NCBI GenBank assembly: GCA_029261055.1
Contig: JAJDCA010000014.1
Coordinates: 5,295 to 69,294 of the forward strand
Source of the DNA: Candidatus Omnitrophota bacterium
Lineage (GTDB): Bacteria > Omnitrophota > Gorgyraeia > Zapsychrales > Zapsychraceae
DNA: 64,000 nucleotides
Direction of reading: 5' to 3'
Below the pieces are notes generated by a model. It was not told the DNA's origin. It saw nothing but the letters and a program-made list of their open reading frames with translations, and did not search any database. Shown piece by piece: positions 1 through 64,000 of this stretch. The position numbers and the translations under genes are program-made. Positions within the stretch are counted from its first letter, which is position 1, and each line of letters begins with the position of its first letter.

Positions 1-98
1 AGATGTGAGTCAATAGTGCACAAATTCACATAGAATTTTGTGTAAATTTATGAAAATATACTAACCAAAGCTTTGTTTAATCGAAGTTTTACCTGGAT

Positions 99-434
99 TT
101 GTGCACTAGCATGGAATTTTCTTACGGAAATGGGACCTATCGTGAAGGTTCAAAGCGTATGGACGGGGAGATTGTTCTTGGTGAACATAAATTGTATTTA
201 AGGACGTCTGAAGGGGATTTAGCGCAGACGTATGTGCCTTTGGAAAAAATAGAGAAGGTTACAAAAAGGGGAAGTAGTGCCGAGTTTCATGTCAGGCCTT
301 CCTTATCTTTTCGTTACATTGCCATGATTCAGGGCGAATCTAAGTACATCGTTGAACTTATTAAGGACATTGTCCAGAGGCGAGGCTTAAAAAAGAAATT
401 CTTAAGAAAAGAATGGATTGATGAGACGGTATGA
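99..434 (+). CDS. hypothetical small protein (111 aa; start may be the ATG at 111)
   Basis: Intact ORF with no recognisable motif. Its stop overlaps the start of a downstream 58-aa ORF (ATGA overlap). Confidence 0.35.
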   Translation: MCTSMEFSYGNGTYREGSKRMDGEIVLGEHKLYLRTSEGDLAQTYVPLEKIEKVTKRGSSAEFHVRPSLSFRYIAMIQGESKYIVELIKDIVQRRGLKKKFLRKEWIDETV

Positions 435-607
435 ATACTAAGAAATTTATTATTATTACATTTATCCTATGCGCTGTTTTTACACAAAGCGGCTGTGCTT
501 TGCTTAATGTCCCTTTGGCTTTGGCAGGTAAAACTTTTTCCCTATTGAAACAAGTTATCGGGGTTGTCGACAAACTTCCCAAACCACCACCGTGGGTGTT
601 TTTGTAA
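431..607 (+). CDS. small hydrophobic / lipoprotein-like peptide (58 aa; below the ORF-track cutoff)
   Basis: ATG at 431 overlaps the upstream stop (ATGA). N-terminus MNTKKFIIITFILCAVFTQSGC resembles a signal peptide plus a Cys lipobox-like site. Ends just before a strong palindrome. Confidence 0.3.
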   Translation: MNTKKFIIITFILCAVFTQSGCALLNVPLALAGKTFSLLKQVIGVVDKLPKPPPWVFL

Positions 608-712
608 CGGTTAATACTTTTCCTGGCCCTTCAAATCATTACTTAAAACTTTAGAAAAAAAATAAAAACAGTCTTTAGTCATCAAATATGAAATTTATGT
701 ATTTCTACGCCA

Positions 713-757
713 AAATCCAGGCTCACAGGCTCCGCGGAGCCTGTGAGCCTGGATTTT
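713..757. terminator. 45-nt perfect palindrome: 22-bp GC-rich stem flanked by A-run and T-run, a bidirectional rho-independent terminator
   Basis: AAAATCCAGGCTCACAGGCTCC GC GGAGCCTGTGAGCCTGGATTTT read directly from the sequence. Confidence 0.7.
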
Positions 758-824
758 AGTAGTAAATACGAAAAATCATGTTCAGCGGGATAAGAATTAA
801 GTTAGTTCAATCACTTCCCAAAAA

Positions 825-853
825 TTGACATCCCAATACATTTAGATTAGAAT
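825..853 (+). promoter_or_regulatory. sigma70-like promoter: TTGACA, 17-nt spacer, TAGAAT; -10 ends 9 nt before the ATG at 863 (near-leaderless transcript)
   Basis: Consensus -35 and a good -10 at optimal spacing. No Shine-Dalgarno sequence before the ATG. Confidence 0.5.
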
Positions 854-862
854 ACCCCCACT

Positions 863-1741
863 ATGTACGAAATCCTCAATAAACAAATTCTTGCCGAAGA
901 TGTGAAACGTTTGGATGTTTCGGCTCCTAATATTGCCAAGAAAATCCAGCCCGGTCAGTTTGTGAGTGTTTCTCCCGAGGAGGGAGATGAGCACATTCCT
1001 CTAAGTATTGTGGACACAGATCCTCAAAAAGGTGTTATTTCACTTATTTTTCAGGAAGTGGGTTTGACCACGGGCAAGTTGGGAACCCTTCCGATTAATG
1101 AATCCATTTTTTCGATTCTCGGACCTCTGGGAGTGCCGTCAAAAATTGACAAGAAAGGTGTTGTTGTATGTGTAGCGACGGGCGTGGGATCTGCTCAGAT
1201 TTTGCCGATATGCCGTGCGTACCGAAAAGCCGGCAATAAAGTGATCGGTATTATTGGGGCGAAGACGAAACGATCGCTGCTGCTGGAAGCCCAGATGCGG
1301 CTGTCATGTAATAAATTGTTAATTGCGACAAATGATGGTACGTATGAACGTCGTGGATTGGCTACAGATATTCTTAAAGAAATCGTGGCCCAACAAAAAA
1401 TAAATTTTGTGTATGCGATTGGATCGGTCGATATGATGCAGGCCGTGTGTGTATTTACGAAAGAAAAGAAAATTAAGACACGTGTGTATTTGAACCCGGT
1501 GATGGTGGATTGTATGGGGATGTGTGGATCTTGTCGGGTCAAGGTAGGTGGAAAGATTTTGTTGGCCTGTATTGAAGGTCCGGAATTTGACGGACATAAA
1601 GTAGATTTTCAGTATTTTAATATTCGGATGAAAGCTTTTGAGGAGTTAGATAGATGGGACAACCAGAAGGGGCTCTCCAGCCCAAAGAAAAGCGAGTCAG
1701 GAATTTTAACGAGGTTTCTCTCGGGTATTCTAAGAAAATAA
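863..1741 (+). CDS. nfnA: PyrK-like FAD/NAD(P)-binding, 2Fe-2S electron-transfer subunit (NfnA / sulfide dehydrogenase SudB-like)
   Basis: 292 aa. Ferredoxin-reductase-type FAD/NAD fold and a C-terminal Cys cluster (CMGMCGSC). Immediately followed by a GltD-like partner. Confidence 0.65.
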   Translation: MYEILNKQILAEDVKRLDVSAPNIAKKIQPGQFVSVSPEEGDEHIPLSIVDTDPQKGVISLIFQEVGLTTGKLGTLPINESIFSILGPLGVPSKIDKKGVVVCVATGVGSAQILPICRAYRKAGNKVIGIIGAKTKRSLLLEAQMRLSCNKLLIATNDGTYERRGLATDILKEIVAQQKINFVYAIGSVDMMQAVCVFTKEKKIKTRVYLNPVMVDCMGMCGSCRVKVGGKILLACIEGPEFDGHKVDFQYFNIRMKAFEELDRWDNQKGLSSPKKSESGILTRFLSGILRK

Positions 1742-3015
1742 GCACCGAAGAAGCTCGTCGTTGTCCGCAATGTGCCGATGCGGTATGTACAGCAGCGTGC
1801 CCTATTGGTGTGGATGTGCCTGGGTTTGTGCGTTTTCTTCGTGAGGGAAATTTGTCTGCCGCTTATGAACGCATAAAAGAACAAAATTGTCTGCCTGCAG
1901 TGTGCGGCCGGATTTGTTCCGCCCCGTGTGAAGCCGCCTGTGTATTGATGGAGGAAGAATCTCCGATTGGGGTGCGTGCCTTGGAGCGTTATGCCGCAGA
2001 TTTTGGAAAACCGCGTCTTTCCCGACGGGAACGTGTAGAGCGCAAAGGAAAAAAAGTGGCCGTGGTTGGTTCCGGTCCGGCAGGGTTAGCCGCTTCTGCA
2101 GATTTAGCCCGCAAGGGTTATCAGGTGACCATTTTTGAGGCTCTTGAAAAACCCGGCGGTGTTTTGCGTTATGGCATACCGGAATTTCGCATTCCACGGA
2201 AGGTGTTAGATGGGGAGATTAATGACATTAAAGCCCTGGGCGTTAATATTGAAACGAATTTTTTTATTGGGCAAACCGCTACCGTCGCTGATCTTAAAGA
2301 GCAAGGCTATGCCGCAATTCTTTTAACGACTGGCGCAGGAATTCCTCAATTTATGGATCTTCCCGGCACAAATTTTGGTGGAGTGTATTACGGCGAAGAA
2401 TTTTTGATGCGTGTGAATTTGATGAAGGTGAATATTTTTTCGCGCAATATTCCTAATTTTGTGATTGGTCCTAAAGTTGTCGTAATCGGGTCCGGCAATA
2501 CGGCTTTAGATTGTGCCAGGGCCAGCGTACGTTTTGGCCGGGAGGTAAAGCTGATTTTTCGTCGTACTGAAGAAGATATGCGTGTCCGACCGCAAGAACG
2601 TGAATATGGCAAAGAAGAAGGGATTCAGTTGGAGCCGCTCGTCCGTCCTGTCGAAATTCTAGCAGATCAGAATAATTTTGTAAGTGGTGTTAAATGTGTG
2701 CGTATGGATTATGCTGAAGCAGAAGAGAGTGATGCGTGGGAGCTCATGCCTGTTCCCGATTCTGAATTTATTATTGAGGCCGACACCGTGATTATCGCCA
2801 TCGGACATAAGCCCAATTCCATCATTAAGCGAACAACACCGCAGCTAAAATGTGACCCCGATGAAACCATTAAGGTTGATTCTGATACCCACATGACCGC
2901 CATCAAGGGCGTCTTTTCTGCAGGAAATGTCGTCACCAACGCCGGCCCTTTAGTTGAAGCCATTGCTTCAGGAAAAAGCGTCGCGGAAGACATTCATCAG
3001 TATTTGACAAAATAA
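1654..3015 (+). CDS. nfnB: GltD-like NADPH-dependent FAD oxidoreductase with two N-terminal [4Fe-4S] motifs (NfnB / SudA-like)
   Basis: CPQCADAVCTAACP and CGRICSAPCEAAC cluster motifs. GSGPAGLAAS dinucleotide-binding motif and a second Rossmann GxGxxA. The N-terminal region KRVRNFNEVSLGYS matches the family start, implying an 88-nt overlap with the upstream gene. Confidence 0.75.
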   Translation: MGQPEGALQPKEKRVRNFNEVSLGYSKKISTEEARRCPQCADAVCTAACPIGVDVPGFVRFLREGNLSAAYERIKEQNCLPAVCGRICSAPCEAACVLMEEESPIGVRALERYAADFGKPRLSRRERVERKGKKVAVVGSGPAGLAASADLARKGYQVTIFEALEKPGGVLRYGIPEFRIPRKVLDGEINDIKALGVNIETNFFIGQTATVADLKEQGYAAILLTTGAGIPQFMDLPGTNFGGVYYGEEFLMRVNLMKVNIFSRNIPNFVIGPKVVVIGSGNTALDCARASVRFGREVKLIFRRTEEDMRVRPQEREYGKEEGIQLEPLVRPVEILADQNNFVSGVKCVRMDYAEAEESDAWELMPVPDSEFIIEADTVIIAIGHKPNSIIKRTTPQLKCDPDETIKVDSDTHMTAIKGVFSAGNVVTNAGPLVEAIASGKSVAEDIHQYLTK

Positions 3016-3101
3016 CAGGCCTTCGGTAATTCTAAAACAGAAAGTGTGGACATTGTGTGTACTTTATGTTATCCTTTAATTAAGGAAAGGAGCTTAAAGT
3101 T

Positions 3102-3389
3102 ATGGAAAAAAATATTTACAAAGACAGTCGGATTGATCTTCGCATAGAGGTGGATCAAAAGAAATTTTTAGTTTACGCAGCATCTCTTCGTGATATGAAG
3201 CTTTCATCCTTTGTTGTGGCCAGCGCTTTAAAAGAGGCTGAAGAAATTGTGGCAGATAAAATTTCTTTTGCATTACCGGAAAAAAAATGGAAGGCCTTCT
3301 GTGCCGCGCTTGATCGTCCTGCGCGTACGATTCCAAAATTGAAAAAACTTTTTACTGATCCGAGTGTGTTTGATGCGGAAAAAGAATGA
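3102..3389 (+). CDS. DUF1778-type (TacA/AtaR-like) antitoxin
   Basis: 95 aa, preceded by a GGAAAGGAG ribosome-binding site. Overlaps the start of a GNAT toxin gene, the classic TacAT arrangement. Confidence 0.6.
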   Translation: MEKNIYKDSRIDLRIEVDQKKFLVYAASLRDMKLSSFVVASALKEAEEIVADKISFALPEKKWKAFCAALDRPARTIPKLKKLFTDPSVFDAEKE

Positions 3390-3885
3390 TCTTAGTCTTC
3401 CAGTTCTTTTGAAGAAATCGTATTCCGTGACAACATTTGATTGCGGCGTTGAAGTTCTTAACACGTACCTCAAACGATTTGCCTATGTGAATAATCAAAA
3501 CAGTTCATCGCGTACATATGTAGCCGTACGGGGGAAACACGTTGTGGGTTATTACACTGTAACCCCGGGGTCTGTAACAAAGGAAGAGACTCCTCTTCGC
3601 GTTGCCAAGGGGTTAGCCAATCATCCCGTGCCTGTGATTATTTTGGCCCGCCTGGCTGTTGATAAAACAGAACAAGGCGCCGGCTTAGGCAAAGGGCTTC
3701 TGCTGGACGCTTTAATACGTATTATTCGTGCTGCTGATAGTATTGGTGGCCGTGCAATTTTAGTACATGCCAAAGACTCTAAAGCTAAATTTTTCTATAA
3801 AAAATTTGGCTTTGAACCCTCCCCAATTGACCCTTTCCATCTGTATCTTCTTGTAAAAGATGTGAAACGTACTTTAAAATCATAA
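3373..3885 (+). CDS. GNAT-family acetyltransferase toxin (TacT/AtaT/KacT-like)
   Basis: FDCG near the N-terminus and the acetyl-CoA-binding region VHAKDSKAKFFYKKFGFE. ATG at 3373 (the track ORF begins with GTG at 3364) overlaps the antitoxin stop. Confidence 0.7.
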   Translation: MRKKNDLSLPVLLKKSYSVTTFDCGVEVLNTYLKRFAYVNNQNSSSRTYVAVRGKHVVGYYTVTPGSVTKEETPLRVAKGLANHPVPVIILARLAVDKTEQGAGLGKGLLLDALIRIIRAADSIGGRAILVHAKDSKAKFFYKKFGFEPSPIDPFHLYLLVKDVKRTLKS

Positions 3886-4024
3886 AAATTAATATTTTTA
3901 GAAGAATTCTATCATTATTTACTGCAATAGGTTGTGTAGATTTTGGGATTATTTACTTTTTGCTGTTCTTGTAAGTTATTATTCTTCAATGTATTATGAT
4001 TTTTTTAGCTGTGTTTTGGGCCCC

Positions 4025-4055
4025 TTGACACTTATCAAAAATATGTTATCTTTTC
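4025..4055 (+). promoter_or_regulatory. promoter of giant gene 1: TTGACA, 16-nt spacer, extended -10 TGTTATCTT. Contains a 16-mer, AATATGTTATCTTTTC, also found upstream of giant gene 2
   Basis: The motif at 4040-4055 is identical to 13629-13644. Confidence 0.5.
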
Positions 4056-4166
4056 ATTATCTGAACAAGAAAACGTTTTTTCTACAAAATTATGCCAATA
4101 ACCTGCCTTCCTATCGTCAGGCAGCCACGCCACGGATTGGTTGAATTTATCAATATTGGAGGAAAT

Positions 4167-7100
4167 ATGAGCATTTTTATAAAAAAACAACGCTTTTGTC
4201 TATTTTATAGGCTTTTATCTGCATTTATTGCCGTGGCATTCGTAACCACAACAATTATTCCGCGAGGATATGCAAATACAATGATTAATGGTCAGGGGTC
4301 AGTGCTCAGTCTTCCGATTCCCGGTACGATGGTCACGGCAAGTGAGGCGTTTGTGCCTACGCTGATTAAAGGGATTACGATTCATCCGGAGAATCCGTTA
4401 CAGTTCAATTTTATTGTAGATACGGGAAATACGGGCATGCAGCAAGGGAAGGTGCTTGAAGATGAAACGACCAAATTGGTGAAATATTTTTTGGCGGCAC
4501 TTACGGTACCGGAACAAGAGATGTGGGTCAACTTGAGTCCGTACGAAGAGAATCGTATTATTGCCGATGGCTTGGGCGATACTGAGTTAGGACGCGATAT
4601 GCTCGCGCAGGATTATTTGCTCAAACAATTGACTTCTTCTTTGATGTATCCGGAAGACGAATTAGGTGAAAGATTTTGGGATCGCGTGTATGCCCGTGCG
4701 CAAGAAGAATTCGGAACGACGGACATTCCGATGAATACGTTTAACAAGGTGTGGATTGTACCGGAGAAGGCTGTGGTGTTTGAGGACGAGAAGACATCGA
4801 GTACGTATGTGTTGGAGAGTCATTTGAAGGTGATGTTGGAGGAGGACTATGTTACGATGGAACATAATACGGATCGTAGGGGTCTGATTCATCAAACCCA
4901 GGACAAGGGCATGATAAATCATGCCCCTACGGATATCATCCGCGAAATCCTCATTCCCGAAATCGAACGCGAAGTCAACCACGGAAAAACCTTCGCCAAT
5001 CTCCGTCAAATTTACAATTCCATGATTTTAGCGACGTGGTACAAACAAAATCTCAAACAATCCCTTTTAGGGCAAGTTTACATCGACCAAAATAAAACCA
5101 AAGGCATCGACACCGAAGACAAAAAAATTACCCAAAAAATCTACAACCAATACGTCGAATCCTTCCAAAAAGGCGTCTACGACTACATCAAAGAAGATTA
5201 TGATCCCGTCACCCAGCAAATCGTTCCGAGAAAATATTTCTCGGGAGGATTATTAGGACCAGTTACATCAAATCCTGATTTTTCAATGGTTGTTTTAACA
5301 AATACGAAAGATATCGATAGAAGTTTGTTAGGTAAAAATCCGCAGTTTAGTGCTTTGTTTAATTTGGCAGATTTAGGGGGTGAGTCCAAAAGCATATTAG
5401 AAATCACACAAGCGGTCAATAATGCAACAATGATCGATAAGTATATGGTTAAGGAAAAAGTGTTGGATAAAGACGAAGCCATGACAGTGAAAGATGTATC
5501 GATGATGACGAAAAAAAAGGATGGAATAAAAAAAGTAATAAAAAGGGGAGAGATAAGAAACTTTCTTTTTTCCTTATTAGCAATTCCGTTGTTTTTTTCG
5601 ATTTTTATTCCTCCTGTAATTATTGTGCAGATGTTTGTTTCTGTAAATGATATGATGTCTCCTAATCCTTTTTTTCAAATAGAATCAGTGCAAACTAATA
5701 ATAGGCTAGAAGTACAAAATCCGTTTTCAGAAGATCTATTTAAGAAGACTATTAACGATTTGGAAAAATTTTTTCGGAGCGATAAGTCTGCAAATAAAGA
5801 ATTGAAATTCATGAAAATTAGTGAGTTTGTTGCACAATTGAAGTTTGCGCTACGAGATAATGTTAATCTTGATAATTTGAGTTGGGACATGGAGGATATT
5901 AACGAACCTCTTGTAACAGATAAAGATATATTTAACAATATTGCAAAGAGTACATCTAAATGGTTGGAAAATGCTAATGAGGAAACTCAAAAGAGGATAA
6001 TAAATCAACTTTTAGACGTTGAGGATCTTCATTATAGTAGTAAGTATAATTTTTTTAGGTCAATTGGGGGATACCTTAGAAAGCACGATCATGCCATGCT
6101 GGTCGCTCCCGAGATACGGTCAACGGTTAAGTTTCTTACGGAGACGATTGGTGAAGATGTGATGCTCGCGGATGTGCGTTTGCTTGATCAATTGAAAGCA
6201 ATAGAGAATGATGAAGAGTATCAGAATGAAGGCGGTCGTAAGAATTCCACAGGACGTGCGATTCATGACTTTATTGATGATTTAGAAAAAAAATTTGATA
6301 AGAATATGGATGTAATAAAAATGAACGAATTGGGTATTAATGTTGATGATGAAAAAAAGAAACTTGAGAATTGGCGCAATACGTTTCATAAGAAATATTA
6401 TGTTAATCAACGTATTGGATATGCAGGTATTTCGGAAGGAGAAAAGAAAAGTGCTATGAAGGTTATTAATGAAGTAAGTAGATCTTTAATAAAGAAATTC
6501 TTTAACCAATATATTGTTAAAAAGGGTAATAAGCTGATTAACACTAGGTTCTCAGCATCACAAGATCATACAATTCAACCTGAAAAATGGCATTCAGGTG
6601 GGTGGAGTGTAAAAGATAATTTCATTGGTGTTCCTCTCGCCATTGGTTCTTTGATTGCCTTGGAAAGAGAATACAAAAAGGGGGTGTATCGTGACATCAA
6701 TAACACTGGACAGGAGGTTGTCAACTTGGTGTTAGAAGAGTTTTATCAAATCAGACGATCAGAACGTGCTTCTGATTTGAGTAATGTGATTGGTCAAGTT
6801 TTGAATACGTACCGTAGGTATCAAAATTCGACAAATTCGATTGGTCAAGAAATTAAAGAAGATGCTGTTAATGATTTTCGGGATTTAGGAATAGATGAGA
6901 GTGAAATCAGGGAGTTGATCAAATCCAAAGATTCCTTCGGTGCCAAAATGTTGTACATAGCGAAACGTATCCTTTCGGATAATGTAAAAACAGACGAACA
7001 GGCTATTCAACATGCGATTAATGGGCTATCGATACCAGAGCTTGATATTCTTGATGAATTTATTGATGGTGTAGAAACGAAAGTTACAAAAGAAGATCCC

Positions 7101-8639
7101 GTATCTTTAGCAGATGTTTTAAATAAGGTTAGAGAAAAATTGGTTTATAAGTCAATCGTAAGGCCTAGGAAGCGTAATTATAGCATAATCATATCCGAAG
7201 ATTATGATTACGGATCTACTGACACGGATTCAGAGCTCAAAGAACGATTGATACGCCTCAATACAAAAAAAATGATCGCTGACAGGAAAAAAGAGTTAGG
7301 AGATAAGGCTATGGTGGCGGAAATGAAGGATATTGATAAGTTTCAGAAAGTCAGGGGTATTAATCTGGATGCTTCGATGATGGATGATGAAAGTTTGCGT
7401 AAAGAGATTAAGGTTGCTCTTGTGAATATGGATGAGCATATAAAAAAATGGGAAGGTGCGAAAAATGAGTTTCTTGAAACTTTAAATAAAATTTTGTATG
7501 AATATAGGGAGTATTCTGAAATAGAAAATAAGCTTGAGGGAGGTCTTTCAGAAAATGATGAGAAAAAGCAATATGATGTGAAGGATAGCGAAGAAAGTAT
7601 TTCTTTTTCACTAGGAATTAGTGACCAAATTAGGCTGGCGGTTGAAAGATTTTCCAACATAGTTTGGGATAAAGAAATAAAACAATATAATAGGGCAAAA
7701 CTTTGGGAAGGTGATGAGTCTCAAGGTGAGACTAATGAAGAAGAAATTGATAGAGTTCGTCAAGATGTGATAGAAATAACGCATATTGGTATTCAGGAAA
7801 TTATTAATAATATTTTAAAAGACCTGAGTAGTGAAGGTAAAGTTTTGAATTTAATAGAGCATTATTCTATTGTCGAGAAAGTATTAAATAATTTGATAAG
7901 TGAGGAGCCTACATTGAATGATGAGGTAGATTGGATAAATGTGGCATTAAGGGCTATTAATCGATTTAAAGAGATGACACAAAGATTAACGGTTGTTGAT
8001 CAAAATCTTAATATTTCAGGGGAGTCGGTTAACGATTCTGAAAAATATATTAATGAAAATGTGCTGGGACTTAAAAGGGATGCGAATACGTATATTTTGA
8101 AGATGTATTTAAAGTTTATGGGGATTGAAATAACAACCAATGCAGAATTATTTAATGAAGATGTAGATAGTTTTGGAAAGGGGCTTCTTGATTCATTGTT
8201 TAATGCTCTTAACGATAAAGATCATCCTATTAATAATGAAGGTTTTGGTCCATTTGATGATGGTATTGATTTAGAAGATGACGATTCTAATTTAGAAGAT
8301 GATCCTGATGTGGGTGATGATTCAATGATCACGCAAACTGTTAATCATATAAATAACCCTGGAGGTATCAACCTTGACGCGGCGATGTTGGATTTGCAGA
8401 TTAGGCGGGATGGGAATGGGGTGCCGTTGCCGGTTGCGGAGCAGGATTTTTCAACAATGCATATTGAAGGGTTTTTGCCGATTATGATAGATATGGCACC
8501 GGTGAGCATTCCTATGCTGCTCGGTTTCGCGGATGAAGATGGCGGCGTGCCGGTGACCGGTTGTCCTTCGGATGAAGAGGGAATCAATTGCAACCACGAT
8601 TTCATTTTAACCAAGCAGGAAGACGAGATATTTTTGTAA
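4167..8639 (+). CDS. giant secreted / membrane-anchored protein, paralog 1 (1490 aa from the ATG at 4167 with a GGAGG ribosome-binding site)
   Basis: Strong RBS plus an N-terminal hydrophobic signal or anchor. A ~330-aa N-terminal domain is shared with the protein at 13647-17357. An internal 28-aa hydrophobic segment, a long K/E/D-rich low-complexity core and an acidic D/E run follow. The C-terminal ~60-aa motif (GGINLD..LDLQ..HIEGFLP..PV) is shared with the paralog. Confidence 0.8.
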   Translation: MSIFIKKQRFCLFYRLLSAFIAVAFVTTTIIPRGYANTMINGQGSVLSLPIPGTMVTASEAFVPTLIKGITIHPENPLQFNFIVDTGNTGMQQGKVLEDETTKLVKYFLAALTVPEQEMWVNLSPYEENRIIADGLGDTELGRDMLAQDYLLKQLTSSLMYPEDELGERFWDRVYARAQEEFGTTDIPMNTFNKVWIVPEKAVVFEDEKTSSTYVLESHLKVMLEEDYVTMEHNTDRRGLIHQTQDKGMINHAPTDIIREILIPEIEREVNHGKTFANLRQIYNSMILATWYKQNLKQSLLGQVYIDQNKTKGIDTEDKKITQKIYNQYVESFQKGVYDYIKEDYDPVTQQIVPRKYFSGGLLGPVTSNPDFSMVVLTNTKDIDRSLLGKNPQFSALFNLADLGGESKSILEITQAVNNATMIDKYMVKEKVLDKDEAMTVKDVSMMTKKKDGIKKVIKRGEIRNFLFSLLAIPLFFSIFIPPVIIVQMFVSVNDMMSPNPFFQIESVQTNNRLEVQNPFSEDLFKKTINDLEKFFRSDKSANKELKFMKISEFVAQLKFALRDNVNLDNLSWDMEDINEPLVTDKDIFNNIAKSTSKWLENANEETQKRIINQLLDVEDLHYSSKYNFFRSIGGYLRKHDHAMLVAPEIRSTVKFLTETIGEDVMLADVRLLDQLKAIENDEEYQNEGGRKNSTGRAIHDFIDDLEKKFDKNMDVIKMNELGINVDDEKKKLENWRNTFHKKYYVNQRIGYAGISEGEKKSAMKVINEVSRSLIKKFFNQYIVKKGNKLINTRFSASQDHTIQPEKWHSGGWSVKDNFIGVPLAIGSLIALEREYKKGVYRDINNTGQEVVNLVLEEFYQIRRSERASDLSNVIGQVLNTYRRYQNSTNSIGQEIKEDAVNDFRDLGIDESEIRELIKSKDSFGAKMLYIAKRILSDNVKTDEQAIQHAINGLSIPELDILDEFIDGVETKVTKEDPVSLADVLNKVREKLVYKSIVRPRKRNYSIIISEDYDYGSTDTDSELKERLIRLNTKKMIADRKKELGDKAMVAEMKDIDKFQKVRGINLDASMMDDESLRKEIKVALVNMDEHIKKWEGAKNEFLETLNKILYEYREYSEIENKLEGGLSENDEKKQYDVKDSEESISFSLGISDQIRLAVERFSNIVWDKEIKQYNRAKLWEGDESQGETNEEEIDRVRQDVIEITHIGIQEIINNILKDLSSEGKVLNLIEHYSIVEKVLNNLISEEPTLNDEVDWINVALRAINRFKEMTQRLTVVDQNLNISGESVNDSEKYINENVLGLKRDANTYILKMYLKFMGIEITTNAELFNEDVDSFGKGLLDSLFNALNDKDHPINNEGFGPFDDGIDLEDDDSNLEDDPDVGDDSMITQTVNHINNPGGINLDAAMLDLQIRRDGNGVPLPVAEQDFSTMHIEGFLPIMIDMAPVSIPMLLGFADEDGGVPVTGCPSDEEGINCNHDFILTKQEDEIFL

Positions 8640-8692
8640 ATTGACATTTTGGTAATTTTTTGTAGAATGAGCTATACTTAAGTTGAGGTGAC

Positions 8693-8893
8693 ATGATGAA
8701 ATTTAAAAATATGACAGAAATATTTACGGTATATGAAAATCAGTGGGTTGCGCTAACTGATGACGACAAAATTATTGCTTCTGCAGATACTTTAGAATCT
8801 GTTTTAGAAAAGGCCTCTAAAAAAGGATATGATACTCCCCTCACTGCAAAAATCCCCGACTCTAAACACGAGTTTGTTTTATGTCATCTTTAA
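8693..8893 (+). CDS. small 66-aa protein of the kind found paired with retropepsin-like proteases (possibly DUF5678-like, family name from memory only)
   Basis: Its stop overlaps the start of the downstream protease gene. Ribosome-binding site GAGGTG. Confidence 0.45.
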   Translation: MMKFKNMTEIFTVYENQWVALTDDDKIIASADTLESVLEKASKKGYDTPLTAKIPDSKHEFVLCHL

Positions 8894-9357
8894 AAGTTCC
8901 CTATACGCGGGTTTCCACTAATTTCAATCTTTCAATGTTTAAATTTAAGAATCAACCTCTTTTAAAGGTTGGTCTTTTAGGTCAAAATAATCAATGCATT
9001 AGAGCCACGGCGTATATTGACACAGGGGCTCAAGTATGTCTTTTTAATAAAGATTATGCTACTTTTTTGGGTATAAAAAATTACAAAGATACAGAAGAAA
9101 GTATTCCCTTAACTGGTATTGGTGGGAAAAAACCTGAAAATGTGGCCTATTTTCATAGTCTAACGTTGGTTGTTTTTAAAAATCAAAAAAAATTAGAAAT
9201 AAAGAATGCATATAAAATTCAGACAAAAATAGGTTTTTTGGAAAAAGAAATAGGGTTTGCTGGGATATTAGGTGTTTATGGATTTTTGGATCAATTCTCA
9301 TTTTTAGCTAATATCCCGGAACACTATTTTGAATTAACACCGAAGTTTGTAGCTTAG
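8881..9357 (+). CDS. retropepsin-like (clan AA) aspartic protease
   Basis: YIDTGAQ active-site motif (hydrophobic-hydrophobic-D-T-G-A). ~160 aa, typical of single-domain bacterial retropepsins. Confidence 0.65.
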   Translation: MSSLKVPYTRVSTNFNLSMFKFKNQPLLKVGLLGQNNQCIRATAYIDTGAQVCLFNKDYATFLGIKNYKDTEESIPLTGIGGKKPENVAYFHSLTLVVFKNQKKLEIKNAYKIQTKIGFLEKEIGFAGILGVYGFLDQFSFLANIPEHYFELTPKFVA

Positions 9358-9398
9358 ATTAAGACATTTCCATTGTCAATTTATCGATATTTGCTAGA

Positions 9399-10253
9399 AT
9401 GGCACACATGCAGAAGATATCCGTAGCACACATCCAAAATAAAAAAGTTAAGCAAGAGAAAATCACGATGCTGACGGCGTATGATTATCCGATGGGGGTG
9501 TTGTTGGATAAAGCCGGGGTGGATATGGTGTTGGTGGGGGATTCTGTGGCCAATGTGGTTTTGGGGCTTGAATCGACCACAGAGGTGGGGATGTTTGAGA
9601 TGTTGCATCATGCCAAGGCGGTCCGTCGTGGAGTCAAAGAGGCTCTTTTGATAGGGGACATGCCGTATGAATCTTATCAAACAGCTACACAAGATGCCGT
9701 GGCCAATGCCAAACGTTTTGTGGATGAAGCGGGATGTGATGCGGTGAAATTAGAATGGTTTGACCGTTGTATTGAGGTGGCGGCTGATATTGTTCAGGCG
9801 GGCATTCCGGTGATGGGGCATGTGGGGTTAACACCTCAGACAGCTGAGCAATTAGGGGGGTTTAAAGTTCAGGGGAAGGATGCGGATTCTGCGAAGATTA
9901 TTATCGGGAATGCAAAGGCGTTGGAGGAAGCAGGGTGTTTTAGTATTGTTTTGGAGTGTGTTCCGGATAAAATTGCGCAATTAATTACAAAGCAATTATC
10001 CATTCCAACGATCGGGATTGGGGCTGGCCTTTATTGTGACGGACAGGTTCTGGTGACACACGATCTTTTAGGTTTGTTTGATCGTTTTCGTCCAAAATTT
10101 TCTAAACAGTATGTGGATTTAGGGGCCGCGGTTGTTGACGGTGTAAAGAATTTTTGTCAAGAGGTCCGTCAGGGTAAATTCCCCGATGAAGTGCATAGTT
10201 ATTCGATCAAACAAGAGGAATTATCTAAGATAAACGGAGGTGATCTTGTATGA
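9399..10253 (+). CDS. panB: 3-methyl-2-oxobutanoate hydroxymethyltransferase
   Basis: [18 protein letters not shown] and GHVGLTPQ motifs, all characteristic of PanB. Confidence 0.85.
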
Positions 10254-10588
10254 AAAAATGTCCTTTTTGTGCGGAAGAAATTCAAGATCAAGCTATTAAA
10301 TGTCGGTTTTGTGGTGAATTTTTGAATAAAGATAAAGAAGCACCTGTACATGAAAAACCAAAATGGTTTTTTAAGACATCCAGTTTGGTTGTTGGTTTTT
10401 TATTTGTGGGGCCTTTTATTTTACCCGTGATTTGGTTTAACCCGCGGTTTTCAACGATGAAAAAAATTATTTTTAGTCTCATTGTTTTTATTGTTTCTAT
10501 AATTCTTTTAAAAATACTGATGATGAGTTTCGAATCGATCAATGAATACTATGAAATTTTTCAGGATATGAATCAAGCAAGGAGTTAG
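10250..10588 (+). CDS. zinc-ribbon (CPFC..CRFC) membrane protein, hypothetical
   Basis: N-terminal CxxC-x9-CxxC motif followed by two hydrophobic helices. Confidence 0.45.
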
Positions 10589-10593
10589 TACCT

Positions 10594-11451
10594 ATGGAAA
10601 ATATTGTAGAAAATAAAACACAAGATGTGGGGATTGAATGGCAGAAAGTCGATGGGTTTACGGATATCACATATCATAAAGCCGACGGTATTGCAAAAAT
10701 TACAATTAATCGACCTGAGGTACGCAATGCCTTTCGTCCTTTGACGGTGCACGAAATGTCAGAAGCTTTGGCTGATGCGCGCGATGATGAAGATATTGGG
10801 GCGATTATTTTAACAGGTGAAGGTGAGAAAGCTTTTTGTTCTGGAGGGGATCAAAAAATTCGTGGCGAAGCCGGATACAAAGATCATAAATCTGGAAATA
10901 AAAATCGATTAAATGTGTTGGATTTTCAGCGACAGATGCGTACGTGTCCGAAACCAATTATTGCGATGGTGGCTGGGTATGCTGTGGGTGGCGGTCACGT
11001 TTTGCATTTATTGTGTGATATCACAATTGCTGCCGACAATGCGATCTTTGGACAAACTGGCCCGAAGGTGGGGTCATTTGACGGTGGTTACGGCGCGAGT
11101 TACATGGCACGGATTGTTGGACAAAAGAAGGCGCGAGAAATTTGGTTTTTGTGTCGTCAGTACAGTGCCCAAGAAGCGTTAGATATGGGATTGGTGAACA
11201 AAGTTGTTCCTTATGCCGATTTAGAAAAAGAAACGGTTCAATGGTGCCGTGAAATTTTAGTTAATTCTCCGATGGCCATACGCTGCCTTAAAGCTGCACT
11301 TAATGCTGACTGCGACGGCCAAGCCGGTCTGCAAGAACTCGCGGGTAATGCCACGATGTTATTTTACATGACCGAAGAAGGCCAGGAAGGCCGCAATGCC
11401 TTTGTCGAAAAACGTAAACCGGATTTTAAAAAATTTCCACGAAGACCTTAA
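10594..11451 (+). CDS. menB: 1,4-dihydroxy-2-naphthoyl-CoA synthase (crotonase fold)
   Basis: Enoyl-CoA hydratase fold with FCSGGDQ and [11 protein letters not shown] motifs. Lies in a men gene neighbourhood. Confidence 0.85.
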
Positions 11452-11533
11452 CAGTCATCAGCTATCAGTCCTCAGCCTTCAGTATACTTTATTATTTACT
11501 GATGTCTGAAGTCTGATAGCTGACGGCTAAATA
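11452..11533. terminator. imperfect ~30-bp inverted repeat (long hairpin) downstream of menB
   Basis: GTCATCAGCTATCAGTCCTCAGCCTTCAGTA ... TACTGATGTCTGAAGTCTGATAGCTGAC. Confidence 0.35.
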
Positions 11534-11535
11534 TT

Positions 11536-12417
11536 ATGATTTCATCACTCAAACTTTGGTTTATGGCCATTCGGCCAAAAACATTAACCGCCGCCGTGGC
11601 GCCGGTGTTGATCGGCACGGCGATGGCTTTCGGCGATGGCATTCATCATTTGCCAACCGCTTTTCTTTGTCTTTTCGGCGCTATTCTTATTCAAATCGGT
11701 ACGAATTTGGCCAATGATTATTTCGATTTCAAAAAAGGGACGGACGACGTAGATCGTATCGGGCCGACGCGGGTTACGCAGGCAGGGCTGATTTCACCCG
11801 AAGTGGTGAAATTTGCCTTTATTTTGACATTTGTTCTATCGGCATTGGTGTGTATTGCATTGGTTATCCGTGGTGGTTGGCCGATTGCGGTGATCGGTAT
11901 TCTTTCGATTATTTCCGGCATTCTTTACACGGCAGGGCCGAAACCTTTAGGGTATATGGGGCTGGGAGATGTTTTTGTTTTTGTTTTCTTTGGTCCTGTG
12001 GCAGTCGCTGGAACGTATTATGTGCAATCCTTTGAAATGAATATGGCCGTCATCCTTGCCGGTGTGGCGCCGGGTTTAATTTCCGCCGGAATTTTAACCG
12101 TCAATAATTTGCGAGATATTGTTGGAGATAAAAAATCTGGTAAAAAAACGCTGGCTGTTCGTTTTGGTCGTTCGTTTGCACAGAGTGAATATTTGTTTTC
12201 GATGATTGCCGCCTCGCTGGTGCCGGTATTGATTTATGCTCTCATTCAGGATCATTTACCCATTTTAATGGGTACAGTCGTGAGTCTTTTGGCTATTCCT
12301 ATTATGAAAAAGGTTTTGGTTTCTACGGATGGCCCTGCGCTTAACCTTGCCTTAGCGAAAACCGGAAAATTATTATTAATTTACAGTGTGCTTTTTTCGA
12401 TAGGTTGGATTTTATGA
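11536..12417 (+). CDS. menA: 1,4-dihydroxy-2-naphthoate polyprenyltransferase (UbiA family)
   Basis: Multi-pass membrane protein with the NDYFD Asp-rich prenyltransferase motif. Confidence 0.8.
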   Translation: MISSLKLWFMAIRPKTLTAAVAPVLIGTAMAFGDGIHHLPTAFLCLFGAILIQIGTNLANDYFDFKKGTDDVDRIGPTRVTQAGLISPEVVKFAFILTFVLSALVCIALVIRGGWPIAVIGILSIISGILYTAGPKPLGYMGLGDVFVFVFFGPVAVAGTYYVQSFEMNMAVILAGVAPGLISAGILTVNNLRDIVGDKKSGKKTLAVRFGRSFAQSEYLFSMIAASLVPVLIYALIQDHLPILMGTVVSLLAIPIMKKVLVSTDGPALNLALAKTGKLLLIYSVLFSIGWIL

Positions 12418-13490
12418 AAATCATTTCTTTTCAAACCTACAGATACGTTTTGCCTTTTGTGAATCCGATATCTGTGCGAGGTGTTAAGCTTTCGCAGAGG
12501 GAGGGGCTGATTATTCATTGCACGTCAGAACAAGGTATTGAAGGTTTTGGCGAGGCGGCCCCCTTACCGGGATTAAGTGAAGAAAGTTTAGAAGATGTTA
12601 TTGAAGAAGTCGAAATGTTTGAAAGTGTTTTGTTAGATCAGGATGTTCCAAAAAATATTGAAAAGTTTGAAGGCGCTTTGACAGAATGGCTTTCCGCATA
12701 TTCGCTTAGTCCATCGTTACAGTTTGCTATCGAAACGGCCATGTTAAATTTGATGGCGAATAGTCGTAAGATTCTTTTAAGTCAGCTATTCGAAGAATCC
12801 CCAGTAGAGAACATTAGTGTTAATGGTTTATTACAAGGGACAATGGATGAGGTTGTTTTACAAGCGAAGGCATGTTTGTTAAATGGATTTACCGCCATGA
12901 AATTAAAGGTTGGTCGAAAAGATATGGATGAAGATATTCGTAATGTTCAGGCGGTATCAGAAATTATTAGAGATAAAGCTTTGTTACATTTGGATGCGAA
13001 TCAGGCTTGGACATTAAAGGAAGCCGTTAAGTTTGGGCAAGCTATCGGTTGCGCGTGTGTGGATTATATTGAAGAGCCATTACAAGATGTGGCAGGGATA
13101 CCAGAATTTTTTCATCAGACATTAATCCCTGCGGCTTTGGATGAATCATTACAGAATTTAGATATTAAAGATGTTGGTTCGATCGAAGGGGCTGATGTTG
13201 TAGTTGTTAAACCTACTATTTTGGGCGGCATTGAAAAAACTTACCATCTTATCAAATATGCCAGAGAACGTGCTTTACGGTGTGTTGTCAGTTCCTCATT
13301 TGAATCTTCCATTGGAGTTACTACTTTAGCGCATTTGGCCGCAAGCCTCACACCTCGCACCGCAGCTGGATTAGATACCTTAAAATTCTTTCAAAAAGAT
13401 GTCTTGAAAAAAGGTGTTTTTATTCAAAAAGGTAAGATTCCTCTTTCTCAATGCCGGGTCCGGAAAGAAAATGTCCAAATCAATGTTTAA
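12405..13490 (+). CDS. menC: o-succinylbenzoate synthase (enolase superfamily)
   Basis: MKLKVG...LDANQAW...IEEP catalytic Lys/Asp/Glu pattern of the MR/MLE family. Sits in men context. Confidence 0.75.
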   Translation: MDFMKIISFQTYRYVLPFVNPISVRGVKLSQREGLIIHCTSEQGIEGFGEAAPLPGLSEESLEDVIEEVEMFESVLLDQDVPKNIEKFEGALTEWLSAYSLSPSLQFAIETAMLNLMANSRKILLSQLFEESPVENISVNGLLQGTMDEVVLQAKACLLNGFTAMKLKVGRKDMDEDIRNVQAVSEIIRDKALLHLDANQAWTLKEAVKFGQAIGCACVDYIEEPLQDVAGIPEFFHQTLIPAALDESLQNLDIKDVGSIEGADVVVVKPTILGGIEKTYHLIKYARERALRCVVSSSFESSIGVTTLAHLAASLTPRTAAGLDTLKFFQKDVLKKGVFIQKGKIPLSQCRVRKENVQINV

Positions 13491-13628
13491 ATATAAAATA
13501 TTTATTTATGAAGATATTCTTGCCGTTGTGCGCTGAATACGTTTTCTCTTACCATTTTTTCAGCGTCATGAATTAATCTTACCAAGTCTTATTCTAATAA
13601 AAATATATTTTTGGCAGGGTAGTAAGGA

Positions 13629-13644
13629 ATATGTTATCTTTTCC
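13629..13644 (+). promoter_or_regulatory. conserved 16-mer AATATGTTATCTTTTC (extended -10-like), identical to 4040-4055
   Basis: Exact repeat seen upstream of both giant paralogs. Here it abuts the annotated ATG (13647), so the true start is probably downstream (ATG 13659). Confidence 0.5.
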
Positions 13645-13646
13645 AT

Positions 13647-16600
13647 ATGAAGTCGATTATGCGGAGTATTTTTTATTTTATTATTTATGTAATACTGTTA
13701 ACTTTTGGGATGACGACATGTTTTCCTTCAGGGGTAAGCTGTGCTCAGGATGTTTCAAGTTATCCTGTTGAATTAGGCTTGCCGCCTATTGGGCAAAGTC
13801 TTTCTTTAAGTCCTCTCTATGTGCCGCCATTGTTCAAAGGGTTAATGGTTTATCCTCAAGAGCCTTTTCGTTTTGATTTTATTATGGACACTGGGCATGC
13901 AGGTTTATTGCCTGATGAAAAAGCTACAGAAGGGGAAAAGTTGATGCGTTATTTTCTTGCAGCTTTGACTATTCCTGAGGATGAACTGTGGGTCAACCTT
14001 TCGCCGTACGAGGCAGATCGGATTATTCCTGATGCATTGGGTGTGACAGAAATGGGGCGGGATATGCTGGCGCAGGATTATTTACTCAAACAGTTGACGG
14101 CATCATTGATGAATCCTGAAGAAGAGTTAGGGGGAGAATTTTGGGATAGGGTGCACACACAGGCTTATGCACAGTACGGGGTGACGAATATTGACATGAA
14201 CATGTTTCATAAAATTTGGATTGTGCCGGAGAAGGCATTAGTTTATGAAAATACAGGGCAGGTATTTATTTTGGAGTCAAAGTTGAATGTTATGTTGGAG
14301 GAGGATTACAAGGCATTGAACAACAATAATCCCAATGCCGAGTCCCGAGCAACCCTTGGTGAAAATCAGTTGCGAGGGATCTCTACTAAAATTATCCGTG
14401 AAATTCTCATTCCCGCAATCAAACAAGAAATCAACCACGGCCAAACCTTCGCCCCTTTACGCCAAATTTATCATTCCATGATTCTCGCCACGTGGTACAA
14501 GCAGGCATTACAAGAAAGCCTGATTAATCAATCCTATTCCAATCAAAAAAAGACATTGGGTGTGGATATTGAAGATAAAGACGTTAAAGATAAAATTTAT
14601 CAGCAATACATTGCAGCCTTCAAGCAAGGAGTGTCTGACATTATCAGAGAAGATTATGATCCAGTCACCCAGGAAATTATTCCGCGAAAATATTTCTCTG
14701 GTGGGTTGATCGGAAAAGTTAAATTTATCGCAACCAACGATGCCTCCCAACTCACTACTGCCCAAGCCGTAGGCGACTGGGCACTTTTAGCAGGAGATGT
14801 ACAGCTTCGTAATTATTTAGAAATAGATTTAGGTGTGTCGGTGAATAAAATTAATACAGATGAGTATGTAAAAATACTTAATGATAAAGTATTTCAGAAT
14901 GTAGCAGCATTACTTGAGCAGAATAAATTTAGTCAAGCAAAGAAATTACTGTCTGTAGTCAGGAAAGGTTATGAAGAAATTAAACAGGTTAATCAAAATG
15001 CTGCGGTGGGAAGTCTTAATTATAAACGAGCAAAGATTGTTGAGTTGAATAGTAAGCATGTTGAGAATTTGATTCATGATATTGTTAGAGATGAATCGAA
15101 TATTGGTTTTTTATCTATTGATTATGAAGTTCGTAATCTTTTAAAAGTTTTTTTTGAGGAATATAATATTACAGAAGATGGGTTTAGGTTTTTTTTAGAT
15201 CATGTTTTACATGGAATGAGTATAGGCGATCTTAAAGAACGAATAGAAAAATTCTTTTTATGGGGGAATGCGAAAGTAACGGATGAAAAATTATCAAAAG
15301 AACTTGCCCAAAAGATATGGAATTTAGATTTTGAAGGGGGCGTAGGCCTAGAAACGTTTCCTGAGCGATCACGATTTGGTGAGAAAATTATTTTAAATCT
15401 TATTCAAAAATTGATGGATATTAATAAGCAGGAGTTAAATGTTGGAATTATTGGGGGGGGATGGTTTCCTGATAATGGGATGCCTTTTTCTAATGGACCA
15501 ATTATTACAGGAAAAATGGCTTACCGAATTGGGGAAATATGTTCTGCTTGTAGAGTTAGCGGGTTAGATATTTTTTTTCCTGTTGAAAAAGTTGAAGATT
15601 CTATAGGAAATATTCTTTTGGTAGATAAGGACGGATATTATGTTTCTGTGCAGGGGTCGAATATTTTAATAGAACCGTTTCTTGATATGCAAAAACGGTT
15701 GTTAAAAAAGAGAAAAATACTTTTAGCGATGCGGCAAGCTTCAGGAGATAATCCAGAGGTTTATGTGGTTGAAAAAAATGAAGGTTTGATTGAAGCAGGA
15801 GATCGTATAGTAAGAAATCCTCTTGATCGATATGTAGAAAGATTTCATGATGTTAATCGAGGTGGTCAAGGGGTTAAATTGAAGAATTTACATTTTCAGA
15901 GAGCAGGAAAAAATTTTGAGTTGTACAGTGAAAAGAAATTTGATGGGATATATACAGCTAATACGGGTTGGAGAAATTTGCCTGAAACGTATTTGGATGG
16001 TATGCAAAAATGGGGAAAGAAAATTAAAAAGGGAGGTTTTTTAGTAAGTGAAATTAATTTTCCAAAGGGGTTCCCTCTTGTTGTAGGTGAATTCCAAAAA
16101 GGAGAAGATGAGTTGTCTTTAATGAAACTCCATTTTTCTATGTGGGATTATTATTCAATTATTTCATCTGGAAGAATTTTTGATAGTAAAGATGCTTTTG
16201 ATCATATCGTCGAGACGAAATATCGTAATATTCTTATGGAGGTTTGGAAAAAATTGATCAATATTAAAGGTGGGGATTTAACAATAATAGGAGCGGACCT
16301 TACTGAAGAGTTTATTGATAATGTAAAAGTTGAATTAAACGGCTTAGCCGCCGTCCACATTGCCGATGCGGAGGAGGGGCGGGAAGGGCATTTGGTGGTG
16401 ACGATTGATTTTGATAAGTCAATGATGGGGGGGGATAACTCTGGGCGTAAAAAAAATAAACGGACTGTTTTTGTGGAAACATTGGTTAAGAAGTGGATAA
16501 AGAAAAATAAGGGTAAGAGAATAAGAAAAATTCCTATAAGTGGTGCAGCATTAGGAGGGATTGTGATGCTCAGTAAAGAGACTGCGCTTAAAGCTGTTAA

Positions 16601-17357
16601 ATATTCTAGTGATGGAAAAGTTGAAACAACATATAAACCGGCATTGCTTGATGAATATGATTTTTTGGTATTTATGAAAAAAATTTTAAATGAGTCCCCA
16701 GGTGCGTATCAGAGTGTGGAATTCTTAAAGGTTAGGATAAATTTAAAAAATAAATTTGATAATATCATAGATAAAATTCGGAAAGTAGAAGAGGAAAATA
16801 GTAATAAAAAATTAAAAGGAAAGAAAAGAATTGGAGGGCAGCCCGGTTATAACAAAATGGCATTGGATGATTTTGTGGCATATACAAGAAAAAGGAAGAA
16901 ACATCTCGATACATTTCCAATTAAATCAATAGAATTGCAATTTTTATTTGGTTTTCCTAAAAGGGAGAATATTTCAACATATCGCTCTCGATATTTAGGT
17001 GGGCTTATTATAAAGGAGCCTCTGGACAAAAATGACAAGATAAATTTTTTAAAGTTAATTCGTAGATGGGCAAAAAAATATGAAGGGGAAAATGAAATTA
17101 TTAAAGAAATGCCTGGGAAAATTAACGTTATGCTAAAAGATTTTGCGGCTTTGGCTTTACCTCAGCAAGGTGGAGTTGATTTTAATCCGCAATATTTGGA
17201 TTTACAAAGGCAAGGGAATAGGATAGATTCAGCTGTACTGACAGAAGGCCTGACGCAAGGTCAGATTCATTTTGATGGTTTGGAGCCTGTGGTTTTACGC
17301 GTTTTGCCGGTGACGGATATTGTGGGGTTGTTTGAGGCTTCAGGAGTTATGTGGTAA
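13647..17357 (+). CDS. giant secreted protein, paralog 2 (1236 aa)
   Basis: N-terminal signal peptide. The ~330-aa N-terminal domain is ~55-60% identical to paralog 1, with ~80% nucleotide-identity tracts. The core is divergent, and the C-terminal motif (GGVDFN..LDLQ..HFDGLEP..PV) is shared. Confidence 0.8.
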   Translation: MKSIMRSIFYFIIYVILLTFGMTTCFPSGVSCAQDVSSYPVELGLPPIGQSLSLSPLYVPPLFKGLMVYPQEPFRFDFIMDTGHAGLLPDEKATEGEKLMRYFLAALTIPEDELWVNLSPYEADRIIPDALGVTEMGRDMLAQDYLLKQLTASLMNPEEELGGEFWDRVHTQAYAQYGVTNIDMNMFHKIWIVPEKALVYENTGQVFILESKLNVMLEEDYKALNNNNPNAESRATLGENQLRGISTKIIREILIPAIKQEINHGQTFAPLRQIYHSMILATWYKQALQESLINQSYSNQKKTLGVDIEDKDVKDKIYQQYIAAFKQGVSDIIREDYDPVTQEIIPRKYFSGGLIGKVKFIATNDASQLTTAQAVGDWALLAGDVQLRNYLEIDLGVSVNKINTDEYVKILNDKVFQNVAALLEQNKFSQAKKLLSVVRKGYEEIKQVNQNAAVGSLNYKRAKIVELNSKHVENLIHDIVRDESNIGFLSIDYEVRNLLKVFFEEYNITEDGFRFFLDHVLHGMSIGDLKERIEKFFLWGNAKVTDEKLSKELAQKIWNLDFEGGVGLETFPERSRFGEKIILNLIQKLMDINKQELNVGIIGGGWFPDNGMPFSNGPIITGKMAYRIGEICSACRVSGLDIFFPVEKVEDSIGNILLVDKDGYYVSVQGSNILIEPFLDMQKRLLKKRKILLAMRQASGDNPEVYVVEKNEGLIEAGDRIVRNPLDRYVERFHDVNRGGQGVKLKNLHFQRAGKNFELYSEKKFDGIYTANTGWRNLPETYLDGMQKWGKKIKKGGFLVSEINFPKGFPLVVGEFQKGEDELSLMKLHFSMWDYYSIISSGRIFDSKDAFDHIVETKYRNILMEVWKKLINIKGGDLTIIGADLTEEFIDNVKVELNGLAAVHIADAEEGREGHLVVTIDFDKSMMGGDNSGRKKNKRTVFVETLVKKWIKKNKGKRIRKIPISGAALGGIVMLSKETALKAVKYSSDGKVETTYKPALLDEYDFLVFMKKILNESPGAYQSVEFLKVRINLKNKFDNIIDKIRKVEEENSNKKLKGKKRIGGQPGYNKMALDDFVAYTRKRKKHLDTFPIKSIELQFLFGFPKRENISTYRSRYLGGLIIKEPLDKNDKINFLKLIRRWAKKYEGENEIIKEMPGKINVMLKDFAALALPQQGGVDFNPQYLDLQRQGNRIDSAVLTEGLTQGQIHFDGLEPVVLRVLPVTDIVGLFEASGVMW

Positions 17358-17440
17358 TAAAAATAGTTGCGATTTAAAAAATATCTGGATGTGACTAAAA
17401 GAGCATGGTATTCTTTGAATAGAGAAAGGGAGGTTATAAA

Positions 17441-17659
17441 ATGTATAAGTCCAGTATTGTGAATGATATTCTTCAAAGAGCTTCTTCATTATCTCTGGAG
17501 GAGCAAAATTTTATTGTGGAGACGCTTAATAAGCGTATTCATGAGTATCGGAGAAATAAAATTGTACGACGGGTGAAGGAGGCTGAAAAGAATTACGGTA
17601 AAGGGAATGTAAGCAAAGGTAAGGTTAGTGATTTAATGAGTGAGTTAGATGATGATTAG
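17441..17659 (+). CDS. putative antitoxin (72 aa)
   Basis: AGGGAGG ribosome-binding site. Overlaps by 11 nt with a RelE/YafQ-like toxin gene. Confidence 0.45.
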   Translation: MYKSSIVNDILQRASSLSLEEQNFIVETLNKRIHEYRRNKIVRRVKEAEKNYGKGNVSKGKVSDLMSELDDD

Positions 17660-17921
17660 TCTAATTTGGGATGCCGCGTTTATTCGGATTCTTAAAAAAT
17701 GGAAGAAAAAACATCCGCATTTAATTAAAACTTTCCAAGAAGTGCTCTCTGAATTTGTTAAAAATCCTTTTCAACCTTCCCTACGAACACACTGTTTGAG
17801 TGGTAAGTTAAAAGACTGTTGGGCTTGTAGTATTACTTACGAATATCGCGTAGTATTTAAATTTATTTCCAAGAATAAAGTGCTGCTTATCGATATTGGA
17901 ACGCATGACGAAGTATACTAA
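17649..17921 (+). CDS. RelE/YafQ-family type II toxin (mRNA interferase)
   Basis: C-terminal HCLSGKLKDCWACSITYEYRVVFKF..LLIDIGTHDEVY matches the YafQ/RelE signature. Confidence 0.65.
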   Translation: MMISLIWDAAFIRILKKWKKKHPHLIKTFQEVLSEFVKNPFQPSLRTHCLSGKLKDCWACSITYEYRVVFKFISKNKVLLIDIGTHDEVY

Positions 17922-19299
17922 TTATCCTCCGCAGGTTTGTTTTAAAATCCAATCAAATAAAATCTTTATTATTTGCGGGCAGCAAATTGTAACATATGCG
18001 CAGTTTTTTGATGCTGTTGGTGGTGTGATTGATTATTTTCAATCAAGCGGAATTAAGTCTAAAGATCGTGTTGGAATTTGCTGCGCTAATAGTGTTGAGT
18101 ACGTGGCAGCATTAATAGCCCTGTGGCGTATTGGCACTGTCGCTTGTCTTTTGAGTCCGCGCTTACCACAGGAGGCGTTGCAGCAGCAATGTAGCAATTT
18201 GAGTTGTCAGAATGTTTTAACGAGCTTTCCTGAAGTGCCCTATTCAGATAAATTAACAGAAACAAATCCAAAATGGTCTTTGCCGGTAGATCAAGAGGCT
18301 ACGATTATGTTTACCTCCGGCAGTAGTGCCTCGCCCAAAGCGGTTTTGCATACGATTGGTAATCATTATTTCAGTGCCAAGGGCGCGAATGTTCATATTC
18401 CGTTAGTCGCTGGGGATCGATGGTTATTAACGCTTCCATTGCATCACGTCGGGGGTTTAAGTATTTTATTTCGTGCACTTTTGGCCGGGGCAACACTGGT
18501 TATTCCCGAGAAAGATGAGCCTATTGAGGCGGCAATACGGCGCTACGGCATTACGCATGTATCGATGGTGCCGACGCAGATTTATCGTTTATTAGGGGAA
18601 AATGAAGAAGGTGATTTAAAAAGTTTGAAGGCGATTCTTGTCGGCGGAGGGCCGATACCGGAAGCCCTTTTACAAAAAGCAATGGAAAAAGGTTTCCCGG
18701 TTCATACGACGTACGGCTTAACAGAAATGGCTTCGCAAGTTGCCACGTCAAACGTGTTGACGTCGGAAACTATTTCAAATGGCGGTAGAGTGTTGGAGGA
18801 TAGAGAAGTAAATGTTTCTGAAGAAGGTGAAATTTTAGTGCGTGGCAAGACGCTTTTTCAAGGTTATGTAGAAGGCGGGCACATTGATTGTTCGTTTGAC
18901 GCAGGCGGTTGGTTCGCAACCGGTGATTTAGGTGAGCTCAACGACGAAGGTTATTTAAAAGTGACTGGACGTAAAGATAATATGTTTATCTCCGGTGGCG
19001 AAAATATTCAGCCGGAAGAAATTGAACGGCATTTGTGTCGGTTAGAAGGCGTTGAGGAGGCTATCGTCATTCCCGTAGAACATGCGGAATTTGGCTTTCG
19101 CCCGGTGGCGTTTATAAAGTACATGAATGGAAAATCAATAACCTCCGAAGAAATCAAAAGAACTCTGCAACAATATCTCCCTAAATTCAAAATTCCCGAT
19201 ACCTTTTACGATTGGCCGGAAGGCATTATTAGTGAGGGGATTAAGCCAAGTCGGCTAGTATTTAAGCATTATCTTGAGCGAACAATTCCACGATCTTAG
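17896..19299 (+). CDS. menE: o-succinylbenzoate-CoA ligase (adenylate-forming enzyme)
   Basis: AMP-binding motifs TSGSSASPK, YGLTE and GDLG, in men context. The start is uncertain (17896 or 17905). Confidence 0.75.
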   Translation: MERMTKYTNYPPQVCFKIQSNKIFIICGQQIVTYAQFFDAVGGVIDYFQSSGIKSKDRVGICCANSVEYVAALIALWRIGTVACLLSPRLPQEALQQQCSNLSCQNVLTSFPEVPYSDKLTETNPKWSLPVDQEATIMFTSGSSASPKAVLHTIGNHYFSAKGANVHIPLVAGDRWLLTLPLHHVGGLSILFRALLAGATLVIPEKDEPIEAAIRRYGITHVSMVPTQIYRLLGENEEGDLKSLKAILVGGGPIPEALLQKAMEKGFPVHTTYGLTEMASQVATSNVLTSETISNGGRVLEDREVNVSEEGEILVRGKTLFQGYVEGGHIDCSFDAGGWFATGDLGELNDEGYLKVTGRKDNMFISGGENIQPEEIERHLCRLEGVEEAIVIPVEHAEFGFRPVAFIKYMNGKSITSEEIKRTLQQYLPKFKIPDTFYDWPEGIISEGIKPSRLVFKHYLERTIPRS

Positions 19300-19678
19300 C
19301 GCGTAAATCTGAGGGGAGAGGAATTTTTGTATTTGTGGATTTGTCCATCGTGACATGCACGGTTTTGGCGGTACCGACGAGTTCTTGTTTGGCATTGAGG
19401 AGTTTGTAAGAGAATGTAAATGAGGTGTGGCCGACTTTTGCCGTTTTTACTTGAATTTCAACGACATCCCCGACAAATAAAGGTTTTTTGTAGCCGGATT
19501 CGGCGTGCACAATCGGTAGGAAAAAATCTTTTTCTCTCAAGAGTTTTGCAAATCCAAACCCGATATTTTCCAGTAATGATTCATACGCATCATGAACAAT
19601 ATCAAATTGTGTGCTGAAAAATAACAGCCCCGCGGCATCGGTTTGGTGAAGTTTAATTTTTGTTTGGTAAATGTACAT
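19262..19678 (-). CDS. hotdog-fold acyl-CoA thioesterase (4HBT/YbgC-like; plausible DHNA-CoA hydrolase)
   Basis: 138 aa hotdog fold with QTDAAG near the N-terminus. Convergent with and overlapping menE. Confidence 0.65.
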   Translation of the reverse strand: MYIYQTKIKLHQTDAAGLLFFSTQFDIVHDAYESLLENIGFGFAKLLREKDFFLPIVHAESGYKKPLFVGDVVEIQVKTAKVGHTSFTFSYKLLNAKQELVGTAKTVHVTMDKSTNTKIPLPSDLRAKIVELFAQDNA

Positions 19679-19751
19679 AAGAATTAAAGTATCACTACGT
19701 CAAGGTTTTGTCAATGTGCGTTCGTTGGCATTTTGGAGGTAATTTTTCCCA

Positions 19752-19779
19752 TTGACAAAAAAAGTAAAAGTTGTATTAT
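19752..19779 (+). promoter_or_regulatory. sigma70-like promoter: TTGACA, 16-nt spacer, TATTAT
   Basis: Read directly. The -35 overlaps the right arm of a TTGTCAATG / CATTGACAA inverted repeat. Confidence 0.5.
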
Positions 19780-19862
19780 TGGGGCCTGCCAACAACAGAT
19801 CATTAGATCTTTGAATGACAATAGATAAGCAACAATTTAAATTAAAAATTAGGAGGAAGTCA

Positions 19863-20447
19863 ATGGTATTAGTTAACAAGCAAGCCCCGGATTTTACGGC
19901 TAAGGCTGTAAAGAATGGTCAAGTCATCGACGAGTATAAGCTGTCAGATTCTAAAGGAAAATATGTGGTGTTGTTTTTTTATCCGCTTGATTTTACTTTT
20001 GTCTGTCCAACGGAATTGCATGCTTTCCAAGCTAAATTAGCTGAATTTGAAAAGCGTAATGTTGAAGTTATCGGCGTTTCTACCGATTCTTGGTTTTCTC
20101 ATTTAGCATGGTTACAAACACCAAAAAATAAGGGCGGGATTGAAGGGATTACTTATCCTCTCGTTTCTGATTTTAATAAAACAATTAGTAAAGATTACGG
20201 TATTTTATTTGAAGATTTAGGCGTGGCTTACCGCGGATTATTCCTGATTGATAAGGATGGAATTGTCCAGCATCAAGTGGTAAACAATCTAGCCTTAGGG
20301 CGCAGTGTGGATGAAGCTCTGCGTATGGTTGAAGCTTTGCAATTTACAGAAAAGCACGGCGAAGTTTGTCCTGCCAACTGGAAAGAAGGCGACAAAGCAA
20401 TGAAACCAGACGACGCTGGCCTAAAAGAATACTTTGCGGCAGCTTAA
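19863..20447 (+). CDS. typical 2-Cys peroxiredoxin (AhpC/Tsa family)
   Basis: FTFVCPTEL peroxidatic Cys motif and C-terminal EVCPANW resolving Cys. AGGAGG ribosome-binding site before the ATG at 19863. Confidence 0.9.
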
Positions 20448-20614
20448 GTATAAAAGTGTATAAAGAAGTAAGAGACAAGATGCAAGAAGTAGAGAGGTAA
20501 ATGAGTAAAAAATTCAGAGAAGCAAAAAAACAAAAAATGTATTTTTTACAGATTTAATTTTTTTTCTGCTTCTTGCCTCTTGTATCTCTGCTTCTTTTAA
20601 GAAAGGATCATACA

Positions 20615-21256
20615 ATGGCTCATTCTTTACCTGATTTACCTTACGCGTTTGACGCGTTAGAACCGCATATTGATGCTAAGACGATGGAAATTCATCACGA
20701 CAAACATCATGCGGCTTATGTTGCTAAATTGAATGCCGCTCTTGAGGGAAAGGCTGATTTAGAAGCAAAAAGCATTGAAGAATTGATGGCAAGTTTATCT
20801 TCAGTTCCTGAGGATATTCGAGGTGCTGTGCGTAATAATGGCGGTGGGCATTACAATCATTCGTTGTTTTGGAATGTGATGGGTGCTAATGCCGGTGGCG
20901 TACCTGAAGGCGAATTAGCTGAGGCGATTAATAGTGACCTTGGCAGTTTTGATGCCTTTAAGGAAAAGTTTGCCAATGCAGCGGCTACGCAGTTTGGTAG
21001 TGGTTGGGCTTGGTTATGTGTGAGCAAGGATGGTAAACTCTGTGTTTGTTCTACACCTAATCAGGATAATCCAGCGATGGATACGGCAACTTGTAAAGGT
21101 ACGCCGATTCTTGGGCTTGACGTCTGGGAACATGCGTATTATCTGAATTATCAAAATCGACGTCCGGATTACATTGCCGCTTTTTGGAGTGTGGTTAATT
21201 GGGATGCGGTTTCCAAGAATTATCAATCTGCAAAGAACGAACACGTTCCTGCCTAA
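20615..21256 (+). CDS. Fe/Mn superoxide dismutase
   Basis: [22 protein letters not shown] and DVWEHAYY motifs. Confidence 0.9.
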
Positions 21257-21261
21257 CATTT

Positions 21262-21296
21262 TTCTCCCCGGAAAGTCATTTCCGGGGAGAAAAAAT
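21262..21296. terminator. hairpin TTCTCCCCGGAAA...TTTCCGGGGAGAA flanked by T- and A-runs (bidirectional terminator)
   Basis: Read directly. Confidence 0.65.
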
Positions 21297-21338
21297 ACAA
21301 ATAATTAAGGTTTTTGTGAAAAATAATTAAGAAAAATC

Positions 21339-21402
21339 TTGACTCTGAAGTATTTTTAACTACTATATGTAGTGCTAATGAGCAAATCCTATCAACATGT
21401 TG
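21339..21402 (+). promoter_or_regulatory. nrdA promoter (TTGACT, 16 nt, TACTAT) with two candidate NrdR boxes (CTATATGTAG at 21363-21372; CAACATGTTG at 21393-21402) spaced 30 bp apart
   Basis: The first box matches the NrdR core CwAtATaTwG 9/10, the second 8/10. The first overlaps the -10, which is typical NrdR placement. Confidence 0.4.
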
Positions 21403-21498
21403 TGTTATTTACTTTCCTTAATTTTTTGATGTTTTTAGACCCATTTCAAATAAAATTTAATTCTCATCCCAACACTTTAACCCAGGAGGACCGCCCTT

Positions 21499-24400
21499 AT
21501 GCTGCATGACACCACTATCGCCCCAGAGATGAAAGTCACTAAACGTAATGGACAAGTTGTCGCTTTTAACACAATACGCGTTAAGCGAGCGATTGGTAAT
21601 GCTCTTAAAGAGCAGCAGGGGATGCCGCGTGAGGCAGAATTATCTATTGAAATGGTTAAGCAGGTTGAAAAGGTTTTGCATTGTGTGGAAGATGTTCTGA
21701 AAGAAAGGGCGACAGAGAACAATCATATTACGGTTGAAGAAATTCAGGATGAGGTCATTCGTCAACTATTTGAAAATGGGTTTAAAGAAACAGGCGAGCT
21801 TTATGCCAATTATCGAAAAAAACATGCGGCCAGGCGTTCTCTTTATGAATTGTATTCCACGATCAAGCGTGATGGTAAGGTCGTATCCTTTAAACCGGAA
21901 AAAGTAACTTTGGCGGTGGCCAAGGCTTTTCGGGCTAATAATAGTGAAATTTTGACGGAGACTCTATTAGAGAAGGCCCGTGAAGTGGCCAGTGATGTGG
22001 TGAAGGAAATTTGTTCGGTTTGGCCGGAAGGAAAAGCAATTAGTATTGAAGAAATTCAGGATTTGGTAGAAAAGAATTTGATGAAAGATGGTTATCACGA
22101 TGTGGCGAGAAGTTTTATTCTTTATCGAGAGCAAAGAGCCAAAGCCCGTCGGGCGAAACAAACACGAAAGACGGTTGAGCCGACTTACGATTGGGTTAAG
22201 AGCATTTTTTACAAGACCAAAGATGGTGAGGATAAGGCCTTGGATGTGGAAGACATTCGTTTTCAAATTGAAACGTGTTGTTTGGGATTAGAAAATGTTG
22301 CGTCGGAGGATATTTTAAAGGAATCCTTAAAAAATTATTTTAATGGGATTACGGAATCACAAATGACCGCGTCGAATATTATGGCGGCTAAAGCCTTTTT
22401 GGAAAAGGATCCTAATTATACCTTTGTGGCCAGCCGTTTATTGTTATTAAAGGAATATGAAGAGGCGATTGGGCATAGGGTCAGTTTTGAAGGCATTAAA
22501 ACGGAATATCCTACGTATTTTGCGAAATATATTCACAGGGCTGTTGAGCTTGAACTTTTGAGCCCGGATCTGCTTCAATTTGATTTAAGAAAGTTAGGTC
22601 AATACCTTAAGCCTAAACGAGATTTTCTTTTTAGATATATGGGCCTACAGACGCTGTATGATCGGTATTTTATTCACAGCGAAGGTCAGCGTCTTGAATT
22701 GCCACAGATTTTTTGGATGCGTGTGGCGATGGGACTTGCTAAAAAAGAAGGGGCTAAGAGGAATGAAAAGGCGATTGAGTTTTACAATGTTTTATCGACC
22801 TTCCGTTTTGTTTCTTCAACACCGACTTTGTTTAACTCCGGAACACGGCATTCACAATTATCATCCTGTTTTTTAACGACGATTAATGATGATTTGAATC
22901 ATATTTTTAAGTGTGTTCAGGATGATGCGATGCTCTCTAAATGGAGTGGAGGGCTTGGCAATGATTGGACCAATGTTCGCGCGATGGGTTCGCGTATTAA
23001 GGGTACCAACGGAAAGAGTCAGGGCGTGATTCCTTTTTTAAAGGTGGCCAATGACACCGCCTTAGCCGTAAATCAAGGTGGTAAACGGCAAGGGGCGATG
23101 TGTGCCTATTTGGAAGTTTGGCATATGGATATTGAGGAATTTCTGGAATTACGTAAGAACACCGGGGATGATCGACGACGTACGCATGATATGCACACCG
23201 CCAGTTGGATTCCTGATTTGTTTATGAAGAGGGTCAAAGAAAATAAAGAGTGGACATTATTTAGTCCAAATGAAGTGCCTGATTTGCATCACATTTATGG
23301 GACGGTCTTTGAAAAATCTTATGAACGGTATGAATCGATGGCTAAGGACGGACAAATTAAGCAGTTTAAAACGATGCCTGCCGTGCAGCTTTGGCGTAAG
23401 ATGTTGAGTATGCTTTTTGAAACAGGGCATCCGTGGATTACGTGGAAAGACCCTTCAAATATTCGTTCAGCCCAGGATCACGTCGGAGCTGTACATAGTT
23501 CGAATTTGTGCACGGAGATTATTCTCAACACATCCGAGGATGAAACGGCTGTGTGTAATTTGGGGTCTGTTAATTTAGCAGCCCACACCACGCCCAAAGG
23601 TGTTGATCATAAAAAGTTAAAGACGACCATTTTGACGGCTATCCGGATATTGGATAATGTGATTGAAAATAATTATTATCCCACGGTGGAAGCTAAAAAT
23701 GCTAATCAGAAACACCGTCCTGTTGGTCTGGGGCTTATGGGATTTCAGGATGCTTTATTTATTCAAAATTTGAGTTATGCCTCGCAGGAAGCCGTGAATT
23801 TTGCGGATGAAAGTATGGAGGCTATTTCGTATTATGCTATTTTAGGTTCGATTCATTTAGCCAAAGAGCGTAAGACGTATTCATCCTATCGTGGTTCCAA
23901 ATGGGACAGAGGTTTGTTGCCGATTGATACTCTGGCGCTTTTGAAAAAAGAGCGGGGGAGTTATTTAGACGTGGACACAACATCAAAGATGGACTGGGAT
24001 GTGTTGCGTACAGAATTAAAGAAATACGGTATGCGTAATAGTCAGGTGATGTCGATTGCCCCGACGGCGACAATTGGAAACATTATCGGTGTGACCGCTT
24101 CAATTGAACCGATTTATAAAAATATGTTTGTGAAAAGTAATTTGTCCGGAGAATTTACCGTGCTTAATGAATTCCTGGTGGCGGATTTAAAGAAATTAGG
24201 TTTTTGGGATCAGGATATGATTAATGATATCAAGTATTTTGACGGCAGTATTCAGGAAATTCCACGCATTCCCGAGGAGCTTAAACGTAAATATGCAACG
24301 GCTTTTGAAATTGAATATGAGTGGCTGATTGAAGCCGGCAGTCGTCGTCAGAAATGGATTGATATGGGCCAATCGCTTAATTTGTATCAAGCCAACCCTA

Positions 24401-24669
24401 ATGGCAAGAAGGTTAATGATATGTATATGTTGGCTTGGGAAAAAGGATTGAAGACAACATATTATTTGCGCTCAATGGGGGCAACACGGATTGAGAAAAG
24501 TACGTTGGATATTACAAAATACGAAAATGTTGTCGGAAAGCGGGAGCGCGATAAATTTGGCCGCGTTGTTGATAATGCAGAAGCGGCAACGACTACCAGC
24601 ACGACTACGAATACAAAAACCAGCACCTTGAGTGTTGAACCGGCAGAAGATTGTGAAGCGTGTCAATAA
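21499..24669 (+). CDS. nrdA: class Ia ribonucleotide reductase alpha subunit with N-terminal ATP cones
   Basis: 1056 aa. ATP-cone-like N-terminus (VTKRNGQVVAFN, KRDGKVVSFKPEK) and an NCTEI catalytic Cys region. Followed by nrdB. Confidence 0.9.
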   Translation: MLHDTTIAPEMKVTKRNGQVVAFNTIRVKRAIGNALKEQQGMPREAELSIEMVKQVEKVLHCVEDVLKERATENNHITVEEIQDEVIRQLFENGFKETGELYANYRKKHAARRSLYELYSTIKRDGKVVSFKPEKVTLAVAKAFRANNSEILTETLLEKAREVASDVVKEICSVWPEGKAISIEEIQDLVEKNLMKDGYHDVARSFILYREQRAKARRAKQTRKTVEPTYDWVKSIFYKTKDGEDKALDVEDIRFQIETCCLGLENVASEDILKESLKNYFNGITESQMTASNIMAAKAFLEKDPNYTFVASRLLLLKEYEEAIGHRVSFEGIKTEYPTYFAKYIHRAVELELLSPDLLQFDLRKLGQYLKPKRDFLFRYMGLQTLYDRYFIHSEGQRLELPQIFWMRVAMGLAKKEGAKRNEKAIEFYNVLSTFRFVSSTPTLFNSGTRHSQLSSCFLTTINDDLNHIFKCVQDDAMLSKWSGGLGNDWTNVRAMGSRIKGTNGKSQGVIPFLKVANDTALAVNQGGKRQGAMCAYLEVWHMDIEEFLELRKNTGDDRRRTHDMHTASWIPDLFMKRVKENKEWTLFSPNEVPDLHHIYGTVFEKSYERYESMAKDGQIKQFKTMPAVQLWRKMLSMLFETGHPWITWKDPSNIRSAQDHVGAVHSSNLCTEIILNTSEDETAVCNLGSVNLAAHTTPKGVDHKKLKTTILTAIRILDNVIENNYYPTVEAKNANQKHRPVGLGLMGFQDALFIQNLSYASQEAVNFADESMEAISYYAILGSIHLAKERKTYSSYRGSKWDRGLLPIDTLALLKKERGSYLDVDTTSKMDWDVLRTELKKYGMRNSQVMSIAPTATIGNIIGVTASIEPIYKNMFVKSNLSGEFTVLNEFLVADLKKLGFWDQDMINDIKYFDGSIQEIPRIPEELKRKYATAFEIEYEWLIEAGSRRQKWIDMGQSLNLYQANPNGKKVNDMYMLAWEKGLKTTYYLRSMGATRIEKSTLDITKYENVVGKRERDKFGRVVDNAEAATTTSTTTNTKTSTLSVEPAEDCEACQ

Positions 24670-24741
24670 TTTAAGTGGTAAGAAATTTACTGCTTATCAC
24701 TTAGCACTTACCTTTTACTACTTAAATATGAAAGGAAAAAT

Positions 24742-25791
24742 ATGTCCCACTCATCCCTACTAGGAATGTCCAAAGAAAGAATGACGGCTGATAATAAAAG
24801 GGTTATTAATAATGACCGTACTGTCGATGTCAATCAACTCGTGCCCATTAAATATCAATTTGCGTGGCATTTTTATTTAGACGGATGTGCAAATCACTGG
24901 ATGCCAACCGAAGTTTCGATGCAGCGGGATATTGAACAGTGGAAAGATCCCAAGGGTTTTACGGATGAAGAGCGGCATGTGGTTAAGCGGGTTTTAGGTT
25001 TTTTTGCGACGGCGGAATCGCTCGTAGGAAATAATTTGGTTTTAGCCGTTTACCGTTGTGTGGATAATCCAGAATGTCGTCAGTATTTGTTAAGGCAAGC
25101 TTTTGAAGAAGCGATTCACATTCACGCCTTTCAATATATCGTACAGTCGCTTTCGTTGGATGAGGGGGAGATATTTAATATGTACCGCGAGGTTGAGGCT
25201 ATTTACAAAAAAGATCAGCACGCGATGAGTTGTACGGACAGTGTTTTGGACCCTTGCCTGGATACCACGACTAAAGAAGGTCTGCAGACATTAGTTAAAA
25301 ATTTGATTGGTTTGTATGTCGTTACAGAAGGCATATTTTTCTACGGTGGTTTTGTGACGATGTTGTCTTTTGGTCGTCAAAATCGTTTACCGGGGACGTG
25401 TGAGCAAATTCAATATATTTTACGTGATGAGAGTATTCACATGAATTTTGGTATTGAATTGATCAATGCTATTATCGATGAAAATCCGGAAGTATGGGAT
25501 GAGTCTTTTCAAGAAGAGATGATTATTTTTATCAAAAGTGCCGTGACACTGGAAGGCGAATACATCAGTGATTGTCTCCCTAATGGTATTCTCGGTCTGA
25601 ATACCGACGTGCTTGACGAATATATCAAATATCTTGCCGATCGTCGTTTCGAAAAGCTTAAACTTCCTCAACAATACGGTGCCAGCAATCCTTTTCCGTG
25701 GATGAGCGAAGTCATTGATCTTAAGAAAGAAAAGAATTTTTTCGAAACACGCGTCACCGAATATCAAACTGGCGGAGCGTTGGAGTGGTAA
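24742..25791 (+). CDS. nrdB: class Ia ribonucleotide reductase beta subunit (diiron-tyrosyl radical)
   Basis: Ferritin-like fold with E..H iron ligands (EAIHIHAF, DESIHMNF). Confidence 0.85.
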   Translation: MSHSSLLGMSKERMTADNKRVINNDRTVDVNQLVPIKYQFAWHFYLDGCANHWMPTEVSMQRDIEQWKDPKGFTDEERHVVKRVLGFFATAESLVGNNLVLAVYRCVDNPECRQYLLRQAFEEAIHIHAFQYIVQSLSLDEGEIFNMYREVEAIYKKDQHAMSCTDSVLDPCLDTTTKEGLQTLVKNLIGLYVVTEGIFFYGGFVTMLSFGRQNRLPGTCEQIQYILRDESIHMNFGIELINAIIDENPEVWDESFQEEMIIFIKSAVTLEGEYISDCLPNGILGLNTDVLDEYIKYLADRRFEKLKLPQQYGASNPFPWMSEVIDLKKEKNFFETRVTEYQTGGALEW

Positions 25792-25833
25792 GAAAGACTG
25801 TTCAGATACATATTTAACATGTTTGACCCAAAA

Positions 25834-25856
25834 GGCTCCCCAACCGGGAGCCTTTT
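25834..25856 (+). terminator. GGCTCCC-CAAC-GGGAGCC hairpin followed by TTTT, the nrdB terminator
   Basis: Read directly. Confidence 0.7.
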
Positions 25857-25857
25857 C

Positions 25858-25948
25858 AATTCCGAACGGCCGTTCGGAATTGGCAGTTTGGATTAAGGGT
25901 TGAATTCCGACCGCAAGTTCCGAATTCCGACCGTGCGGTCGGAATTGG
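25858..25948. repeat. cluster of GC-rich palindromic units built on AATTCCGA(A/C)CG (REP-like)
   Basis: AATTCCGAACGGCCGTTCGGAATT, then GAATTCCGACCGCAAGTTCCGAATTCCGACCGTGCGGTCGGAATTGG. Confidence 0.6.
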
Positions 25949-25974
25949 AAACGTGGGATATTTAAGGTCAGGCT

Positions 25975-26166
25975 ATGTCTTTATTAAATACGGTTACAGT
26001 GCAATGCCCTTATTGTTGGCAGTCGATTGAGATTGTGGTGGATGGCTCGGTGACACATCAGGAATATGTGGAGGATTGCCAGGTGTGTTGTCGGCCAATT
26101 GTGGTTAAAGTGGCGGTAGATGAATGCACAGAGCCGACCGTTGAGGTTTATCGAGATGATGAATAG
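25975..26166 (+). CDS. CPXCG-motif cysteine-rich small protein (zinc-finger-like)
   Basis: CPYC ... CQVCC arrangement in 63 aa. Confidence 0.5.
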   Translation: MSLLNTVTVQCPYCWQSIEIVVDGSVTHQEYVEDCQVCCRPIVVKVAVDECTEPTVEVYRDDE

Positions 26167-26182
26167 AGGAGGCGAATAGTTA

Positions 26183-26797
26183 ATGGAACCTTTAAGCGCT
26201 TTAGGATCAATGGGGCTTTTGATGGGGAGTGGGTGGGCGGCCGGTATCAATTTATATTTAACAGCCGCAGGCCTTGGCATTGCGCATCGTTTGGGTTGGG
26301 TTTTACTTCCAGGCCAGATGGACGTATTAGCCCATCCTGTTGTCATCACGGTAGCCATTGTGCTCTATTTGATTGAATTTTTTGCCGATAAATTTCCCTA
26401 CGTGGATTCCGCCTGGGACACGGTGCACACCTTTATCCGCCCGATTGGAGGTCTTGCTTTGGGGTATATGGCGATGAGCGGTACTAACCCGGCATATCAA
26501 TATGCCACAGCGCTTTTTGTTGGCACGCTTGCACTGGATTCGCATTTGACCAAAGCAACAGCGCGTGCCGCTATTAATACCTCACCTGAACCCGTCACAA
26601 ATACCGTTGCCAGCGTTTCTGAAGATATCAGTGTCTTGGGGGCATTGTACCTAATTATTAAACATCCTGTCGTTATATCTATCTTAGTCATCATCTTTGT
26701 GGTGTTTTCTATTTGGTTTTTAAAGAAAATGTTTTATTTAGTGAAGAAAATTTTTAAATCTAAAAAGGGTAAGCAAGTTGTGAAAGTTGACACTTAG
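26183..26797 (+). CDS. polytopic inner-membrane protein (DUF4126-like)
   Basis: Multiple hydrophobic helices and a Gly-rich N-terminus. The family assignment is from memory. Confidence 0.4.
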   Translation: MEPLSALGSMGLLMGSGWAAGINLYLTAAGLGIAHRLGWVLLPGQMDVLAHPVVITVAIVLYLIEFFADKFPYVDSAWDTVHTFIRPIGGLALGYMAMSGTNPAYQYATALFVGTLALDSHLTKATARAAINTSPEPVTNTVASVSEDISVLGALYLIIKHPVVISILVIIFVVFSIWFLKKMFYLVKKIFKSKKGKQVVKVDT

Positions 26798-26995
26798 GCG
26801 CCCAGCAATTAGGAGCATTATTTTTGCTTGGTCTCTTGAATGAAGTTTGATATACTTGCCTCATTAATTTTTATCACCATAAATTTCATCCCCTCATAAT
26901 AATTTCCCCAGAAAGGAGTAAAGATAAACACGTATCGTGTATGTAGAAAATTGTCAGGAAAATTAAATAACGATATATTCAAGGGGGGATCCAAA

Positions 26996-27820
26996 ATGAC
27001 TCAAGAAATAACAAAAATAGCGCTATTTAAAGGGAAGAAAATTCGTCGAACTTTTCGAGATGGGCAGTGGTGGTTTGCTGTTGCTGATGTTGTAGAAATT
27101 TTAACAGACGCCGCGAATATTACGGATTATATTAAGAAGATAAGAAAGAGGGATGAAGAATTATCCAAAGGGTGGGGACAAATTGTCACCCCCCTTCCAA
27201 TTAAAACGTCAGGCGGTAAACAAAAAGTGAATTGTGCTAACACAGAAGGAATATTCCGCATTATTCAATCTATTCCATCCAAGAAAGCTGAGCCCTTTAA
27301 ACGTCGGCTAGCCAGAGTAGGGAAAGAACGCATTGATGAAATTGAAAACCCTGAGTTGGCAATGCAAAGGGCAAAGGCGCTTTATGAAAAGAAAGGATAT
27401 CCCAAAGATTGGATTGAAAAGCGGATGCGAGGCATTGCTGTCCGGCAGAAGCTTACGGATGAATGGGATGTTCGTGGTGTTGAGACAGAGCTTGAATATG
27501 CCATATTGACGAATGAGATTATGCAAGGGGCATTTGATTTTGATGTAGAAGATTACAAAAAATATAAAGGTCTTAAGCGGGAAAATTTGCGTGATCATAT
27601 GACGGATTTGGAACTTATCCTTACAATGCTTGGAGAGGCAACAACTACAACGATCACCCAAGATAGGGATTCACAAAGGTTTCCTGAGTTACAAAAGGAT
27701 GCCAAAGACGGTGGCGCCGTTGCTGGGAGGACGCGTAAGGACATCGAGTATCAAACGAAAAAGAAAATTGTATCAAGAAAGAATGTTCTTTTTAAACAGA
27801 AAACAGAAAAGATTCACTAA
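26996..27820 (+). CDS. Bro-N domain protein with a RhuM/DinD-like C-terminal region (phage-associated antirepressor-like)
   Basis: WWFAVADVVEIL, NTEGIFRII and KAEPFKRRLARVG match the Bro-N pattern. GGGG ribosome-binding site before the ATG at 26996 (the track ORF begins with TTG at 26951). Confidence 0.6.
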   Translation: MTQEITKIALFKGKKIRRTFRDGQWWFAVADVVEILTDAANITDYIKKIRKRDEELSKGWGQIVTPLPIKTSGGKQKVNCANTEGIFRIIQSIPSKKAEPFKRRLARVGKERIDEIENPELAMQRAKALYEKKGYPKDWIEKRMRGIAVRQKLTDEWDVRGVETELEYAILTNEIMQGAFDFDVEDYKKYKGLKRENLRDHMTDLELILTMLGEATTTTITQDRDSQRFPELQKDAKDGGAVAGRTRKDIEYQTKKKIVSRKNVLFKQKTEKIH

Positions 27821-27836
27821 ACGAAAGGATAAAACA

Positions 27837-28265
27837 ATGAGTTTAAACAGTGTTAATGTTATGGGAAATTTGACGCGGGATCCAGAGTTGAAGTATACGA
27901 CATCGGGTAAAAGTATTTGTAATATTTCGATTGCGAATAATCGTGTCTATTCAAAAGGTGGAGAGAAAGTTACGGAAACATCGTATTTTGATGTTGAAGT
28001 GTGGGGCGTGGTTGGTGAAAATTGCGCTAAATATTTAGCTAAAGGGAGTGGTGTTATTGTTGAAGGGCGTCTTAAACAAGATCGTTGGGAAAAAGATGGG
28101 AAGACTCAAAGTCGTGTAAGAATATCTGCCAATAATATTCATTTTTTACCTAAAAGAGATGGTGGAGCCGGACAATCGTCAGGCGCGCAACAACCAGCTG
28201 CAGCTGCTTATGCGGCAACCACCGCCGAAAAAAAACCACAAGACTCTGTTGCCTGGGATGAATAA
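27837..28265 (+). CDS. ssb: single-stranded DNA-binding protein with an atypical C-terminus
   Basis: OB-fold N-terminus (NSVNVMGNLTRDPELKYT..G) and a Gln/Ala-rich linker. Ends ...SVAWDE rather than the canonical DIPF tip. Confidence 0.75.
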   Translation: MSLNSVNVMGNLTRDPELKYTTSGKSICNISIANNRVYSKGGEKVTETSYFDVEVWGVVGENCAKYLAKGSGVIVEGRLKQDRWEKDGKTQSRVRISANNIHFLPKRDGGAGQSSGAQQPAAAAYAATTAEKKPQDSVAWDE

Positions 28266-29052
28266 ATTTATCAAAAATATGATTAGCCCCTATCTCAAAA
28301 CTTCAATTGTGTCGCGGGTCCTGTCGCATCCAAATAGAGGTTTTGGGATAGTGGTTAAGAAATTAACCTATCTATTCAGCTTAGTTTTTGTTCTTGCTGG
28401 AAGTCATCTGTCTTTGGCTGCCACAGGTAGTCATTTTGTCTATAACGAGCTTTCAACAAAAACCGGAAAGAGGCTTAAGACATATCATAAAACCCTTACA
28501 GAAGATTCTTCAGGTCAGATAAAAATACAACGTAGTCTGAAGGGTAAGAATTATACGCAGGATGAGACATATGTCTTAGATTCAGAGTATGCCACCCTTA
28601 GTTGGTCTGTTAAACGGGCAGACAAAGGGACGGATTATTCCGGAGGTAGAGAAGGAAATGTTCTTTACATCAAGGGTAAGTTGGCAGGCAAGTCTATTGA
28701 TAAAGAAATCACACTTGATGATCGCCCTTTGTATAACCATCCGAAAGTGAACCTCACAAAATTTGTCCTTTCCGATCAGGATAATATTGAATTCTGGGGG
28801 TTGCGCAAAGCAACTCTTATGAAATATGTTATGCAGGCGAAGAAGATGGGGGAAGAAATAATTACGGTTGATGGCCAAGCTATTGATACGATTAAAGTTT
28901 ATTTCAGTCCAACAGGACCTCTTAAAAAATATTACCGCCGCACTTATTATTTCCGCAAATCAGACGGTCTTTTTATAAAAAAGAAACCCTCCAAAGGCAA
29001 AACGACTGTGTTAGACATCAGTCATCAAGCATCAGACGCCAGTAAAAAATAA
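28258..29052 (+). CDS. hypothetical secreted protein (264 aa)
   Basis: Its start overlaps the ssb stop. A hydrophobic signal-like segment ends ...LSLAA. Confidence 0.4.
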   Translation: MNKFIKNMISPYLKTSIVSRVLSHPNRGFGIVVKKLTYLFSLVFVLAGSHLSLAATGSHFVYNELSTKTGKRLKTYHKTLTEDSSGQIKIQRSLKGKNYTQDETYVLDSEYATLSWSVKRADKGTDYSGGREGNVLYIKGKLAGKSIDKEITLDDRPLYNHPKVNLTKFVLSDQDNIEFWGLRKATLMKYVMQAKKMGEEIITVDGQAIDTIKVYFSPTGPLKKYYRRTYYFRKSDGLFIKKKPSKGKTTVLDISHQASDASKK

Positions 29053-29102
29053 ACTACTGATGACTACTGAAGGCTAACGTCTAAGAATTTTTGAACCTTA
29101 AA

Positions 29103-29873
29103 TTAGTCTTTAATCTTCTTACGACGAGCTTGAACAAAGGCGTGTTGTAAGGCGATGTAGGGGTCGATCGCGTCTTCGGTGAAGGTTTCGTAGGCATCAC
29201 GGACATGAAAGGAAAAGTTATTAACGCGTCGAACAGGTCGCATCACAGCAAAGGCTTTTTCCGATTCTACATCAAATATACCAAACCAGGTAAAAGGGCT
29301 GAAAGCAGCATCACCGATAAAACCAAGAACTTCGCGTGTGGTGGCTGGGCCGAATAGCGGAAGCATAAGAAAGCGCCCTTCACCCATTCCCCAAACAGCA
29401 AAAGTTTGGCCAAAATCTTCGTCTTGCACTTCAAGGTTAAAAACAGCATCTGCCGGATCAAAAAAACCTCCTAGACCAACTGAAGAGTTTATAAGTAATC
29501 GGCCGAATTCAGTGGAAGCCCCTTTGAGTTTTCCTTGGAAGAGGCAGCTAAAAAGACGGACAGGGGTTTTAATATTAACAAAAACATTGTTGATACTTTT
29601 TTGTACTTTTTTTGGTACTAAGAAGTCATATCCTTTGGAAATGGGAGTGAATAAATGAAATAATTTATCATTAAGTTTAAAGAATTTACGGTTCATGTTT
29701 TCCCAAGGGTCATAAATAGGATCTTTTGGTTCCCCGTTGTCCCAATCATTTTCAAGGTCGAGATCATCTTCAAGAAATAACTGTTCTTGTGCGTGAAGTG
29801 GTGTGGTTAAGAAAGAAAGGGGGGTGAGAAAAATACTGAATATTAGGAAAGCCTGCACGTAAAGTTTTTTCAT
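29103..29873 (-). CDS. mlaA: MlaA/VacJ-family outer-membrane lipoprotein
   Basis: Signal peptide, DPWENMNR and EDFGQT motifs. Last gene of the mla operon. Confidence 0.75.
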   Translation of the reverse strand: MKKLYVQAFLIFSIFLTPLSFLTTPLHAQEQLFLEDDLDLENDWDNGEPKDPIYDPWENMNRKFFKLNDKLFHLFTPISKGYDFLVPKKVQKSINNVFVNIKTPVRLFSCLFQGKLKGASTEFGRLLINSSVGLGGFFDPADAVFNLEVQDEDFGQTFAVWGMGEGRFLMLPLFGPATTREVLGFIGDAAFSPFTWFGIFDVESEKAFAVMRPVRRVNNFSFHVRDAYETFTEDAIDPYIALQHAFVQARRKKIKD

Positions 29874-29877
29874 AAGA

Positions 29878-30495
29878 TTATCCTTTTTTTCTTAAATCAG
29901 TCATGAGTTTTTCAAAACTCGATCGATTTAAGATACTATTAAATTGGCTACGATAGTTGCCGATAATACTTACACCCTCAATTGTCACGTCATATATTTT
30001 CCAAGTGTTGGTATTATTGATCAGGCTAAAATCAATGGAGAATTTATCACCATTCGCAGTATAAACATATGTTTGAACTTTGCTGCGGTTTCCTTTCATC
30101 ATCGTACGGATATAGTCTACACGCTCTCCACGATAAGTGTCTGTTTTTCCAAGATAAACTCTTTTAAGGGTAGATGTAAACGCAGTAATAAATTCTTTTC
30201 TTTCTTCAGGGGTGCGCTGTCGCCAGTGATGGCCCAGGGCGCGTTTGGACATTTCTTCTAAATTAAAATGCGGTTCTAAAAGTTGCCAGATGCGAGCTTG
30301 TCGCTCTATTAAATTTTTGGCACCGGCTAGTGTAGGATCTTGAAGTATTTCAATGCCATCTTCAACGACAGCGAGGATTATTTCATCAGGTTTTTTCTCT
30401 GTCTGACTGAAGGCAGGTATTCCCATCAGAAGGTTTATAATAAGGGCAAGGGATGTAATGTGTTTTATAGGTATCATAGTTTTTTTACTCATCAT
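29878..30495 (-). CDS. mlaC: MlaC/Ttg2D-like periplasmic phospholipid-binding protein
   Basis: Signal peptide, ~200 aa, sits between mlaD and mlaA. Confidence 0.6.
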   Translation of the reverse strand: MMSKKTMIPIKHITSLALIINLLMGIPAFSQTEKKPDEIILAVVEDGIEILQDPTLAGAKNLIERQARIWQLLEPHFNLEEMSKRALGHHWRQRTPEERKEFITAFTSTLKRVYLGKTDTYRGERVDYIRTMMKGNRSKVQTYVYTANGDKFSIDFSLINNTNTWKIYDVTIEGVSIIGNYRSQFNSILNRSSFEKLMTDLRKKG

Positions 30496-30928
30496 CGACT
30501 ACAAAATGTTTAATAACACCTTCTAAGTCGAAAGGGGGTTCTGTATCAAAAATAGTTCCGTTAGATCCAATCAAATCATCAGAAGCTCCGGGTGTAATGG
30601 CGATGTACTTTTCGCCTAATAAACCTTTGGTTCGAATTGAGGCGATGGCGTCTTCTTGAATTTCAATATTTTTACGGATCGACATGCTCACAGTCGCCTG
30701 ATAATTCTCTAATTCAATATTTTTAATGGTGCCAACTTTAACGCCGGCAATTTCAACATTTGTATCTTTTTTAAGCCCGGTGACTGAACTAAAAATAGCT
30801 TTTATAGGATAATAATTCTTTTGATTAAAAATGTCAACTTGTCCTAATTGGATAGAGGTATACACAATACACAATAAACCAACGGAAATAAATAAGCCGA
30901 CACTTAGTTCAATATCAAATTTTTTCAT
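30485..30928 (-). CDS. mlaD: MCE-domain protein MlaD
   Basis: N-terminal transmembrane helix plus an MCE domain (VTGLKKDTNVEIAGVKVGTI). Confidence 0.75.
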   Translation of the reverse strand: MKKFDIELSVGLFISVGLLCIVYTSIQLGQVDIFNQKNYYPIKAIFSSVTGLKKDTNVEIAGVKVGTIKNIELENYQATVSMSIRKNIEIQEDAIASIRTKGLLGEKYIAITPGASDDLIGSNGTIFDTEPPFDLEGVIKHFVVDDE

Positions 30929-30972
30929 TTTTGTAGACCCTTCTTAATTCGTAGGTTAGGAGTTGTAAGGTA

Positions 30973-31701
30973 TTATTCAATTTCCCCTTTGAGAAATCTT
31001 CGGATGGTCGGATTATCAGAAGCAATAAATTCTTCAGGAGTTCCGACCGAAAGGATTTCTCCTTCGTGAAGCATCGCCACTTTATCGACGATATTAAAGA
31101 TTGTTGGGATTTCATGCGAAACAATGAGTGCGGTTAAATTTCGTTTTTGTTGTAAGCGTTTAATTAATTGATGAATGGTGTTGGTAATAATGGGATCTAA
31201 ACCTGTTGTCGGTTCGTCAAAGAGTATCGCTTCCGGATCCATGACCAGGCATCGGGCCAGGGCAACACGTTTTTTCATGCCGCCACTTAATTGTGCAGGA
31301 TATTTTTCTTCGCATCCTTTTAAATCAACGTTGGCTAGTTCTTGGGCAACTTTTTCTTTTATTTGTGAAAAGCTTAACTTTGTTTTTTCTTTTAAAGGAA
31401 AGGCGATGTTTTCAAAAACTGTAAGAGAATCAAAAAGCGCGGCCGATTGAAAAACGATACCAAGCTGTTCTTTGATTTTTTTTAATTTCTTTCCACTAAG
31501 TCGGCTAATATCTTGCTGATGGATTAAGACTTGTCCGCTATCAGGTTTGAGTAATCCGATAACAGACTTGAGTAAAACAGATTTACCTTTACCACTTCCC
31601 CCTATAAGAGCGACGATTTGGCCTTTCTTAATTTCCAAATGCACGCCTTTGAGGACGGTATGTTCTCCAAAATTTTTGTGGACATCAATAATTTTAATCA
31701 T
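30973..31701 (-). CDS. mlaF: ABC transporter ATP-binding protein MlaF
   Basis: Walker A (GGSGKGKS), LSGGMKKR signature, Walker B (ILFDEPT), H-loop. Confidence 0.8.
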   Translation of the reverse strand: MIKIIDVHKNFGEHTVLKGVHLEIKKGQIVALIGGSGKGKSVLLKSVIGLLKPDSGQVLIHQQDISRLSGKKLKKIKEQLGIVFQSAALFDSLTVFENIAFPLKEKTKLSFSQIKEKVAQELANVDLKGCEEKYPAQLSGGMKKRVALARCLVMDPEAILFDEPTTGLDPIITNTIHQLIKRLQQKRNLTALIVSHEIPTIFNIVDKVAMLHEGEILSVGTPEEFIASDNPTIRRFLKGEIE

Positions 31702-31745
31702 AATTTAGAGATTGTAAATAAATATATATTGGTTATTTACAACTC

Positions 31746-32540
31746 CTAGGCAAAAAGTAATATAGACGTTAATATATAATCCCAAATTAATACCACCACA
31801 GAAGACAGCACTACAGCTTCAGTTGTGGCCCTACTGACACCTTCTGCGCCAAAATGTGATTTTAAGCCGGCAAAGAATCCTTTGTAGCAGCTTATCCAAG
31901 TGATTAATAAACCAAAACTTAATGATTTATAGAAGCACAGTGTCAAATCTTTAAATAATATTGAATCCGCAATGGCCCCGTAATATGTGCCTGTGGCGAG
32001 GCCTGTTAATTCGACACCTACGAGGTGTCCGCCCCAGATGCCTACGACAACAAAAATGGCCGTTAAAAGAGGTAGGCAAATGATGCCTGCGATTAAATTT
32101 GGGATAATTAAATATTTATGCGGGTTTAAGGCCATCGCATCAAGGGCGTCAATTTGATCAGAAATACGCATAATGCCAAGTTGAGCGGTCAGTGCCGAGC
32201 CTGCTCTTCCTGTTACCATTAGAGCTGTGATCACCGGCCCTAATTCTCGAATTAAAGATAAGGCTGTGACGGAGCCAACGCTTGATTCCGCTCCAACAGT
32301 TACTAAAACATAATATACCTGAAGGGTAAGTACCATCCCGGTAAATAGACCTGTCAGAATAACGATAGGAAGGCTTTTAACACCTATAAAATGAATTTGC
32401 TTAATTATTCGGCTGGGGAGATAGGGCGGAAAAATCATATAATACAGATTTAACGCAAGAAAGAGTCCCATCTGGCCTAATTCACGTAAAAAAGTTAAGG
32501 CATTTTTGCCTAAAGATTGAAAGGGAAGTATAATATTCAT
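31746..32540 (-). CDS. mlaE: ABC transporter permease MlaE
   Basis: ~260-aa polytopic permease of MlaE type, upstream of mlaF. Confidence 0.75.
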   Translation of the reverse strand: MNIILPFQSLGKNALTFLRELGQMGLFLALNLYYMIFPPYLPSRIIKQIHFIGVKSLPIVILTGLFTGMVLTLQVYYVLVTVGAESSVGSVTALSLIRELGPVITALMVTGRAGSALTAQLGIMRISDQIDALDAMALNPHKYLIIPNLIAGIICLPLLTAIFVVVGIWGGHLVGVELTGLATGTYYGAIADSILFKDLTLCFYKSLSFGLLITWISCYKGFFAGLKSHFGAEGVSRATTEAVVLSSVVVLIWDYILTSILLFA

Positions 32541-32601
32541 TAGAGGCGCATTTTATCAGTAATTTTTAAAATTGGAAATATTTTCTTAAAAATTATTATA
32601 C

Positions 32602-34122
32602 TTAAGATATAGGTATAGAGTAATTTAAAGTTTTGTTTTTCAATACACGTCGACAATAAAATATAAAAATAATAAAAGCAATAATGCCAACGGCAAATAA
32701 AGTCCATTCCACTATCATACGTTCAATGCTACGGTTTTGAATATTAATCATATTGCCTGTCAGGCAGCCGAGATAAACGTAGAGGATGGTGCTTGGGAGT
32801 CGTCCTATACTTGACGCATAGATAAAATCTTTTAACCGCATGCTGGATAACCCGCAAATGTAATTTAAAAACATGGAACTGACAATTGGGATGTTACGTA
32901 ATAAGAGAAGAATTTTCCATCCTTTTTCCTCAATCAATTGATCGATGGCTTGCCATTGGGGGTTGGTTTTAATTCTTTTTGCAACGGATTCGCGGCACCA
33001 ATGGCGAGCCAAAAGAAATTTGATGATGGATGAGATTGTAGAAGCGATGGTAACGAGAATAATGCCTTGAGTCATTCCAAATAGAAATCCAGCACTTATT
33101 TTTAATATGAGAGCAGGTAGAAATAAACCTGCGAGCAGCAGGTATAGGCCCAGAAAGAGGAAAGGTGCAAAAATATGAAAATCTTTAATCCAATCGAGAG
33201 ATTGAAGATACATTTGTTTTACGCCTAATTTTTGTCCTAAAATACCGAATGCCGCTATCATCAATAACCAGCAAGCGAGTTTAACAAAGCCTAAATAGCT
33301 TTTATGTGTAGTTTTTTTTACAAGGGCCGGATTTTCATCGGCTTTCTTAGGCATTGGAATGTTTGGCGCCAGTAATTGGTTTATAAGTTCATAATCTTGA
33401 GGTTTATCTACATCAATGCCCATTTCCGGGTGGGGAGATGTAAAAATACGGACTTTGGCTTTTAAAAGGGAAGAAAGGATGATTTCAATTTCTGGAAAGG
33501 TTTTTCCTGTACATCCCAATAGTTCTAAAATTTTGTTAGGCTCTTTGCGTACTTTTCGGATGCGACCAATATAAGGAAGACATTTTAATAAAAGGCTGGA
33601 TTTACGAATGTAGTAAATATTTGTTCCGGTGTATTCTTTTCCCCCAATTGTCATATACGATCTGTCTTTAGACGGTAATCCAGCCTTGATTAATGTGGAT
33701 TTTTCAACATAATGCATCACGATATCCGCCTCTGATTGATCAATATTATGTAACGTGTTTTTAATAATTCTTGGCGTCAGAAGAGGGGCATCACAAAATG
33801 AAATGACATATCCTTGATGGGATTTTGCCATTTTATAAATAAAGAATTTAATATAAAGGACGGCATGAACAAGGTTTTGCAGAAGACTTGAGCCCTGAGC
33901 AAGACGTTTTTTGATATATTGCATTGAATTTAAATTGTCTAATTGCTTAGTGCCGACTACAATGATATTTTTAAAAATGTTGCTTTTGTGAAAAGCCTCG
34001 ATAACCCAGTCCAGCATAGGTTTGCCGGCAATCGGTAAGTGGGCCTTCATAGTGCAGGTATATTGTTGAGGCCAGTCTTTACGTTTGCCTCCAGCTAATA
34101 TTATAAGATTAAAATTCTTCAT
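32602..34122 (-). CDS. fusion protein: N-terminal nucleotidyltransferase (LicC/MobA-like NTP-transferase fold) plus C-terminal DedA/TVP38 membrane domain
   Basis: N-terminus LIILAGGKRKD...IAGKPMLDW resembles the sugar-/choline-phosphate cytidylyltransferase signature. The C-terminal ~230 aa are polytopic with a DedA-like pattern. First gene of the mla operon. Confidence 0.55.
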   Translation of the reverse strand: MKNFNLIILAGGKRKDWPQQYTCTMKAHLPIAGKPMLDWVIEAFHKSNIFKNIIVVGTKQLDNLNSMQYIKKRLAQGSSLLQNLVHAVLYIKFFIYKMAKSHQGYVISFCDAPLLTPRIIKNTLHNIDQSEADIVMHYVEKSTLIKAGLPSKDRSYMTIGGKEYTGTNIYYIRKSSLLLKCLPYIGRIRKVRKEPNKILELLGCTGKTFPEIEIILSSLLKAKVRIFTSPHPEMGIDVDKPQDYELINQLLAPNIPMPKKADENPALVKKTTHKSYLGFVKLACWLLMIAAFGILGQKLGVKQMYLQSLDWIKDFHIFAPFLFLGLYLLLAGLFLPALILKISAGFLFGMTQGIILVTIASTISSIIKFLLARHWCRESVAKRIKTNPQWQAIDQLIEEKGWKILLLLRNIPIVSSMFLNYICGLSSMRLKDFIYASSIGRLPSTILYVYLGCLTGNMINIQNRSIERMIVEWTLFAVGIIAFIIFIFYCRRVLKNKTLNYSIPIS

Positions 34123-34182
34123 AGGTATAAATTATAACAAAGTATTAGACAAATTTATTTAATAAAAGTTGATATTTAATTC

Positions 34183-34211
34183 TTGTAGATAAATGCAGAG
34201 ATTAGTATAAT
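34183..34211 (+). promoter_or_regulatory. promoter: TTGTAG, 17-nt spacer, TATAAT
   Basis: Perfect -10. Lies in the divergent intergenic region. Confidence 0.5.
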
Positions 34212-34254
34212 CAAATTAATAAATATTTCAACATGTAGCTTAGCGGAGGAAATT

Positions 34255-34977
34255 ATGAATAATAAATTACAAGAGATTTTGAAGAAGAATGCAGAATTTG
34301 AAAAAGAATCTCCGTATAACTTTTGTGATCGATGGTGTGAGCGTTGTGATTTTAAAATTCAACGACGATGTAAGTTGTATCTGGATGAATTAGACAGGCG
34401 TGCAACGAATATTGCCCACGGTAAACCTGAAAATGATTTAGAGATTCTTAAACAAGATTTTGAAGATCAGATGGAAGAGATGGAGGATTCGATTGACGAA
34501 TGGGCGGAAGAAGAAGGGGTTGATCCTTTCGAATTAGAACCCGATGAAGGTTTTGTTGAGGAGATACGAAAAAAAGAAGAAGAGCTGCACAAGCATCCTT
34601 TACAAAAAGTGACCTACCAATATATGAAAATATCACATGATTTTCTTAAAGAAGAATATTACAGTAAGCAAATTCTTACACAAGATATGAGGCTTAATTA
34701 TGAAATAGTGGCATGGTATCATAGTCTTCTTCCTGCGAAGATGCATCGTGCTCTGTGTGGTCTTTATGTACCGGATGTTCATGATGAAGAGGATTATGCC
34801 TTGTGTGATGCCGTTGCACAATTTGCTGTTTGTCGAAAATCTATTAGTTTGTCGGTTGCTTCCTTGCGTGAAATCGGACAGCAAAATAGCCAGTTAAAGA
34901 AGCGGATAACTCTACCTCTTACACTGCTCCACAATATGGCCAGTCAGATTGATATTATTTTAAAAGAGATTGGATAG
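34255..34977 (+). CDS. hypothetical protein with an N-terminal CxxxCxxC-x7-C motif and an acidic region
   Basis: CDRWCERCDFKIQRRC. Otherwise unrecognised. Confidence 0.4.
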   Translation: MNNKLQEILKKNAEFEKESPYNFCDRWCERCDFKIQRRCKLYLDELDRRATNIAHGKPENDLEILKQDFEDQMEEMEDSIDEWAEEEGVDPFELEPDEGFVEEIRKKEEELHKHPLQKVTYQYMKISHDFLKEEYYSKQILTQDMRLNYEIVAWYHSLLPAKMHRALCGLYVPDVHDEEDYALCDAVAQFAVCRKSISLSVASLREIGQQNSQLKKRITLPLTLLHNMASQIDIILKEIG

Positions 34978-35039
34978 TTCGACAGGTTTGTTTTACTTGT
35001 TTGAGAACCACAAGTAGAGAAGGTGTTTTAAAAATTTAT

Positions 35040-35113
35040 CGGGGCGTAGCGCAGTTTCCGCCACACAGCGTGGCGGATCCGCCAAAGTTTTGATGGCGGA
35101 GGCTAGCGCGCAG
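35040..35113 (+). pseudogene. partial duplicate of the tRNA-Pro 5' end (nt 1-29) interrupted by a 44-nt GC-rich double hairpin
   Basis: 35040-35056 equals tRNA nt 1-17, and 35101-35112 equals tRNA nt 18-29. The 35057-35100 insert folds as CCGCCAC-ACAGC-GTGGCGG and TCCGCCA-AAGTTTTGA-TGGCGGA. Confidence 0.5.
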
Positions 35114-35128
35114 AAAAAAAGAAATTAT

Positions 35129-35205
35129 CGGGGCGTAGCGCAGTTGGCTAGCGCGCAACGTTCGGGACGTTGAGGTCGACGGTTCAAATCCGTCCGCCCC
35201 GACCA
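35129..35205 (+). tRNA. tRNA-Pro (anticodon CGG), CCA encoded
   Basis: Manual cloverleaf: acceptor CGGGGCG/CGCCCCG, D-stem GCGC, anticodon stem CAACG/CGTTG, loop TTCGGGA, T-arm GACGG-TTCAAAT-CCGTC, discriminator A, CCA. Confidence 0.85.
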
Positions 35206-35236
35206 GTTTACCGTCGCTCATCGCGATATCAAAAAT

Positions 35237-35509
35237 ATGCTTCAATCCCATATCTTTTTTCACGGCATAGTTCAAGGGGTAGGATTTCGTTATACGGTTC
35301 AACGATATGCTGTGCGTTTGGATCTTAACGGTTGGGTAAGGAATGTGCCTGACGGGAGTGTTGAGGTTCTTGTAGAAGGGGCAAAAAAAGATATTGAAAA
35401 ACTTTGCCGGGATGTTGAAGAACATTTTTCAGGATATATCCGGAATAAGGAAATTCATTTTCTTGAGGACGCCGTACATAAATTTACAAATTTTAAAATA
35501 ATCGCCTAA
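35237..35509 (+). CDS. acyP: acylphosphatase
   Basis: VQGVGFR and GWVRN motifs in 90 aa. Confidence 0.85.
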   Translation: MLQSHIFFHGIVQGVGFRYTVQRYAVRLDLNGWVRNVPDGSVEVLVEGAKKDIEKLCRDVEEHFSGYIRNKEIHFLEDAVHKFTNFKIIA

Positions 35510-35600
35510 GAAATTGTCCATAAATAATTTGGACAATTGCTTGATAATCTTGGTATGAAATGCTGTTAAACTTGACCAGCTTATTTATGGACAACTCCTA

Positions 35601-38885
<3,285 letters not shown>

Positions 38886-38909
38886 AAATTTACCCTAATT
38901 TGGATAATT

Positions 38910-39797
38910 ATGAAACAGTATATTGATGAATTTATTAATTATCTTGCGGTTGAAAGAGGGTTAGCTAACAATACGCTCTTGGCTTACGGACGGGATTTAG
39001 CGAAATATGAGCGGTATTTTGAAGAAAAAAATATTCAAGAACCAAGTCATGTTAAGCGTGATGATATTACAGATTACATGTATTATGAAAAAAATGAGGG
39101 GTTGTCTGCTAATTCTATCTGCCGGAGTTTAGCGGCTATAAAGATGTTTCATCGATTTTTAGTGCGGGAAAGATTAGTGCAAGAAGATCCTACCCATCTA
39201 GTTGAGACGCCAAAGTTGTGGAAGCGAATCCCAGGGGTTTTGACTAGCGCGGAAGTTGAGGCTATGATTAATGCTCCTAAAGGATGGAAGTGGCAAGCGG
39301 TTAGAGATAGGGCGATTTTGGAGTTATTTTATGCCAGCGGGATGCGTGTTTCCGAACTGTCCAATTTATCTTTGGAGAATATTAATTTAGATGTCGGGTA
39401 TGTTCGTTGTACCGGTAAAGGACGTAAGGAACGCATTGTGCCGATAGGGAACAAAGCCAAGGAAGCCGTAAGAAAGTATTGTGAAACAGCGCGAACGAAA
39501 TTAGTTAAGTATCCTATGACGATGGAATTATTTTTAAGCCGGTTAGGTAAAAGAATCAGTCGGCAGAGTCTTTGGAGCATTATCAAGCTTTATGCCAGGG
39601 TAGCCGGCATTAAAAAGGAAATAAAACCACACACACTTCGACATTCTTTTGCAACACATCTTTTACAACACGGTGCGGATTTACGTTCGGTTCAGGAAAT
39701 GTTGGGACATTCGGATATTTCTACAACGCAGATTTATACGCATGTCGATAAGGAACGGTTAAAATCTATTCATAAAGAATTTCATCCTCGGGGTTAG
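38910..39797 (+). CDS. xerD: site-specific tyrosine recombinase XerD
   Basis: C-terminus HTLRHSFATHLLQHGADLRSVQEMLGHSDISTTQIYTHV closely matches XerD R-H-R-H-Y catalytic region. Confidence 0.75.
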   Translation: MKQYIDEFINYLAVERGLANNTLLAYGRDLAKYERYFEEKNIQEPSHVKRDDITDYMYYEKNEGLSANSICRSLAAIKMFHRFLVRERLVQEDPTHLVETPKLWKRIPGVLTSAEVEAMINAPKGWKWQAVRDRAILELFYASGMRVSELSNLSLENINLDVGYVRCTGKGRKERIVPIGNKAKEAVRKYCETARTKLVKYPMTMELFLSRLGKRISRQSLWSIIKLYARVAGIKKEIKPHTLRHSFATHLLQHGADLRSVQEMLGHSDISTTQIYTHVDKERLKSIHKEFHPRG

Positions 39798-39800
39798 GCA

Positions 39801-41066
39801 TTGTCCAGTGACATGAAAAATTATTTAGTAAATATTGATAAACGTTTTTTGGATGTTATTAAAAAGATCGGCCAAGAAAGTGACCGTCAAAAAATGTCAG
39901 CGTACATTGTTGGCGGTATTGTGAGGGATATTCTTCTGAAGAAGAAAAATTATGATTTGGATATTGTTATTGAAGGCAATGTGAAAAAATTGGCACAGAG
40001 TTTGGCTAAGAAATTAAAGGCGAAAGCGATATTTTATGAACAATTCGGTACAGCTACGTTGAATTTGGAGAATAAGCTGCGTATTGATTTGGTCACCGTA
40101 CGAAAAGAATCTTATGCGCGCTCAGGTGCGTTGCCTAATGTTAAGCTGGGGACGTTAAGGGACGATCTTTTTCGTCGGGATTTTACCATTAATGCAATGG
40201 CGATGGGCATTAATCATTCAAATTTTGGGCATCTCATTGATTTATTTAACGGCAAGGAAGATATTCGGCACGGTAAAATTAGGGTCTTACACGATAAGAG
40301 TTTCATTGATGATCCAACGCGGATTTTGAGGGCTGTACGTTTTGAACAACGGTTTCAATTTCATATTGAACGGCACACGTTAAGCTTATTAAAGAAGGCT
40401 ATAAAAAATAAATTAACGGATAATGTCACCCCGACGCGTTATTTTGTCGAATTTAAAAAAATGTTATGTGAGAAAAGTCCTGTGCCAAATTTAAGGCGTT
40501 TAAAGGGGCTGGGAGGTTTTTATTTTTTACATCCACAGTTTAAAATTAATCTTCGGCATGTTAACGCTGTTCATCAAAATATTCAAAAGATGAGACGGAA
40601 GTCTATGTATAAGGATCAGAACCAATGGTGGATGGTTTATTTGTTGGCTATTGTCACTCATCTTTCAGGGGATCAACGTAAAGGTTTTGGAAAAAAGGTG
40701 CATTTACGCCGAGAAGAGGCCAAGAGTTTGGCGCAACTCGAGGATTGCTCAGAAATTATGAAGCAATTTTTACGCAAATCATTAAAACGAAGTGAAATTT
40801 TAAAAATGTTGCATTCTTTGGAAGAATCTGTAATTTTTTATTTGCGGGCCAAGACAAACCAGCAGCAAAGTCATCAGTACATTGATCGATATTGGTCGGT
40901 CGATAAAAATGTGCAATTGAGTATAAGTGGCGAGGATCTCAAACAAATAGGATTGCATGAAGGTAAGAAAATGGGTAGAATGTTAAACGAAATTTATTAT
41001 CACAAGATCGATAAGCACATACAAACAAAACAAGAAGAGTTGAAATTAGCAAAACAATTATACTAA
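39801..41066 (+). CDS. CCA-adding enzyme / poly(A) polymerase family nucleotidyltransferase with a C-terminal HD-like domain
   Basis: GGIVRD..DLD..RDFTINAMA head-domain motifs. Confidence 0.75.
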   Translation: MSSDMKNYLVNIDKRFLDVIKKIGQESDRQKMSAYIVGGIVRDILLKKKNYDLDIVIEGNVKKLAQSLAKKLKAKAIFYEQFGTATLNLENKLRIDLVTVRKESYARSGALPNVKLGTLRDDLFRRDFTINAMAMGINHSNFGHLIDLFNGKEDIRHGKIRVLHDKSFIDDPTRILRAVRFEQRFQFHIERHTLSLLKKAIKNKLTDNVTPTRYFVEFKKMLCEKSPVPNLRRLKGLGGFYFLHPQFKINLRHVNAVHQNIQKMRRKSMYKDQNQWWMVYLLAIVTHLSGDQRKGFGKKVHLRREEAKSLAQLEDCSEIMKQFLRKSLKRSEILKMLHSLEESVIFYLRAKTNQQQSHQYIDRYWSVDKNVQLSISGEDLKQIGLHEGKKMGRMLNEIYYHKIDKHIQTKQEELKLAKQLY

Positions 41067-41208
41067 TTCTATTATTTAATAGATTTAGTATTATAGCAAA
41101 TCCATTAAATAATTACTCTTTTGGTAGTGGCTATTCTCGTAGAAGCGTTCGAGAAAAGCCAAATGGATTATGGTCATTATTTAATGGAATTGGTATTACT
41201 AGGAGCAA

Positions 41209-41580
41209 ATGATTATGGATCGAATGGACAGAATTAATCAGCAAATGAAACGTGAATTGGGGACTATTCTCCAGCAAGATTTAAGTGATCCACGTTTACA
41301 ATTTGTCTCAATCACGGCCGTCAATGTGAGCCGGGATTTAAGAAGTGCGAAGGTGTATTTTAGTGTATTAGGTGAGCCGCATCAAGAAAGTATTATTCAT
41401 GAAATATTGGATAAAGCGGGCGGGTTCATCCGGAAATTAATTAGTCAGCGTCTTAATTTAAGAAACACGCCGGCATTTTCATTTTATTATGATAAATCAA
41501 TTGCCTTTAGCGATCAGCTAGAGGAAACTTTAAAGGAAATCCATGATGAAGAAGATACTTCAAACGATCAAGAAGAATGA
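41209..41580 (+). CDS. rbfA: ribosome-binding factor A
   Basis: RINQQMKRELGTIL..DPRL..VSITAVNVSRDLRSAKVYFSV. Confidence 0.85.
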   Translation: MIMDRMDRINQQMKRELGTILQQDLSDPRLQFVSITAVNVSRDLRSAKVYFSVLGEPHQESIIHEILDKAGGFIRKLISQRLNLRNTPAFSFYYDKSIAFSDQLEETLKEIHDEEDTSNDQEE

Positions 41581-42499
41581 AACTTTTCTTCTCAGTACAC
41601 ATGTTAATCCTGACCCGGATGCTTTGTCTTCCGAGTTAGTATTGGATATTTATTTGCGGTCACTGGGAAAGAAAGTTTTTATTGTTAATGAAGAAAAGGT
41701 TCAGGACAGGTTAGATTTTTTACCTGGAGGAAAGCGGATAAGAGGTTTTAAGAAAAACTTAACGATAGATTATGATGTGGCTATTGTTGTCGATTGTGGT
41801 GATTTAAATCGCATCGGAAAAGTGCAAAATCTTATTCAAAGCGATAAAGTGCTCATTAATATTGATCATCATATTACTAATGATAAATTTGGTAGCTTAA
41901 ATTTAGTTGTACCGGATGCTTCTTCAACAGCTGAGGTTTTGTATGATTTCTTAAAAACAGCACATTTTCAGATGACAAAGAACGCCGCCCTTTTATTGTA
42001 CGCGGGTATTTTAACAGATACAGGGTCATTTCGTTATGCCAATACAACACATAAGACCCATTTGATTGCCGGGGAATTACGAAAATTTCCCTTTTCAGCG
42101 GATGATCTGTATCGCCAGCTTTACGAGACAATGCCTTTAAATGACGTCAAAGAATTTACAAAATTGATAAGTCGTTTTGATGCAATTTATTTGGGAAAAG
42201 TCGTATGTCTTGAATTGCGTAAACGTGTCCTTGCACGTTTTTCCGGGAATATTGATTTGCGCGATATGATTTTTAAATTCTTGCGTGCTATAAAAGGTGT
42301 TGAGGTTTGTGTTATTTTTACAGAGGTGAATTCTAAGGAAACAAGAATTAATTTTCGGTCAATGGGAGATTTTAATGTAGCTAAATTGGCATCAAATTTT
42401 AATGGCGGTGGTCATCGTCGGGCTAGTGGAGGTCGAATGGATGCAGGTATCAGCGAAACGCGTAAGGCTGTATTAAAGAAAATTGGAAAGGCTTTATGA
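41543..42499 (+). CDS. nrnA: DHH/DHHA1 phosphoesterase (NrnA-like nanoRNase / pAp phosphatase)
   Basis: HVNPDPDA, DHH and GGGH motifs. Confidence 0.75.
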   Translation: MMKKILQTIKKNETFLLSTHVNPDPDALSSELVLDIYLRSLGKKVFIVNEEKVQDRLDFLPGGKRIRGFKKNLTIDYDVAIVVDCGDLNRIGKVQNLIQSDKVLINIDHHITNDKFGSLNLVVPDASSTAEVLYDFLKTAHFQMTKNAALLLYAGILTDTGSFRYANTTHKTHLIAGELRKFPFSADDLYRQLYETMPLNDVKEFTKLISRFDAIYLGKVVCLELRKRVLARFSGNIDLRDMIFKFLRAIKGVEVCVIFTEVNSKETRINFRSMGDFNVAKLASNFNGGGHRRASGGRMDAGISETRKAVLKKIGKAL

Positions 42500-43161
42500 T
42501 GGAAGGCATACTTATTCTGGATAAGCCGAGTGGAATGACATCACATGATGTTGTTCAGAAGGTGCGGAAGAAGTTTCATATGAAACGTGTCGGTCATGCT
42601 GGCACACTTGATCCTTTGGCGACGGGTGTTTTGGTGATTTTGATTGGAAAAGCCACTAAACTTATGGAGAAGTTTGTTGCCTTTGATAAAGCCTACCGGT
42701 CGACCCTGATTTTAGGACGAACAACCCGTTCAGCTGATATTCAAGGCGAGACACTTGAAGAGGCTCCGTATGACCATATTACAGAACAAGAAATTATTGA
42801 ATCGTTTAAATGTTTTGAAGGAGATATTGAACAAGTGCCTCCAATGGTTTCGGCCGTCAAAGTGAAGGGGAAAAAGTTGTATGAACTTGCGAGAAAGAAA
42901 ATAGTCATTGAGCGCAAACCTCGTCAAATACGCATTGATTGCCTAAAGGTATCTGAAATGGACATCCCTCATGTTAAATTTTATATGGAATGTTCTAAGG
43001 GGACCTATGTGCGTCAATTGGCGGACGATATTGGAAAGAAATTAGGATGCGGGGCATGTATTTCACAGATTGAGCGGACAAAAGTCGGTCCTTTTACGCT
43101 TGAAGAATCTGTTAATTTAGAGGATATCAATGAAAGTCATATACGGCATTGGACAGGTTAA
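42496..43161 (+). CDS. truB: tRNA pseudouridine(55) synthase
   Basis: GHAGTLDPLATGVL catalytic Asp motif. Shorter than E. coli TruB (no PUA domain). Confidence 0.85.
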   Translation: MMEGILILDKPSGMTSHDVVQKVRKKFHMKRVGHAGTLDPLATGVLVILIGKATKLMEKFVAFDKAYRSTLILGRTTRSADIQGETLEEAPYDHITEQEIIESFKCFEGDIEQVPPMVSAVKVKGKKLYELARKKIVIERKPRQIRIDCLKVSEMDIPHVKFYMECSKGTYVRQLADDIGKKLGCGACISQIERTKVGPFTLEESVNLEDINESHIRHWTG

Positions 43162-44074
43162 AAAGAAATTTAAGAATGCCGTTTTAGCGATCGGCGTTTT
43201 TGACGGTCTGCATATTGGGCATCAGGCTTTGATTAAAAAAGCTGTTGCCAGAGCCAAAGCGATTAAGGGACAAGCCCTTGTGATGACGTTTGCGCCTCAT
43301 CCGGTGCATGTTTTGCGCCCGGAAATTTTCCAGCCACTTATTACGCCAATGGACTATCGACTTAAACTTATTGAAGAGTTTGGTGCTGCCGCCTGTATTG
43401 TTGTACGTTTTACAAAACGATTTGCGCAACTCACGCCGCAGAAATTTATTCAACGGTATTTTATTGACCGCATTCAGCCTAAAGAAATTTTTGTCGGTAA
43501 TGATTTTCGTTTTGGTCACGGCCGGAGTGGTACGTTGGATTATTTTAGTAAGACGGCGAAGGATAACGGATTAAAAGTTAACCCTGTCGAGACAGTTCCT
43601 CTTAATGGGGAAAAAGGAAAAAAAATAGGCAGTACGCATATCCGGCATTTAATTCACGATGGAAAATTAGAAAATGTACACAAACTTTTGGGCCGTCCTT
43701 TTTCATTGATGGGCCATATCGTCCGGGGAGATAAGCGAGGTCAAACCTTGGGATATCCCACGGCTAATCTTCACCCGGATGTGTCCAAACAAATTTTACC
43801 TCCTTTAGGCGTTTATGCCGTTATTATCAGAATTGGCCAAAAGACTTACCACGGTATGGCTAATGTCGGCCGCAGACCATCGTTTAAAACACCCAAATCG
43901 GCCATCACCGTTGAAACGCATATTTTTGATTTTTCAAAAGACATTTACGGGCAGGAAATCATAGTGTTATTCTACAAAAAAATCCGCAACGAAAAGAAAT
44001 TCCCCTCAAAAGAATGTCTTATCCGGCAATTAAAAAAGGATGAGGTTGTAGCTCAAGAAATTTTCCTGATTTAG
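43130..44074 (+). CDS. ribF: bifunctional riboflavin kinase / FAD synthetase
   Basis: GVFDGLHIGH adenylyltransferase motif and GYPTAN, GRRP kinase motifs. Confidence 0.85.
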   Translation: MKVIYGIGQVKKKFKNAVLAIGVFDGLHIGHQALIKKAVARAKAIKGQALVMTFAPHPVHVLRPEIFQPLITPMDYRLKLIEEFGAAACIVVRFTKRFAQLTPQKFIQRYFIDRIQPKEIFVGNDFRFGHGRSGTLDYFSKTAKDNGLKVNPVETVPLNGEKGKKIGSTHIRHLIHDGKLENVHKLLGRPFSLMGHIVRGDKRGQTLGYPTANLHPDVSKQILPPLGVYAVIIRIGQKTYHGMANVGRRPSFKTPKSAITVETHIFDFSKDIYGQEIIVLFYKKIRNEKKFPSKECLIRQLKKDEVVAQEIFLI

Positions 44075-44190
44075 CAGTATTTTTACCCCACCATTTTTCA
44101 AATAAAGAATTCCATATGTAGTATTCTAAATAAAACTCACCACAATTTTTTGTATCTTGTTGAAATATAATATGTTTTCTTAAAAAATGA

Positions 44191-44219
44191 TTGACACTGT
44201 CCCATAGTATAGATATACT
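44191..44219 (+). promoter_or_regulatory. dcw-cluster promoter: TTGACA, 17-nt spacer, TATACT
   Basis: Read directly. Lies ~130 nt upstream of mraZ. Confidence 0.55.
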
Positions 44220-44227
44220 GTAGTTCG

Positions 44228-44253
44228 AAGTGGGGGGAAGTGGAGTGAAGTGG
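44228..44253 (+). promoter_or_regulatory. MraZ operator: three direct AAGTGG repeats at exact 10-bp periodicity
   Basis: AAGTGGGGGG AAGTGGAGTG AAGTGG immediately downstream of the -10. MraZ boxes are GTGG(G) direct repeats at 10-bp spacing. Confidence 0.7.
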
Positions 44254-44348
44254 TTTTAGTGTTATTCATCTTCTTTTCATCCTCAGAAGTACTCCTCTTT
44301 TGACCTCAAAGGGCACGATTAAAATTTTGGCTTACCAAAGGTATTGAT

Positions 44349-44786
44349 ATGTTTTACGGAGAATATAAACATAACCTCGATCGAAAAGGCCGATTGATTT
44401 TGCCGTCGAAATTCCGTGAAGTATGCCGGGAAAACATGGTAGAACGTTTTTTTCTGACACGTGGTTTGGATAAATGTATCTTTATGTTCAGCGAAGCCGA
44501 GTGGCGTATCCAGGAGCAAAAATTTAAAAATATGCCGTTTACAAAACAGGAAACACGAAATTTTAATCGTATGTTTTTTGCAGGAGCGGTGGACGTTAAT
44601 CCGGATAAACAAGGACGTTTTGTGATGCCTCCGTATCTGAAAGAATATGCGGATATTCAACGGGAGACAGTCGTGATTGGTGTTTCAAATAGAATAGAGA
44701 TTTGGAGTCAAAAAAAGTGGGAAGATTTTTATACAAATTCCAGCGATTCGTTTGAGCAGATTGCAGAGAATATGTTGACTTTGTAA
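44349..44786 (+). CDS. mraZ: transcriptional regulator MraZ
   Basis: Two DXXXR-containing halves: N-terminus YKHNLDRKGRLILP and second half PDKQGRFVMPP. Confidence 0.9.
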   Translation: MFYGEYKHNLDRKGRLILPSKFREVCRENMVERFFLTRGLDKCIFMFSEAEWRIQEQKFKNMPFTKQETRNFNRMFFAGAVDVNPDKQGRFVMPPYLKEYADIQRETVVIGVSNRIEIWSQKKWEDFYTNSSDSFEQIAENMLTL

Positions 44787-44807
44787 ACATTTTATGGCGT
44801 GTAATTA

Positions 44808-45770
44808 ATGGCTAAAGGTAAAAAAAAGATGACCCCAGCGATAGAAGAACACATCGAAAATAAGATTGAAAAAACGCAGACGAATCACATTTCTGTGATG
44901 TCGAATGAAGTGGTTGAATATTTACGGCCGCAGGAGGGTGAGGTTTTTGTCGATGGAACGCTTGGTATGGGTGGGCATGCTGAGGAAATTCTTAAGCATC
45001 TTGGGTCAAAGGGGCGATTGATCGGCATTGACCGTGATGCAGCGTCATTGGCTGTGGCCAAAGAGCATTTGCAAGCCTATCATGATCAATGCCTATTTAT
45101 TCATGAAGATTATAGAAATATCAATAAAGTTTTAGAAGGATTGAGCACTCCATCTGTGGATGGCATACTTTTGGATTTGGGGCTTTCCAGTTTTCAGTTA
45201 GATAATCCTGAACGTGGTTTTAGTGTGCGGGCCGAAGGGCCTTTAGATATGCGTATGGATCAAAACAGTCATATTTCAGCGTATGATTTAATTAATTCGC
45301 TTTCTGAAAGAGAAATTAGTTCAATTCTCAAGGATTTTGGAGAGGAGCGTTGGCATAAGGCTATTGCGCGTCGTATTGTTTGGCAACGTGCTAAGGAACC
45401 GATTGAAACAACAAAGGATTTAAGTCGGGCTGTGTTGCAGGCCATTCCTATGCAAAGAAAACGAAAATCTGAACGCATTCACCCTGCGACACGGACATTT
45501 CAGGCTTTCCGTATTGCCGTCAATAGAGAATTAGAATCATTAGAAATTGCTTTAGAAACATGTAAGAGTTTCTTGAAAGTGGGAGGGCGATTGGGCGTGA
45601 TAGCTTTTCATTCTCTTGAAGATAGAATTGTGAAACATAAGTTTCGGGCTTGGGCCAAAGAAAAGAATTTTCGTTTAAGCATGCAAAAACCATTACGTCC
45701 AACCGAAGAAGAAATTAAACAAAATTCGCGTGCCAGAAGTGCACGGTTAAGAGTTATAGAGCGTATTTAG
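44808..45770 (+). CDS. rsmH: 16S rRNA (cytosine1402-N4)-methyltransferase
   Basis: HISVM, DGTLGMGGH and DLGLSS motifs. Confidence 0.9.
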   Translation: MAKGKKKMTPAIEEHIENKIEKTQTNHISVMSNEVVEYLRPQEGEVFVDGTLGMGGHAEEILKHLGSKGRLIGIDRDAASLAVAKEHLQAYHDQCLFIHEDYRNINKVLEGLSTPSVDGILLDLGLSSFQLDNPERGFSVRAEGPLDMRMDQNSHISAYDLINSLSEREISSILKDFGEERWHKAIARRIVWQRAKEPIETTKDLSRAVLQAIPMQRKRKSERIHPATRTFQAFRIAVNRELESLEIALETCKSFLKVGGRLGVIAFHSLEDRIVKHKFRAWAKEKNFRLSMQKPLRPTEEEIKQNSRARSARLRVIERI

Positions 45771-45781
45771 GAGCAGTTAAA

Positions 45782-46165
45782 ATGTCATTAGGAAAGTTTT
45801 TTAAATTTGTCGGTTTAGCCACACTTTTAAGTCTGGTGTATATCCATATGCAGATGCAGATTATCGATATGGCCTATAAAGGGCGTGCTAAAGAACATGA
45901 TATTCGAAAGCTTATTGAAGAAAATGGCAATACGACCTATACGATTTTATCGCTGAAATCTGCGAATAATTTAGGTATTCAAATTCTTTCTGAAGATTCC
46001 GACATGCAGTTTGCTGATCCTGATGATATTGTGAGACTCAATGCGCCTGATAAAATTTTTGGTATTGATCAGCTTTCAAAAAAATCTCAACCTGAAACAA
46101 AATCTAATCCTTTGTTATCATTCTTATCTTTTGAGACCCTCGCAGAGGCAAGAGATAAAGAATAA
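45782..46165 (+). CDS. ftsL: cell-division protein FtsL-like (bitopic)
   Basis: Single N-terminal transmembrane helix. Position between rsmH and ftsI. Confidence 0.55.
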   Translation: MSLGKFFKFVGLATLLSLVYIHMQMQIIDMAYKGRAKEHDIRKLIEENGNTTYTILSLKSANNLGIQILSEDSDMQFADPDDIVRLNAPDKIFGIDQLSKKSQPETKSNPLLSFLSFETLAEARDKE

Positions 46166-46176
46166 GAGCAAGACGT

Positions 46177-47856
46177 GTGCAAATTCGTAAATATCCCCTT
46201 CGATCTAGTGTTATCATTATCGGTTTTATTGCCTGCCTGATTTTCTTTTCTGTTAAATTGGTTCTTATCCAGATTTTTCGTTCTTCTTATTTAGCTGATC
46301 TTGCGGAAAAACAGCATAGTTATTTTGTCGAATTAGAGTCTGTCCGCGGCAGTATTTATGATCGGAATTTACGCCCATTGGCTTTTAACGTGGCCGTGTA
46401 TTCTTTATTTGCTAATCCCAGAATAATGTCGGATGCAGATAAGGAAAAGGCCCTTCAATATCTTCCCGGCTTACTTAATTTGGAAACGGCTCTTATTCAG
46501 AAGCGTCTGAGTAGGAAAAAATATTTTGTTTGGATTAAGCGAAAATTGACATCTGAATTAGTCGAAACCATCAAACAATTAAAAATTAATGGTCTTGATT
46601 TTCGTAAAGAGAGTAAACGATTTTATCCAAACGGATATTTAGCGGCCCATATTATAGGATTTGCCGGGACGGATAATCAAGGTTTGGAAGGGTTGGAGTT
46701 GTCGTATAACAGAGAATTAAAGGGGCAGTCGGGACGTATGCAGGTTTACCGTGATGCACGGCAGAAAGGGCTGATGTTGGGCAATCATTACATTCCCCCT
46801 CAGGATGGTCACCATCTTATTTTAACGATCGATGAAACGGTCCAGTATGTGGCTGAACGGGCCCTTGAAAAAGGAATGAAAAAACATAACGCCAAGTCCG
46901 CTAGTATTATCGTTATGGATATTAAAACGGGAGAAATTCTGGCGCTTGCCAATAGGCCGACTTACAATTTGGGGGAAGTGGCCAAAAGCGATATCGGGAG
47001 TCGGACAAACAGGGCGATTAGTTTTGTTTATGAGCCGGGATCGGTTTTCAAGATTGTGGCAGCAGCCGCGGCTCTCGAAGAAGAAAAGTTTATTGAAACA
47101 GATACGATTTTCTGTGAAAATGGAGAATATAAAGTAGGCAATCATATTTTGCATGATCATCATCCGCAGGGTAAATTGACATTTCGGGAGGTTTTTGAGA
47201 AATCAAGTAATATCGGTGTTACAAAAATTTCTCAGAAGTTAGGTCCAAATAAAATATATAAATATGGAAAGAGATTTAATTTTGGCAATAAAACGGGGAT
47301 TGATCTTAAGGGGGAAGTTTCTGGCCATTTAAAACATCCATCCCGATGGTCAAAGACATCCATAGGGGCTATTCCGATAGGTCAAGAAGTCATTGTTACG
47401 CCTCTTCAGTTAGCATCGGCTATTTCAGCCGTGGCGAATAACGGGCTTTACATGAAGCCATTTGTGGTAAAATATATTAAAGATCAGCATGATCAGGTGA
47501 TTAAGTCTTTTTCCCCGAAGATTATTGACCGTGTGATTAGTCCGGACACAGCCAGGAGGGTTAAAGAAATTCTAGCTGGCGTCGTTGAAAGCGGAACGGG
47601 AAAAAGGGCTCAGATTAAAGGAATACGCGTGGCTGGTAAAACAGGCACAGCTCAAAAAGTTGAAAATAAACGGTATTCACACACCAAATTTTATGCCAGT
47701 TTTATAGGTTTTGCACCTGTAGATAATCCGCGTATTGCCGCTGTTGTGGTGTATGATGAGCCTCATCCTAGTCATTACGGTGGTACCGTTGCTGCTCCGG
47801 TATTTCAGGAAGTGGTGGAAAGTGCATTGAAATATTTGGGAAGTTTGGAGAGATAG
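46177..47856 (+). CDS. ftsI: penicillin-binding transpeptidase (FtsI/PBP3-like)
   Basis: SVFK (SxxK), SSN and KTGTA motifs. N-terminal membrane anchor. Confidence 0.85.
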   Translation: MQIRKYPLRSSVIIIGFIACLIFFSVKLVLIQIFRSSYLADLAEKQHSYFVELESVRGSIYDRNLRPLAFNVAVYSLFANPRIMSDADKEKALQYLPGLLNLETALIQKRLSRKKYFVWIKRKLTSELVETIKQLKINGLDFRKESKRFYPNGYLAAHIIGFAGTDNQGLEGLELSYNRELKGQSGRMQVYRDARQKGLMLGNHYIPPQDGHHLILTIDETVQYVAERALEKGMKKHNAKSASIIVMDIKTGEILALANRPTYNLGEVAKSDIGSRTNRAISFVYEPGSVFKIVAAAAALEEEKFIETDTIFCENGEYKVGNHILHDHHPQGKLTFREVFEKSSNIGVTKISQKLGPNKIYKYGKRFNFGNKTGIDLKGEVSGHLKHPSRWSKTSIGAIPIGQEVIVTPLQLASAISAVANNGLYMKPFVVKYIKDQHDQVIKSFSPKIIDRVISPDTARRVKEILAGVVESGTGKRAQIKGIRVAGKTGTAQKVENKRYSHTKFYASFIGFAPVDNPRIAAVVVYDEPHPSHYGGTVAAPVFQEVVESALKYLGSLER

Positions 47857-47926
47857 ATTTTTATTAGAGAAGCAAGAAGTAAAGAATCAAGATGCAGAGA
47901 GATAATAGATATAATTTGAGGAGAAA

Positions 47927-48286
47927 ATGCTAATGCAAAGAAATGTTATTTTTCATAATCCACGCTGTAGTAAAAGCCGGCAAACACTTCATTTTTTGGA
48001 AGAAAGAAATGTTGATATCGAGGTTGTTGAATATTTGAAGACACCACCATCTAAAGAAGAGTTGCAATTTATTTGTTCTAGATTAGATAAGAGACCTATT
48101 GAATTGATGAGAGTTAAAGAAAATCTTTTTAAGGAGTTAGGTTTGTCTATTGAAGATCCACGTTCTGATGAAGAGTGGATTGATATTTTATGTAAAAATC
48201 CGGCTCTTATTGAGCGTCCGATTGTTGTTTATAATCAAAAAGTTGCTCTAGGCCGCCCGCCCGAGGATGTGTTGGAGATAATTTAG
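47927..48286 (+). CDS. ArsC/Spx/YffB-family thioredoxin-fold protein
   Basis: 119 aa with an N-terminal CSKS (CxxS) motif of the ArsC family. Atypically located between ftsI and murE. Confidence 0.6.
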   Translation: MLMQRNVIFHNPRCSKSRQTLHFLEERNVDIEVVEYLKTPPSKEELQFICSRLDKRPIELMRVKENLFKELGLSIEDPRSDEEWIDILCKNPALIERPIVVYNQKVALGRPPEDVLEII

Positions 48287-48289
48287 AGT

Positions 48290-49744
48290 ATGTATTTGGA
48301 GGCATTATTAAAGGGTATTTATCCGCATGAATTAAATGAGGCTTATCGACAGACGGATATTGCAGGCATTTATTGTGATTCACGGCGCGTTAAGACAAAT
48401 AGTCTTTTTGTGGCGACGAAAGGATCATCGTCTGATGGGGCCAATTTTATTAATCAAGCGATTGATAATGGAGCTTCTGTAGTCGTTTCGCATAAGCCAA
48501 GAGATAAATATTGTATTGAAAAAAAAGTTTGTTATCTCACCGTTGAAGATGCGTCTCAGTTTTTACGTGATGTCGCTAAACGGTTTTATGGGCAACCTTC
48601 TGAAAAAGTCTGCACAATCGGTATTACCGGAACTAATGGTAAGACCACCGTCGCTTATCTTATTGAATCTATTTTACATCAGGCCAAAAAAATATGTGGT
48701 GTTATTGGAACGGTGAATCACCGTATTGGGTCAAGAATCTTTCCATCCAAAAATACAACGCCGGGATTTCTTGATAATCAGGAGTTTTTAGCTTCTTTAG
48801 TTGAGCAAAATATCGATTATTGCGTTATGGAGGTGTCTTCGCATGCATTAGATCAGGGGCGTGTGGATGGTATTGATTTTAAACAAGCCGTATTTACAAA
48901 TTTGTCGCATGAACATTTGGATTACCATGAAAATCATGAAAATTATTTTGAAGCCAAATCTAAACTGTTTACCGGGTTGTCTTCCACGTCTGTAGCGGCT
49001 GTTAATAATGATGATCCTTACGGGCAGAGGCTTATTCCACAAATTTCTTCCGGTATTAAGACGTATGGCATTGGCCGTCCAGCTGATATTATGGCCAAAG
49101 ATATTCAATTACATATTAACGGATCCCAGTTTCAATTATGCACCCCTGACGGGAATGTGCCTGTCCATACAGCGTTGATGGGGATGTATAATATTTATAA
49201 TATTCTCGCGGCTGTAAGTGTTTGTTTGAACGAAGGGATCCCTTTAAACGAAATTAAAGAAGGGATAGAGAAATTGTCTTGTGTGCCTGGCCGTTTGGAG
49301 AGAGTGGATTGCGGGCAGGATTTCGCTATTTTTATCGATTATGCCCACACAGAAGATGCTCTTGTAAATGTTTTGCAGGCGATTAAAGATATTTCTAAAG
49401 GCAGGCTCATTTTAGTTTTTGGATGTGGTGGTGATCGAGATAAAACAAAACGACCTTTGATGGGTCGTGTGGCCGGTCAGTTAGCAGATATATCCATTGT
49501 CACCAGCGATAATCCCCGTAATGAGGATCCACAGAGTATTATTGATCAAGTAGTAGAGGGGTTTGAAGGGGATAATTACGTTTCTATTCTAGATCGCAAA
49601 GAAGCGATACGTAAAGCTCTAGGGATGGCTCTGCAAGATGATGTTGTTCTTCTGGCTGGTAAAGGACATGAGGATTATCAAATCATTCGGGGAAAGAAAG
49701 GGGCCTTTAATGAACGGCTGGTTATTGAAGAAATATTAAAGTAA
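48290..49744 (+). CDS. murE: UDP-N-acetylmuramoyl-L-alanyl-D-glutamate--2,6-diaminopimelate ligase
   Basis: GITGTNGKTT P-loop and the DNPR motif of meso-DAP-adding MurE. Confidence 0.85.
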   Translation: MYLEALLKGIYPHELNEAYRQTDIAGIYCDSRRVKTNSLFVATKGSSSDGANFINQAIDNGASVVVSHKPRDKYCIEKKVCYLTVEDASQFLRDVAKRFYGQPSEKVCTIGITGTNGKTTVAYLIESILHQAKKICGVIGTVNHRIGSRIFPSKNTTPGFLDNQEFLASLVEQNIDYCVMEVSSHALDQGRVDGIDFKQAVFTNLSHEHLDYHENHENYFEAKSKLFTGLSSTSVAAVNNDDPYGQRLIPQISSGIKTYGIGRPADIMAKDIQLHINGSQFQLCTPDGNVPVHTALMGMYNIYNILAAVSVCLNEGIPLNEIKEGIEKLSCVPGRLERVDCGQDFAIFIDYAHTEDALVNVLQAIKDISKGRLILVFGCGGDRDKTKRPLMGRVAGQLADISIVTSDNPRNEDPQSIIDQVVEGFEGDNYVSILDRKEAIRKALGMALQDDVVLLAGKGHEDYQIIRGKKGAFNERLVIEEILK

Positions 49745-49853
49745 GTTAACCCAACTTTACAAGAATTGATGGTTTTTTGGACTAATCAATAAATGGCAAA
49801 AATTTAAAGACGTACGGAAGAGCCTGAGGCTTGGAAATGAGAAAGAGGAATAT

Positions 49854-51863
49854 ATGACGATTAATTTTAAAGAACGAGCCAATTTTATCTGGAGTATTGC
49901 TGATCTCCTGCGCGGTGATTATAAGCAGTCAGAATATGGCCGGGTGATTTTGCCTTTAACAGTTTTACGGCGGCTTGATTGCGTGCTTGATCCAACCAAA
50001 GCGAAAGTTTTAGATGCCCTTCCTAAAGTTAAGAAGTTTTCTCCAACAGCCGCAGAGGAAGTGCTGAAACGTAAAGCAAAATTGTCCTTTTATAATAAAA
50101 GTAAATTTGATTTCCAAAGGCTAGCGGCGGATCCCAATGATATTGCCGCTAATTTACGTAATTACCTGAACGGGTTTTCCAGGAATGCACGTACCATTCT
50201 GGAGCATTTTAATTTTATTGAGCATATTGAACGTTTGGATAAATCTAATCTCCTTTACAAAATTGTCAAACGCTTTGCGGAAATCGATCTTCACCCGGAT
50301 AAAGTTAAGAATATTGAAATGGGTTATATTTTTGAGGAGCTTATCAGAAAATTTGCTGAAATATCCAATGAGACAGCCGGGGAGCATTTTACACCACGGG
50401 AAGTTATTCGTCTGATGGTCAACGTTTTATTTTTAAATGACAAAGACGTTTTGACTAAAAAAGGGATTGTTAAAACCATTTATGATCCGGCCTGCGGAAC
50501 AGGCGGGATGCTTTCGACGGCAGAGGAATATTTACTTGAGTTAAACCCTGACGCAGATTTACGTGTGTTTGGTCAGGAAATTAATCCTGAAACTTATGCT
50601 GTTTGCAATTCTGATATTCTTATTAAAGGGCAGAATGCCGATCAAATTAAATTTGGCAATTCATTTACTCAAGACGGGTTAAAAGATGAAAAGTTTGACT
50701 ACATGCTAAGCAATCCTCCGTTTGGTGTCGAGTGGAAAAAGGTTGAGGCCGAAATTAGGAAAGAACATGACAAACTTGGGTTTACCGGCCGGTTCGGTGC
50801 AGGTTTGCCGCGTATTAGTGATGGTTCATTTTTGTTTTTACAGCATATGATTTCTAAAATGCGCTCTGCAAATGGCGGAGCGCGTTTAGGCATTGTTTTT
50901 AACGGTTCACCGCTTTTTTCAGGTGGTGCCGGCAGCGGCGAGAGTGAAATTCGAAGATGGATTATTGAAAACGATATGCTCGAAGCGATTATTGCTCTGC
51001 CTAATCAACTTTTTTATAACACAGGCATTGCGACGTATATTTGGATTGTGACAAATCGTAAAGAAAAAAAGCGTAAAGGAAAGATTCAATTGATCAACGC
51101 CGCGTCTTTTTTTCAGAAGATGTCGAGAAGCCTTGGCAATAAACGTAATGAAATCGGAGACAAACACATTGCAGAGATTACGCGGATTTATGGGAATTTT
51201 AAAAAAGGAGAGTTCTGCAAAATATTCGATAATAACTATTTCGGTTACACACGGGTGACCGTTGAGCGTCCGCTTAAGTTGAATTTTATGGCAATCCCAG
51301 AAAGAATCGCACGACTGGAGAATGAATCGGTATTTAAGAATTTAGCGAAATCAAAGAAAAAGGGTAATAAGGCATTAACAGAAAATGAAACAGGAGAAAA
51401 ATATCAAAAATTGATTAAAGATGCACTTGGATCCTTGAATGCCAAAAAAATATATAAAAACCGTGAGAAATTTATTGATGATTTGAAATCAGCGTTTGAG
51501 AAAAATGGGGATAATGTCAAGTCTCCGATTATCAAAATGATCATTAAAGCCCTCAGCGAGCGGGATGAAACAGCGGACGTATGTCTTGATGCCAAAGGCA
51601 ATTCCGAACCCGATTCAGAACAACGCGATTATGAAAACGTGCCTTTGCAGGATGATATTGAAAAATATTTTAAGCGGGAAGTTCTACCGCATGTTCCGGA
51701 CGCGTGGATGGATCGAAGCAAAGATAAAGTCGGATACGAAATCAATTTTACTAAGGAATTTTATAAATACAAACCTCTGCGAAGTCTTGAAGAAATTCGT
51801 AAGGATATTCTGGCTCTTGAGAAAGAGACAGAAGGGCTTTTGGAGGAAGTATTACATGGATAA
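49854..51863 (+). CDS. hsdM: Type I restriction-modification system methyltransferase subunit
   Basis: 669 aa with NPPFG (motif IV) and DPACGTGGML (motif I). Confidence 0.9.
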   Translation: MTINFKERANFIWSIADLLRGDYKQSEYGRVILPLTVLRRLDCVLDPTKAKVLDALPKVKKFSPTAAEEVLKRKAKLSFYNKSKFDFQRLAADPNDIAANLRNYLNGFSRNARTILEHFNFIEHIERLDKSNLLYKIVKRFAEIDLHPDKVKNIEMGYIFEELIRKFAEISNETAGEHFTPREVIRLMVNVLFLNDKDVLTKKGIVKTIYDPACGTGGMLSTAEEYLLELNPDADLRVFGQEINPETYAVCNSDILIKGQNADQIKFGNSFTQDGLKDEKFDYMLSNPPFGVEWKKVEAEIRKEHDKLGFTGRFGAGLPRISDGSFLFLQHMISKMRSANGGARLGIVFNGSPLFSGGAGSGESEIRRWIIENDMLEAIIALPNQLFYNTGIATYIWIVTNRKEKKRKGKIQLINAASFFQKMSRSLGNKRNEIGDKHIAEITRIYGNFKKGEFCKIFDNNYFGYTRVTVERPLKLNFMAIPERIARLENESVFKNLAKSKKKGNKALTENETGEKYQKLIKDALGSLNAKKIYKNREKFIDDLKSAFEKNGDNVKSPIIKMIIKALSERDETADVCLDAKGNSEPDSEQRDYENVPLQDDIEKYFKREVLPHVPDAWMDRSKDKVGYEINFTKEFYKYKPLRSLEEIRKDILALEKETEGLLEEVLHG

Positions 51864-52494
51864 CGGGAGCGGTAAACAACAAAATAAAAATTGGTTTGGT
51901 CAAAATTGGATAGCTTTAATTGCGCTTTTAATCTCAATTTTCTCGGTTTTTTATACCCATTTGAATTATGGCCTTCAGACTAAGTTATCTCATTTGCAGA
52001 TAAAACCAATGATAAAAACGTATTTTGATTTGCCTGTTGATAAAAATCCTATTTTTGTTGTGGCTAATGAAGGTAGTGTCCCAGCAGTATCTCTTAGCTG
52101 TGGTTATTATGTTTTCACATTTAATAAGAATCAGAAAAAAGTTGTGGTGGCAGGTAAGGCAGGACGAGTTTTTAGCCCAGGAGTGATATATAAAGAACTT
52201 TTTAACCCAACAGACTACGAATCAATGGAGTTGGTCGGAGTATCATCTGCCGAGAATACTCTTGTAATTTATCAATTTGATTTAATTTATTTTCGTAAAC
52301 AAGATATGGATGAATATTCAAGAAGGGAATATTATTTTGTAGATAATGGGCGTTTATTATCGCATTCGGAATATCGTTTGGATCCATTGTATCGTGATGT
52401 AATGTATCAGATTTCTCAGACAATTATTCCTGATTCTCAGTGGGATTCGGGTGCTTTGAGACAATATTTAGAAAATCAATCTGAATTTAAATGA
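51856..52494 (+). CDS. membrane-anchored hypothetical protein embedded between hsdM and hsdS (212 aa)
   Basis: ATG at 51856 overlaps the hsdM stop. One N-terminal transmembrane helix. No recognisable motif. Confidence 0.5.
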   Translation: MDNGSGKQQNKNWFGQNWIALIALLISIFSVFYTHLNYGLQTKLSHLQIKPMIKTYFDLPVDKNPIFVVANEGSVPAVSLSCGYYVFTFNKNQKKVVVAGKAGRVFSPGVIYKELFNPTDYESMELVGVSSAENTLVIYQFDLIYFRKQDMDEYSRREYYFVDNGRLLSHSEYRLDPLYRDVMYQISQTIIPDSQWDSGALRQYLENQSEFK

Positions 52495-52498
52495 AAGT

Positions 52499-53818
52499 AT
52501 GAATAGATATTTAGAATATAAAGATTCAGGGATAGAATGGGTTGGTAAAATTCCAAAGGATTGGGCATTGAAACGTCTCAAGTTTGTTTCTAAGATTAAT
52601 CCTTCGAGATCATTAAATATTTCAGAAAATACTCAGTGTGCCTTTATCCCAATGGCGGCGATGAATACTGATGGAAATTTTGATCAATCTGAGCGCCATC
52701 CGCTATCAAAACTCAAAAGTGGTTTTACGTATTTTGTTAAAGATGATGTTATCTTTGCAAAAATAACCCCGTGTTTTGAAAATGGTAAAGGGGCTTTGCT
52801 AGCTAATTTGGAAAGTGAAATTGGGTTTGGTTCGACAGAATTTCATGTATTACGACCTGGAAAAGGATGGACATTATCAGCATTTCTTTATTATATTACA
52901 ATATCAGGGCAATTTCGGCGAATCGGTGAAGCTTTCATGCAGGGAGTAGCTGGACAAAAGCGAGTAACAAATGATTTTGTTGAAAATTATGTTGTGGCAG
53001 TTCCTTCGGTTGATGAACAAAAAATTATTACCGATTACTTGGATTGTAAGACGGCGCAGATTGATGACTTGATCGCCAAAAAAAAACGGATGATTGAGCT
53101 GCTTAAAGAGGAGCGGATGGCTGTAATCAATCAGGCGGTGACAAAGGGGCTTGATCCAAACGTCGAGATGAAGGATTCCGGAATTGAATGGCTTGGCAAA
53201 ATTCCGAAGCATTGGAAATTAAAGAAACTTAAATATGTGGTTAGGATAAACAAAGACTCATTATCAGAAACAGTTAGAGAAAATTATGCGTTTAATTACA
53301 TTGACATTGGTAGTGTTGACTTAGAGGAAGGGTTTAATCTGGGGGAGAAAATTAATTTTGTCGATGCACCCTCAAGAGCCAGGCGGATTGTTAGCAAGGG
53401 GGATACAATCATATCCACTGTTAGGACATATTTAAAAGCAATTGCATATATCGAGAATGATGTTAGAGATATGATAGTTTCAACAGGTTTTGCAGTAGTG
53501 TGTCCTGGTAGTGAAATAGAATCGGAATTTCTTTATTATGTTTTAAGAAGTGAGAAAATTATTGATCGCATTTGTGCCATTTCTGTGGGGGTAAGTTATC
53601 CTGCGATTAATGCATCAGATTTATCAAATACAGTTATTTGGTATCCAAAAGAGAAGGAAGAGCAAAAACGAATTACTCAACAACTTGATAGGGAACTTTT
53701 AAAGTCGAAAAGGATAATTCAAAAACTGTATAGTGAAATAGAATTATTCCAAGAATACCGCACCTCACTTATTTCTGAAGTGGTGACGGGGAAGATTGAT
53801 GTTCGGGGAGGAAGTTAA
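52499..53818 (+). CDS. hsdS: Type I restriction-modification specificity subunit (two target-recognition domains)
   Basis: Duplicated architecture: GIEWVGKIPKDWALKRLKFV and GIEWLGKIPKHWKLKKLKYV start the two target-recognition domains, with the central conserved coiled region in between. Confidence 0.85.
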   Translation: MNRYLEYKDSGIEWVGKIPKDWALKRLKFVSKINPSRSLNISENTQCAFIPMAAMNTDGNFDQSERHPLSKLKSGFTYFVKDDVIFAKITPCFENGKGALLANLESEIGFGSTEFHVLRPGKGWTLSAFLYYITISGQFRRIGEAFMQGVAGQKRVTNDFVENYVVAVPSVDEQKIITDYLDCKTAQIDDLIAKKKRMIELLKEERMAVINQAVTKGLDPNVEMKDSGIEWLGKIPKHWKLKKLKYVVRINKDSLSETVRENYAFNYIDIGSVDLEEGFNLGEKINFVDAPSRARRIVSKGDTIISTVRTYLKAIAYIENDVRDMIVSTGFAVVCPGSEIESEFLYYVLRSEKIIDRICAISVGVSYPAINASDLSNTVIWYPKEKEEQKRITQQLDRELLKSKRIIQKLYSEIELFQEYRTSLISEVVTGKIDVRGGS

Positions 53819-54550
53819 ATGTTTAGCGAAAATAGATTTTATAATATTTATTGTGATGAAAGCTGTCATTTAGAGAATGATCATCAGAAAGTAATGACCC
53901 TTGGCGCACTTTGGTGTCTTAATGATGTTAAAAGGGATATGTTTTCTAAGATAAGAGAGATAAAGCGAGAACATGGCTTACCAAATCATTTTGAGATCAA
54001 ATGGACGAAGGTATCTCCTGCAAAGATAGATTTTTATATTGATATTTTAAAGACTTTTTTTGACGAATCAGATTTGCATTTTAGGGCGGTGATTATCAAA
54101 AACAAAGAGCATCTAGATCATACAAAGTTTGCAGGGCAGGATCATGACGTTTGGTACTACAAAATGTTTTTTTGTTTATTGAATGTTATTTTAGAGCCGC
54201 ATGCTTGTTATAAAATTTATCTTGATAAAAAAGACACTAGGGGTGCTGATAAAATTATCAAATTACATGATGTTTTGTGTAACCATCGATATGATTTTTC
54301 AAAAGAAATAATTCAGAATGTGCAGTCAGTTCATTCTCATGAGATAGAACTTCTTCAAGTGGCCGATCTTTTAATAGGAGCAGTTGGATATGTCAATAGA
54401 GGGATTAATACTAGCGAGGCAAAGTCTAAATTAATTTCGTACATCCGGGAACGTTCAGGGTATAGTTTATTAGCAACGACTCTTTTAAAAGAGGAAAAAA
54501 TGAATTTATTTTTTTGGGAGCCTAAGAAAGGTTTAGATAATGGCGAGTGA
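53819..54550 (+). CDS. DUF3800-family protein
   Basis: IYCDESCH near the N-terminus and LLQVADLLIGAVGY near the C-terminus match the DUF3800 pattern. Confidence 0.6.
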   Translation: MFSENRFYNIYCDESCHLENDHQKVMTLGALWCLNDVKRDMFSKIREIKREHGLPNHFEIKWTKVSPAKIDFYIDILKTFFDESDLHFRAVIIKNKEHLDHTKFAGQDHDVWYYKMFFCLLNVILEPHACYKIYLDKKDTRGADKIIKLHDVLCNHRYDFSKEIIQNVQSVHSHEIELLQVADLLIGAVGYVNRGINTSEAKSKLISYIRERSGYSLLATTLLKEEKMNLFFWEPKKGLDNGE

Positions 54551-55094
54551 AATTGATTGGCTGCCAGAGCTAGTAATTTTTGAAAGCTATGATAACAATT
54601 GGAATAAATACTTAGAAGCTTTGTATGGATTTTACAAAATTGATTTTTTGGACAATAAGCCTAAATATAAAAATAAGGATGTTGGTGTTAAAAGACTCCC
54701 TATGTATGAGGGAAAAGAATCTAATTTTTGGCATTTGATTCAAGAGAGTTACCAGACTAAGGAGGAAGAAGATCGTATTCCTGATTTGCGAAGATGTGAA
54801 AGAATACGATGGCCGAAACCAATTATCGAAAATGTAAAAAATTCAAGGGTGTTAGTTTGGGAAAATACAAGGCACAATAAGGCTGGAATTGAGAATAATG
54901 TATGTTTTTGGTTTAAAAATAAAGAATATTTAGTTGTTTTACGAAAGAGAAAAAAGTATTTCTTGCTTTGGACTGCTTATCCGGTGATAAAAGAACATAC
55001 GAAAAGAAAATTGTGGAAGGAATATGAGGCGTATAAAAAAGCTGGGGACGCCATTTCTGACGACCCCGTTACTCCTTCTACACATGGTAGATGA
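54540..55094 (+). CDS. hypothetical protein whose start overlaps the DUF3800 gene (184 aa)
   Basis: 11-nt overlap implies translational coupling. Basic and aromatic-rich, unrecognised. Confidence 0.45.
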   Translation: MASEIDWLPELVIFESYDNNWNKYLEALYGFYKIDFLDNKPKYKNKDVGVKRLPMYEGKESNFWHLIQESYQTKEEEDRIPDLRRCERIRWPKPIIENVKNSRVLVWENTRHNKAGIENNVCFWFKNKEYLVVLRKRKKYFLLWTAYPVIKEHTKRKLWKEYEAYKKAGDAISDDPVTPSTHGR

Positions 55095-55155
55095 GCTATT
55101 TAAAATATAACATACAAAATTATGAAAAACAAAGGAAAATTAGTTCAAAAAATAA

Positions 55156-55338
55156 ATGATAGAATCTAACCACAATCAAAGCGTTAAGATTGAAATAAAA
55201 ACACCTGCGGAGGAAAAGTCCTTGCAGGCTGTGGATTGTGTAAGCTGGGCCATATTCAGGAAACTGGAGTATAGGGATGATACGTATTACAATACCATCA
55301 GGGAAAAGATCATTGAAGAAAACCCTTTGTTTCCCTAA
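55156..55338 (+). pseudogene. possible C-terminal remnant of a second DUF3800-like gene
   Basis: The 60-aa ORF contains SLQAVDCVSWAIFRKLE, resembling the DUF3800 C-terminal LQ.AD....A motif. No N-terminal part is present. Confidence 0.3.
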
Positions 55339-55520
55339 GAATGATAAAGCCTCATTCGCTATTTACGAGGAACCCTGCGGAACCCCACGGATGAGGACTT
55401 ACTTATCTAGATCGACCGGGAATCCCCAGTCCTTTTTATATCTAATGTAAGTATATGCTATAGGTTGACATTTATCAACTAGAAAGCTATACCTTTTGTG
55501 TGGGTAAAAATCGAGCTAAA

Positions 55521-58500
55521 ATGAGATCAATAACCAATGAAAAAGCCTTTGAAGAATTAATTGAGCAGTGCCTTTTGAAGAGTGGCGGTTATGTAAAAGG
55601 AGATCCTGCGAAGTTCAATCGTGGATTGGCTATGGATACGGTTGTGCTTCTTCAGTTTATTCAGGCCACACAGAAAAATGTTTGGGATGAGCTTGTAAAA
55701 ATTCACGGAATAGATGCTGAACCAAAGTTTCTTTATCGACTTAATCAGGAACTTGAAACGAGAGGTATGTTAGATTGTTTGCGCAACGGAATCATTGATT
55801 ACGGTAAGAAATTTAAATTGGCCTTTTTTAAGCCAGTCAGCGGGCTTAACCCTGAAACGCAGGAATTATATGGCAAGAATGTTCTTACGGTGACAAGGCA
55901 AGTGCGTTATTCCACAAAGGATGAAAGTTCAATTGATATGCTTCTTAGCCTTAACGGTCTTCCTATGGCCACTATTGAACTTAAGAATGCTTTTACCGGA
56001 CAAAATGTTAATAATGCCAAGCAGCAATATAAATATGACAGGAATGCGCAAGAGCTTTTATTCCAATTCAAGAAGCGTGCGCTTGTCCATTTTGCGGTGG
56101 ATACGGATGAGGTTTATATGACCACCCGGCTGCAGGGAAGCAAAACACGGTATTTGCCTTTTAACCGTGGTGTCAATAAAGGGGCTGGTAATCCTATTAT
56201 TGAGGGGAAGCATAAGACCCATTATTTATGGGAGGAAGTTTTTGTTAAAGATAGTTGGATGGATATTTTGGCGAGATTTGTTCATCTTCAGATTGAAGAT
56301 TTCTTGATTGAGGGTAAAAAAGTTAAAAAGGAAAAGATGATATTCCCGCGGTACCATCAGCTGGATGTTGTAAGAAAGATTGCGAGTCATTCTTTAGCGA
56401 ATGGAGCTGGAGAAAATTATCTCATTCAGCATAGTGCCGGAAGCGGTAAAAGTAACTCTATTGCTTGGCTTTCCTATCATTTAGCCAGTCTTCATGGTAA
56501 GACGGACGAAAGAGTATTTGATTCAGTGATTGTTGTGACAGACCGGCTTGTGCTTGATCAGCAGCTTCAGGATACGATTTATCAATTTGAACATAAACGG
56601 GGCGTAGTTGAAAGAATTGATAAGGATTCTCAACAATTGGCAGATGCATTATCCGGCGGAACAAATATTATTATCACGACACTTCAGAAATTTCCGTTTG
56701 TCCTCGATAAAGTTAAAGAACTCCCTAAGCGGAATTATGCTGTTATTGTGGATGAGGCGCATAGCTCTCAGGGAGGAGAAATGGCTAGTGACCTTAAAAA
56801 AATTTTGATGCTTAGAGATGAAGAAGATGTTGAAGATGGTCTTAGGGAAATGATGCATGCTCGTGGTCCTCAATCGAATGTAAGTTATTTTGCGTTTACG
56901 GCCACACCTAAAGCAAAAACGATTGAGATGTTTGGACAAAAAGACGATGATGGTAAGCCACAACCTTTTCATCTTTATTCGATGCGGCAGGCAATTGAGG
57001 AAGGATTTATTTTAGATGTCTTGCAGAATTATATGTCCTATAAAATATTCTTTCAGTTATCCAAGAAAATTGAGGAAGACCCTGCCGTCAATAAGAAAAA
57101 AGCCGCCCAGGCGATTGCGCGATTTTTAACGCTTCATCCGCATAATCTTGCACAAAAAACAGAGATCATTATTGAACATTTTAGGCAAGTGACCATGAGA
57201 AAAATTGGAGGTAAAGCCAAGGCAATGGTGGTTACTGCTTCGCGGGAGCATGTTGTGCGTTATAAACAGGGATTTGATAGATATCTTAAGGAAAAGGGAT
57301 ATTCAGGCATTAAAGCATTAGTTGCGTTTTCTGGGAAAGTGCTATTAGATGGGATCCCACCAGAATATACAGAGGTAAAGATGAATAATTGTGGGGAAAA
57401 GGAGCTCCCTGAGAAGTTTAGCACATCTGAATATCAGTTATTGCTGGTGGCGGAAAAGTATCAAACCGGGTTTGACCAACCTTTACTGCATACAATGTAT
57501 GTCGACAAACGGCTTGATGGTGTTAAAGCTGTTCAGGCCTTGAGCCGTTTAAATAGAATGCATCCGGGAAAAGACGATACTTTTGTGCTTGATTTTGTGA
57601 ACCAGCGAGAAGATATTCTTAACGCGTTTCAACCCTATTATGAACGAACAACATTGGTCGATACAACCGACCCTAATAAATTGTACGACCTTAAAAATAA
57701 AATTGATACGTTTAAAGTCATCGACTACGGGGACGTTGATGTGTTTTCTTCTGTGTTTTTTAAAGATAAAAAATTGCACAACAAGACCGAGCACGCCCAG
57801 TTAAATGCCTTGGTCGATAAAGCTGTTGAACGCTACGAAGCGATTGAGAAAGAAGAAGACAGAGAGGATCTGGCTAATACTTGCCGAGTCTTTACTCGTT
57901 TGTATGCCTTTTTAGCACAGATTATGCCGTTTAGTGATGTTGAACTTGAGAAGTTTTACGCATACATACGATTATTTCTTAAGAAACTTCCTAAAAGAAC
58001 GAATGATGGTCGCTTTACACTCGATGATGAGGTTGCTTTGGAATATTATCGATTACAAAAAATTGCAGAGGGAAAGATTGAATTACAAAAAGGCGTAGAT
58101 GCCGGGCTTAAGCCTGTTAATGAAGCGGGGACAAAAAAAGATAAAGAAGAATATAAGCGCTTATCAGAAATTATTAAAATTATTAATGATCACTTTGGAA
58201 CCGATTTTACGGAGGCCGATAAATTATTTTTTGACCAAATTGAGGAGGAGCTTGTTTTAGATGAAAAGTTGGGACTGCAGGCTAAAAACAATACGATTGA
58301 GAATTTTAAGTATGGATTTGAGGATATTTTTGTTAGCAAGCTTGTCGATCGGATGGATCAGAACGAGGATCTTTTTAATAAGATCATGGAGGACAAAGCC
58401 TTCGCTGCTGTTGTGAAAGATTATTTGCTAAAGAAGGTGTATCAAAGATTAAATGTGCGTAGTGGGGTCGTTGAAGAAGCTGAGTCATTTTTGCGGGACT

Positions 58501-58982
58501 TGGTTTCAGATGAGGCAATAACACCTGCACAGCGTAAAACGCATGTTCGTGTTTGTTCTCTTGAAGCGATGGCGACATCGTTTCAGGAACAGCGAAGACC
58601 TGAGGTTATTGGTTGGAAAGAAATGAAGGGTGTTTTTAAGTTAAATAAAGATATGTTTATTGCTCAAGTTGTCGGCAAATCTATGGAACCGACACTTAAA
58701 GATGGCAGTTGGTGTTTATTTCGTCCGGATCAGGGGGGATCCCGAAATAATAAAATCGTTTTGGTTGAGTCGGAGTATATTACTGATTCTGAAACAATGA
58801 AGAATTATACGATTAAGCGATATTTTAGTAAAAAGACGGACGGCGAGGATGAAGACAGCTTCCGGCATACAAAAATTATATTAAAGCCGGATAATAAAGA
58901 ATTTCCGGATATTATATTACCCGAAGAAACTAGGGAAGATGAATTTCACGTTGTTGCGGAGTTTGTGAAGGTGGTGGGTTAG
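55521..58982 (+). CDS. hsdR: Type I restriction endonuclease subunit HsdR fused to a C-terminal S24 (LexA/UmuD/CI-like) peptidase domain
   Basis: SF2 helicase motifs (SAGSGKS Walker A, DEAH, FTATP). The last ~125 aa carry VVGKSMEPTLKDGSWCLF (catalytic Ser motif), YTIKRYF (catalytic Lys) and LKPDNKEFPDIIL. Confidence 0.8.
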   Translation: MRSITNEKAFEELIEQCLLKSGGYVKGDPAKFNRGLAMDTVVLLQFIQATQKNVWDELVKIHGIDAEPKFLYRLNQELETRGMLDCLRNGIIDYGKKFKLAFFKPVSGLNPETQELYGKNVLTVTRQVRYSTKDESSIDMLLSLNGLPMATIELKNAFTGQNVNNAKQQYKYDRNAQELLFQFKKRALVHFAVDTDEVYMTTRLQGSKTRYLPFNRGVNKGAGNPIIEGKHKTHYLWEEVFVKDSWMDILARFVHLQIEDFLIEGKKVKKEKMIFPRYHQLDVVRKIASHSLANGAGENYLIQHSAGSGKSNSIAWLSYHLASLHGKTDERVFDSVIVVTDRLVLDQQLQDTIYQFEHKRGVVERIDKDSQQLADALSGGTNIIITTLQKFPFVLDKVKELPKRNYAVIVDEAHSSQGGEMASDLKKILMLRDEEDVEDGLREMMHARGPQSNVSYFAFTATPKAKTIEMFGQKDDDGKPQPFHLYSMRQAIEEGFILDVLQNYMSYKIFFQLSKKIEEDPAVNKKKAAQAIARFLTLHPHNLAQKTEIIIEHFRQVTMRKIGGKAKAMVVTASREHVVRYKQGFDRYLKEKGYSGIKALVAFSGKVLLDGIPPEYTEVKMNNCGEKELPEKFSTSEYQLLLVAEKYQTGFDQPLLHTMYVDKRLDGVKAVQALSRLNRMHPGKDDTFVLDFVNQREDILNAFQPYYERTTLVDTTDPNKLYDLKNKIDTFKVIDYGDVDVFSSVFFKDKKLHNKTEHAQLNALVDKAVERYEAIEKEEDREDLANTCRVFTRLYAFLAQIMPFSDVELEKFYAYIRLFLKKLPKRTNDGRFTLDDEVALEYYRLQKIAEGKIELQKGVDAGLKPVNEAGTKKDKEEYKRLSEIIKIINDHFGTDFTEADKLFFDQIEEELVLDEKLGLQAKNNTIENFKYGFEDIFVSKLVDRMDQNEDLFNKIMEDKAFAAVVKDYLLKKVYQRLNVRSGVVEEAESFLRDLVSDEAITPAQRKTHVRVCSLEAMATSFQEQRRPEVIGWKEMKGVFKLNKDMFIAQVVGKSMEPTLKDGSWCLFRPDQGGSRNNKIVLVESEYITDSETMKNYTIKRYFSKKTDGEDEDSFRHTKIILKPDNKEFPDIILPEETREDEFHVVAEFVKVVG

Positions 58983-59159
58983 AAATGATATATGACTCGA
59001 ATTGATAACCAAACAAGTTCGGCATTTTTCTAGATAGGGACAAATTGTCCCCAGATAGAAATGCCAGAAAAGAAACCAAAAAAGAGTTGGCAGAAGCGTT
59101 GTTTCGAAACAGAATTTTGTAGATAAAGATGATCAATTAGAACTGGAAAATCAAAAATA

Positions 59160-60527
59160 ATGATACACGCACACATTAATGACATTGTAAAATGCACTAA
59201 AGGGAAGCTTGTTAAGGGGAATGAGGAGGTCCAGGTTAGAGGTGTATCCATTGATTCGCGGACTGTAAAGAAGGGGAACCTTTTTATTGCGATCAAAGGA
59301 GTGAACTTTGACGGTCATCGGTTTGTTGCGCAAGCGATTAAAAAAGGGGCGGCGGCGATTATTGTTTCAAAGCGAAAGGTCGTGCCTTGTGACGTTCCCA
59401 CTATTTTGGTCAATGATACAACGCAAGCTTTGGGTGAAGTGGCGCGATTTCATCGGTGTCGGTTTTCGATTCCGCTTATTGCTATTACCGGGAGTACTGG
59501 TAAAACCACCACAAAGGATATGATTGCGGCGGTCCTTAAAGTTAAGTTTAAAGTATTAAAGAATATCAAAACAGAAAATAATCAGTTCGGGGTTCCGTTA
59601 ACGCTTCTGAAGCTGAATGCCTCTTATGATGTGGTTGTGTTGGAATTAGGGACGAACCAGCCGGGCGATATTCCGTGGCTTGCCTATGTTGCCCAGCCCA
59701 CCGTGGCTGTTTTTACAAATATCGGGGAATCACATCTTCAAGGGCTCAAGACGCCGCAGGGGGTGTTTCGTGAGAAATATCAGTTAATTAAGCATACGGC
59801 TGAAGATGGTACGGTAATTTTTAATGGCGATGACATTTATTTAAAAACTATTACAAATAAAAAATTATCGCAGACAAAAATAACGTTTAGTATTCAAGAA
59901 AAATCTGATTACCAGGCTATGAAAATCAAAAAGAGCGGTAATTATAAGTTATGTTTTCAAACGTACCGGAATATTTTTTCTATAGTCAGTCCGGCTGAGC
60001 ATAATATTTATAATGCATTAGCCGCAATGTGTTGTGGCCGGTTCTTTAAAATTAGTTTTGATGATATTAAGGGTAGGATTTCTAGATTTAAGGGGGCTGA
60101 TGGGCGTCAAATTGTTAAAAAGTGTAAGAATTTTTGGTTGATTGATGATACGTACAATTCTAATCCTGTATCTTTTAAAAGTGCTTTAAAGACCTTGAGT
60201 TCTTTTGAAACAAAAGGAAGGAAAATTTTAGTGTTTGGAGATATGATGGAATTAGGTTCGCAAGCGCAGGATTTACATCAGCGGATGGGAAAATTGATTA
60301 GACAGTCAAGCATTGATGCTATTTTTACATTTGGTCAATATTCTGATCAGATAACTAAAGAAATTACAAAAAATTCAAAGGCTATGCAAGCAAGGCATTG
60401 TAAGACTCAAAACAAATTGCAGCAGCATTTACAGCATTTTTGTCAAAAGGGTGATGTTATCCTTATTAAAGGTTCCCGCAGCATGAAAATGGAAAGGGTT
60501 GTTGATTTTTTATGTTCTATTACTTAG
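59160..60527 (+). CDS. murF: UDP-N-acetylmuramoyl-tripeptide--D-alanyl-D-alanine ligase
   Basis: ITGSTGKTTTK P-loop and Mur ligase domain order. Confidence 0.85.
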   Translation: MIHAHINDIVKCTKGKLVKGNEEVQVRGVSIDSRTVKKGNLFIAIKGVNFDGHRFVAQAIKKGAAAIIVSKRKVVPCDVPTILVNDTTQALGEVARFHRCRFSIPLIAITGSTGKTTTKDMIAAVLKVKFKVLKNIKTENNQFGVPLTLLKLNASYDVVVLELGTNQPGDIPWLAYVAQPTVAVFTNIGESHLQGLKTPQGVFREKYQLIKHTAEDGTVIFNGDDIYLKTITNKKLSQTKITFSIQEKSDYQAMKIKKSGNYKLCFQTYRNIFSIVSPAEHNIYNALAAMCCGRFFKISFDDIKGRISRFKGADGRQIVKKCKNFWLIDDTYNSNPVSFKSALKTLSSFETKGRKILVFGDMMELGSQAQDLHQRMGKLIRQSSIDAIFTFGQYSDQITKEITKNSKAMQARHCKTQNKLQQHLQHFCQKGDVILIKGSRSMKMERVVDFLCSIT

Positions 60528-61597
60528 CTGAATTTCGTGACATTTTTTCCAGTTTAAATATTTTTCGATACATTACTTTTCGTGCCGGTATGGCTGGTGT
60601 GACAACATTTTTATTGTGTGTTGTGTTTGGTCCATATTTTATTAATAAACTTAAGAAAATGAAAATTCGGGAAATTGCCAAACGCGAAGATTGTCCGGAC
60701 TTGGATCAATTTCAGAATGCCAAAGAAGGTACGCCGACAATGGGGGGGGTGTTTATTGTAGGCAGTATTCTTTTGTCGGTTCTTTTATGGGCAGATTTAA
60801 GTAATCGTTATGTGTTGCTTACAATGGGAACATGTTTTTGGTTAGCTATTTTGGGTTGGGTCGATGACTATGTAAAATTAACACGAACAGCCCGCCGGGG
60901 GTTAAGCATGAAAACCAAATTGATTTGGCAAATCCTTTTGGGATGTTTTATTGGGACGTATGTTTTCTTTAATCCGGATACCTCAACGCAGTTAACTTTT
61001 CCATTCGTTAAGAGTTTTATTTTGAATTTAGGAATTTTATATATTCCTTTTGTGGCCCTCATTGTGATCGGAACGTCTAATGCCGTGAATTTAACTGACG
61101 GTTTAGATGGATTGGCCATAGGGTGTGTCTTGATTGTCAGTTTGACGCTAGCGATTGTGAGTTACATTACGGGGCATTTTCTTTTTAGTCAGTATCTTTT
61201 TATCCCTTTTGTTTCCGGTGCCGGGGAATTAGCCGTTTTTTGTACGGCGATGGTTGGCGCCAGTTTGGGGTTTTTATGGTTTAATTGTCATCCAGCCTCT
61301 GTGTTTATGGGGGATGTCGGCTCCTTGTCGTTGGGCGGGACATTGGGCGTGATTGCCGTTTTGATCAAACAAGAGCTGATGCTTGTGATCTTAGGCGGTG
61401 TTTTTGTGATCGAGGCATTATCCGTGATTTTGCAAGTGGCTTCTGTTAAATTTCGCGGAAAACGGATTTTTAAAGTTTCTCCACTGCATCATCATCTGCA
61501 GCTATCCGGTTGGAAGGAATCGAAAATCATCATACGTTTTTGGATTTTGGCCATTATTTTGGCGATGATTACTTTGACGATGTTGAAGATAAGGTAA
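60512..61597 (+). CDS. mraY: phospho-N-acetylmuramoyl-pentapeptide transferase
   Basis: NAVNLTDGLDGLA and FMGDVGS motifs, 10 transmembrane segments. Confidence 0.9.
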   Translation: MFYYLAEFRDIFSSLNIFRYITFRAGMAGVTTFLLCVVFGPYFINKLKKMKIREIAKREDCPDLDQFQNAKEGTPTMGGVFIVGSILLSVLLWADLSNRYVLLTMGTCFWLAILGWVDDYVKLTRTARRGLSMKTKLIWQILLGCFIGTYVFFNPDTSTQLTFPFVKSFILNLGILYIPFVALIVIGTSNAVNLTDGLDGLAIGCVLIVSLTLAIVSYITGHFLFSQYLFIPFVSGAGELAVFCTAMVGASLGFLWFNCHPASVFMGDVGSLSLGGTLGVIAVLIKQELMLVILGGVFVIEALSVILQVASVKFRGKRIFKVSPLHHHLQLSGWKESKIIIRFWILAIILAMITLTMLKIR

Positions 61598-62874
61598 TGA
61601 ATTTAACCAATAAAAAAATAACAATTATCGGCTGTAAACGCAGCGGGATGGCTTTGGCTAAGTTGGCTGTTCGTCTTGAAGCTCGGGTAAGAATTTCAGA
61701 ATACGGCTCTGAGGATTCGGTAACACCTGAGGATAGGAAGTGGTTCGAACAAAACCATATTTCTGTTGAGTTTGATGGGCATACACAAGAGTTTATCGAA
61801 GAAAGTGATTTTGTTATTGTCAGTCCCGGCGTTCCCTTTGATGCGCAACCGGTGCAGTGGGCCAGAGCGAAAGGAATTCCTGTTTTGGGGGAGGTTGAAT
61901 TTGCATTTCAATTTTGCTCTAAGCCTGTTATTGCTGTTACGGGCAGTTGCGGCAAGACAACGGTTGTCACGCTGATCAGTGATGTTCTTCAGGCCGCAGG
62001 ACATAAGGTAAGCTTGTGCGGGAATATCGGGATGCCATTTTCAGAGCAAGTATTGGCAACCGCGGACAAAGATTATGTTGTTTTAGAAGTAAGCTCTTTT
62101 CAATTGGAAACGTTGTTGTCCTCGGAAGATTGTCAGAAATATGATGTAAAAGGCTTTCAGCCGCAGATTTCTGTTTTATTAAACCTGAGTCCTAATCATC
62201 TGGATCGGCATAAAGATTTTGAAGAATATAAGGCCGCGAAAACCAGCATTTTTTTGAATCAAACATCCACAAATTTTGCGGTAGTGAATCAAAATGATGC
62301 TTTAACAAAAGATTTAGTTGAGCAAGTTAAGGCTAAGGTTTGTTCTTTTAATAATAGTGATGAGAATCCTAATTATGCGGCGGTTAGAGAGGTGGCTAAG
62401 ATTCTTGATGTAGATTCCGATATTTGTGATCAAACATTTCAGGCATTTAAAGGTATTGAGCATCGTCTGGAATGGGTGCGTAATATCAACGGTATTGATT
62501 TTATTAATGATTCAAAGGCTACCACAACGCAATCTACTATTTGGGCGTTCAATCGAGTTCAGCAGCCTATTTTGATGCTGTGTGGAGGCAAGGATAAAAA
62601 TCTTGATTTTACACCGCTAACAAAAATGGTCACGGATAAAGTCAAAAGGATGTTTGTGTTTGGTGAGGCGATCGATAAAATTCAGAACACTTTTGAAAAT
62701 TATGTGGATATTGAAACATGTGCCAGTATGAAAGAAGCTGTCGTGCGGGCACAGGCGACAGCTATTGAAGGGGACTGCGTTCTCTTAAGCCCTATGTGTG
62801 CGAGTTTTGATATGTTTAAGAATTATGAGGAAAGAGGAAAGGTTTTTAAGGAGATTGTTAATAATTTAAAATGA
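61597..62874 (+). CDS. murD: UDP-N-acetylmuramoylalanine--D-glutamate ligase
   Basis: ATG at 61597 overlaps the mraY stop (TAATG). VTGSCGKTT P-loop. Confidence 0.85.
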   Translation: MNLTNKKITIIGCKRSGMALAKLAVRLEARVRISEYGSEDSVTPEDRKWFEQNHISVEFDGHTQEFIEESDFVIVSPGVPFDAQPVQWARAKGIPVLGEVEFAFQFCSKPVIAVTGSCGKTTVVTLISDVLQAAGHKVSLCGNIGMPFSEQVLATADKDYVVLEVSSFQLETLLSSEDCQKYDVKGFQPQISVLLNLSPNHLDRHKDFEEYKAAKTSIFLNQTSTNFAVVNQNDALTKDLVEQVKAKVCSFNNSDENPNYAAVREVAKILDVDSDICDQTFQAFKGIEHRLEWVRNINGIDFINDSKATTTQSTIWAFNRVQQPILMLCGGKDKNLDFTPLTKMVTDKVKRMFVFGEAIDKIQNTFENYVDIETCASMKEAVVRAQATAIEGDCVLLSPMCASFDMFKNYEERGKVFKEIVNNLK

Positions 62875-63959
62875 AATCCCTTCGTATATCCATAGTCGCG
62901 ATAGTAACAATTTTAATCAGCATAGGCATAGTTTTTATTTACAGCTCCAGTGGTGTGTATGCCATGCAGGAATTGGGGGACCGGGCGTATTTTCTTAAAC
63001 GGCATGTGTTATTTTTGTTTATGAGTATATTAGCGGCCTGTGGGATGATGTTTGTGGATTATCGCCGTTTACGACCCGCGGCTAAGCCGATGATGATAGG
63101 GACCATTGTTTTACTTGTTTTAGTTTTGATTCCTATGATAGGACAGTCCAGTTTTGGAGCCAGACGTTGGTTTAAAGTCGGCGTTTTTCATTTTCAGCCT
63201 TCGGAGTTGGCGAAGTTTGTCATGTTGATATATGCTGCAGACTTTTTAGCTAGAAAACGGGATGCGATTAAGGATTTTGTGGAAGGGTTTTTGCCTCTTA
63301 TTTGTGTGGTGGGGATTAATTGTCTTTTGGTTGTTAGACAGCCGGATTTAGGGAATTCAATTCTTATCGCGAGCATTGTCTTGATTATGATGTTTGTTGC
63401 AGGGGCACGGCTTTTACATATGGGGCTTTTGATATTGGCGTCGGCACCTGTAGTATTTCTTTTGGTTGTTAAAGTTTCTTATCGTCTTAAAAGAATTATG
63501 TCGTTTTTAAATCCCGGACAGGATGTGCATGGGGTAGGATTTCAATTATTTCAATCACAAATTGCTTTAGGATCCGGAGGGATTTTTGGTGTAGGACTTG
63601 GAAAAAGCATGCAAAAGCTTTTTTATTTGCCTGCTGCACACACAGACTTTATTTTTGCGATTATTGGGGCTGAGCTAGGCTTGCTGGGGACACTGGCCGT
63701 TATTATTTTATTTGGAGCTTTTATTTGCCAGGGCGCCCGCATAGCCAAACGTACGCAGGATCCGTTTGGGTATTACTTAAGTATCGGGATTGTGGCCATG
63801 CTAGGCTTGCAAGCTGTTGTTAATATTGGCGTTAGCATAGGTGCTTTACCAACCAAAGGCCTTCCATTACCCTTTATCAGCTATGGCGGCTCTGCGCTCA
63901 TCTTTAATATGATGGCGGTAGGGTTACTGCTTAACATTTCACGTACAGAGGATTTGTGA
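62871..63959 (+). CDS. ftsW: peptidoglycan glycosyltransferase FtsW (SEDS family)
   Basis: SEDS polytopic architecture. Position after murD. Confidence 0.8.
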   Translation: MKSLRISIVAIVTILISIGIVFIYSSSGVYAMQELGDRAYFLKRHVLFLFMSILAACGMMFVDYRRLRPAAKPMMIGTIVLLVLVLIPMIGQSSFGARRWFKVGVFHFQPSELAKFVMLIYAADFLARKRDAIKDFVEGFLPLICVVGINCLLVVRQPDLGNSILIASIVLIMMFVAGARLLHMGLLILASAPVVFLLVVKVSYRLKRIMSFLNPGQDVHGVGFQLFQSQIALGSGGIFGVGLGKSMQKLFYLPAAHTDFIFAIIGAELGLLGTLAVIILFGAFICQGARIAKRTQDPFGYYLSIGIVAMLGLQAVVNIGVSIGALPTKGLPLPFISYGGSALIFNMMAVGLLLNISRTEDL

Positions 63960-64000
63960 TCCTTTCCTATCTTTAGTTGACGGGTTTAATTCCTCGGGGC

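What the first reader, a model, noticed from the sequence alone, without database searches (positions are those of the whole stretch)
32602..34122. Nucleotidyltransferase-DedA fusion protein heading the mla lipid-transport operon
The first gene of the minus-strand operon (fusion gene, mlaE, mlaF, mlaD, mlaC, mlaA) fuses a soluble LicC/MobA-type NTP-transferase domain (LIILAGGKRKD, IAGKPML) to a polytopic DedA/TVP38-type membrane domain. DedA proteins are implicated in flipping or recycling of lipid-linked carriers and phospholipids. A covalently attached cytidylyl/nucleotidyl-transferase would place head-group activation and lipid translocation in one polypeptide, next to the Mla machinery.
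Basis: partly seen in the sequence, partly recalled or inferred. Interest (0 to 1): 0.55.

Follow-up and report, generated by a model that had tools for sequence, protein, structure and literature searches.

The report
Nucleotidyltransferase–DedA fusion heading Mla operon
One real gene joins a cytoplasmic nucleotide-transferring enzyme of unknown substrate to a DedA-type membrane lipid transporter; in related uncultured bacteria these are two neighbouring genes that always sit beside the Mla lipid-transport operon, which gives an untested handle on what this poorly understood class of lipid transporters carries.

Summary
Window 32602-34122 (-) is one uninterrupted 506-aa ORF. Residues 1-252 are a TTHA0179-like (MobA/IspD-fold) nucleotidyltransferase, 256-274 a disordered linker, and 275-506 a TVP38/YdjX-type (COG0398) DedA domain. 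It lies 61 nt upstream of mlaE-F-D-C-A.

New findings:
- The protein is a Rosetta-stone fusion. In most relatives (Omnitrophota MAGs, one Planctomycetia MAG) the two halves are separate, adjacent, tightly coupled genes. Only three fused forms were found.
- The pair belongs to a conserved eight-gene module: NTase, DedA, an orphan periplasmic beta-barrel "X" with carrier-like fold matches (window 28279-29052), and MlaEFDCA. The module occurs in two layouts.
- The NTase is not LicC-type. Its acceptor half matches only an uncharacterised structure (2dpw).
- A sister clade sits in TauE-permease / enolase-superfamily / NTase operons, often fused to a DAGK/YegS-type lipid kinase.

Best reading (inferred, about 0.4): the NTase makes a nucleotide-activated anionic head-group donor at the inner membrane, and DedA flips the resulting lipid. 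Periplasmic and outer-membrane traffic then goes through X and Mla.

Substrate, nucleotide and transport direction are unknown. This is a new variant of the known DedA-enzyme fusions, of moderate interest.

The parts
32602..34122 (-). Fusion gene, 506 aa: nucleotidyltransferase, linker, DedA domain
   Evidence: One ORF. Pfam PF12804 and PF09335 both score above their cut-offs. Orthologous fusions occur in L001 and L002.
33367..34122 (-). N-terminal TTHA0179-like nucleotidyltransferase domain (residues 1-252), cytoplasmic
   Evidence: Matches 2dpw at E 2.6e-16; the family profile matches it at 1.2e-65; Foldseek target TM-score 0.82 to 2dpw. Family-invariant residues are L9, D111, R192, K193, D237 and D239, plus K26 and R154. 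pLDDT is above 90.
33301..33366 (-). Lys-rich flexible linker (residues 253-274)
   Evidence: pLDDT is below 50 for residues 256-274. This is the position of the stop/start junction in the split orthologues. The Lys-rich sequence directly precedes TM1, which fits an N-in topology.
32605..33300 (-). C-terminal TVP38/YdjX-type (COG0398) DedA membrane domain (residues 275-506)
   Evidence: PF09335 at E 5.6e-27. Hydrophobic segments at 276-296, 314-373, 404-422 and 466-496. Close homologues are named TVP38/TMEM64 or YdjX. Clade-specific basic residues K341 and R441.
31746..32540 (-). mlaE (ABC permease)
   Evidence: PF02405 at 5e-75; TIGR00056 above its cut-off.
30973..31701 (-). mlaF (ABC ATPase)
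   Evidence: PF00005 at 1.4e-35; the MlaF model NF008809 at 1.6e-58, below its curated cut-off.
30485..30928 (-). mlaD (MCE-domain protein)
   Evidence: TIGR04430 scores 143 bits against a cut-off of 135.
29878..30495 (-). mlaC-like periplasmic lipid carrier
   Evidence: PF05494 at 1.2e-46. The best NCBIfam model is HpnM at 2.6e-23, below its cut-off.
29103..29873 (-). mlaA (outer-membrane lipoprotein)
   Evidence: PF04333 at 4e-57.
28279..29052 (+). Gene X: orphan secreted all-beta protein, convergent on mlaA; the conserved third partner of the NTase-DedA pair
34204..34231 (-). Promoter-like site upstream of the fusion gene (TTGAAA-16-TATACT)
   Evidence: Consensus scan, 10 of 12 matches. An extended -10 element, TGTTATAAT, also lies at 34131-34139, 8 nt before the ATG. 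These are consensus matches only.

Best explanation
The ORF is a genuine bifunctional inner-membrane protein. A cytoplasmic, Mg-dependent nucleotidyltransferase of the uncharacterised TTHA0179-like family is tethered by a ~20-residue flexible linker to a COG0398 (TVP38/YdjX-type) DedA lipid scramblase or flippase. It is a Rosetta-stone fusion of an operonic gene pair, and it belongs to a conserved Omnitrophota envelope-lipid module: NTase, DedA, a periplasmic beta-barrel protein X with carrier-like fold matches, and MlaEFDCA.

Proposed mechanism:
1. At the cytoplasmic face, the NTase condenses an NTP (most likely CTP) with a small anionic phospho- or carboxy-compound. The product is an NMP/NDP-activated head-group donor. 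The precedents are CpgD (CDP-glycerate), LicC (CDP-choline) and PntC (CMP-AEP).
2. The head group is installed on a membrane lipid by an enzyme that has not been identified.
3. The attached DedA domain moves that anionic lipid, or its phospho-lipid acceptor, between inner-membrane leaflets.
4. X, MlaC, MlaA and MlaFED carry it between the inner and outer membranes.

What is shown: the domain identities, the single ORF, the split/fused alternation, the synteny with X and Mla, and conservation of most catalytic-type residues.

What is inferred: catalytic activity, the nucleotide, the acceptor, the DedA cargo, physical coupling of the two halves, and the direction of transport.

My probability for this specific chemistry is about 0.4. 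My probability that the two halves act together in envelope-lipid handling linked to Mla is about 0.65.
For: Architecture.

Rosetta-stone relationship:
- The NTase and DedA are separate, adjacent, same-strand genes in L013, L015, L016, L017, L022 (Omnitrophota), L018 (Planctomycetia) and L082.
- The junctions are real. L017 has a stop, 5 nt, then ATG. L018 has an ATGA overlap. L016 has a stop and an ATG 8 nt later. None of these junction regions contains an N.
- Fused forms occur only in the window, L001 and L002.
- An NJ tree puts all DedA-linked NTases in one clade and implies at least two fusion or fission events.

Module:
- The layout NTase, DedA, X, then convergent mlaA-C-D-F-E is seen in L002, L013, L015, L016, L017 and L082.
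- The fused gene directly upstream of mlaE is seen in the window (61-nt gap) and in L001 (7-nt overlap).
- The flanking genes outside the module differ between loci.

NTase domain:
- K26, D111, R154, R192, K193, D237 and D239 are conserved across the close subfamily; six of these are invariant across the broader alignment.
- After 2dpw, the nearest folds are all cytidylyltransferases.

DedA domain:
- It belongs to the COG0398 branch, which the literature regards as phospholipid flippases or scramblases, not UndP flippases.
- The NTase-paired clade has extra conserved basic residues, K341 in re-entrant loop 1 and R441, where other COG0398 members have Thr/Leu and Met. This fits an anionic cargo.

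Family partners that point to lipid head-group chemistry:
- Fusion to DAGK_cat+YegS_C lipid kinases recurs in several phyla.
- In the CpgB/CpgD pathway, a DAGK-type lipid kinase and a soluble cytidylyltransferase that activates a phospho-acid cooperate to build an anionic outer-membrane lipid.
- PF12804 enzymes are often fused to pathway partners in cell-surface tailoring pathways.
Against: - No substrate is known for any member of the TTHA0179-like family, and no literature on it was found.
- The acceptor-binding half has no characterised homologue.
- The sister clade's conserved partners are a TauE/SafE permease, an enolase-superfamily enzyme, RidA, HAD and Metallophos. None of these is obviously lipid-related.
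- In most DedA-linked members the loop after LAGG is acidic (ENEDW). It lacks the Arg/Lys that canonical enzymes use. Only the window has KRK there.
- The module contains no head-group transferase.
- AF2 gives no confident inter-domain packing: pTM is 0.58.
- The pair occurs without Mla in L018 and L022.
- The convergent layout is proximity, not co-transcription.
- All carriers are uncultured MAGs. The window's own genome was not found among the GTDB representatives.
Confidence: 0.42

Rival explanations
1. Flip-and-trap. The NTase acts directly on a lipid phosphate, for example turning phosphatidate into a CDP-diacylglycerol-like product. The DedA domain flips a phospho-lipid delivered by retrograde Mla transport to the cytoplasmic leaflet. 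The tethered enzyme then nucleotidylates it. This gives direction to an otherwise equilibrative scramblase and returns the lipid to biosynthesis. The kinase-fused relatives would perform the same salvage from a neutral lipid that flips without help (kinase step, then NTase step).
For: - Fusion to DAGK_cat/YegS lipid kinases recurs. In known kinase-NTase bifunctional enzymes the two steps are sequential (established knowledge).
- Kinase-fused forms lack a DedA neighbour and DedA-linked forms lack the kinase, a complementary pattern.
- The module contains no head-group transferase, so the NTase product may itself be the lipid intermediate.
- The paired DedA clade has extra basic residues.
- A nucleotidyltransferase acting on a lipid-linked phosphate has been proposed for Caulobacter CC_1153.
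Against: - All characterised enzymes of this fold use soluble acceptors.
- The crystallised family member TTHA0179 is a soluble 232-aa protein.
- TauE, the enolase-superfamily enzyme, RidA and HAD in the sister clade have no role in this scheme.
- No membrane-binding element is evident in the N-domain.
Confidence: 0.2
2. Solute supply. The DedA domain is not a lipid transporter here. It imports or exports the small anionic substrate or product of the NTase, the role that the TauE/SafE permease plays in the sister operons. The Mla neighbourhood would then be phylogenetic inertia within one lineage.
For: - Each NTase clade has its own adjacent polytopic membrane protein. TauE is present in 8 sister-clade loci, and DedA in all 10 DedA-clade loci.
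- L014 has TauE, MR_MLE and NTase with a convergent DedA gene.
- L018 and L022 have the pair but no Mla genes nearby.
- DedA proteins have historically been linked to oxyanion uptake (my recollection; not checked here).
Against: - Current evidence makes DedA proteins lipid flippases or scramblases.
- The pair stays next to X and Mla through a rearrangement that moved it from one end of the mla operon to the other, while the flanking genes differ.
- In L001 the fusion gene overlaps mlaE by 7 nt.
Confidence: 0.15
3. Regulatory domain. The N-domain has lost catalysis and serves as a nucleotide- or metabolite-sensing module that gates or localises the DedA transporter.
For: - The loop after LAGG lacks the canonical basic residue in most DedA-linked members.
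- Non-catalytic proteins of this fold exist; eIF2B gamma appears among the profile hits.
Against: - D111, K26, R154, R192-K193 and D237/D239 are strictly conserved in the DedA-linked clade, just as in the kinase- and MR_MLE-linked clades.
- The window's own protein has KRK in the loop.
- TTHA0179 also lacks an Arg at the canonical loop position, so this may simply be a family trait.
Confidence: 0.1
4. Artefact. Two adjacent genes were joined by a sequencing or assembly error, such as a lost stop codon or a frameshift.
For: Most relatives have two genes. MAG-derived sequence can carry indels.
Against: - The ORF is continuous, and its 22-residue linker is in frame with both conserved domains.
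- Two other independent assemblies, L001 and L002, are fused in the same register.
- In the split forms the two genes are in different frames with distinct stop and start signals. A single error would therefore not reproduce the window's linker.
Confidence: 0.03

Closest known systems
TTHA0179 of Thermus thermophilus (PDB 2dpw), 'hypothetical transferase'
   Same: It is the only solved protein that matches the whole N-domain: E 2.6e-16 with the single sequence, 1.2e-65 with the family profile, and target TM-score 0.82. It has the same LAGG loop, D-x-P, R-K-x-P and D-V-D-K-P motifs.
   Different: It is a stand-alone soluble protein of 232 aa with no known function, so it gives no information on the substrate. 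Identity is about 26%.
DedA-enzyme fusions already catalogued: COG0398 DedA with a pyridine-nucleotide disulfide oxidoreductase, and COG0586 DedA with PAP2 or rhodanese (Todor et al. 2023, PMC10127716)
   Same: A polytopic DedA domain is covalently joined to a soluble enzyme presumed to act on or near the transported lipid. The more distant relatives of the window's DedA clade are such Pyr_redox fusions (P0008-P0013) or Pyr_redox neighbours (L083, L085).
   Different: The partner here is a nucleotidyltransferase, which that survey does not list. The enzyme is N-terminal. The pair is tied to X and the Mla operon.
CpgB/CpgD pathway for ceramide diphosphoglycerate in Caulobacter crescentus (PMC12275187, PMC13228409)
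   Same: A soluble alpha/beta/alpha cytidylyltransferase activates an anionic phospho-acid (CDP-glycerate) as a head-group donor for an anionic outer-membrane lipid. The same pathway uses a DAGK-type lipid kinase. In the family studied here the equivalent kinase is fused to the NTase.
   Different: CpgD is COG1213/LicC-like and belongs to a different family. The Caulobacterales member of the family studied here hits only 2dpw in the PDB. CpgD has no DedA or Mla linkage. This is an analogy of logic, not homology of the acceptor site.
LicC (CTP:phosphocholine) and PntC (CMP-aminoethylphosphonate) cytidylyltransferases, PF12804 (PMC6697681)
   Same: Same Pfam family and the same nucleotide-binding half. 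They activate head groups for cell-surface molecules and are often fused to pathway partners.
   Different: LicC aligns only to profile positions 4-88, at E 9.3e-8. The acceptor half is unrelated. No choline or phosphonate genes lie nearby.
IPCT/DIPPS bifunctional enzyme of Archaeoglobus (a cytidylyltransferase fused to a membrane CDP-alcohol phosphotransferase). This rests on my own recollection; no paper was retrieved.
   Same: A cytoplasmic cytidylyltransferase of this fold is tethered to a polytopic membrane domain that handles its product.
   Different: The membrane domain there is an enzyme (a CDP-alcohol phosphotransferase), not a DedA transporter. No CDP-OH_P_transf match is present in the window's protein.
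MlaFEDB-MlaC-MlaA phospholipid transport system
   Same: All five core components are present, in the order E-F-D-C-A, with above-threshold matches.
   Different: No MlaB (STAS) gene is in the operon. The MlaC scores better on the HpnM model than on the E. coli MlaC model. The system comes with three extra conserved partners: the NTase, DedA and X.
PetA, TMEM41B and VMP1 (COG0398-type and eukaryotic DedA scramblases)
   Same: Same DedA branch. The first re-entrant loop lacks acidic residues, which fits scrambling that does not depend on the proton-motive force.
   Different: The paired clade has additional conserved Lys and Arg residues (K341, R441) and a dedicated enzyme partner.

Membership tests
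MobA-like NTP transferase (Pfam PF12804; GT-A-like nucleotidyltransferase fold) | Profile score above the curated gathering threshold | tested here: met
   44.5 bits against a cut-off of 27, residues 7-137. PF02348 also passes, at 24.5 against 22.6.
MobA-like NTP transferase (Pfam PF12804; GT-A-like nucleotidyltransferase fold) | N-terminal Gly-rich loop (L-A-G-G) followed by a conserved Lys that contacts the NTP phosphates | tested here: met
   LAGG at residues 9-12 and K26 are invariant in the close subfamily. Their roles are assigned by analogy with GlmU, IspD and CpgD.
MobA-like NTP transferase (Pfam PF12804; GT-A-like nucleotidyltransferase fold) | Basic residue (Arg/Lys) in the loop immediately after the Gly-Gly | tested here: inconclusive
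   The window has K13-R14-K15. Most DedA-linked orthologues have acidic residues there (ENEDW, EDELW).
MobA-like NTP transferase (Pfam PF12804; GT-A-like nucleotidyltransferase fold) | Metal-binding Asp in a D-x-P motif after the central strand | tested here: met
   D111 (C-D-A-P) is invariant across 24 diverse family members. Metal binding itself was not tested.
MobA-like NTP transferase (Pfam PF12804; GT-A-like nucleotidyltransferase fold) | NTP + acceptor -> NMP/NDP-acceptor + pyrophosphate activity | not testable with these tools
   This needs an enzyme assay.
TTHA0179-like subfamily (PDB 2dpw) | Full-length homology, including the acceptor-side half with the R154, R192-K193-x-P195 and E233...D237-x-D239-K240 motifs | tested here: met
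   Residues 6-243 align to 2dpw residues 5-229. The profile scores E 1.2e-65. Target TM-score is 0.82. The motifs are conserved.
   LicC (1jyk) aligns only to profile positions 4-88, at E 9.3e-8. A Caulobacterales member of this family hits only 2dpw in the PDB. CpgD is described as COG1213.
DedA superfamily (VTT domain, PF09335) | Profile score above the gathering threshold over the core domain | tested here: met
   95.1 bits against a cut-off of 33.9, residues 335-452, covering 121 of 123 profile positions.
DedA subfamily COG0398 (TVP38/TMEM64/YdjX-like) | [quoted passage not shown] | tested here: met
   Homologues are named TVP38/TMEM64 or YdjX. Re-entrant loop 1, 'PALILKISAGFLFG', has no Asp or Glu. 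The criteria come from PMC10127716. The UptA model scores only 22.6 bits against a cut-off of 250.
DedA superfamily | Two re-entrant helices flanked by transmembrane helices | tested here: inconclusive
   The hydropathy profile and the AF2 secondary structure are compatible with this. The model coordinates could not be inspected, and no solved DedA structure appeared in the PDB search.
DedA superfamily | Lipid flipping or scrambling activity | not testable with these tools
   This needs reconstitution.
Mla lipid-transport operon | MlaE, MlaF, MlaD, MlaC and MlaA are all present and contiguous | tested here: met
   Pfam PF02405, PF00005, PF02470, PF05494 and PF04333 all score above threshold. 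MlaD also passes its equivalog cut-off.
Mla lipid-transport operon | MlaB (STAS) accessory subunit | tested here: not met
   No further ORF lies within 29103-34122. MlaB is not universal outside the Proteobacteria (established knowledge).
Rosetta-stone (gene-fusion) relationship | The two halves exist as separate proteins encoded by neighbouring genes in other genomes | tested here: met
   L013, L015, L016, L017, L018, L022 and L082.
IPCT/DIPPS-type cytidylyltransferase-membrane enzyme fusions | The membrane domain is a CDP-alcohol phosphotransferase | tested here: not met
   The only membrane-domain hit is PF09335. There is no CDP-OH_P_transf match.

The most novel reading that the evidence does not exclude
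The NTase-DedA pair, with X and Mla, is a previously unrecognised nucleotide-coupled lipid translocation system. The tethered enzyme chemically converts the lipid, or its head group, on the cytoplasmic face, for example by nucleotidylating a flipped phospho-lipid. This would give direction to a COG0398 DedA scramblase and feed an Mla-dependent route to or from the outer membrane. It would identify the first defined cargo class for this DedA branch, and a new nucleotidyltransferase family (TTHA0179-like) that acts in membrane-lipid metabolism.
Probability: 0.18. Interest if true: 0.8.

Novelty: new variant of a known kind. Interest (0 to 1): 0.55.

Why it matters
The cargo of most DedA proteins is unknown, and that is especially true of the COG0398 branch that includes eukaryotic TMEM41B and VMP1. 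A DedA clade that is fused or operonically paired with one specific enzyme gives a concrete biochemical entry point: find the enzyme's substrate and the cargo probably follows. This clade is also embedded in a module with Mla and a periplasmic barrel protein.

The result also gives the orphan TTHA0179 structure, solved in 2007 with no function assigned, a testable context. Its family partners are a DAGK-type lipid kinase, an enolase-superfamily enzyme, a TauE permease and DedA.

It adds two conserved accessory components, DedA and X, to an Mla system in a phylum whose envelope biology is essentially unexplored.

The limits are real. Every carrier of the DedA-linked form is uncultured, the chemistry is inferred, and both domains belong to known superfamilies.

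Tried and rejected
1. **Local phosphoesterase.** The window's Metallophos_2 ORF (35601-36326) was considered as a partner because Metallophos is fused to, or lies next to, some NTase relatives. It is unrelated to those proteins (E 1.6). The P0020 Metallophos domain also shows only superfamily-level similarity to the L003 neighbour. Lead dropped.

2. **Local enolase-superfamily gene.** The window's homologue at 12405-13490 was considered as the counterpart of the sister-clade partner. It is MenC, inside a menaquinone cluster.

3. **CpgD membership.** CpgD is COG1213/LicC-like, and its structures are not in the PDB copy. The Caulobacterales member of this family hits only 2dpw. CpgD is kept as an analogy only.

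4. **Internal start at M257** that could yield a free DedA protein. No Shine-Dalgarno-like sequence lies upstream.

5. **Riboswitch or regulatory RNA near the operon.** None was found; only tRNA-Pro and one sub-threshold chance hit.

6. **Broad genome scan.** The 24-sequence alignment (A2) was too divergent to derive search patterns. The 10-sequence close-subfamily alignment (A3) was used instead, so the distant family is under-sampled.

7. **Locating the window's own contig.** There was no exact record and no match above 52% identity in the GTDB representatives. The Omnitrophota assignment is inferred from relatives.

8. **afdb50 fold search for X.** The library was not available.

9. **Literature searches.** 'TTHA0179' returned no papers. 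'DedA + nucleotidyltransferase + fusion' returned one irrelevant paper. The four IPCT/DIPPS terms returned none.

10. **P0002 as an N-terminally truncated variant.** Rejected: the LAGG loop is in frame upstream, so the gene call is simply short.
Full report
**1. Observation**

Window 32602-34122 on the minus strand is a single 506-aa ORF from ATG to stop. Pfam places a MobA-like NTP-transferase domain at residues 7-137 (PF12804, 44.5 bits against a cut-off of 27). It places a VTT/DedA domain at 335-452 (PF09335, 95.1 bits against 33.9).

The next five genes on the same strand are MlaE, MlaF, MlaD, MlaC and MlaA, all above threshold. The gap to mlaE is 61 nt, and no terminator-like site lies in that gap. 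This block is the only minus-strand gene cluster among the 46 ORFs of at least 150 aa in the 64-kb window. GC skew dips across it, as expected for native genes read from the other strand.

**2. Anatomy of the protein**

- Residues 6-243 align end to end with the 232-residue Thermus protein TTHA0179 (PDB 2dpw, function unknown), E 2.6e-16.
- A Lys-rich stretch follows, and then the first transmembrane helix at 276-296. This puts the nucleotide-using domain in the cytoplasm.
- AlphaFold2 folds both halves with pLDDT mostly above 90. It leaves residues 256-274 disordered and gives a pTM of only 0.58. The picture is two autonomous domains on a flexible tether with no confidently predicted interface.
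- In a Foldseek search of the PDB, 2dpw comes first (target TM-score 0.82). It is followed by cytidylyltransferases (CMP-NeuAc, CMP-Kdo, CMP-Kdn and CMP-Pse synthetases, IspD, TarI), plus the uridylyltransferase GlmU. Nothing matches the DedA half.

**3. The N-domain family**

A profile of 24 family members hits 2dpw at 1.2e-65 over its whole length. GlmU, KdsB, IspD, TarI, CobY, LicC and MobA match only the nucleotide-binding first ~125 positions, with E no better than 2.6e-10. The family is thus a MobA/IspD-fold nucleotidyltransferase whose acceptor half has no characterised relative.

Residues L9, D111, R192, K193, D237 and D239 are invariant across the family. K26 is invariant in the close subfamily, and R154, G166, P195 and E233 are nearly invariant.

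One caveat concerns the loop after LAGG. It carries KRK in the window but is acidic in most DedA-linked orthologues. The nucleotide is also undetermined: the nearest folds use CTP, but the best NCBIfam models are MocA and MobA.

An exhaustive HMMER search of 1.84 billion representative proteins found only 782 clusters at E <= 0.001 and 20 at E <= 1e-30. Most are stand-alone proteins of about 250 aa. It is a small family.

**4. The membrane domain**

The closest relatives (42-52% identical, 232-249 aa) are annotated TVP38/TMEM64 or YdjX. That is the COG0398 branch of the DedA superfamily. The literature regards this branch as phospholipid flippases or scramblases close to eukaryotic TMEM41B and VMP1, not as undecaprenyl-phosphate flippases. 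Its listed fusion partners are pyridine-nucleotide disulfide oxidoreductases (PMC10127716).

More distant relatives of the window's domain are indeed fused to such oxidoreductases or lie next to them. One lies next to a phosphodiesterase instead.

The NTase-paired clade has its own signature. It has F-K-(V/I)-(F/S)-A-G where other members have L-T-L-G-A-G in re-entrant loop 1, L-R-N in loop 2, and I-G-R-L-P where others have M-L-P. This amounts to two extra conserved basic residues, K341 and R441. They fit an anionic cargo, though that is an inference.

**5. The fusion is a Rosetta stone**

Only three fused proteins were found: the window, P0002 (L001) and P0003 (L002). P0002 looks truncated at its N-terminus, but the LAGG loop is encoded in frame upstream, so the gene call is simply short.

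A scan of 185,579 GTDB species genomes, followed by a local phmmer census, showed a different arrangement elsewhere. In Omnitrophota MAGs L013, L015, L016, L017 and L022, and in Planctomycetia MAG L018, the NTase and DedA are separate, adjacent, same-strand genes. L082, a metagenome contig, has the same arrangement.

The junctions are real: a stop plus 5 nt before the ATG in L017, an ATGA overlap in L018, a stop plus 8 nt in L016, and no Ns in any of them.

A neighbour-joining tree (no bootstrap support, so only indicative) puts all DedA-linked NTases in one clade. The window and L001 are sisters, while L002 branches with the split forms. At least two fusion or fission events are implied.

**6. 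A conserved eight-gene module**

Clustering of neighbouring ORFs revealed a third partner, X. It is about 220 aa, has a signal peptide, and has no Pfam or NCBIfam match. It follows DedA in L002, L013, L015, L016, L017 and L082 and is convergent on mlaA. Its homologue in the window is the ORF ending at 29052, also convergent on mlaA.

- The common layout is NTase, DedA, X, and then mlaA-C-D-F-E on the opposite strand.
- In the window and in L001 the fused gene instead sits directly upstream of mlaE on the same strand. In L001 it overlaps mlaE by 7 nt.
- Genes outside the module differ between loci. The linkage therefore survives both a rearrangement and flank turnover.

The pair also occurs without Mla within the sequenced flanks in L018 and L022.

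**7. The sister clade**

The same close subfamily (38-52% identical) occurs in other Omnitrophota and in Planctomycetota, Verrucomicrobiota, Alphaproteobacteria and Spirochaetes, but in different company.

- An enolase-superfamily (MR_MLE) gene lies immediately upstream in 11 GTDB loci, and also in the four contigs carrying the Spirochaete protein P0007.
- A TauE/SafE permease lies upstream of that in 8 loci.
- Many members are fused at the C-terminus to a DAGK_cat+YegS_C lipid-kinase domain.
- Single examples are fused to Metallophos, RidA or HAD domains. RidA is also a neighbouring gene in L007-L010.
- L014 has TauE, MR_MLE and NTase together with a convergent DedA gene.

These partners mix soluble carboxylate or oxyanion chemistry with a lipid-type kinase. 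No single known pathway accounts for all of them.

**8. Mechanism**

The most economical reading borrows the logic of the Caulobacter ceramide-diphosphoglycerate pathway. There, a DAGK-type lipid kinase (CpgB) prepares the lipid, and a soluble cytidylyltransferase (CpgD) activates a phospho-acid as CDP-glycerate to build an anionic outer-membrane lipid. CpgD is COG1213/LicC-like and not a member of this family, so this is analogy only. LicC and PntC supply the same logic for other surface head groups.

I therefore propose the following.

1. The tethered NTase makes a nucleotide-activated anionic head-group donor at the membrane.
2. DedA flips the resulting lipid or its acceptor.
3. X and Mla handle the periplasmic and outer-membrane legs.

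I put this specific chemistry at about 0.4. I put the broader claim, that the two halves cooperate in Mla-linked envelope-lipid handling, at about 0.65.

Rival readings:

| Rival | Probability | For | Against |
|---|---|---|---|
| Direct nucleotidylation of a flipped lipid phosphate (flip-and-trap) | 0.2 | Kinase fusions; no head-group transferase in the module | All characterised enzymes of this fold use soluble acceptors |
| DedA as a solute transporter, analogous to TauE | 0.15 | Each NTase clade has its own adjacent membrane protein | Linkage to X and Mla survives rearrangement |
| Non-catalytic sensor domain | 0.1 | Acidic loop after LAGG in most orthologues | D111, K26, R154, R192-K193 and D237/D239 strictly conserved |
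| Assembly artefact | 0.03 | Most relatives have two genes | Independent fused orthologues in the same register |

**9. Comparison with what is known, and novelty**

DedA-enzyme fusions are known (PAP2, rhodanese, oxidoreductases). So are PF12804 enzymes fused to pathway partners, and so is Mla. Four things were not found in the literature searched:

- a nucleotidyltransferase partner for a DedA protein;
- the conserved NTase-DedA-X-Mla module;
- any functional context for the TTHA0179-like family;
- the X family.

I classify the finding as a new variant of a known kind.

**10. Limits**

- All evidence is comparative.
- Every carrier of the DedA-linked form is an uncultured MAG or metagenome contig.
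- The window's own genome was not located.
- Model coordinates could not be inspected.
- The tree has no support values.
- The convergent layout shows proximity, not co-transcription.

Noticed in passing
[not shown]
   Followed up: yes
L012, L014, L019, L020, L023-L028, L030 (GTDB loci); L007-L010: The sister clade of the NTase sits in conserved TauE/SafE-permease, enolase-superfamily (MR_MLE), NTase operons. It is often fused to a DAGK/YegS lipid-kinase domain and sometimes has RidA, HAD or Kelch/NanM-like neighbours. This appears to be an undescribed pathway, and it is present in the cultured Boseongicola aestuarii CECT 8489 (L027).
   Followed up: partly
window 35030-35056 and 35119-35145: A 27-nt direct repeat, 93% identical. 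The second copy covers 10 nt upstream of tRNA-Pro(CGG) (35129-35205) plus its first 17 nt. The first copy is an orphan duplicate 89 nt upstream. It may be a partial tRNA duplication or an old integration scar.
   Followed up: no
window 29021-29051 and 36329-36359: A 31-nt direct repeat, 84% identical, 7308 nt apart. It brackets the mla/fusion block plus ORF 34255-34977, tRNA-Pro, the acylphosphatase and the Metallophos_2 gene. My rough estimate of chance occurrence in this 9-kb region is below about 0.01. It may mark the rearrangement that relocated the NTase-DedA unit.
   Followed up: no
window 29103-34122 against the rest of the window: Extreme strand bias. All 40 other ORFs of at least 150 aa are on the plus strand; only the six-gene mla/fusion block is on the minus strand. 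GC skew dips from about 0.2 to 0.015-0.097 across 28-34 kb.
   Followed up: partly
window 4092-8639 (+) and 13647-17357 (+): Two giant ORFs (1515 and 1236 aa) with no Pfam match at E <= 1e-4. The second lies between menC and a menE-like AMP-binding gene in a menaquinone cluster (menB 10594-11451, menA 11536-12417, menC 12405-13490, AMP-binding 17896-19299).
   Followed up: no
window 34255-34977 (+): A 240-aa ORF divergent from the fusion gene across a 132-nt intergenic region. It has a Cys-rich N-terminus (C..WC.RC......RC) and no Pfam or NCBIfam match. It is not conserved beside the module in other loci. It has a strong GGAGGA ribosome-binding site, unlike the fusion gene.
   Followed up: partly
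window 29878-30495 (-): The MlaC-like protein scores better on the HpnM (hopanoid-associated MlaC paralogue) model (2.6e-23) than on the E. coli MlaC model (1.1e-10), both below cut-off. No MlaB/STAS gene is present in the operon.
   Followed up: no
window 34131-34139 (-): An extended -10 element, TGTTATAAT, ends 8 nt before the fusion gene's ATG, and no Shine-Dalgarno sequence is present. The mRNA may be leaderless or nearly so. This is a consensus match only.
   Followed up: no
window 26183-28265 and 38910-39797: Genes with a mobile-element flavour lie near the module: a DUF4126 membrane protein, a Bro-N domain protein (26951-27820), an SSB-like ORF (27630-28265), and a XerC/D-type tyrosine recombinase (38910-39797).
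   Followed up: no

Follow-up and report, generated by a model that had tools for sequence, protein, structure and literature searches.

What does a broken copy of a tRNA 5' end, placed directly in front of the intact gene, record, and where does the G+C-rich double hairpin that breaks it come from? We addressed this question for a stretch of Omnitrophota DNA of 64,000 nt, referred to here as the window, in which tRNA-Pro(CGG) is the sole tRNA gene called by ARAGORN. The features of the locus are as follows, in the order in which they occur on the forward strand.

35030-35039, + strand: upstream copy of the tRNA 5' flank, AAAAATTTAT, compared with AAGAAATTAT at 35119-35128
35040-35056, + strand: copy of tRNA nt 1-17, 17/17 identical to 35129-35145
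35057-35100, no strand assigned: double hairpin of family E, 44 nt, TCCGCCAC-ACAGC-GTGGCGGA then TCCGCCA-AAGTTTTGA-TGGCGGA, with a central GGATCC
35057-35077 and 35078-35100: the two hairpins of the E insert
35101-35112, + strand: copy of tRNA nt 18-29, 12/12 identical to 35146-35157
35113-35128, + strand: A-rich spacer GAAAAAAAGAAATTAT, 16 nt, of which the last 10 nt are the repeated 5' flank
35129-35205, + strand: intact tRNA-Pro(CGG) with encoded CCA (ARAGORN; Rfam RF00005, 66.7 bits, full length)

An earlier, sequence-only reading of this DNA had described a copy of tRNA nt 1-29 upstream of 35129-35205, in which a 44-nt insert with two hairpins interrupts the sequence between nt 17 and 18; the output of a repeat finder and the predicted fold agree with this description. 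The first piece of the copy covers the 5' acceptor strand, the 5' D-stem and the first half of the D-loop, and the second covers the remainder of the D-loop, the 3' D-stem and the start of the anticodon stem. Placement of the split between nt 17 and 18 is unambiguous. The copy stops after nt 29, and the divergence described from that point corresponds to the 16-nt spacer before the intact gene. The 17-mer CGGGGCGTAGCGCAGTT has 2 matches in the window, compared with 0 in 100 shuffles. An Rfam scan of positions 34000-36500 returned the tRNA, and no other significant match.

Two observations go beyond the sequence-only reading: the repeat reaches about 10 nt into the 5' flank, and the middle of the insert, TGGCGGATCCGCCA, is palindromic. 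The direct repeat reported by the repeat finder (D1) pairs 35030-35056 with 35119-35145, and consists of 10 nt of flank and tRNA nt 1-17 (27 nt, 25/27 identical). The flank repeat is 8/10 identical, whereas the tRNA parts are 29/29 identical. TTAT together with the tRNA part of the repeat makes up 21 exact nt, and the outer 6 nt of the flank repeat may be a chance match because they are A/T-rich. An independent Logan assembly (run SRR15505515) is identical in sequence up to its contig end within the tRNA, and all repeats at the locus are shorter than 31 nt, the length of the assembly word; an assembly error is therefore unlikely. No sigma-70-type promoter was found between the partial copy and the tRNA, the sole candidate being a weak site at 34949-34978. 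The neighboring ORFs encode a protein without a Pfam domain, an acylphosphatase and a metallophosphoesterase, with no integrase among them.

The insert has a G+C content of 61%, compared with 38% for the surrounding region, in line with the earlier remark that the hairpins are GC-rich in an AT-rich genome. As single-stranded DNA it is predicted to form two adjacent hairpins, one with 8 bp and a 5-nt loop and the other with 7 bp and a 9-nt loop (-17.4 kcal/mol, z = -6.0 relative to shuffles). The central palindrome is perfect, and the four stem segments can therefore pair in more than one way. These two hairpins are the only CCGCCA..TGGCGG hairpins in the 64-kb window (0 expected), in which neither a sequence search nor the profile described below revealed a second copy of the 44-nt insert.

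Outside the window, the hairpin unit is a dispersed repeat. Metagenomes were scanned with the 26-nt stem signature CCGCCA-N-TGGCGGATCCGCCA-N-TGGCGG, with exact stems and free loops, and matches were obtained in more than 120 metagenome stretches, which is a lower bound; viral contigs gave 0 matches. The sequence-only reading had suggested this search, and would have reduced the structure to a chance local duplication if the unit occurred nowhere else and relatives had an unrelated sequence upstream. Since it occurs in more than 120 stretches, that reduction does not apply. We refer to the family, which is defined from the metagenome copies, as E, a name coined here. The window insert is a genuine member of this family of dispersed elements. 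It matches the signature T-CCGCCA..TGGCGG-A twice and exactly, with the central GGATCC, and scores 42.4 bits (E = 3.4e-11) against a profile HMM built from 81 other copies, with the window copy left out.

Among the matches listed, 82 of 113 distinct E copies with flanks are 42 nt long, counted from the flanking T to the flanking A. The loops of the 113 listed copies follow the consensus CAAWNCG and AGNWTTT, each 7 nt, and a 21-nt hairpin unit is thus present in E as an inverted dimer. That the stems look invariant is in part an effect of retrieval, because the search pattern demanded exact stems. In the window, loop 1 (CACAGCG) fits the consensus, and loop 2 (AAGTTTTGA) has 9 nt; the element therefore measures 44 nt, as do only 2 of the 113 listed copies. 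The window copy is degenerate and probably inert. Flanks of E are T-rich before and A-rich after the element, with T at position -3 in 67% and at position -2 in 58% of the listed copies; the window site reads GCGCAGTT / E / GGCTAG. Related double hairpins with other inner stems (TCCCGC, TCCCGA, CCCGAC, TCCCAC) keep the frame TCC..GGATCC..GGA, and mostly occur on contigs that also bear E.

Among the matches listed, the contigs hosting E range from 37% to 67% in G+C content. Both hosts that were checked are Omnitrophota, at 38% and 63% G+C. The contig with 63% G+C (L118) was assigned through its LysRS, up to 87% identical to 'Candidatus Omnitrophica' proteins, and the window through its LigA, which shares 65-69% identity with proteins from named Omnitrophota MAGs.

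When 1,628 ORFs of the 120 listed loci were clustered all against all, only generic families were found to recur within 4 kb of E, with no transposase or recombinase among them; nor did a TnpA gene come to light near E in these loci. A regular target-site duplication is absent at most listed copies, and about 15-20 listed copies have flanking repeats of 12-77 nt. E is also found inserted alone, with neither a duplication nor a nuclease gene, in protein genes and in intergenic DNA. Literature searches on the motif, on GIY-YIG genes with tRNA genes, on COG2827/UPF0213 and on Omnitrophota repeats found no published description of the family, and the main Omnitrophota genomics paper makes no mention of hairpins, GIY-YIG or introns.

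Long ORFs run through 38 of the 120 listed E copies, and 26 of these 38 are read in one frame, giving the 14 residues S-A-T-x-x-G-G-S-A-K-x-x-G-G. Five E-bearing ORFs are real proteins by Pfam: ValRS, PheS, AroA (EPSP synthase), ComM and CinA. The 14 extra residues lie within the matched Pfam domain in PheS, EPSP synthase, ComM and CinA, and between the catalytic and anticodon-binding domains in ValRS.

tRNA genes are a second setting in which E recurs, 17 of 119 distinct listed copies lying within 300 nt of one. In 14 tRNA-linked loci, those with a legible arrangement (L100, L102, L127, L133, L153, L161, L179, L180, L190, L191, L194, L195, L197 and L202), as in the window, E is located in or beside a partial tRNA copy that adjoins an intact tRNA with the same anticodon. 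E is beside the fragment and not inside it in L102, L179 and L190, and the fragment in L102 is weak. Two orders are found. The flank and tRNA 5' part carrying E precede the intact tRNA in the window, L153, L197, L133, L195, L202 and L180. In the mirror order, the intact tRNA is followed by a copy without its 5' end, or by a 3' fragment, carrying E (L100, L127, L161, L190, L191, L194 and L179).

The position of E within the tRNA copy also recurs. E lies directly 5' of the D-loop GG (..AGTT/E/GG..) in the window, L100, L127, L153 and L161, and the same D-loop site is used twice, by related hairpins, in L215. It lies in the T-loop in L191, L194, L197 and L147, and the remaining sites are at nt 8/9, 12/13 or 13/14, or in the anticodon loop. 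None of the loci examined has an E-bearing tRNA copy with both ends complete. In L197, a perfect 77-nt direct repeat (flank and tRNA nt 1-54) abuts E on both sides; in L202, a 21-nt repeat surrounds E and an ORF; and L153 contains a second partial tRNA copy, without E. Several partial copies per locus are present in L153, L215, L218 and L008. The end point of the old copy varies among loci from nt 16 to about nt 43, and thus there is no fixed shared boundary. The notion that the left edge of the duplicated segment marks a transcription start was dropped: in L202, a perfect promoter-like site, TTGACG-17-TATTAT, lies about 45 nt upstream, whereas the repeated flank is just 9 nt long.

The only gene repeatedly adjacent to E encodes a GIY-YIG nuclease. 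In 11 loci (L133, L195, L202, L180, L127, L014, L004, L210, L215, L218 and L221), an ORF of about 80-90 aa with a GIY-YIG domain (PF01541) separates the partial copy that bears the hairpin from the intact tRNA, in this order or its mirror image; in L195 it is now a pseudogene. In five E loci, such an ORF (about 80-90 aa) lies no more than 35 nt from E. At this size the protein is essentially the catalytic domain alone. When the search was started from GIY-YIG homology alone, the same cassette was found in four of five loci (L210, L215, L218 and L221), the fifth (L222) being ambiguous.

The layout of L215 is directly comparable with that of the window. Its first half consists of tRNA-Asn nt 1-17, a double hairpin, nt 18-29, and the ORF, which runs from its ATG to a TAG inside the next tRNA copy; its second half consists of nt 11-17, a second double hairpin, nt 18-32, a spacer and the intact tRNA. 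The layout of the window is the same but for the missing ORF. In L133, L202 and L215 the GIY-YIG ORF stops at the TAG of tRNA nt 8-10, and the proteins that end there do so with ..FLDRVIPR (L133) and ..HLIQA (L202) followed by the stop. A tblastn search with three cassette proteins found no GIY-YIG gene in the 64-kb window; because of this, and because only 16 nt separate the two copies, the window contains at most an ORF-less derivative.

The tRNA-Pro gene of the window is syntenic with acylphosphatase, metallophosphoesterase and ligA, as in 18 other Omnitrophota loci; of the 26 best-matching loci scanned for tRNAs, 18 have tRNA-Pro(CGG) on the upstream side of ligA. Comparison of the locus with related genomes, another suggestion of the sequence-only reading, did not recover the insert: E is present at the orthologous site in 0 of the 18 syntenic relatives, whether searched by exact pattern, relaxed pattern or profile. 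The E structure is thus lineage-specific, which makes a conserved leader unlikely. Six of the 18 (L004, L008, L011, L014, L015 and L031) have partial tRNA-Pro copies that bear other hairpins. The D-loop site used in the window is occupied in the partial copy of L014 by a different double hairpin, and in two syntenic relatives a GIY-YIG ORF (PF01541) separates the partial tRNA-Pro copy from the intact one. The leader of some relatives forms another hairpin, AT-rich and covarying. The ligA-region loci of 80 genomes, about 0.9 Mb in all, were also searched for further E copies and yielded only a half-element in L034. The 240-aa ORF upstream in the window has no homolog with more than 56% identity, and its homologs do not adjoin tRNA-Pro; because they are distant and unlinked to the tRNA, they allowed no sister-species comparison. 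An exact look-up of the downstream 241-aa protein returned no record.

We propose that the feature in the window derives from a selfish, tRNA-invading cassette of Omnitrophota and is a relic that lacks the ORF; to this reading we assign a probability of about 0.62. The insert belongs to family E, and the loci described above have a common anatomy in which a hairpin, a partial tRNA, an intact tRNA and often a GIY-YIG gene recur together. Their sequences suggest that duplication and hairpin arrive together, as one cassette, often with the GIY-YIG gene. We infer a homing-like mechanism driven by the nuclease, from the architecture of the cassette and by analogy with free-standing GIY-YIG endonucleases such as T4 SegB.

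In its full form, as it occurs in relatives, the cassette has four parts. The first is the 5' part of the resident tRNA, split at a loop by a double hairpin of the form TCC-xxx..xxx-GGA / TCC-xxx..xxx-GGA; in the window this is family E, with stems CCGCCA/TGGCGG, between nt 17 and 18 before the D-loop GG. The second is another 4-30 nt of tRNA sequence, and the third the GIY-YIG ORF of about 80-90 aa, which in several loci runs into the next tRNA copy and stops at the TAG of its nt 8-10. The fourth is a short flank, present as a repeat, and behind it a tRNA that is complete and working. All the loci are most simply described by one general form, in which a double hairpin, a few tRNA bases, an optional ORF, a short flank and tRNA nt 1..n are inserted at position n, the left junction leaving a split, partial copy and the right junction rebuilding the gene.

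Mechanistically, the nuclease would break an uninterrupted tRNA gene at a loop-coding position, and a cassette-bearing allele would then act as the template for repair, the conserved tRNA sequence providing short homology arms. A flank and a tRNA 5' segment come with the cassette, so that the right junction would rebuild an intact tRNA and the host would be unharmed. The tRNA-Ser locus of L180, where intact gene and displaced copy are not identical in sequence, fits a cassette that supplies a tRNA segment of its own. Repeated rounds of cutting of the rebuilt gene could give tandem partial copies. In the window, the ORF would either have been deleted, leaving the 16-nt spacer, or never have been present, as in the putatively non-autonomous L197 and L153. 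E may move independently of the GIY-YIG gene, since it is also inserted alone at other sites. Also less in keeping with the cassette are the varying end point of the old copy and the flank repeat, which is less exact than the tRNA parts. The relic would be transcribed within the 5' leader and then removed by RNase P. The tRNA-Pro(CGG) gene is intact, and for this genome the upstream feature is probably a harmless scar.

The structure could instead be the product of two independent accidents, a tandem duplication of the tRNA 5' end first and a later, MITE-like insertion of E into the dead copy. Insertions into live tRNAs would then be lethal and never seen, a survivorship bias, and no nuclease cassette would ever have been present here. 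Such a history is compatible with the occurrence of E alone at many non-tRNA sites, with the E-free second partial copy in L153 and with the negative tblastn result for GIY-YIG genes in the 64-kb window. Moreover, duplication and E insertion could be separate events because E in the window sits 12 nt before the end of the copy, off the junction. It would, however, require short partial tRNA duplications to pre-exist at many unrelated tRNA genes. It also does not account for the direct repeat that abuts the element exactly in L197 and L202, for the same D-loop position of the hairpin in at least six loci, including both partial copies of L215, or for the hairpins or palindromes that lie within or beside the partial tRNA-Pro copies of relatives. 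We therefore consider two accidents unlikely. A decayed duplication hit by a miniature insertion was nevertheless the closest of the options raised previously: the insert does belong to a dispersed family, but duplication and hairpin apparently form one cassette.

The sequence-only reading had also offered a structured leader; as developed here, the hairpins and a decoy acceptor strand would act on the precursor of the tRNA and control how it is transcribed, processed or folded. In favor of such a leader, the four stem segments can pair in alternative ways, and TGGCGGATCCGCCA followed by AAAGTTTTGAT was flagged as terminator-like in a scan. In the predicted minimum-energy fold of 35030-35205, the upstream CGGGGCG pairs with the 3' acceptor strand of the tRNA, and this model suggests that the decoy could compete with tRNA folding. 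The covarying AT-rich leader hairpin of some relatives also fits a leader function. The supporting fold is a prediction, however, and the structure is absent from all 18 syntenic tRNA-Pro(CGG) loci. E additionally occurs within protein-coding genes, in frame in ValRS, PheS, AroA, ComM and CinA, is found downstream of tRNAs, inside 3' fragments, and has no match to an Rfam family, even at an E-value threshold of 10. A functional leader thus appears very improbable.

The probability is smaller still for an attL/attR footprint of an island or prophage that was inserted by an integrase and later deleted. tRNA genes are classic integration sites, with partial tRNA repeats marking the ends of islands, and a large serine recombinase gene adjoins the invaded tRNA-Asn in L215 and L217. 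At the window locus, however, the 5' part of the tRNA is duplicated and not the 3' part, only 16 nt lie between the copies, and no integrase is found beside the tRNA. Furthermore, the insert comes from a 42-nt family that is also found inside coding genes, no recombinase family recurs near E in the 120 listed loci, and no integrase-bearing island lies between the same repeats in the 18 syntenic loci. The earlier suggestion of an excised integrative element is thus retained as far as a mobile-element relic is concerned, but not as an integrase att footprint.

A D-loop intron or an assembly chimera of strain variants can be dismissed: although the insertion is at a loop position and Rfam detects group I introns in the related tRNA genes of L210 and L215, it detects none at the window locus, the interrupted copy stops at nt 29 and so has no 3' exon, with a complete gene 16 nt away, no locus has an E-bearing tRNA copy complete at both ends, and a chimera is contradicted by the identical Logan assembly and by repeats that are all below the 31-nt assembly word.

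The scar in the window led to three broader observations: a dispersed 42-nt palindromic element common to Omnitrophota of very different base composition; in-frame copies of E in aminoacyl-tRNA synthetases and other essential enzymes; and a recurrent cassette in which a double hairpin and a gene for a minimal GIY-YIG nuclease accompany a regenerated tRNA gene. Analogs exist for E, among them mitochondrial elements, Rickettsia palindromic elements, REP/RAYT and SegB, and the searches described above found no published description of the E family itself.

The mitochondrial analogs are the double-hairpin elements of Allomyces, the GC clusters of yeast and the PstI palindromes of Neurospora, which are described, in work cited by PMC2800124, PMC3787672 and PMC4478555, as dispersed, short, G+C-rich hairpins with evidence of mobility. 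According to the same sources, they are intergenic and intragenic in A+T-rich DNA, and the Neurospora palindromes flank tRNA genes. E is likewise short, G+C-rich in A+T-rich DNA, made of one or two hairpins, dispersed, and both intergenic and intragenic. The mitochondrial elements are organellar and eukaryotic and have no sequence similarity to E, which is bacterial (Omnitrophota). Unlike them, E has a fixed TCC..GGATCC..GGA frame, is mostly exactly 42 nt long, has one preferred reading frame, and is tied to partial tRNA duplications and to a GIY-YIG ORF.

Rickettsia palindromic elements (RPEs) are selfish palindromic repeats tolerated in frame in housekeeping genes and in non-coding DNA; they are about 100-150 bp long and known only from Rickettsia. 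We know of no linked nuclease gene or target duplication for RPEs. E resembles them in being palindromic and in its in-frame presence, as 14 residues, in housekeeping proteins, but it is 42 nt long, belongs to a different phylum and recurs in tRNA gene fragments.

REP/BIME/REPIN sequences, with their RAYT enzymes (Y1, IS200-like), and the palindrome-associated elements (PATEs) of IS200/IS605 are short and often paired palindromes (PMC3333891, PMC3733652). The hairpins of REP/REPIN and PATEs are recognised as single-stranded DNA, and a single enzyme serves many non-autonomous copies (PMC3333891, PMC3733652). E shares with REP/REPIN the short, paired palindromic units, as an inverted dimer of a 21-nt hairpin. 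It differs from them in the absence of a GTAG/CGTC tag, its ends being T..A, and in not being extragenic. No Y1 transposase was among the families recurring within 4 kb of E when the ORFs of the 120 listed loci were clustered. Palindrome-associated elements of the IS200/IS605 type have two similar subterminal hairpins in direct orientation, and enter 3' of a defined tetra- or pentanucleotide with no target duplication; E has two similar hairpins, and its target shows a TT preference only.

For the nuclease, the nearest parallel is phage T4 SegB, a GIY-YIG nuclease whose gene lies in a tRNA cluster, and which cuts alleles lacking it, thereby promoting inheritance of its own gene and of the flanking tRNA region (PMC2330249). 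SegB can also drive segmental amplification (PMC13096335). The cassette is similar in having a GIY-YIG nuclease gene among tRNA genes, and its ORF of about 80-90 aa is accompanied by a hairpin and by partial tRNA copies. Seg proteins are phage-borne and larger, with DNA-binding domains, and are not known to leave partial tRNA copies or to have a hairpin module. In the hybrid atp6 gene of Allomyces, a mobile mitochondrial endonuclease ORF reportedly brings a piece of the gene with it, the resident piece being left as a pseudo-fragment. The cassette would similarly provide an incoming replacement segment that keeps the host gene intact, while the displaced segment decays alongside (compare L180). 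The atp6 case concerns the 3' end of a protein gene in an organelle, with no double hairpin at the break, whereas the cassette targets tRNA genes.

If the cassette reading is correct, it would provide a bacterial counterpart to the mitochondrial double-hairpin elements and to RPEs, and a candidate enzyme for a class of repeats whose movement had stayed unclear. It would also explain the tRNA fragments that litter the tRNA loci of Omnitrophota MAGs, and that may mislead tRNA counts, annotation and assembly.

More tentatively, and as a possibility that we do not hold to be probable in its entirety, TCC..GGATCC..GGA hairpins and GIY-YIG proteins of about 80-90 aa could together represent a new class of bacterial mobile element. 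The cassette, at about 330-400 bp, may then be among the smallest autonomous elements. Its nuclease may be structure-selective, cutting tRNA loop-coding positions or other T-rich single-stranded DNA loops, and the element may spread by repair-mediated copying, a replacement tRNA 5' segment rebuilding the host gene. The 42-nt hairpin alone may be a non-autonomous derivative, encoding a harmless 14-residue loop rich in Gly, Ser and Ala on either strand, which would explain how E colonises essential genes across Omnitrophota.

The spacer of the window may retain a trace of the ORF. Read in the frame in which the ORFs of L133, L202 and L215 enter the tRNA, the spacer and the start of the tRNA give ..R-K-K-E-I-I-G-A-stop, and in L195 GAAAAAAATTAT lies immediately before the tRNA. 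From this resemblance in sequence, a GIY-YIG ORF since lost may have left its 3' end in the 16-nt spacer, a comparison that involves about 12 A/T-rich bases of low complexity.

The leader and intact tRNA-Pro(CGG) of the window (35030-35205) gave a predicted minimum-energy RNA fold of -81.8 kcal/mol. In this predicted fold, the decoy CGGGGCG, the acceptor-strand start within the partial tRNA copy upstream of the gene, would pair with the 3' acceptor strand of the tRNA, and the cloverleaf would not be formed.

Comparison of the upstream regions of tRNA-Pro(CGG) genes from Omnitrophota shows that many contain a promoter-like TTGACG-17-TAnAnT site followed by a conserved TTATTGTTAAC motif (ligA-region loci L003, L009, L012, L013, L024, L031, L033 and L037). 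Neither the site nor the motif was present upstream of the window tRNA-Pro. An AT-rich hairpin located 10-12 nt upstream of tRNA-Pro in L002, L010, L011 and L012 showed compensatory changes across genomes (CACTTATG/CATAAGTG, ATATTTACG/CGTAAATAT, TAATTTACGG/CCGTAAATTA), and may be a leader structure conserved within one subclade.

The following features lie beside or within tRNA-Pro genes:
Window 34255-34977: ORF of 240 aa, just upstream of tRNA-Pro.
L008 4650-4930: three tandem units, each with a 42-nt flank and CGGGGCG.
L011 4100-4410: old tRNA-Pro, split by two inserts.

The 240-aa ORF had no Pfam match, and contains a Cys-rich N-terminus (CDRWCERCDFKIQRRC). Its homologues numbered 171, and all of those with a named source belong to Omnitrophota. 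At L008, the first and second units contain a single hairpin in place of the tRNA interior, and a degenerate 3' acceptor strand comes after the hairpin; a full tRNA-Pro is present in the third unit only. The second insert of L011, bounded by TCCTGGC and GCCAGGA, contains a complete working tRNA-Pro, and one tRNA gene thus lies inside the T-loop of another.

Some copies of E, the dispersed double-hairpin family, were found in two particular settings. Some are flanked on each side by two tandem 7-nt motifs, the motif varying by locus (e.g. GATTTTC, AGTTACC, ATTGCGG), and others are located in one arm of long palindromes made of short motif repeats (CCACAGAG..). These settings are represented by L099, L207, L174, L144, L095 and L166 and by L134, L154, L169 and L186; the opposite palindrome arm of L169 contains a degenerate second E. 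A 3' portion of comM that contains E in frame is present three times within 6.4 kb of L092 (1-6409), alternating with paralogous TPR-repeat genes, which reflects either segmental amplification or assembly of strain variants.

At L210, L215 and L217, tRNA genes were associated with further elements:
L210 1848-2079: intact tRNA copy beside the GIY-YIG cassette, with a group I intron in the anticodon loop (RF00028, 89.5 bits).
L215 1883-2113: intact tRNA copy beside the GIY-YIG cassette, with a group I intron in the anticodon loop (RF00028, 81.2 bits).
L215 2206-3246 and L217 1209-2249: large serine recombinase gene, directly downstream of the invaded tRNA-Asn.

The two intron-bearing tRNAs were not called by ARAGORN. 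The serine recombinases contain Resolvase, Recombinase and Zn_ribbon_recom domains, and islands may also integrate at the invaded tRNA-Asn.

Two other palindromic regions were observed in the window:
25830-25946: intergenic palindrome cluster, 3' of a terminator-like hairpin (AAAAGGCTCCC..GGGAGCCTTTT).
712-757: perfect palindrome of 46 nt (AAAATCCAGGCTCACAGGCTCCGCGGAGCCTGTGAGCCTGGATTTT), flanked on both sides by A and T runs.

The cluster comprises several palindromes with the building unit AATTCCGA(A/C)CG / CG(G/T)TCGGAATT, whose stems start with TCC and end with GGA, as in E-type hairpins, and may represent a further hairpin-repeat family of the same genome. The 46-nt palindrome has the appearance of a bidirectional terminator.

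What the first reader, a model, noticed from the sequence alone, without database searches (positions are those of the whole stretch)
49854..58982. A 9.3-kb Type I restriction-modification island splits the normally invariant dcw cluster between murE and murF
mraZ-rsmH-ftsL-ftsI-murE and murF-mraY-murD-ftsW are contiguous in most bacteria. Here hsdM, three unknown genes, hsdS and hsdR sit exactly at the murE|murF junction, all co-oriented with the cell-wall genes. This is an unusual landing site for a defence island. It also forces read-through or a new promoter for murF-ftsW.
Basis: partly seen in the sequence, partly recalled or inferred. Interest (0 to 1): 0.6.

Follow-up and report, generated by a model that had tools for sequence, protein, structure and literature searches.

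The report
Restriction-modification cassette inserted between murE and murF
A complete, horizontally mobile six-gene phage-defence cassette has landed exactly between two cell-wall genes (murE and murF) that overlap or lie within 20 bases of each other in every sampled relative; the site is very unusual, but the cassette is a known kind with one undescribed feature, a LexA-like self-cleaving-protease domain on its nuclease.

Summary
In this Candidatus Omnitrophota genome, 9,415 bp separate the murE stop (49744) from the murF start (59160). All six intervening genes are on the + strand, like the dcw genes.

It is hsdM, an uncharacterised membrane protein, hsdS, PADLOC candidate PDC-M04A (DUF3800), PDC-M04B, then hsdR.

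Seven Omnitrophota loci have murE and murF overlapping or at most about 20 nt apart, within otherwise matching synteny. In 76 informative loci across phyla, none had more than 403 nt between murE and the next dcw gene. The insertion is therefore derived and rare.

The cassette is mobile. HsdR is 70-87% identical to proteins from other phyla, whereas MurE's best match is 58%. The same composite cassette sits beside a tRNA and an integrase in another contig, and after smpB in another Omnitrophica genome. In the window it has no integrase and no flanking repeats. Its composition looks native, but that is uninformative.

No terminator and no above-chance promoter precede murF, so read-through is plausible but untested.

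An extra finding: HsdR ends in a LexA-like S24 domain with a conserved Ser/Lys pair. This recurs in about 50 related protein clusters, and I found no description of it.

The parts
48290..49744 (+). murE, intact. It is the left boundary of the insertion.
   Evidence: Three Mur ligase domains. The C-terminus aligns to the end with relatives.
49745..49853 (+). 109-nt spacer between murE and hsdM, with a Shine-Dalgarno-like AGAGGAA just before the hsdM ATG.
   Evidence: Read directly from sequence. No terminator-like or promoter-like site on the + strand. Folding is no better than shuffles, z -0.33. No similarity to any fetched locus.
49854..51863 (+). hsdM, Type I methyltransferase subunit, 669 aa.
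   Evidence: HsdM_N and N6_Mtase domains. PADLOC MTase_I PDLC03029 matches full length, E 4.5e-297. 79-81% identical to 669-aa HsdM proteins in L088-L091.
51856..52494 (+). Embedded gene of unknown function, 212 aa, with an N-terminal hydrophobic helix. Its start overlaps the hsdM stop by 8 nt.
   Evidence: No significant hit in Pfam, PADLOC or NCBIfam. It belongs to a rare conserved family: 104 representatives at E<=1e-3 among 1.84 billion. A 66%-identical copy occupies the same hsdM-hsdS slot in L091.
52499..53818 (+). hsdS, specificity subunit with two target-recognition domains, 439 aa.
   Evidence: Methylase_S matches twice. PADLOC Specificity_I matches full length, E 6e-112. Only 35-36% identical to HsdS of otherwise near-identical cassettes, as expected for variable recognition domains.
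53819..54550 (+). DUF3800 protein, equal to PADLOC candidate PDC-M04A. Embedded between hsdS and hsdR.
   Evidence: PF12686 E 1.5e-16. PDLC04353 E 2e-91. 69-72% identical copies in the same slot in L088 and L091.
54540..55094 (+). PDC-M04B, the partner of the DUF3800 protein.
   Evidence: PDLC04357 E 9e-60. No Pfam family. 60-67% identical copies in L088 and L091.
55095..55520 (+). 426-nt spacer. It holds an orphan ORF (55156-55338) and a sigma-70-like TTGACA-17-TATACC (55465-55493) 27 nt before the hsdR ATG.
   Evidence: Read directly from sequence. The orphan ORF has no hits. The equivalent spacer is about 70-125 nt in L091 and L088. Whether the promoter works is inference only.
55521..58982 (+). 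hsdR, restriction and translocase subunit, 1153 aa, with an extra C-terminal domain.
   Evidence: HSDR_N, SWI2_SNF2/ResIII and T1R_D3-like domains. TIGR00348 hsdR E 1.4e-57. Distant match to EcoR124I HsdR 2w00, E 2e-15. Homologues 70-87% identical in several phyla.
58545..58979 (+). LexA-like S24 peptidase domain at the HsdR C-terminus, including a region that aligns with the LexA cleavage site.
   Evidence: PF00717 E 2.8e-8. Ser in GKSMEPT and Lys in TIKRY are >=95% conserved in 44 long homologues, and 'AVATSF' aligns where LexA has 'VAAGEP'. AlphaFold model pLDDT 73.7. Foldseek top 35 hits are all LexA, lambda CI or UmuD, TM-score (target-normalised) up to 0.79.
58983..59159 (+). 177-nt spacer between hsdR and murF. 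It holds an imperfect 45-nt hairpin (59021-59065) without a U tract, and a weak promoter-like match at 59087-59115.
   Evidence: z -2.16; unique in the window. No canonical Shine-Dalgarno within 10 nt of the murF ATG (direct reading).
59160..60527 (+). murF, intact. It is the right boundary. It has lost the overlap with murE seen in relatives.
   Evidence: Three Mur ligase domains. The N-terminus aligns with relatives. Relatives' murE and murF overlap by 4-13 nt in 5 of 6 gene-called loci.
47927..48286 (+). arsC, a second and smaller foreign insertion in the same dcw cluster, between ftsI and murE.
   Evidence: TIGR00014 scores 130 bits against a cut-off of 106. No gene lies between ftsI and murE in L081-L086.

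Best explanation
A self-contained, horizontally circulating Type I restriction-modification cassette was inserted, in sense orientation, precisely into the murE/murF junction of an Omnitrophota dcw cluster. This happened after that lineage split from all sampled relatives.

The cassette has the known 'embedded defence' layout. hsdM and hsdS supply methylation and sequence specificity. hsdR supplies ATP-driven translocation and cleavage of unmodified DNA. The two variable slots carry passenger genes: a rare membrane protein between hsdM and hsdS, and the untested candidate pair PDC-M04A/B between hsdS and hsdR.

Neither flanking gene was damaged. However, the murE-murF overlap that is usual in relatives was replaced by 9.4 kb.

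Inferred, not shown: because the cassette is co-oriented and lacks recognisable terminators, dcw transcripts probably read through it. Its own hsdR-proximal promoter may add to murF-ftsW expression. murF must now start translation on its own.

The cassette has no integrase or repeats here, so it is probably fixed in place. How it inserted is unresolved; the two candidates are illegitimate recombination, or an integrase-borne island whose mobility genes were later lost.
For: Gene content and integrity.

Empty site in relatives: 7 Omnitrophota loci show an uninterrupted junction within otherwise identical synteny over more than 20 genes.

Rarity: of 86 loci, 54 have murF next (largest gap 127 nt) and 22 have mraY next (largest gap 403 nt). 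None has foreign genes there and none has hsd genes.

Mobility of the cassette:
- HsdR is 87% identical to a JGI metagenome protein and 70-71% identical to proteins labelled Desulfobulbaceae and Elusimicrobiales.
- By contrast, MurE's best hit is 58%, and its cross-phylum identity is about 40-47%.
- The same gene order, hsdM-X-hsdS-M04A-M04B-hsdR(S24), occurs in L091 directly after tRNA-Met, an HTH gene and a tyrosine integrase.
- It occurs after smpB in Omnitrophica L088.
- hsdMSR(S24) without passengers lies in a tRNA-Asp-to-integrase defence island in L089 and L090.

Boundaries: DNA homology with those cassettes runs from 49852 to about 58966, that is, the genes only.

Transcription: no + strand terminator-like site at either junction. 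The strongest promoter match in 17 kb lies upstream of mraZ at 44191-44219.

Precedent: embedding of defence genes in Type I RM slots is established (bioRxiv 10.1101/2024.01.29.577857; PMC12255303).
Against: - No insertion scars: no flanking direct or inverted repeats, integrase, transposase or tRNA fragment. The mechanism and even the exact ends are therefore not shown.
- Codon usage (z between -0.1 and +1.3), GC (0.374 against 0.392) and tetranucleotide distance all fall in the host range. Composition does not support recent acquisition on its own. Homologous cassettes elsewhere have GC 0.36-0.41, so the test is uninformative.
- The nearest relatives are distant (MurE 58%). A genus-wide or older insertion cannot be excluded.
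- The sequence is from a metagenome-assembled genome, and read-level support for the two junctions was not available.
- Nothing on transcription or activity was tested.
Confidence: 0.8

Rival explanations
1. Assembly or binning artefact. The hsd block comes from another organism or another locus and was joined into the dcw cluster by the assembler.
For: The sequence is a metagenome-assembled contig. The exact-match look-up did not retrieve the contig itself, so coverage and junction reads could not be inspected.
Against: Two independent chimeric joins would be needed, and they would have to restore the exact dcw order and orientation with both flanking genes intact. There are no repeats at the junctions to cause a mis-join. 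Island codon usage and tetranucleotide content match the host. MurE and HsdR are each recorded on a single 321,631-bp contig from NCBI and Logan sources.
Confidence: 0.04
2. Ancestral arrangement. The cassette was at murE|murF in an early Omnitrophota ancestor and was cleanly deleted in the sampled relatives.
For: Composition is native-like. No mobility genes or scars are present.
Against: All 7 Omnitrophota loci have overlapping or nearly abutting murE and murF, as do other phyla. This rival would need several independent precise deletions that each restored the overlap. HsdR is far more similar to proteins from other phyla (70%+) than the core genes are. Homologous cassettes sit at unrelated sites next to integrases.
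Confidence: 0.05
3. The cassette is a decaying remnant, a non-functional passenger kept only because deleting it risks the essential flanking genes.
For: It has no regulator gene, unlike L088-L090, which have an HTH gene before hsdM. A 426-nt spacer with an orphan ORF suggests local decay.
Against: All six genes are full length against their profiles and homologues, with no frameshifts. Gene starts and stops are tightly packed or overlapping. The catalytic Ser/Lys pair and the helicase and nuclease domains are retained.
Confidence: 0.1

Closest known systems
Type I RM systems with embedded defence genes. Examples are the EPEC RRDM island rptR-hsdM-hsdS-darT-darG-hsdR (PMC12255303), PrrC within Type I RM, and 'guilt-by-embedding' (bioRxiv 10.1101/2024.01.29.577857).
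   Same: hsdM, hsdS and hsdR are co-oriented with passenger genes in the hsdS-hsdR slot. The passengers here are a PADLOC candidate (PDC-M04) that was itself defined by such embedding.
   Different: A second passenger, the unknown membrane protein, sits in the hsdM-hsdS slot. There is no upstream regulator gene. HsdR carries an S24 domain. The whole unit lies inside an essential operon rather than in a defence island or mobile element.
tRNA-integrated defence islands carrying the same cassette (L091: tRNA-Met-HTH-integrase-cassette; L089 and L090: tRNA-Asp ... integrase).
   Same: HsdM and HsdR are 74-81% identical and the passengers 60-72% identical, in the same gene order.
   Different: The window copy has no integrase, tRNA or att-like repeats and lies at murE|murF.
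LexA, lambda CI and UmuD: the S24 self-cleaving, RecA*-responsive domains.
   Same: Same fold (Foldseek E 1e-6, TM-score up to 0.79). Same Ser-Lys pair in G-x-S-M and T-[IV]-K-R motifs. A strand aligns with the LexA cleavage-site region.
   Different: The domain is fused to the C-terminus of a restriction subunit instead of to a DNA-binding domain. The Ala-Gly scissile pair is replaced by Ala-Thr in the subfamily consensus. Cleavage and RecA dependence are untested.
Proteolytic restriction alleviation of Type IA and IB enzymes by ClpXP, and assembly-based alleviation in Type IC (review PMC12707154).
   Same: Post-translational control of HsdR in response to DNA damage is an established need of Type I systems.
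   Different: In those cases the protease acts in trans and is a housekeeping enzyme. Here a protease-like domain is built into HsdR. That review does not mention S24.

Membership tests
Type I restriction-modification system | HsdM with an N6-adenine methyltransferase domain and an HsdM N-terminal domain | tested here: met
   PF02384 E 2e-63, PF12161 E 7e-29. PADLOC MTase_I E 4.5e-297.
Type I restriction-modification system | HsdS with two target-recognition domains | tested here: met
   PF01420 matches twice. PADLOC Specificity_I covers residues 1-437 of 439.
Type I restriction-modification system | HsdR with an N-terminal nuclease domain and an SF2 translocase motor | tested here: met
   HSDR_N, SWI2_SNF2, ResIII, DEAD and T1R_D3-like domains. 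TIGR00348 E 1.4e-57, though below its curated cut-off. EcoR124I HsdR E 2e-15.
Type I restriction-modification system | Site-specific methylation and ATP-dependent cleavage of unmodified DNA | not testable with these tools
   Needs methylome data or biochemistry.
PADLOC candidate system PDC-M04 | Adjacent, co-oriented genes matching both the PDC-M04A and PDC-M04B profiles | tested here: met
   E 2e-91 and 9e-60, with genes overlapping by 11 nt.
PADLOC candidate system PDC-M04 | Anti-phage activity | not testable with these tools
   The PDC systems are described as 145 untested candidates (10.1101/2024.01.29.577857).
LexA-type S24 self-cleaving domain | Ser-Lys catalytic pair in conserved motifs | tested here: met
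   GKSMEPT and TIKRY, >=95% conserved in 44 homologues.
LexA-type S24 self-cleaving domain | LexA C-terminal-domain fold | tested here: met
   Foldseek against the PDB: the top 35 hits are all LexA, CI or UmuD. Model pLDDT 73.7.
LexA-type S24 self-cleaving domain | Ala-Gly (or Cys-Gly) scissile bond in the cleavage-site region | tested here: not met
   The aligned position reads A-T ('AVATSF' consensus; 'AMATSF' in the window).
LexA-type S24 self-cleaving domain | RecA*-stimulated or alkaline autocleavage | not testable with these tools
   Biochemical assay required.
Integrative genomic island | Integrase or recombinase, a tRNA or other att target, and flanking direct repeats | tested here: not met
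   No integrase domain in the island. No flanking repeats. The only tRNA is at 35129. The xerC-like gene at 38910 is conserved in relatives.
[quoted passage not shown] | Conserved order mraZ-rsmH-ftsL-ftsI-murE-murF-mraY-murD-ftsW | tested here: met
   Order and orientation are retained and interrupted only by arsC and the RM cassette.

The most novel reading that the evidence does not exclude
The LexA-like S24 domain at the HsdR C-terminus is a built-in proteolytic switch. It recurs in about 50 related protein clusters, on a second, distantly related HsdR family, and next to or fused with Schlafen-type defence helicases. On sensing RecA-ssDNA filaments or another damage or infection signal, it would cut itself off HsdR. 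That would either alleviate restriction, protecting the host chromosome as ClpXP does for EcoKI, or release an autoinhibited nuclease. This would be a previously undescribed, in-cis way of coupling Type I restriction to the SOS signal. It might also explain how such a cassette is tolerated inside an essential operon.
Probability: 0.25. Interest if true: 0.7.

Novelty: new variant of a known kind. Interest (0 to 1): 0.42.

Why it matters
The murE-murF junction is among the most conserved gene adjacencies in bacteria. The two genes are sometimes fused, and gene order has been linked to assembly of the Mur enzymes (PMC10214165). A 9.4-kb foreign, potentially toxic nuclease system tolerated at that junction shows the adjacency and its translational coupling are dispensable in at least one lineage. 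It is a natural test case for how essential operons absorb insertions.

In practical terms, defence-island searches that look only at known hotspots or mobile elements would miss such cases.

The HsdR-S24 fusion is the more general lead. It suggests a testable, self-contained route for damage-responsive control of Type I restriction.

Tried and rejected
- Exact-match look-ups of the window's own MurE found nothing, so the source contig and its read support could not be examined.
- The genome-contig scan with a MurE alignment used patterns that were too generic. It returned mostly other phyla and only one Omnitrophica. I reused it as a cross-phylum baseline and took Omnitrophota contexts from exact-protein look-ups instead.
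- Flanking repeats, att sites and tRNA fragments: none found.
- A possible remnant of the old murF 5' end just after the murE stop (GTTAAC...) was considered. I dropped it because it has no DNA similarity to the present murF start and only about 5 similar residues.
- The orphan ORF 55156-55338 looked by eye like a DUF3800 C-terminus. BLASTP and profile searches gave nothing, so that idea is rejected.
- My first codon-usage run used the wrong frame for the unknown gene (start 51860, z -2.18). The true start is 51856, and the GC and GC3 of the correct frame are. The -2.18 value should be ignored.
- A first metagenome scan with a 23-sequence alignment of the unknown protein failed for lack of a conserved stretch. 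A 5-sequence alignment found one locus, L091.
- 'Standalone' S24 proteins turned out to be C-terminal pieces of full-length HsdR reading frames (L092, L093).
- phmmer of the S24 region against PDB sequences found nothing. The fold search was needed.
Full report
**What is there.**
The window comes from a Candidatus Omnitrophota genome. The best MurE homologues are all labelled Omnitrophota or Omnitrophica, and the closest is 58% identical.

Profile searches give, all on the + strand: mraZ, rsmH, an ftsL-like gene, ftsI, arsC (47927-48286) and murE (48290-49744). The island follows:
- hsdM, 49854-51863
- a 212-aa protein of unknown function, 51856-52494
- hsdS, 52499-53818
- a DUF3800 protein, 53819-54550
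- a 184-aa partner, 54540-55094
- hsdR, 55521-58982

Then come murF (59160-60527), mraY, murD and ftsW.

The inserted DNA, from murE stop to murF start, is 9,415 bp.

Those two match the PADLOC candidate system PDC-M04 (A: E 2e-91; B: E 9e-60). PDC-M04 is one of 145 untested candidates that were themselves defined by being embedded in BREX, DISARM or Type I RM loci (bioRxiv 10.1101/2024.01.29.577857).

**Is the split derived and unusual?**
Exact-protein look-ups of the five best long-contig MurE homologues returned six Omnitrophota loci (L081-L086). Each carries ligA-(unknown)-xerC-pcnB-rbfA-DHH-truB-ribF-mraZ-rsmH-ftsL-ftsI-murE-murF-mraY-murD-ftsW-murG..., the same order as window 36359-63959.
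- In five of the six, murE and murF overlap by 4-13 nt. In the sixth they are 11 nt apart.
- A seventh Omnitrophica locus, L003, has them about 20 nt apart.
- None has a gene between ftsI and murE.

As a wider baseline I mapped the window's proteins onto 86 loci, 80 of them from diverse GTDB species:
- 54 have murF next after murE, with a largest gap of 127 nt.
- 22 have mraY next, with a largest gap of 403 nt.
- The rest are uninformative.
- None contains hsd genes or any foreign insertion at that junction.

But an insertion at this point is rare (0 of 76). Both MurE's C-terminus and MurF's N-terminus are intact.

**Is the island foreign?**
Composition says nothing either way.
- Codon-usage likelihood of the island genes lies within about 1.3 sd of 44 host genes.
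- Tetranucleotide distance is within the host range.
- GC is 0.374 against 0.392 for the rest of the window.
- Homologous cassettes in other genomes have GC 0.36-0.41, so a donor of similar composition is expected.

Similarity is decisive.
- HsdR has homologues at 87% (JGI metagenome), at 78% (an Omnitrophica genome), and at 70-71% in proteins labelled Desulfobulbaceae and Elusimicrobiales. S24-less relatives labelled Margulisiibacteriota, Poribacteria and archaea are 64-75% identical over the shared 85%.
- Core proteins are only 48-77% identical to the nearest relatives. MurE is about 40-47% identical across phyla.

Context agrees.
- L091 has eno-ftsB-tRNA-Met-HTH-tyrosine integrase, followed by hsdM (79%), the same unknown protein (66%), hsdS, one extra ORF, M04A (69%), M04B (60%) and hsdR (74%).
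- L088, an Omnitrophica genome, has HTH-hsdM-(a different 266-aa gene)-hsdS-M04A-M04B-hsdR after smpB.
- L089 and L090 have the bare hsdMSR inside a tRNA-Asp-to-integrase defence island.
- DNA homology to these cassettes starts at 49852 and ends near 58966. The window's spacers are unique.

So the cassette is a mobile unit with two variable passenger slots. That matches the 'embedded defence' pattern described for Type I RM (PMC12255303).

**How it got there.**
This is unresolved. The island has no integrase, transposase, tRNA fragment or flanking repeats. The xerC-like gene at 38910-39797 is a conserved housekeeping neighbour. Either illegitimate recombination occurred, or the mobility genes were lost after integration. 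Both are inference.

A second small insertion, arsC, on the other side of murE suggests that this stretch of the cluster has accepted foreign DNA more than once.

**Expression.**
The consensus scan found 54 promoter-like sites in 17 kb against 50.6 expected, so it has no overall signal.
- The best single match (11 of 12) lies upstream of mraZ, at 44191-44219.
- The murE-hsdM spacer has no + strand promoter-like or terminator-like site.
- The only match before murF is a 9-of-12 site at 59087-59115.
- The hsdR-murF spacer contains a unique 45-nt imperfect hairpin (59021-59065) with no U tract.
- A TTGACA-17-TATACC lies 27 nt before the hsdR ATG. The scanner rejected it because the last base is C.

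My reading is inference, not shown. The cluster's transcripts run through the co-oriented cassette, and the hsdR-proximal promoter possibly contributes. murF has lost its overlap with murE and has no Shine-Dalgarno within 10 nt, so it must initiate on an A-rich leader.

**The passengers.**
The 212-aa protein has an N-terminal hydrophobic helix and no family assignment. It belongs to a small conserved family: 104 cluster representatives at E<=1e-3 among 1.84 billion, mostly 200-260 aa. Its only retrievable genomic neighbour set, in L091, is the same slot of the same cassette. The slot holds unrelated genes in L088 and L087, including FRG and Schlafen/AlbA_2-type proteins. A defence role is a reasonable guess by embedding, nothing more.

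**The unexpected feature.**
HsdR is about 150 residues longer than its ~1000-aa sister proteins. The extension is a Peptidase_S24 domain (E 2.8e-8).
- In 44 long homologues the LexA catalytic Ser (GKSMEPT) and Lys (TIKRY) are >=95% conserved. A preceding strand, 'YLPVYSLQAVATSF', aligns with LexA's 'GLPLVGRVAAGEPL', but with Ala-Thr in place of the Ala-Gly scissile bond.
- An AlphaFold model of the last 228 residues (pLDDT 73.7) hits only LexA, lambda CI and UmuD C-terminal domains at the top of a PDB fold search. The best E-value is 1e-6 and the target-normalised TM-score reaches 0.79.
- About 50 of the 120 best HsdR clusters carry the domain. The HsdR bodies of S24-bearing proteins (70-78% identical) and S24-less proteins (72-76%) are equally close to the query. 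The module is therefore gained or lost readily.
- The same module, 62% identical, ends a different HsdR family whose body is only 25% identical (L092:4935-8534).
- It also follows a Schlafen-group-3 helicase in a Halomonas defence island, and is fused to that helicase family in P0432.

A full-text search for HsdR with S24 and LexA found no description. A 2025 review of RM biology discusses only ClpXP-mediated and assembly-based restriction alleviation.

The hypothesis that this is an in-cis, damage- or infection-responsive proteolytic switch on HsdR is attractive but untested. The missing Ala-Gly counts against simple LexA-like cleavage.

**Verdict.**
The finding is real, and its interpretation as a derived insertion of a defence cassette into the murE|murF junction is supported.
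- The system itself is a known kind, a Type I RM with embedded candidates.
- The location is very unusual but rests on a single metagenome-assembled genome with no close relatives.
- Its physiological consequences are inferred.
- The HsdR-S24 fusion is the most novel element and is a general, testable lead.

Noticed in passing
window 47927-48286: A glutaredoxin-type arsenate reductase gene (arsC; TIGR00014 scores 130 bits against a cut-off of 106) sits between ftsI and murE. The six gene-called Omnitrophota loci have nothing there, so the dcw cluster carries a second foreign insertion on the other side of murE.
   Followed up: partly
window 58545-58979; also L092:4935-8534, L094:6998-9468: The LexA-like S24 domain on HsdR recurs on a distantly related HsdR family. 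It also occurs next to or fused with Schlafen-group-3 (DUF2075) helicases in defence islands. Ser and Lys are conserved, but the Ala-Gly cleavage pair is replaced by Ala-Thr.
   Followed up: partly
window 55095-55520: The spacer between PDC-M04B and hsdR is about 300 nt longer than in homologous cassettes. It holds an orphan 60-aa ORF (55156-55338) with no detectable relatives. It also holds a short GTTGA...TCAAC palindrome overlapping a TTGACA-17-TATACC promoter-like site (55465-55493).
   Followed up: partly
window 59021-59065: A unique imperfect 45-nt hairpin (GGCATTT...GGGACAA/TTGTCCC...AAATGCC) lies between hsdR and murF, with no U tract. It could be a processing or stability element, an operator, or an insertion scar.
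   Followed up: partly
window 4092-8639 and 13647-17357: Two very large ORFs (1515 and 1236 aa) have no Pfam match at E<=1e-5.
   Followed up: no
L088:4316-4513, L089:6491-6646, L090:4567-4740: Homologous cassettes have a small HTH gene (XRE or HTH_17 type) immediately upstream of hsdM, reminiscent of RptR-type regulators of Type I RM. The window copy has none, consistent with it having come under host operon control.
   Followed up: no
L087:588-3410: In the closest HsdR relative (87%), the slots between hsdM and hsdR hold different genes: an FRG-domain protein, and a Schlafen AlbA_2 / HATPase_c_4 / Fic-like_C protein. This illustrates rapid turnover of embedded genes.
   Followed up: no

Follow-up and report, generated by a model that had tools for sequence, protein, structure and literature searches.

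A membrane-anchored protein with an Ig-like domain encoded between hsdM and hsdS, a plausible phage-defence candidate of an undescribed family

Genes nested in restriction and BREX operons have been a productive source of phage-defence systems, but over half still lack a functional assignment. One of these lies in the stretch of DNA that we analysed here (64,000 nucleotides in all, which we call the window), where an open reading frame for 212 aa, ORF212, sits between hsdM and hsdS of a Type I restriction-modification (R-M) operon. This raises the questions of whether ORF212 is a gene, whether its position means anything, and what its product might do. The features of the operon are as follows.

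49854..51863, + strand: hsdM, Type I methyltransferase subunit, 669 aa (Pfam HsdM_N 7e-29, N6_Mtase 2e-63)
51842..51847, + strand: Shine-Dalgarno site GGAGGA for ORF212, within the hsdM coding sequence, 8 nt upstream of the ATG
51856..52494, + strand: ORF212, 212 aa, single-pass membrane protein with an Ig-like beta-sandwich, uncharacterised family
51907..51996, + strand: transmembrane (TM) helix of ORF212 (residues 18-36) and juxtamembrane helix to residue 47 (hydropathy; AlphaFold helix 18-47)
52003..52359, + strand: Ig-like (E-set) beta-sandwich domain of ORF212, residues about 50-168
52364..52488, + strand: C-terminal helical region of ORF212, residues 170-211 (AlphaFold model)
52499..53818, + strand: hsdS, specificity subunit (Pfam Methylase_S, E 5e-22)
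53819..54550, + strand: DUF3800 protein, the PADLOC candidate PDC-M04A (Pfam DUF3800 1.5e-16; PADLOC PDC-M04A 2e-91)
54540..55094, + strand: PDC-M04B partner protein (PADLOC PDC-M04B 9e-60)
55500..58982, + strand: hsdR with a C-terminal LexA-like S24 peptidase domain (Pfam HSDR_N, SWI2_SNF2, ResIII, T1R_D3-like, Peptidase_S24)

The Peptidase_S24 match in hsdR (Pfam, 2.8e-08) covers residues 1043-1155, and the same architecture is found in a related locus, L001. The start of hsdR is either GTG 55500 or ATG 55521, and the public gene call (1153 aa) takes ATG 55521. The DUF3800/PDC-M04A gene is a second embedded cargo of this operon besides ORF212. A 60-aa ORF at 55156-55338 was considered as a DUF3800 remnant and rejected, as it has no similarity. 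We found no convincing insertion scars in the form of direct repeats flanking the R-M island, and promoter and terminator scans at the locus were uninformative.

The ATG of ORF212 lies within ATGGATAA and overlaps hsdM by 8 nt in another frame (the hsdM stop is at 51861-51863), just as an earlier note on this DNA had it starting in the last codons of hsdM. Its TGA ends at 52494 and the ATG of hsdS is at 52499; the frame does end shortly before hsdS, with a gap of 4 nt by coordinates where the note gave 5. The ORF listing also holds a longer in-frame ORF from 51565. We rejected this start because the frame is closed upstream in L001, where the maximal ORF begins at the equivalent ATG, and the N-termini of the homologs align at the 51856 ATG. 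The hsdM genes of the window and L001 end at the identical residue (669 vs 668 aa, with 668 positions aligned). Read-through of hsdM into ORF212, one of two results that would have counted against the earlier proposal, is thereby excluded. For pairs within the ORF212 family, dN/dS is 0.19 (window vs L001), 0.20 with dS 0.54 (L001 vs L005) and 0.29 with dS 0.46 (L004 vs L016). ORF212 is a real gene under purifying selection.

The other such result, a lack of conservation of the frame or its position, is not what we see. A homolog search found ORF212 homologs at 66, 64 and 47% identity, and homologs occupy the hsdM-hsdS junction in L001-L003/L015 and in L005. Counting the window, three loci of distinct sequence carry the gene within a Type I R-M operon and in the operon's own orientation; the two further lineages of the operon (63-66% identity in ORF212) keep it between hsdM and hsdS. 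The order throughout is hsdM-ORF-hsdS-...-DUF3800-PDC-M04B-hsdR(S24), and between the window and L001 amino acid identity is 79% for hsdM and 72% for hsdR. The overlap with hsdM is conserved in this operon lineage as ATGGrTAA. At the other end, the homologs in L001 and L005 overlap hsdS as ATGA, where the window instead has its 4-nt gap. Outside the lineage, none of the 12 other contexts that we read has hsd genes beside the family member. The hsdM-hsdS slot for this family is therefore specific to one inherited operon lineage, and the idea that homologs recur between hsdM and hsdS elsewhere holds within that lineage and fails outside it.

In close relatives of HsdM, hsdM and hsdS overlap directly, and related operons of the same HsdM subfamily carry other cargo at the M-S and S-R junctions. 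Cargo at the junctions of R-M operons has been described in 'guilt-by-embedding' work, and PDC-M04, carried by the operon in the window, is a published defence candidate (bioRxiv 10.1101/2024.01.29.577857). Because these junctions act as cargo slots, it was reasonable to expect a defence-related gene here, and the enzyme fusions described below point the same way. The examples first offered for the slot do not fit, as ORF212 resembles neither an anticodon nuclease nor a known Abi protein.

The family to which ORF212 belongs is undescribed. An exhaustive profile search gave about 160 cluster representatives. Word-indexed homolog searches badly under-report this, with 4, 36 and 9 proteins only, and they limited the choice of sequences for modelling and for reading genomic contexts. 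Scans against Pfam, NCBIfam and PHROGs gave nothing significant; with PADLOC the sole match was REase_II (E 0.012 over 30 residues, not significant), and no PDC HMM matched. Sequence and profile searches of the PDB, with profiles of 4 and of 51 sequences, returned noise only. The profile and structure searches called for earlier have supplied a family and an Ig-like model, and no match in these libraries or to a PDB sequence. A scan of a genome collection found relatives in a single MAG, and there were none among IMG/VR viral contigs, GenBank phages or a plasmid collection.

As the earlier note had it, the protein has one N-terminal TM helix. ORF212 has a single hydrophobic segment at residues 18-36 (Kyte-Doolittle mean 2.05 over 19 residues), and AlphaFold places residues 18-47 in one long helix, with the TM part running into a stalk. 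The model continues into an Ig-like beta-sandwich and C-terminal helices. It was built from a 30-sequence alignment and has a pLDDT of 81, with the beta-domain above 90 and low confidence in the last 20 or so residues; it supersedes a model from 4 sequences only (pLDDT 53). The predicted domain is a two-sheet Greek-key sandwich of the size expected for the Ig-like / E-set fold, about 100-120 residues. Residues P51, N71, R147, D150 and F161 and a YFRxxDM motif are invariant in the sandwich across the family. Structure comparison found no catalytic or ligand-binding signature in this generic fold.

Judging from its conservation, the TM helix is no bland anchor. A stripe of small or polar residues is conserved along the TM-juxtamembrane helix (20/23/27/30/34/37/44/48): small residues at 20/23/27/30/34 recur at a spacing of 3-4, and Q37/L44/H48 continue the stripe. 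By column counts, small-xxx-small at 23/27 is present in 45/51 and 28/30 sequences. Position 48 is His in 42/51 relatives and Gln in ORF212 itself.

A single TM helix is predicted in 142/184 family members (about 77%), and two or three in 8. In two members, both of a distant two-domain subfamily, the helix is replaced by an enzyme domain. P0129 has an HNH domain that matches solved Cap5 HNH-SAVED effectors (9om4, E 3e-9; 8ysq, 4e-4; 7rwk, 2e-3), and in P0113 the domain is PNP_UDP_1 / MTA-SAH-nucleosidase-like. The full core profile recognises both proteins (1e-26 and 8e-25). TPR arrays follow the core domain in P0011 and P0120.

We read 15 independent genomic contexts. Tyrosine integrases are nearby in four, transposases in two and toxin-antitoxin pairs in two, with some contexts carrying more than one such mark. 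L013 has HEPN/RelA_SpoT neighbours and L016 a weak HEPN match. In L010, L012/L018 and L027 the relative lies between housekeeping or metabolic genes, and signs of mobility or defence are absent. No partner gene is conserved across the loci read. The family mostly consists of stand-alone genes, many of them in regions that are mobile or variable.

Taken together, ORF212 is a plausible phage-defence candidate, and the reading that we favour, though only tentatively, is a self-contained defence effector that acts on the membrane, by analogy with known effectors. On this account ORF212 would be an expressed gene under selection, coding for a bitopic membrane protein with a short N-terminal tail. 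One lineage of Type I R-M operons would have captured it at the hsdM-hsdS junction, and translational coupling to both neighbours would mean that ORF212 is made whenever the methyltransferase is made. The beta-sandwich would do the sensing or the oligomerising, and killing would fall to the TM helix. On a trigger, the TM helices may come together along the face formed by small residues and damage the inner membrane, and the outcome would be an abortive-infection back-up to restriction, following the logic of Cap15/OptE. We infer the defence role, the membrane disruption and the trigger alike. Several findings argue for this: the gene is constrained, has a Shine-Dalgarno site and has conserved overlaps with hsdM and hsdS; the operon also holds the published PDC-M04, and related HsdM operons hold cargo in the same slots; N-terminal modules (TM, HNH, PNP) are swapped on one core domain; the TM helix bears its stripe of small residues; and integrases, transposases and toxin-antitoxin pairs turn up near family members. 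The lack of a conserved partner gene fits a single-gene module. Against it, no PADLOC or DefenseFinder-type model matches ORF212, the fold is generic, the enzyme fusions are 2/184 members, some relatives have signal-peptide-like or lipoprotein-like N-termini, and several sit between housekeeping genes. The Gln at position 48 of ORF212, the lean of the family towards N-in/C-out and the absence of homologs from the plasmid and phage collections also speak against it.

Unlikely, but the strongest of the other explanations, is a protein of the superinfection-exclusion type that blocks phage entry. It would lie N-in/C-out with its Ig-like domain on the periplasmic face, where it would interfere with the injection of phage DNA or with a membrane receptor or channel that phages use, as a layer of defence ahead of restriction that involves no killing. 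Counts of positive residues favour N-in/C-out across 99 single-TM members (K+R 3.13 vs 2.35; 55 vs 19; p = 4e-5), and because of this bias the sandwich may be periplasmic in many family members, which would suit an entry-blocking role better. Some two-domain relatives have signal-peptide or lipobox-like N-termini (P0149 with '..VTSC', and P0079), extracytoplasmic Ig-like proteins are frequent among the best structural neighbours (CsgC, RbmA, TRAP-alpha, CARDB, an archaeal pilin), and the gene is embedded in a defence operon. However, the count for ORF212 itself is a 2:2 tie, with no uniform lean among its nearest relatives, and neither the HNH nor the PNP fusion carries a signal, which puts the same domain in the cytoplasm. 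Known exclusion proteins are mostly encoded by prophages, yet no relative was found in the IMG/VR viral contigs or GenBank phages, and in this respect ORF212 is unlike the prophage superinfection-exclusion proteins. A passive blocker also has no need of a conserved helix-packing stripe.

We regard it as slightly less probable still that ORF212 is cargo unconnected with defence, an envelope protein of unrelated function captured in the operon. The relatives among metabolic genes (L010, L012/L018, L027) are what one would expect on this explanation, as are the generic fold and the absence of matches to defence models. It sits badly with purifying selection that has kept the gene in a defence operon, tightly coupled, over some 35% of divergence, with relatives that bear Cap5-type HNH and PNP effector domains, and with the recurrence of the family beside integrases, IS elements and toxin-antitoxin genes.

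We give little credence to a dedicated accessory subunit that tethers or regulates M2S (or R2M2S) at the inner membrane, or that tunes HsdS through coupling. Such a subunit would explain the tight overlaps with both neighbours, retained by three lineages whose ORF212 proteins differ by up to 37%, and the co-inheritance of the rest of the operon (hsdM 79%, hsdR 72%). But hsd genes adjoin the family member in 0/12 other contexts, no partner recurs, and close HsdM relatives manage with hsdM and hsdS directly overlapping. Finally, the idea that ORF212 is no gene of its own, whether an ORF that arose by chance or an extended C-terminus of hsdM, has only the 8-nt overlap in its favour and is refuted to near certainty by its different frame, the conserved hsdM stop, about 160 homologous clusters that are mostly stand-alone genes, a dN/dS of about 0.2 and a confident predicted fold.

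Returning to a membrane-acting effector, a bolder form of it, which we think rather improbable, would make the ORF212 core a domain for sensing or oligomerisation that had gone unrecognised in prokaryotic conflict systems, wired to swappable killing modules (one TM helix, bundles of several TM helices, an HNH nuclease of the Cap5 type, a PNP-type nucleosidase). The family would then be a new one of single-gene abortive-infection effectors, and in this operon lineage ORF212 would be a guard coupled to HsdM/HsdS that fires when the restriction enzyme is neutralised, which is PrrC logic with a membrane effector.

With about 160 clusters, a confident fold and a TM helix that is sometimes swapped for immune-effector enzyme domains, ORF212 is a concrete lead among nested genes. 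If the effector reading is true, it would add a new effector or sensor domain to the bacterial immune repertoire and would be a second case, after PrrC, of a Type I restriction operon with its own back-up weapon. Should ORF212 turn out to play no part in defence, it would warn against trusting 'guilt by embedding' alone.

Among known proteins, class III holins such as phage T4 T, and exclusion proteins with a single TM helix, are like ORF212 in size (about 210-220 aa) and layout, with a short N-terminal tail and one TM helix ahead of a large globular domain. ORF212 gave no sequence match and no listed structural match to them, and viral homologs were absent from the collections scanned. Its resemblance to ApaG, CsgC, CARDB, the Kir cytoplasmic domain and the AGS-C domain of Pycsar PycC, at 5-15% identity, is at the level of the fold only, and no function can be transferred from these Ig-like neighbours. 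We rejected a Kir/KirBac channel, since ORF212 lacks two TM helices around a pore helix with a T-x-G-Y/F-G selectivity filter. A type IV or archaeal pilin was also rejected: there is no class III signal peptide with its conserved Gly/Ala at -1, the columns before the TM helix are variable (R, K or S at position 15 in relatives) with only N17/W18 semi-conserved, and the best Foldseek hit, 8fk7, has TM-scores of 0.25-0.34.

By position, ORF212 resembles PrrC, RloC, TgvAB and the PADLOC PDC candidates, each of which is encoded within a Type I R-M operon and in the same direction as its genes. The T1RM cluster that contains TgvAB gains from it a defence of its own, independent of restriction (PMC11411939), and PrrC is almost exclusively embedded in R-M operons (bioRxiv 10.1101/2024.01.29.577857), unlike most members of the ORF212 family. 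ORF212 differs from all of these in being membrane-bound and in having no ATPase, nuclease or GmrSD domain. Its model of a TM helix plus a beta-sandwich, and the absence of matches in Pfam, NCBIfam and PADLOC, leave no place for the ABC-ATPase-like N-domain and C-terminal anticodon nuclease domain of PrrC.

In its build, ORF212 is like the S-2TM-beta effectors, CBASS Cap15 and Panoptes OptE, which in their active state oligomerise and disrupt the inner membrane (PMC12657218). ORF212 and these effectors alike join a TM element at the N-terminus to a small beta-rich soluble domain and are encoded in defence loci, and the swapping of TM, HNH and nucleosidase modules around the ORF212 core resembles effector swapping in those systems. 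Unlike Cap15 and OptE, ORF212 has one hydrophobic segment in place of a two-pass TM element, and no CD-NTase / SMODS or mCpol synthase is present in the window's operon or recurrent near the relatives. ORF212 would be analogous to Cap15 and OptE, and not homologous with them.

The 212-aa ORF between hsdM and hsdS (ORF212) is a genuine gene under constraint. The first homolog search with it returned proteins at 66, 64 and 47% identity, and dN/dS against the 66% homolog was 0.19; two family pairs with unsaturated dS (0.54 and 0.46) gave 0.20 and 0.29. We checked whether hsdM runs through the ORF and it does not, as the last residue of HsdM falls at the same position in the window and in contig L001, which carries an orthologous operon. 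A longer in-frame ORF starting at 51565 was rejected as the true gene because in L001 the frame is closed directly 5' of the equivalent ATG. The earlier note had described the ORF accurately, including its start inside hsdM, its N-terminal membrane helix and its position. The genes of the operon are as follows.

49854-51863, forward strand, hsdM (HsdM_N and N6_Mtase)
51856-52494, forward strand, ORF212 (no family match)
52499-53818, forward strand, hsdS (Methylase_S)
53819-54550, forward strand, DUF3800 protein (PADLOC PDC-M04A, 2e-91)
54540-55094, forward strand, partner protein of the DUF3800 protein (PDC-M04B, 9e-60)
55500-58982, forward strand, hsdR, 3' of a 400-nt spacer

The ORF212 ATG, contained in ATGGATAA, gives an 8-nt overlap with the hsdM stop in another frame. 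A Shine-Dalgarno sequence (GGAGGA) lies 8 nt 5' of this ATG, and 4 nt separate the ORF212 stop from the hsdS ATG. Between hsdS and hsdR, the DUF3800 gene and its partner (53819-55094) make up PDC-M04, a candidate defence system in PADLOC published on the strength of 'guilt-by-embedding', so the operon holds two independent embedded cargos. The spacer 5' of hsdR (55095-55499) contains a 60-aa ORF at 55156-55338, also in the public gene record; its only PHROG match is weak (phrog_9243, E 0.022), and we found no similarity to the DUF3800 gene. A decayed gene or a regulatory stretch may lie here.

HsdR itself ends in a LexA/UmuD-type S24 peptidase domain (residues 1043-1155, window 58626-58964; Pfam 2.8e-08), a fusion also kept in the orthologous operon (L001 10595-14032). 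The Ser (GKSMEP) and Lys (IKRY) dyad looks intact by eye, which suggests that self-cleavage, possibly in response to DNA damage, may be a way to alleviate restriction. The whole 9.4-kb island (49745-59159) is a co-oriented insertion between murE (48290-49744) and murF (59160-60527) in a division and cell-wall (dcw) gene cluster, and its flanks showed neither direct repeats nor an integrase. The same cluster has an ArsC/Spx-family gene in an unusual position, between ftsI and murE (47927-48286).

The closest relative, P0002 (contigs L001-L003 and L015), occupies the same slot, in the order hsdM, ORF, hsdS, two genes of 200 and 30 aa, DUF3800, PDC-M04B and hsdR with S24. The chromosomal setting differs from that of the window, being an integrase island adjoining eno and divIC. 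P0003 (L005) has an overlapping hsdS directly 3'. The junctions are kept (ATGGrTAA for hsdM/ORF, ATGA for ORF/hsdS) and the other operon genes are orthologous, with amino acid identities of 79% for hsdM, 72% for hsdR, 68% for DUF3800, 61% for M04B and 40% for hsdS. The ORF was therefore inherited along with the operon, translationally coupled to both neighbours, throughout about 35% protein divergence. The two extra genes of L001 (8578-9285) have no Pfam match and are absent in the window, so cargo content differs even inside this lineage. We also compared operons of the HsdM subfamily on plasmids, from relatives at about 51% identity. The Halorussus plasmid has M-S-R with directly overlapping genes, the Francisella plasmid has M, a 458-aa protein, S and a PDDEXK gene, and the Salipiger plasmid has M-S, three genes, R and Abi; the M-S and S-R junctions of this subfamily are thus cargo slots. 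The position does recur, as the earlier note had asked, in the window, the L001 group and L005, but it is confined to one operon lineage. We conclude that a single lineage of Type I R-M operons, which has PDC-M04 as a further embedded candidate, took up ORF212 at its M-S junction.

ORF212 belongs to a sizeable, previously undescribed family, which a word-indexed search strongly under-counted relative to an exhaustive one. At E <= 1e-3, exhaustive HMMER with a profile of four sequences gave 160 cluster representatives, 79 of them at E <= 1e-10, and the conserved core of the scanned members had no Pfam or NCBIfam match. The two hosts with a name are a Sedimentisphaerales MAG and a Thermodesulfobacteriota MAG. 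A typical member has 200-260 aa, with a short N-tail (often Lys/Arg-rich) and one transmembrane (TM) helix, after which come the motif 'LAHLHIxP', about 140 residues of core and a helical tail. P51, N71, R147, D150, F161, H48 and a [YF][YF]RxxDM motif are invariant or nearly so. Residue 48, within 'LAHLHIxP' just past the membrane, is Gln in ORF212 (51997-51999) and His in 42 of 51 relatives, including both closest homologs. By core-domain HMM over 184 retrieved proteins, 142 have one TM helix, 8 have two or three, 19 have an additional domain of at least 120 aa at the C-terminus, and the remainder are fragments or have N-termini lacking a TM helix.

The ORF212 product is a membrane protein that is bitopic and has an Ig-like domain. 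Its residues 18-36 form a strongly hydrophobic segment (Kyte-Doolittle 2.05). In the AlphaFold model from a 30-sequence alignment (mean pLDDT 81, above 90 for most of residues 50-190), a long helix at 18-47 (TM segment and stalk) is followed by eight or nine strands (53-168), with helices at the C-terminus. Its fold neighbours are CsgC, RbmA, TRAP-alpha, the arrestin N-lobe and CARDB. The top Foldseek hits were an archaeal type IV pilin and Kir channels, which have the helix-then-sandwich layout in common with it at TM-scores of only 0.25-0.38; we rejected both identities because ORF212 lacks the features that define them. A BFVD search returned only uncharacterised viral proteins, and neither the model nor its fold matches gave any indication of an enzyme. 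Among 51 diverse members, TM positions 20, 23, 27, 30 and 34 are nearly always Ser, Ala or Gly, with Ile, Leu or Val between; small-xxx-small at 23/27 occurs in 45/51 and 28/30 sequences, and the 3-4 spacing runs on into the stalk (Q37, L44, H48). A small-residue stripe of this kind marks a face on which helices pack together, so the TM helix does not serve just as an anchor, and we infer from the stripe that it probably self-associates.

In some relatives the TM helix is replaced. P0113 has a PNP_UDP_1 / MTA-SAH-nucleosidase-like domain there (Pfam 5.7e-19; also NCBIfam), and P0129 has an HNH domain, missed by the Pfam scan, that matches proteins of solved structure, namely HNH endonuclease 9om4 (3e-9) and Cap5-type HNH-SAVED CBASS effectors (8ysq, 4e-4; 7rwk, 2e-3). 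Both match the full core profile (1e-26 and 8e-25). They also have in common a second, beta-rich C-terminal domain, and P0011 and P0120 have appended TPR arrays. Such a swap on one core is the pattern known from immune effectors, in which an unchanging sensing domain is coupled to one of several killing modules. We take this exchange, seen in two fusion proteins of a distant subfamily, to be the most informative new evidence.

The exchange and the packing stripe favour a membrane-acting effector, and we tentatively propose that ORF212 would be a self-contained one. Topology bears on a second reading, a periplasmic entry blocker. Over 99 single-TM members, Lys+Arg averages 3.13 in the N-flank vs 2.35 in the C-flank (55 vs 19 proteins, p = 4e-5), a bias that leans towards N-in/C-out; ORF212 itself has a 2:2 tie, and among its nearest relatives the picture is mixed. 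Signal-peptide or lipobox-like N-termini in some two-domain relatives would likewise place the sandwich outside the cytoplasm there, while the HNH and PNP fusions, which have no signal, would place it inside. We consider such a blocker rather unlikely.

Genomic context bears on the other readings. We read 15 independent contexts, some with more than one mark: three inside an R-M operon (window, L001 group, L005), four near a tyrosine integrase (L001 group, L013, L024/25, L032), two adjoining a transposase or IS element (L004, L021), two adjoining toxin-antitoxin pairs (HigB/HigA-like, ParE, Phd, PIN; L007-9, L021), one in an island that also has HEPN_RiboL-PSP, RelA_SpoT and DUF4062 genes (L013), and several between ordinary metabolic genes or hypotheticals (L010, L012/L018, L014, L016, L027, L034). 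An all-against-all neighbour comparison across loci gave no recurrent partner except integrases, and IMG/VR, GenBank phages and PLSDB plasmids held no relatives. In one distant clade a DUF6650 protein, which could be a clade-specific partner, lies directly 3' of the family member on two separate contigs (L032 6667-7248; L033 712-1293). Neutral or unrelated cargo would suit the relatives between metabolic genes and sits poorly with the constraint on the gene; we find it doubtful, slightly more so than the blocker. An R-M-specific accessory subunit would suit the coupled slot and is improbable for a family found mostly in other contexts.

A membrane-acting effector remains our preferred reading. 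The defence role proposed in the earlier note is partly supported, by the embedding in an R-M operon and by the HNH and PNP fusions in relatives; against it, none of the 145 PDC candidates published so far (PADLOC) matches ORF212. Among genes embedded in Type I R-M, BREX and DISARM systems, defence functions are over-represented, and more than half of these genes are still unexplained (bioRxiv 10.1101/2024.01.29.577857); TgvAB is a validated case of defence nested in Type I R-M (PMC11411939). ORF212 would be one among many such candidate defence genes embedded in a defence system, yet a concrete one. It has no homology to Cap15 and OptE, the S-2TM-beta effectors of CBASS and Panoptes, but these oligomerise and thereby breach the membrane (PMC12657218), and by analogy they may serve as a model for how ORF212 would act.
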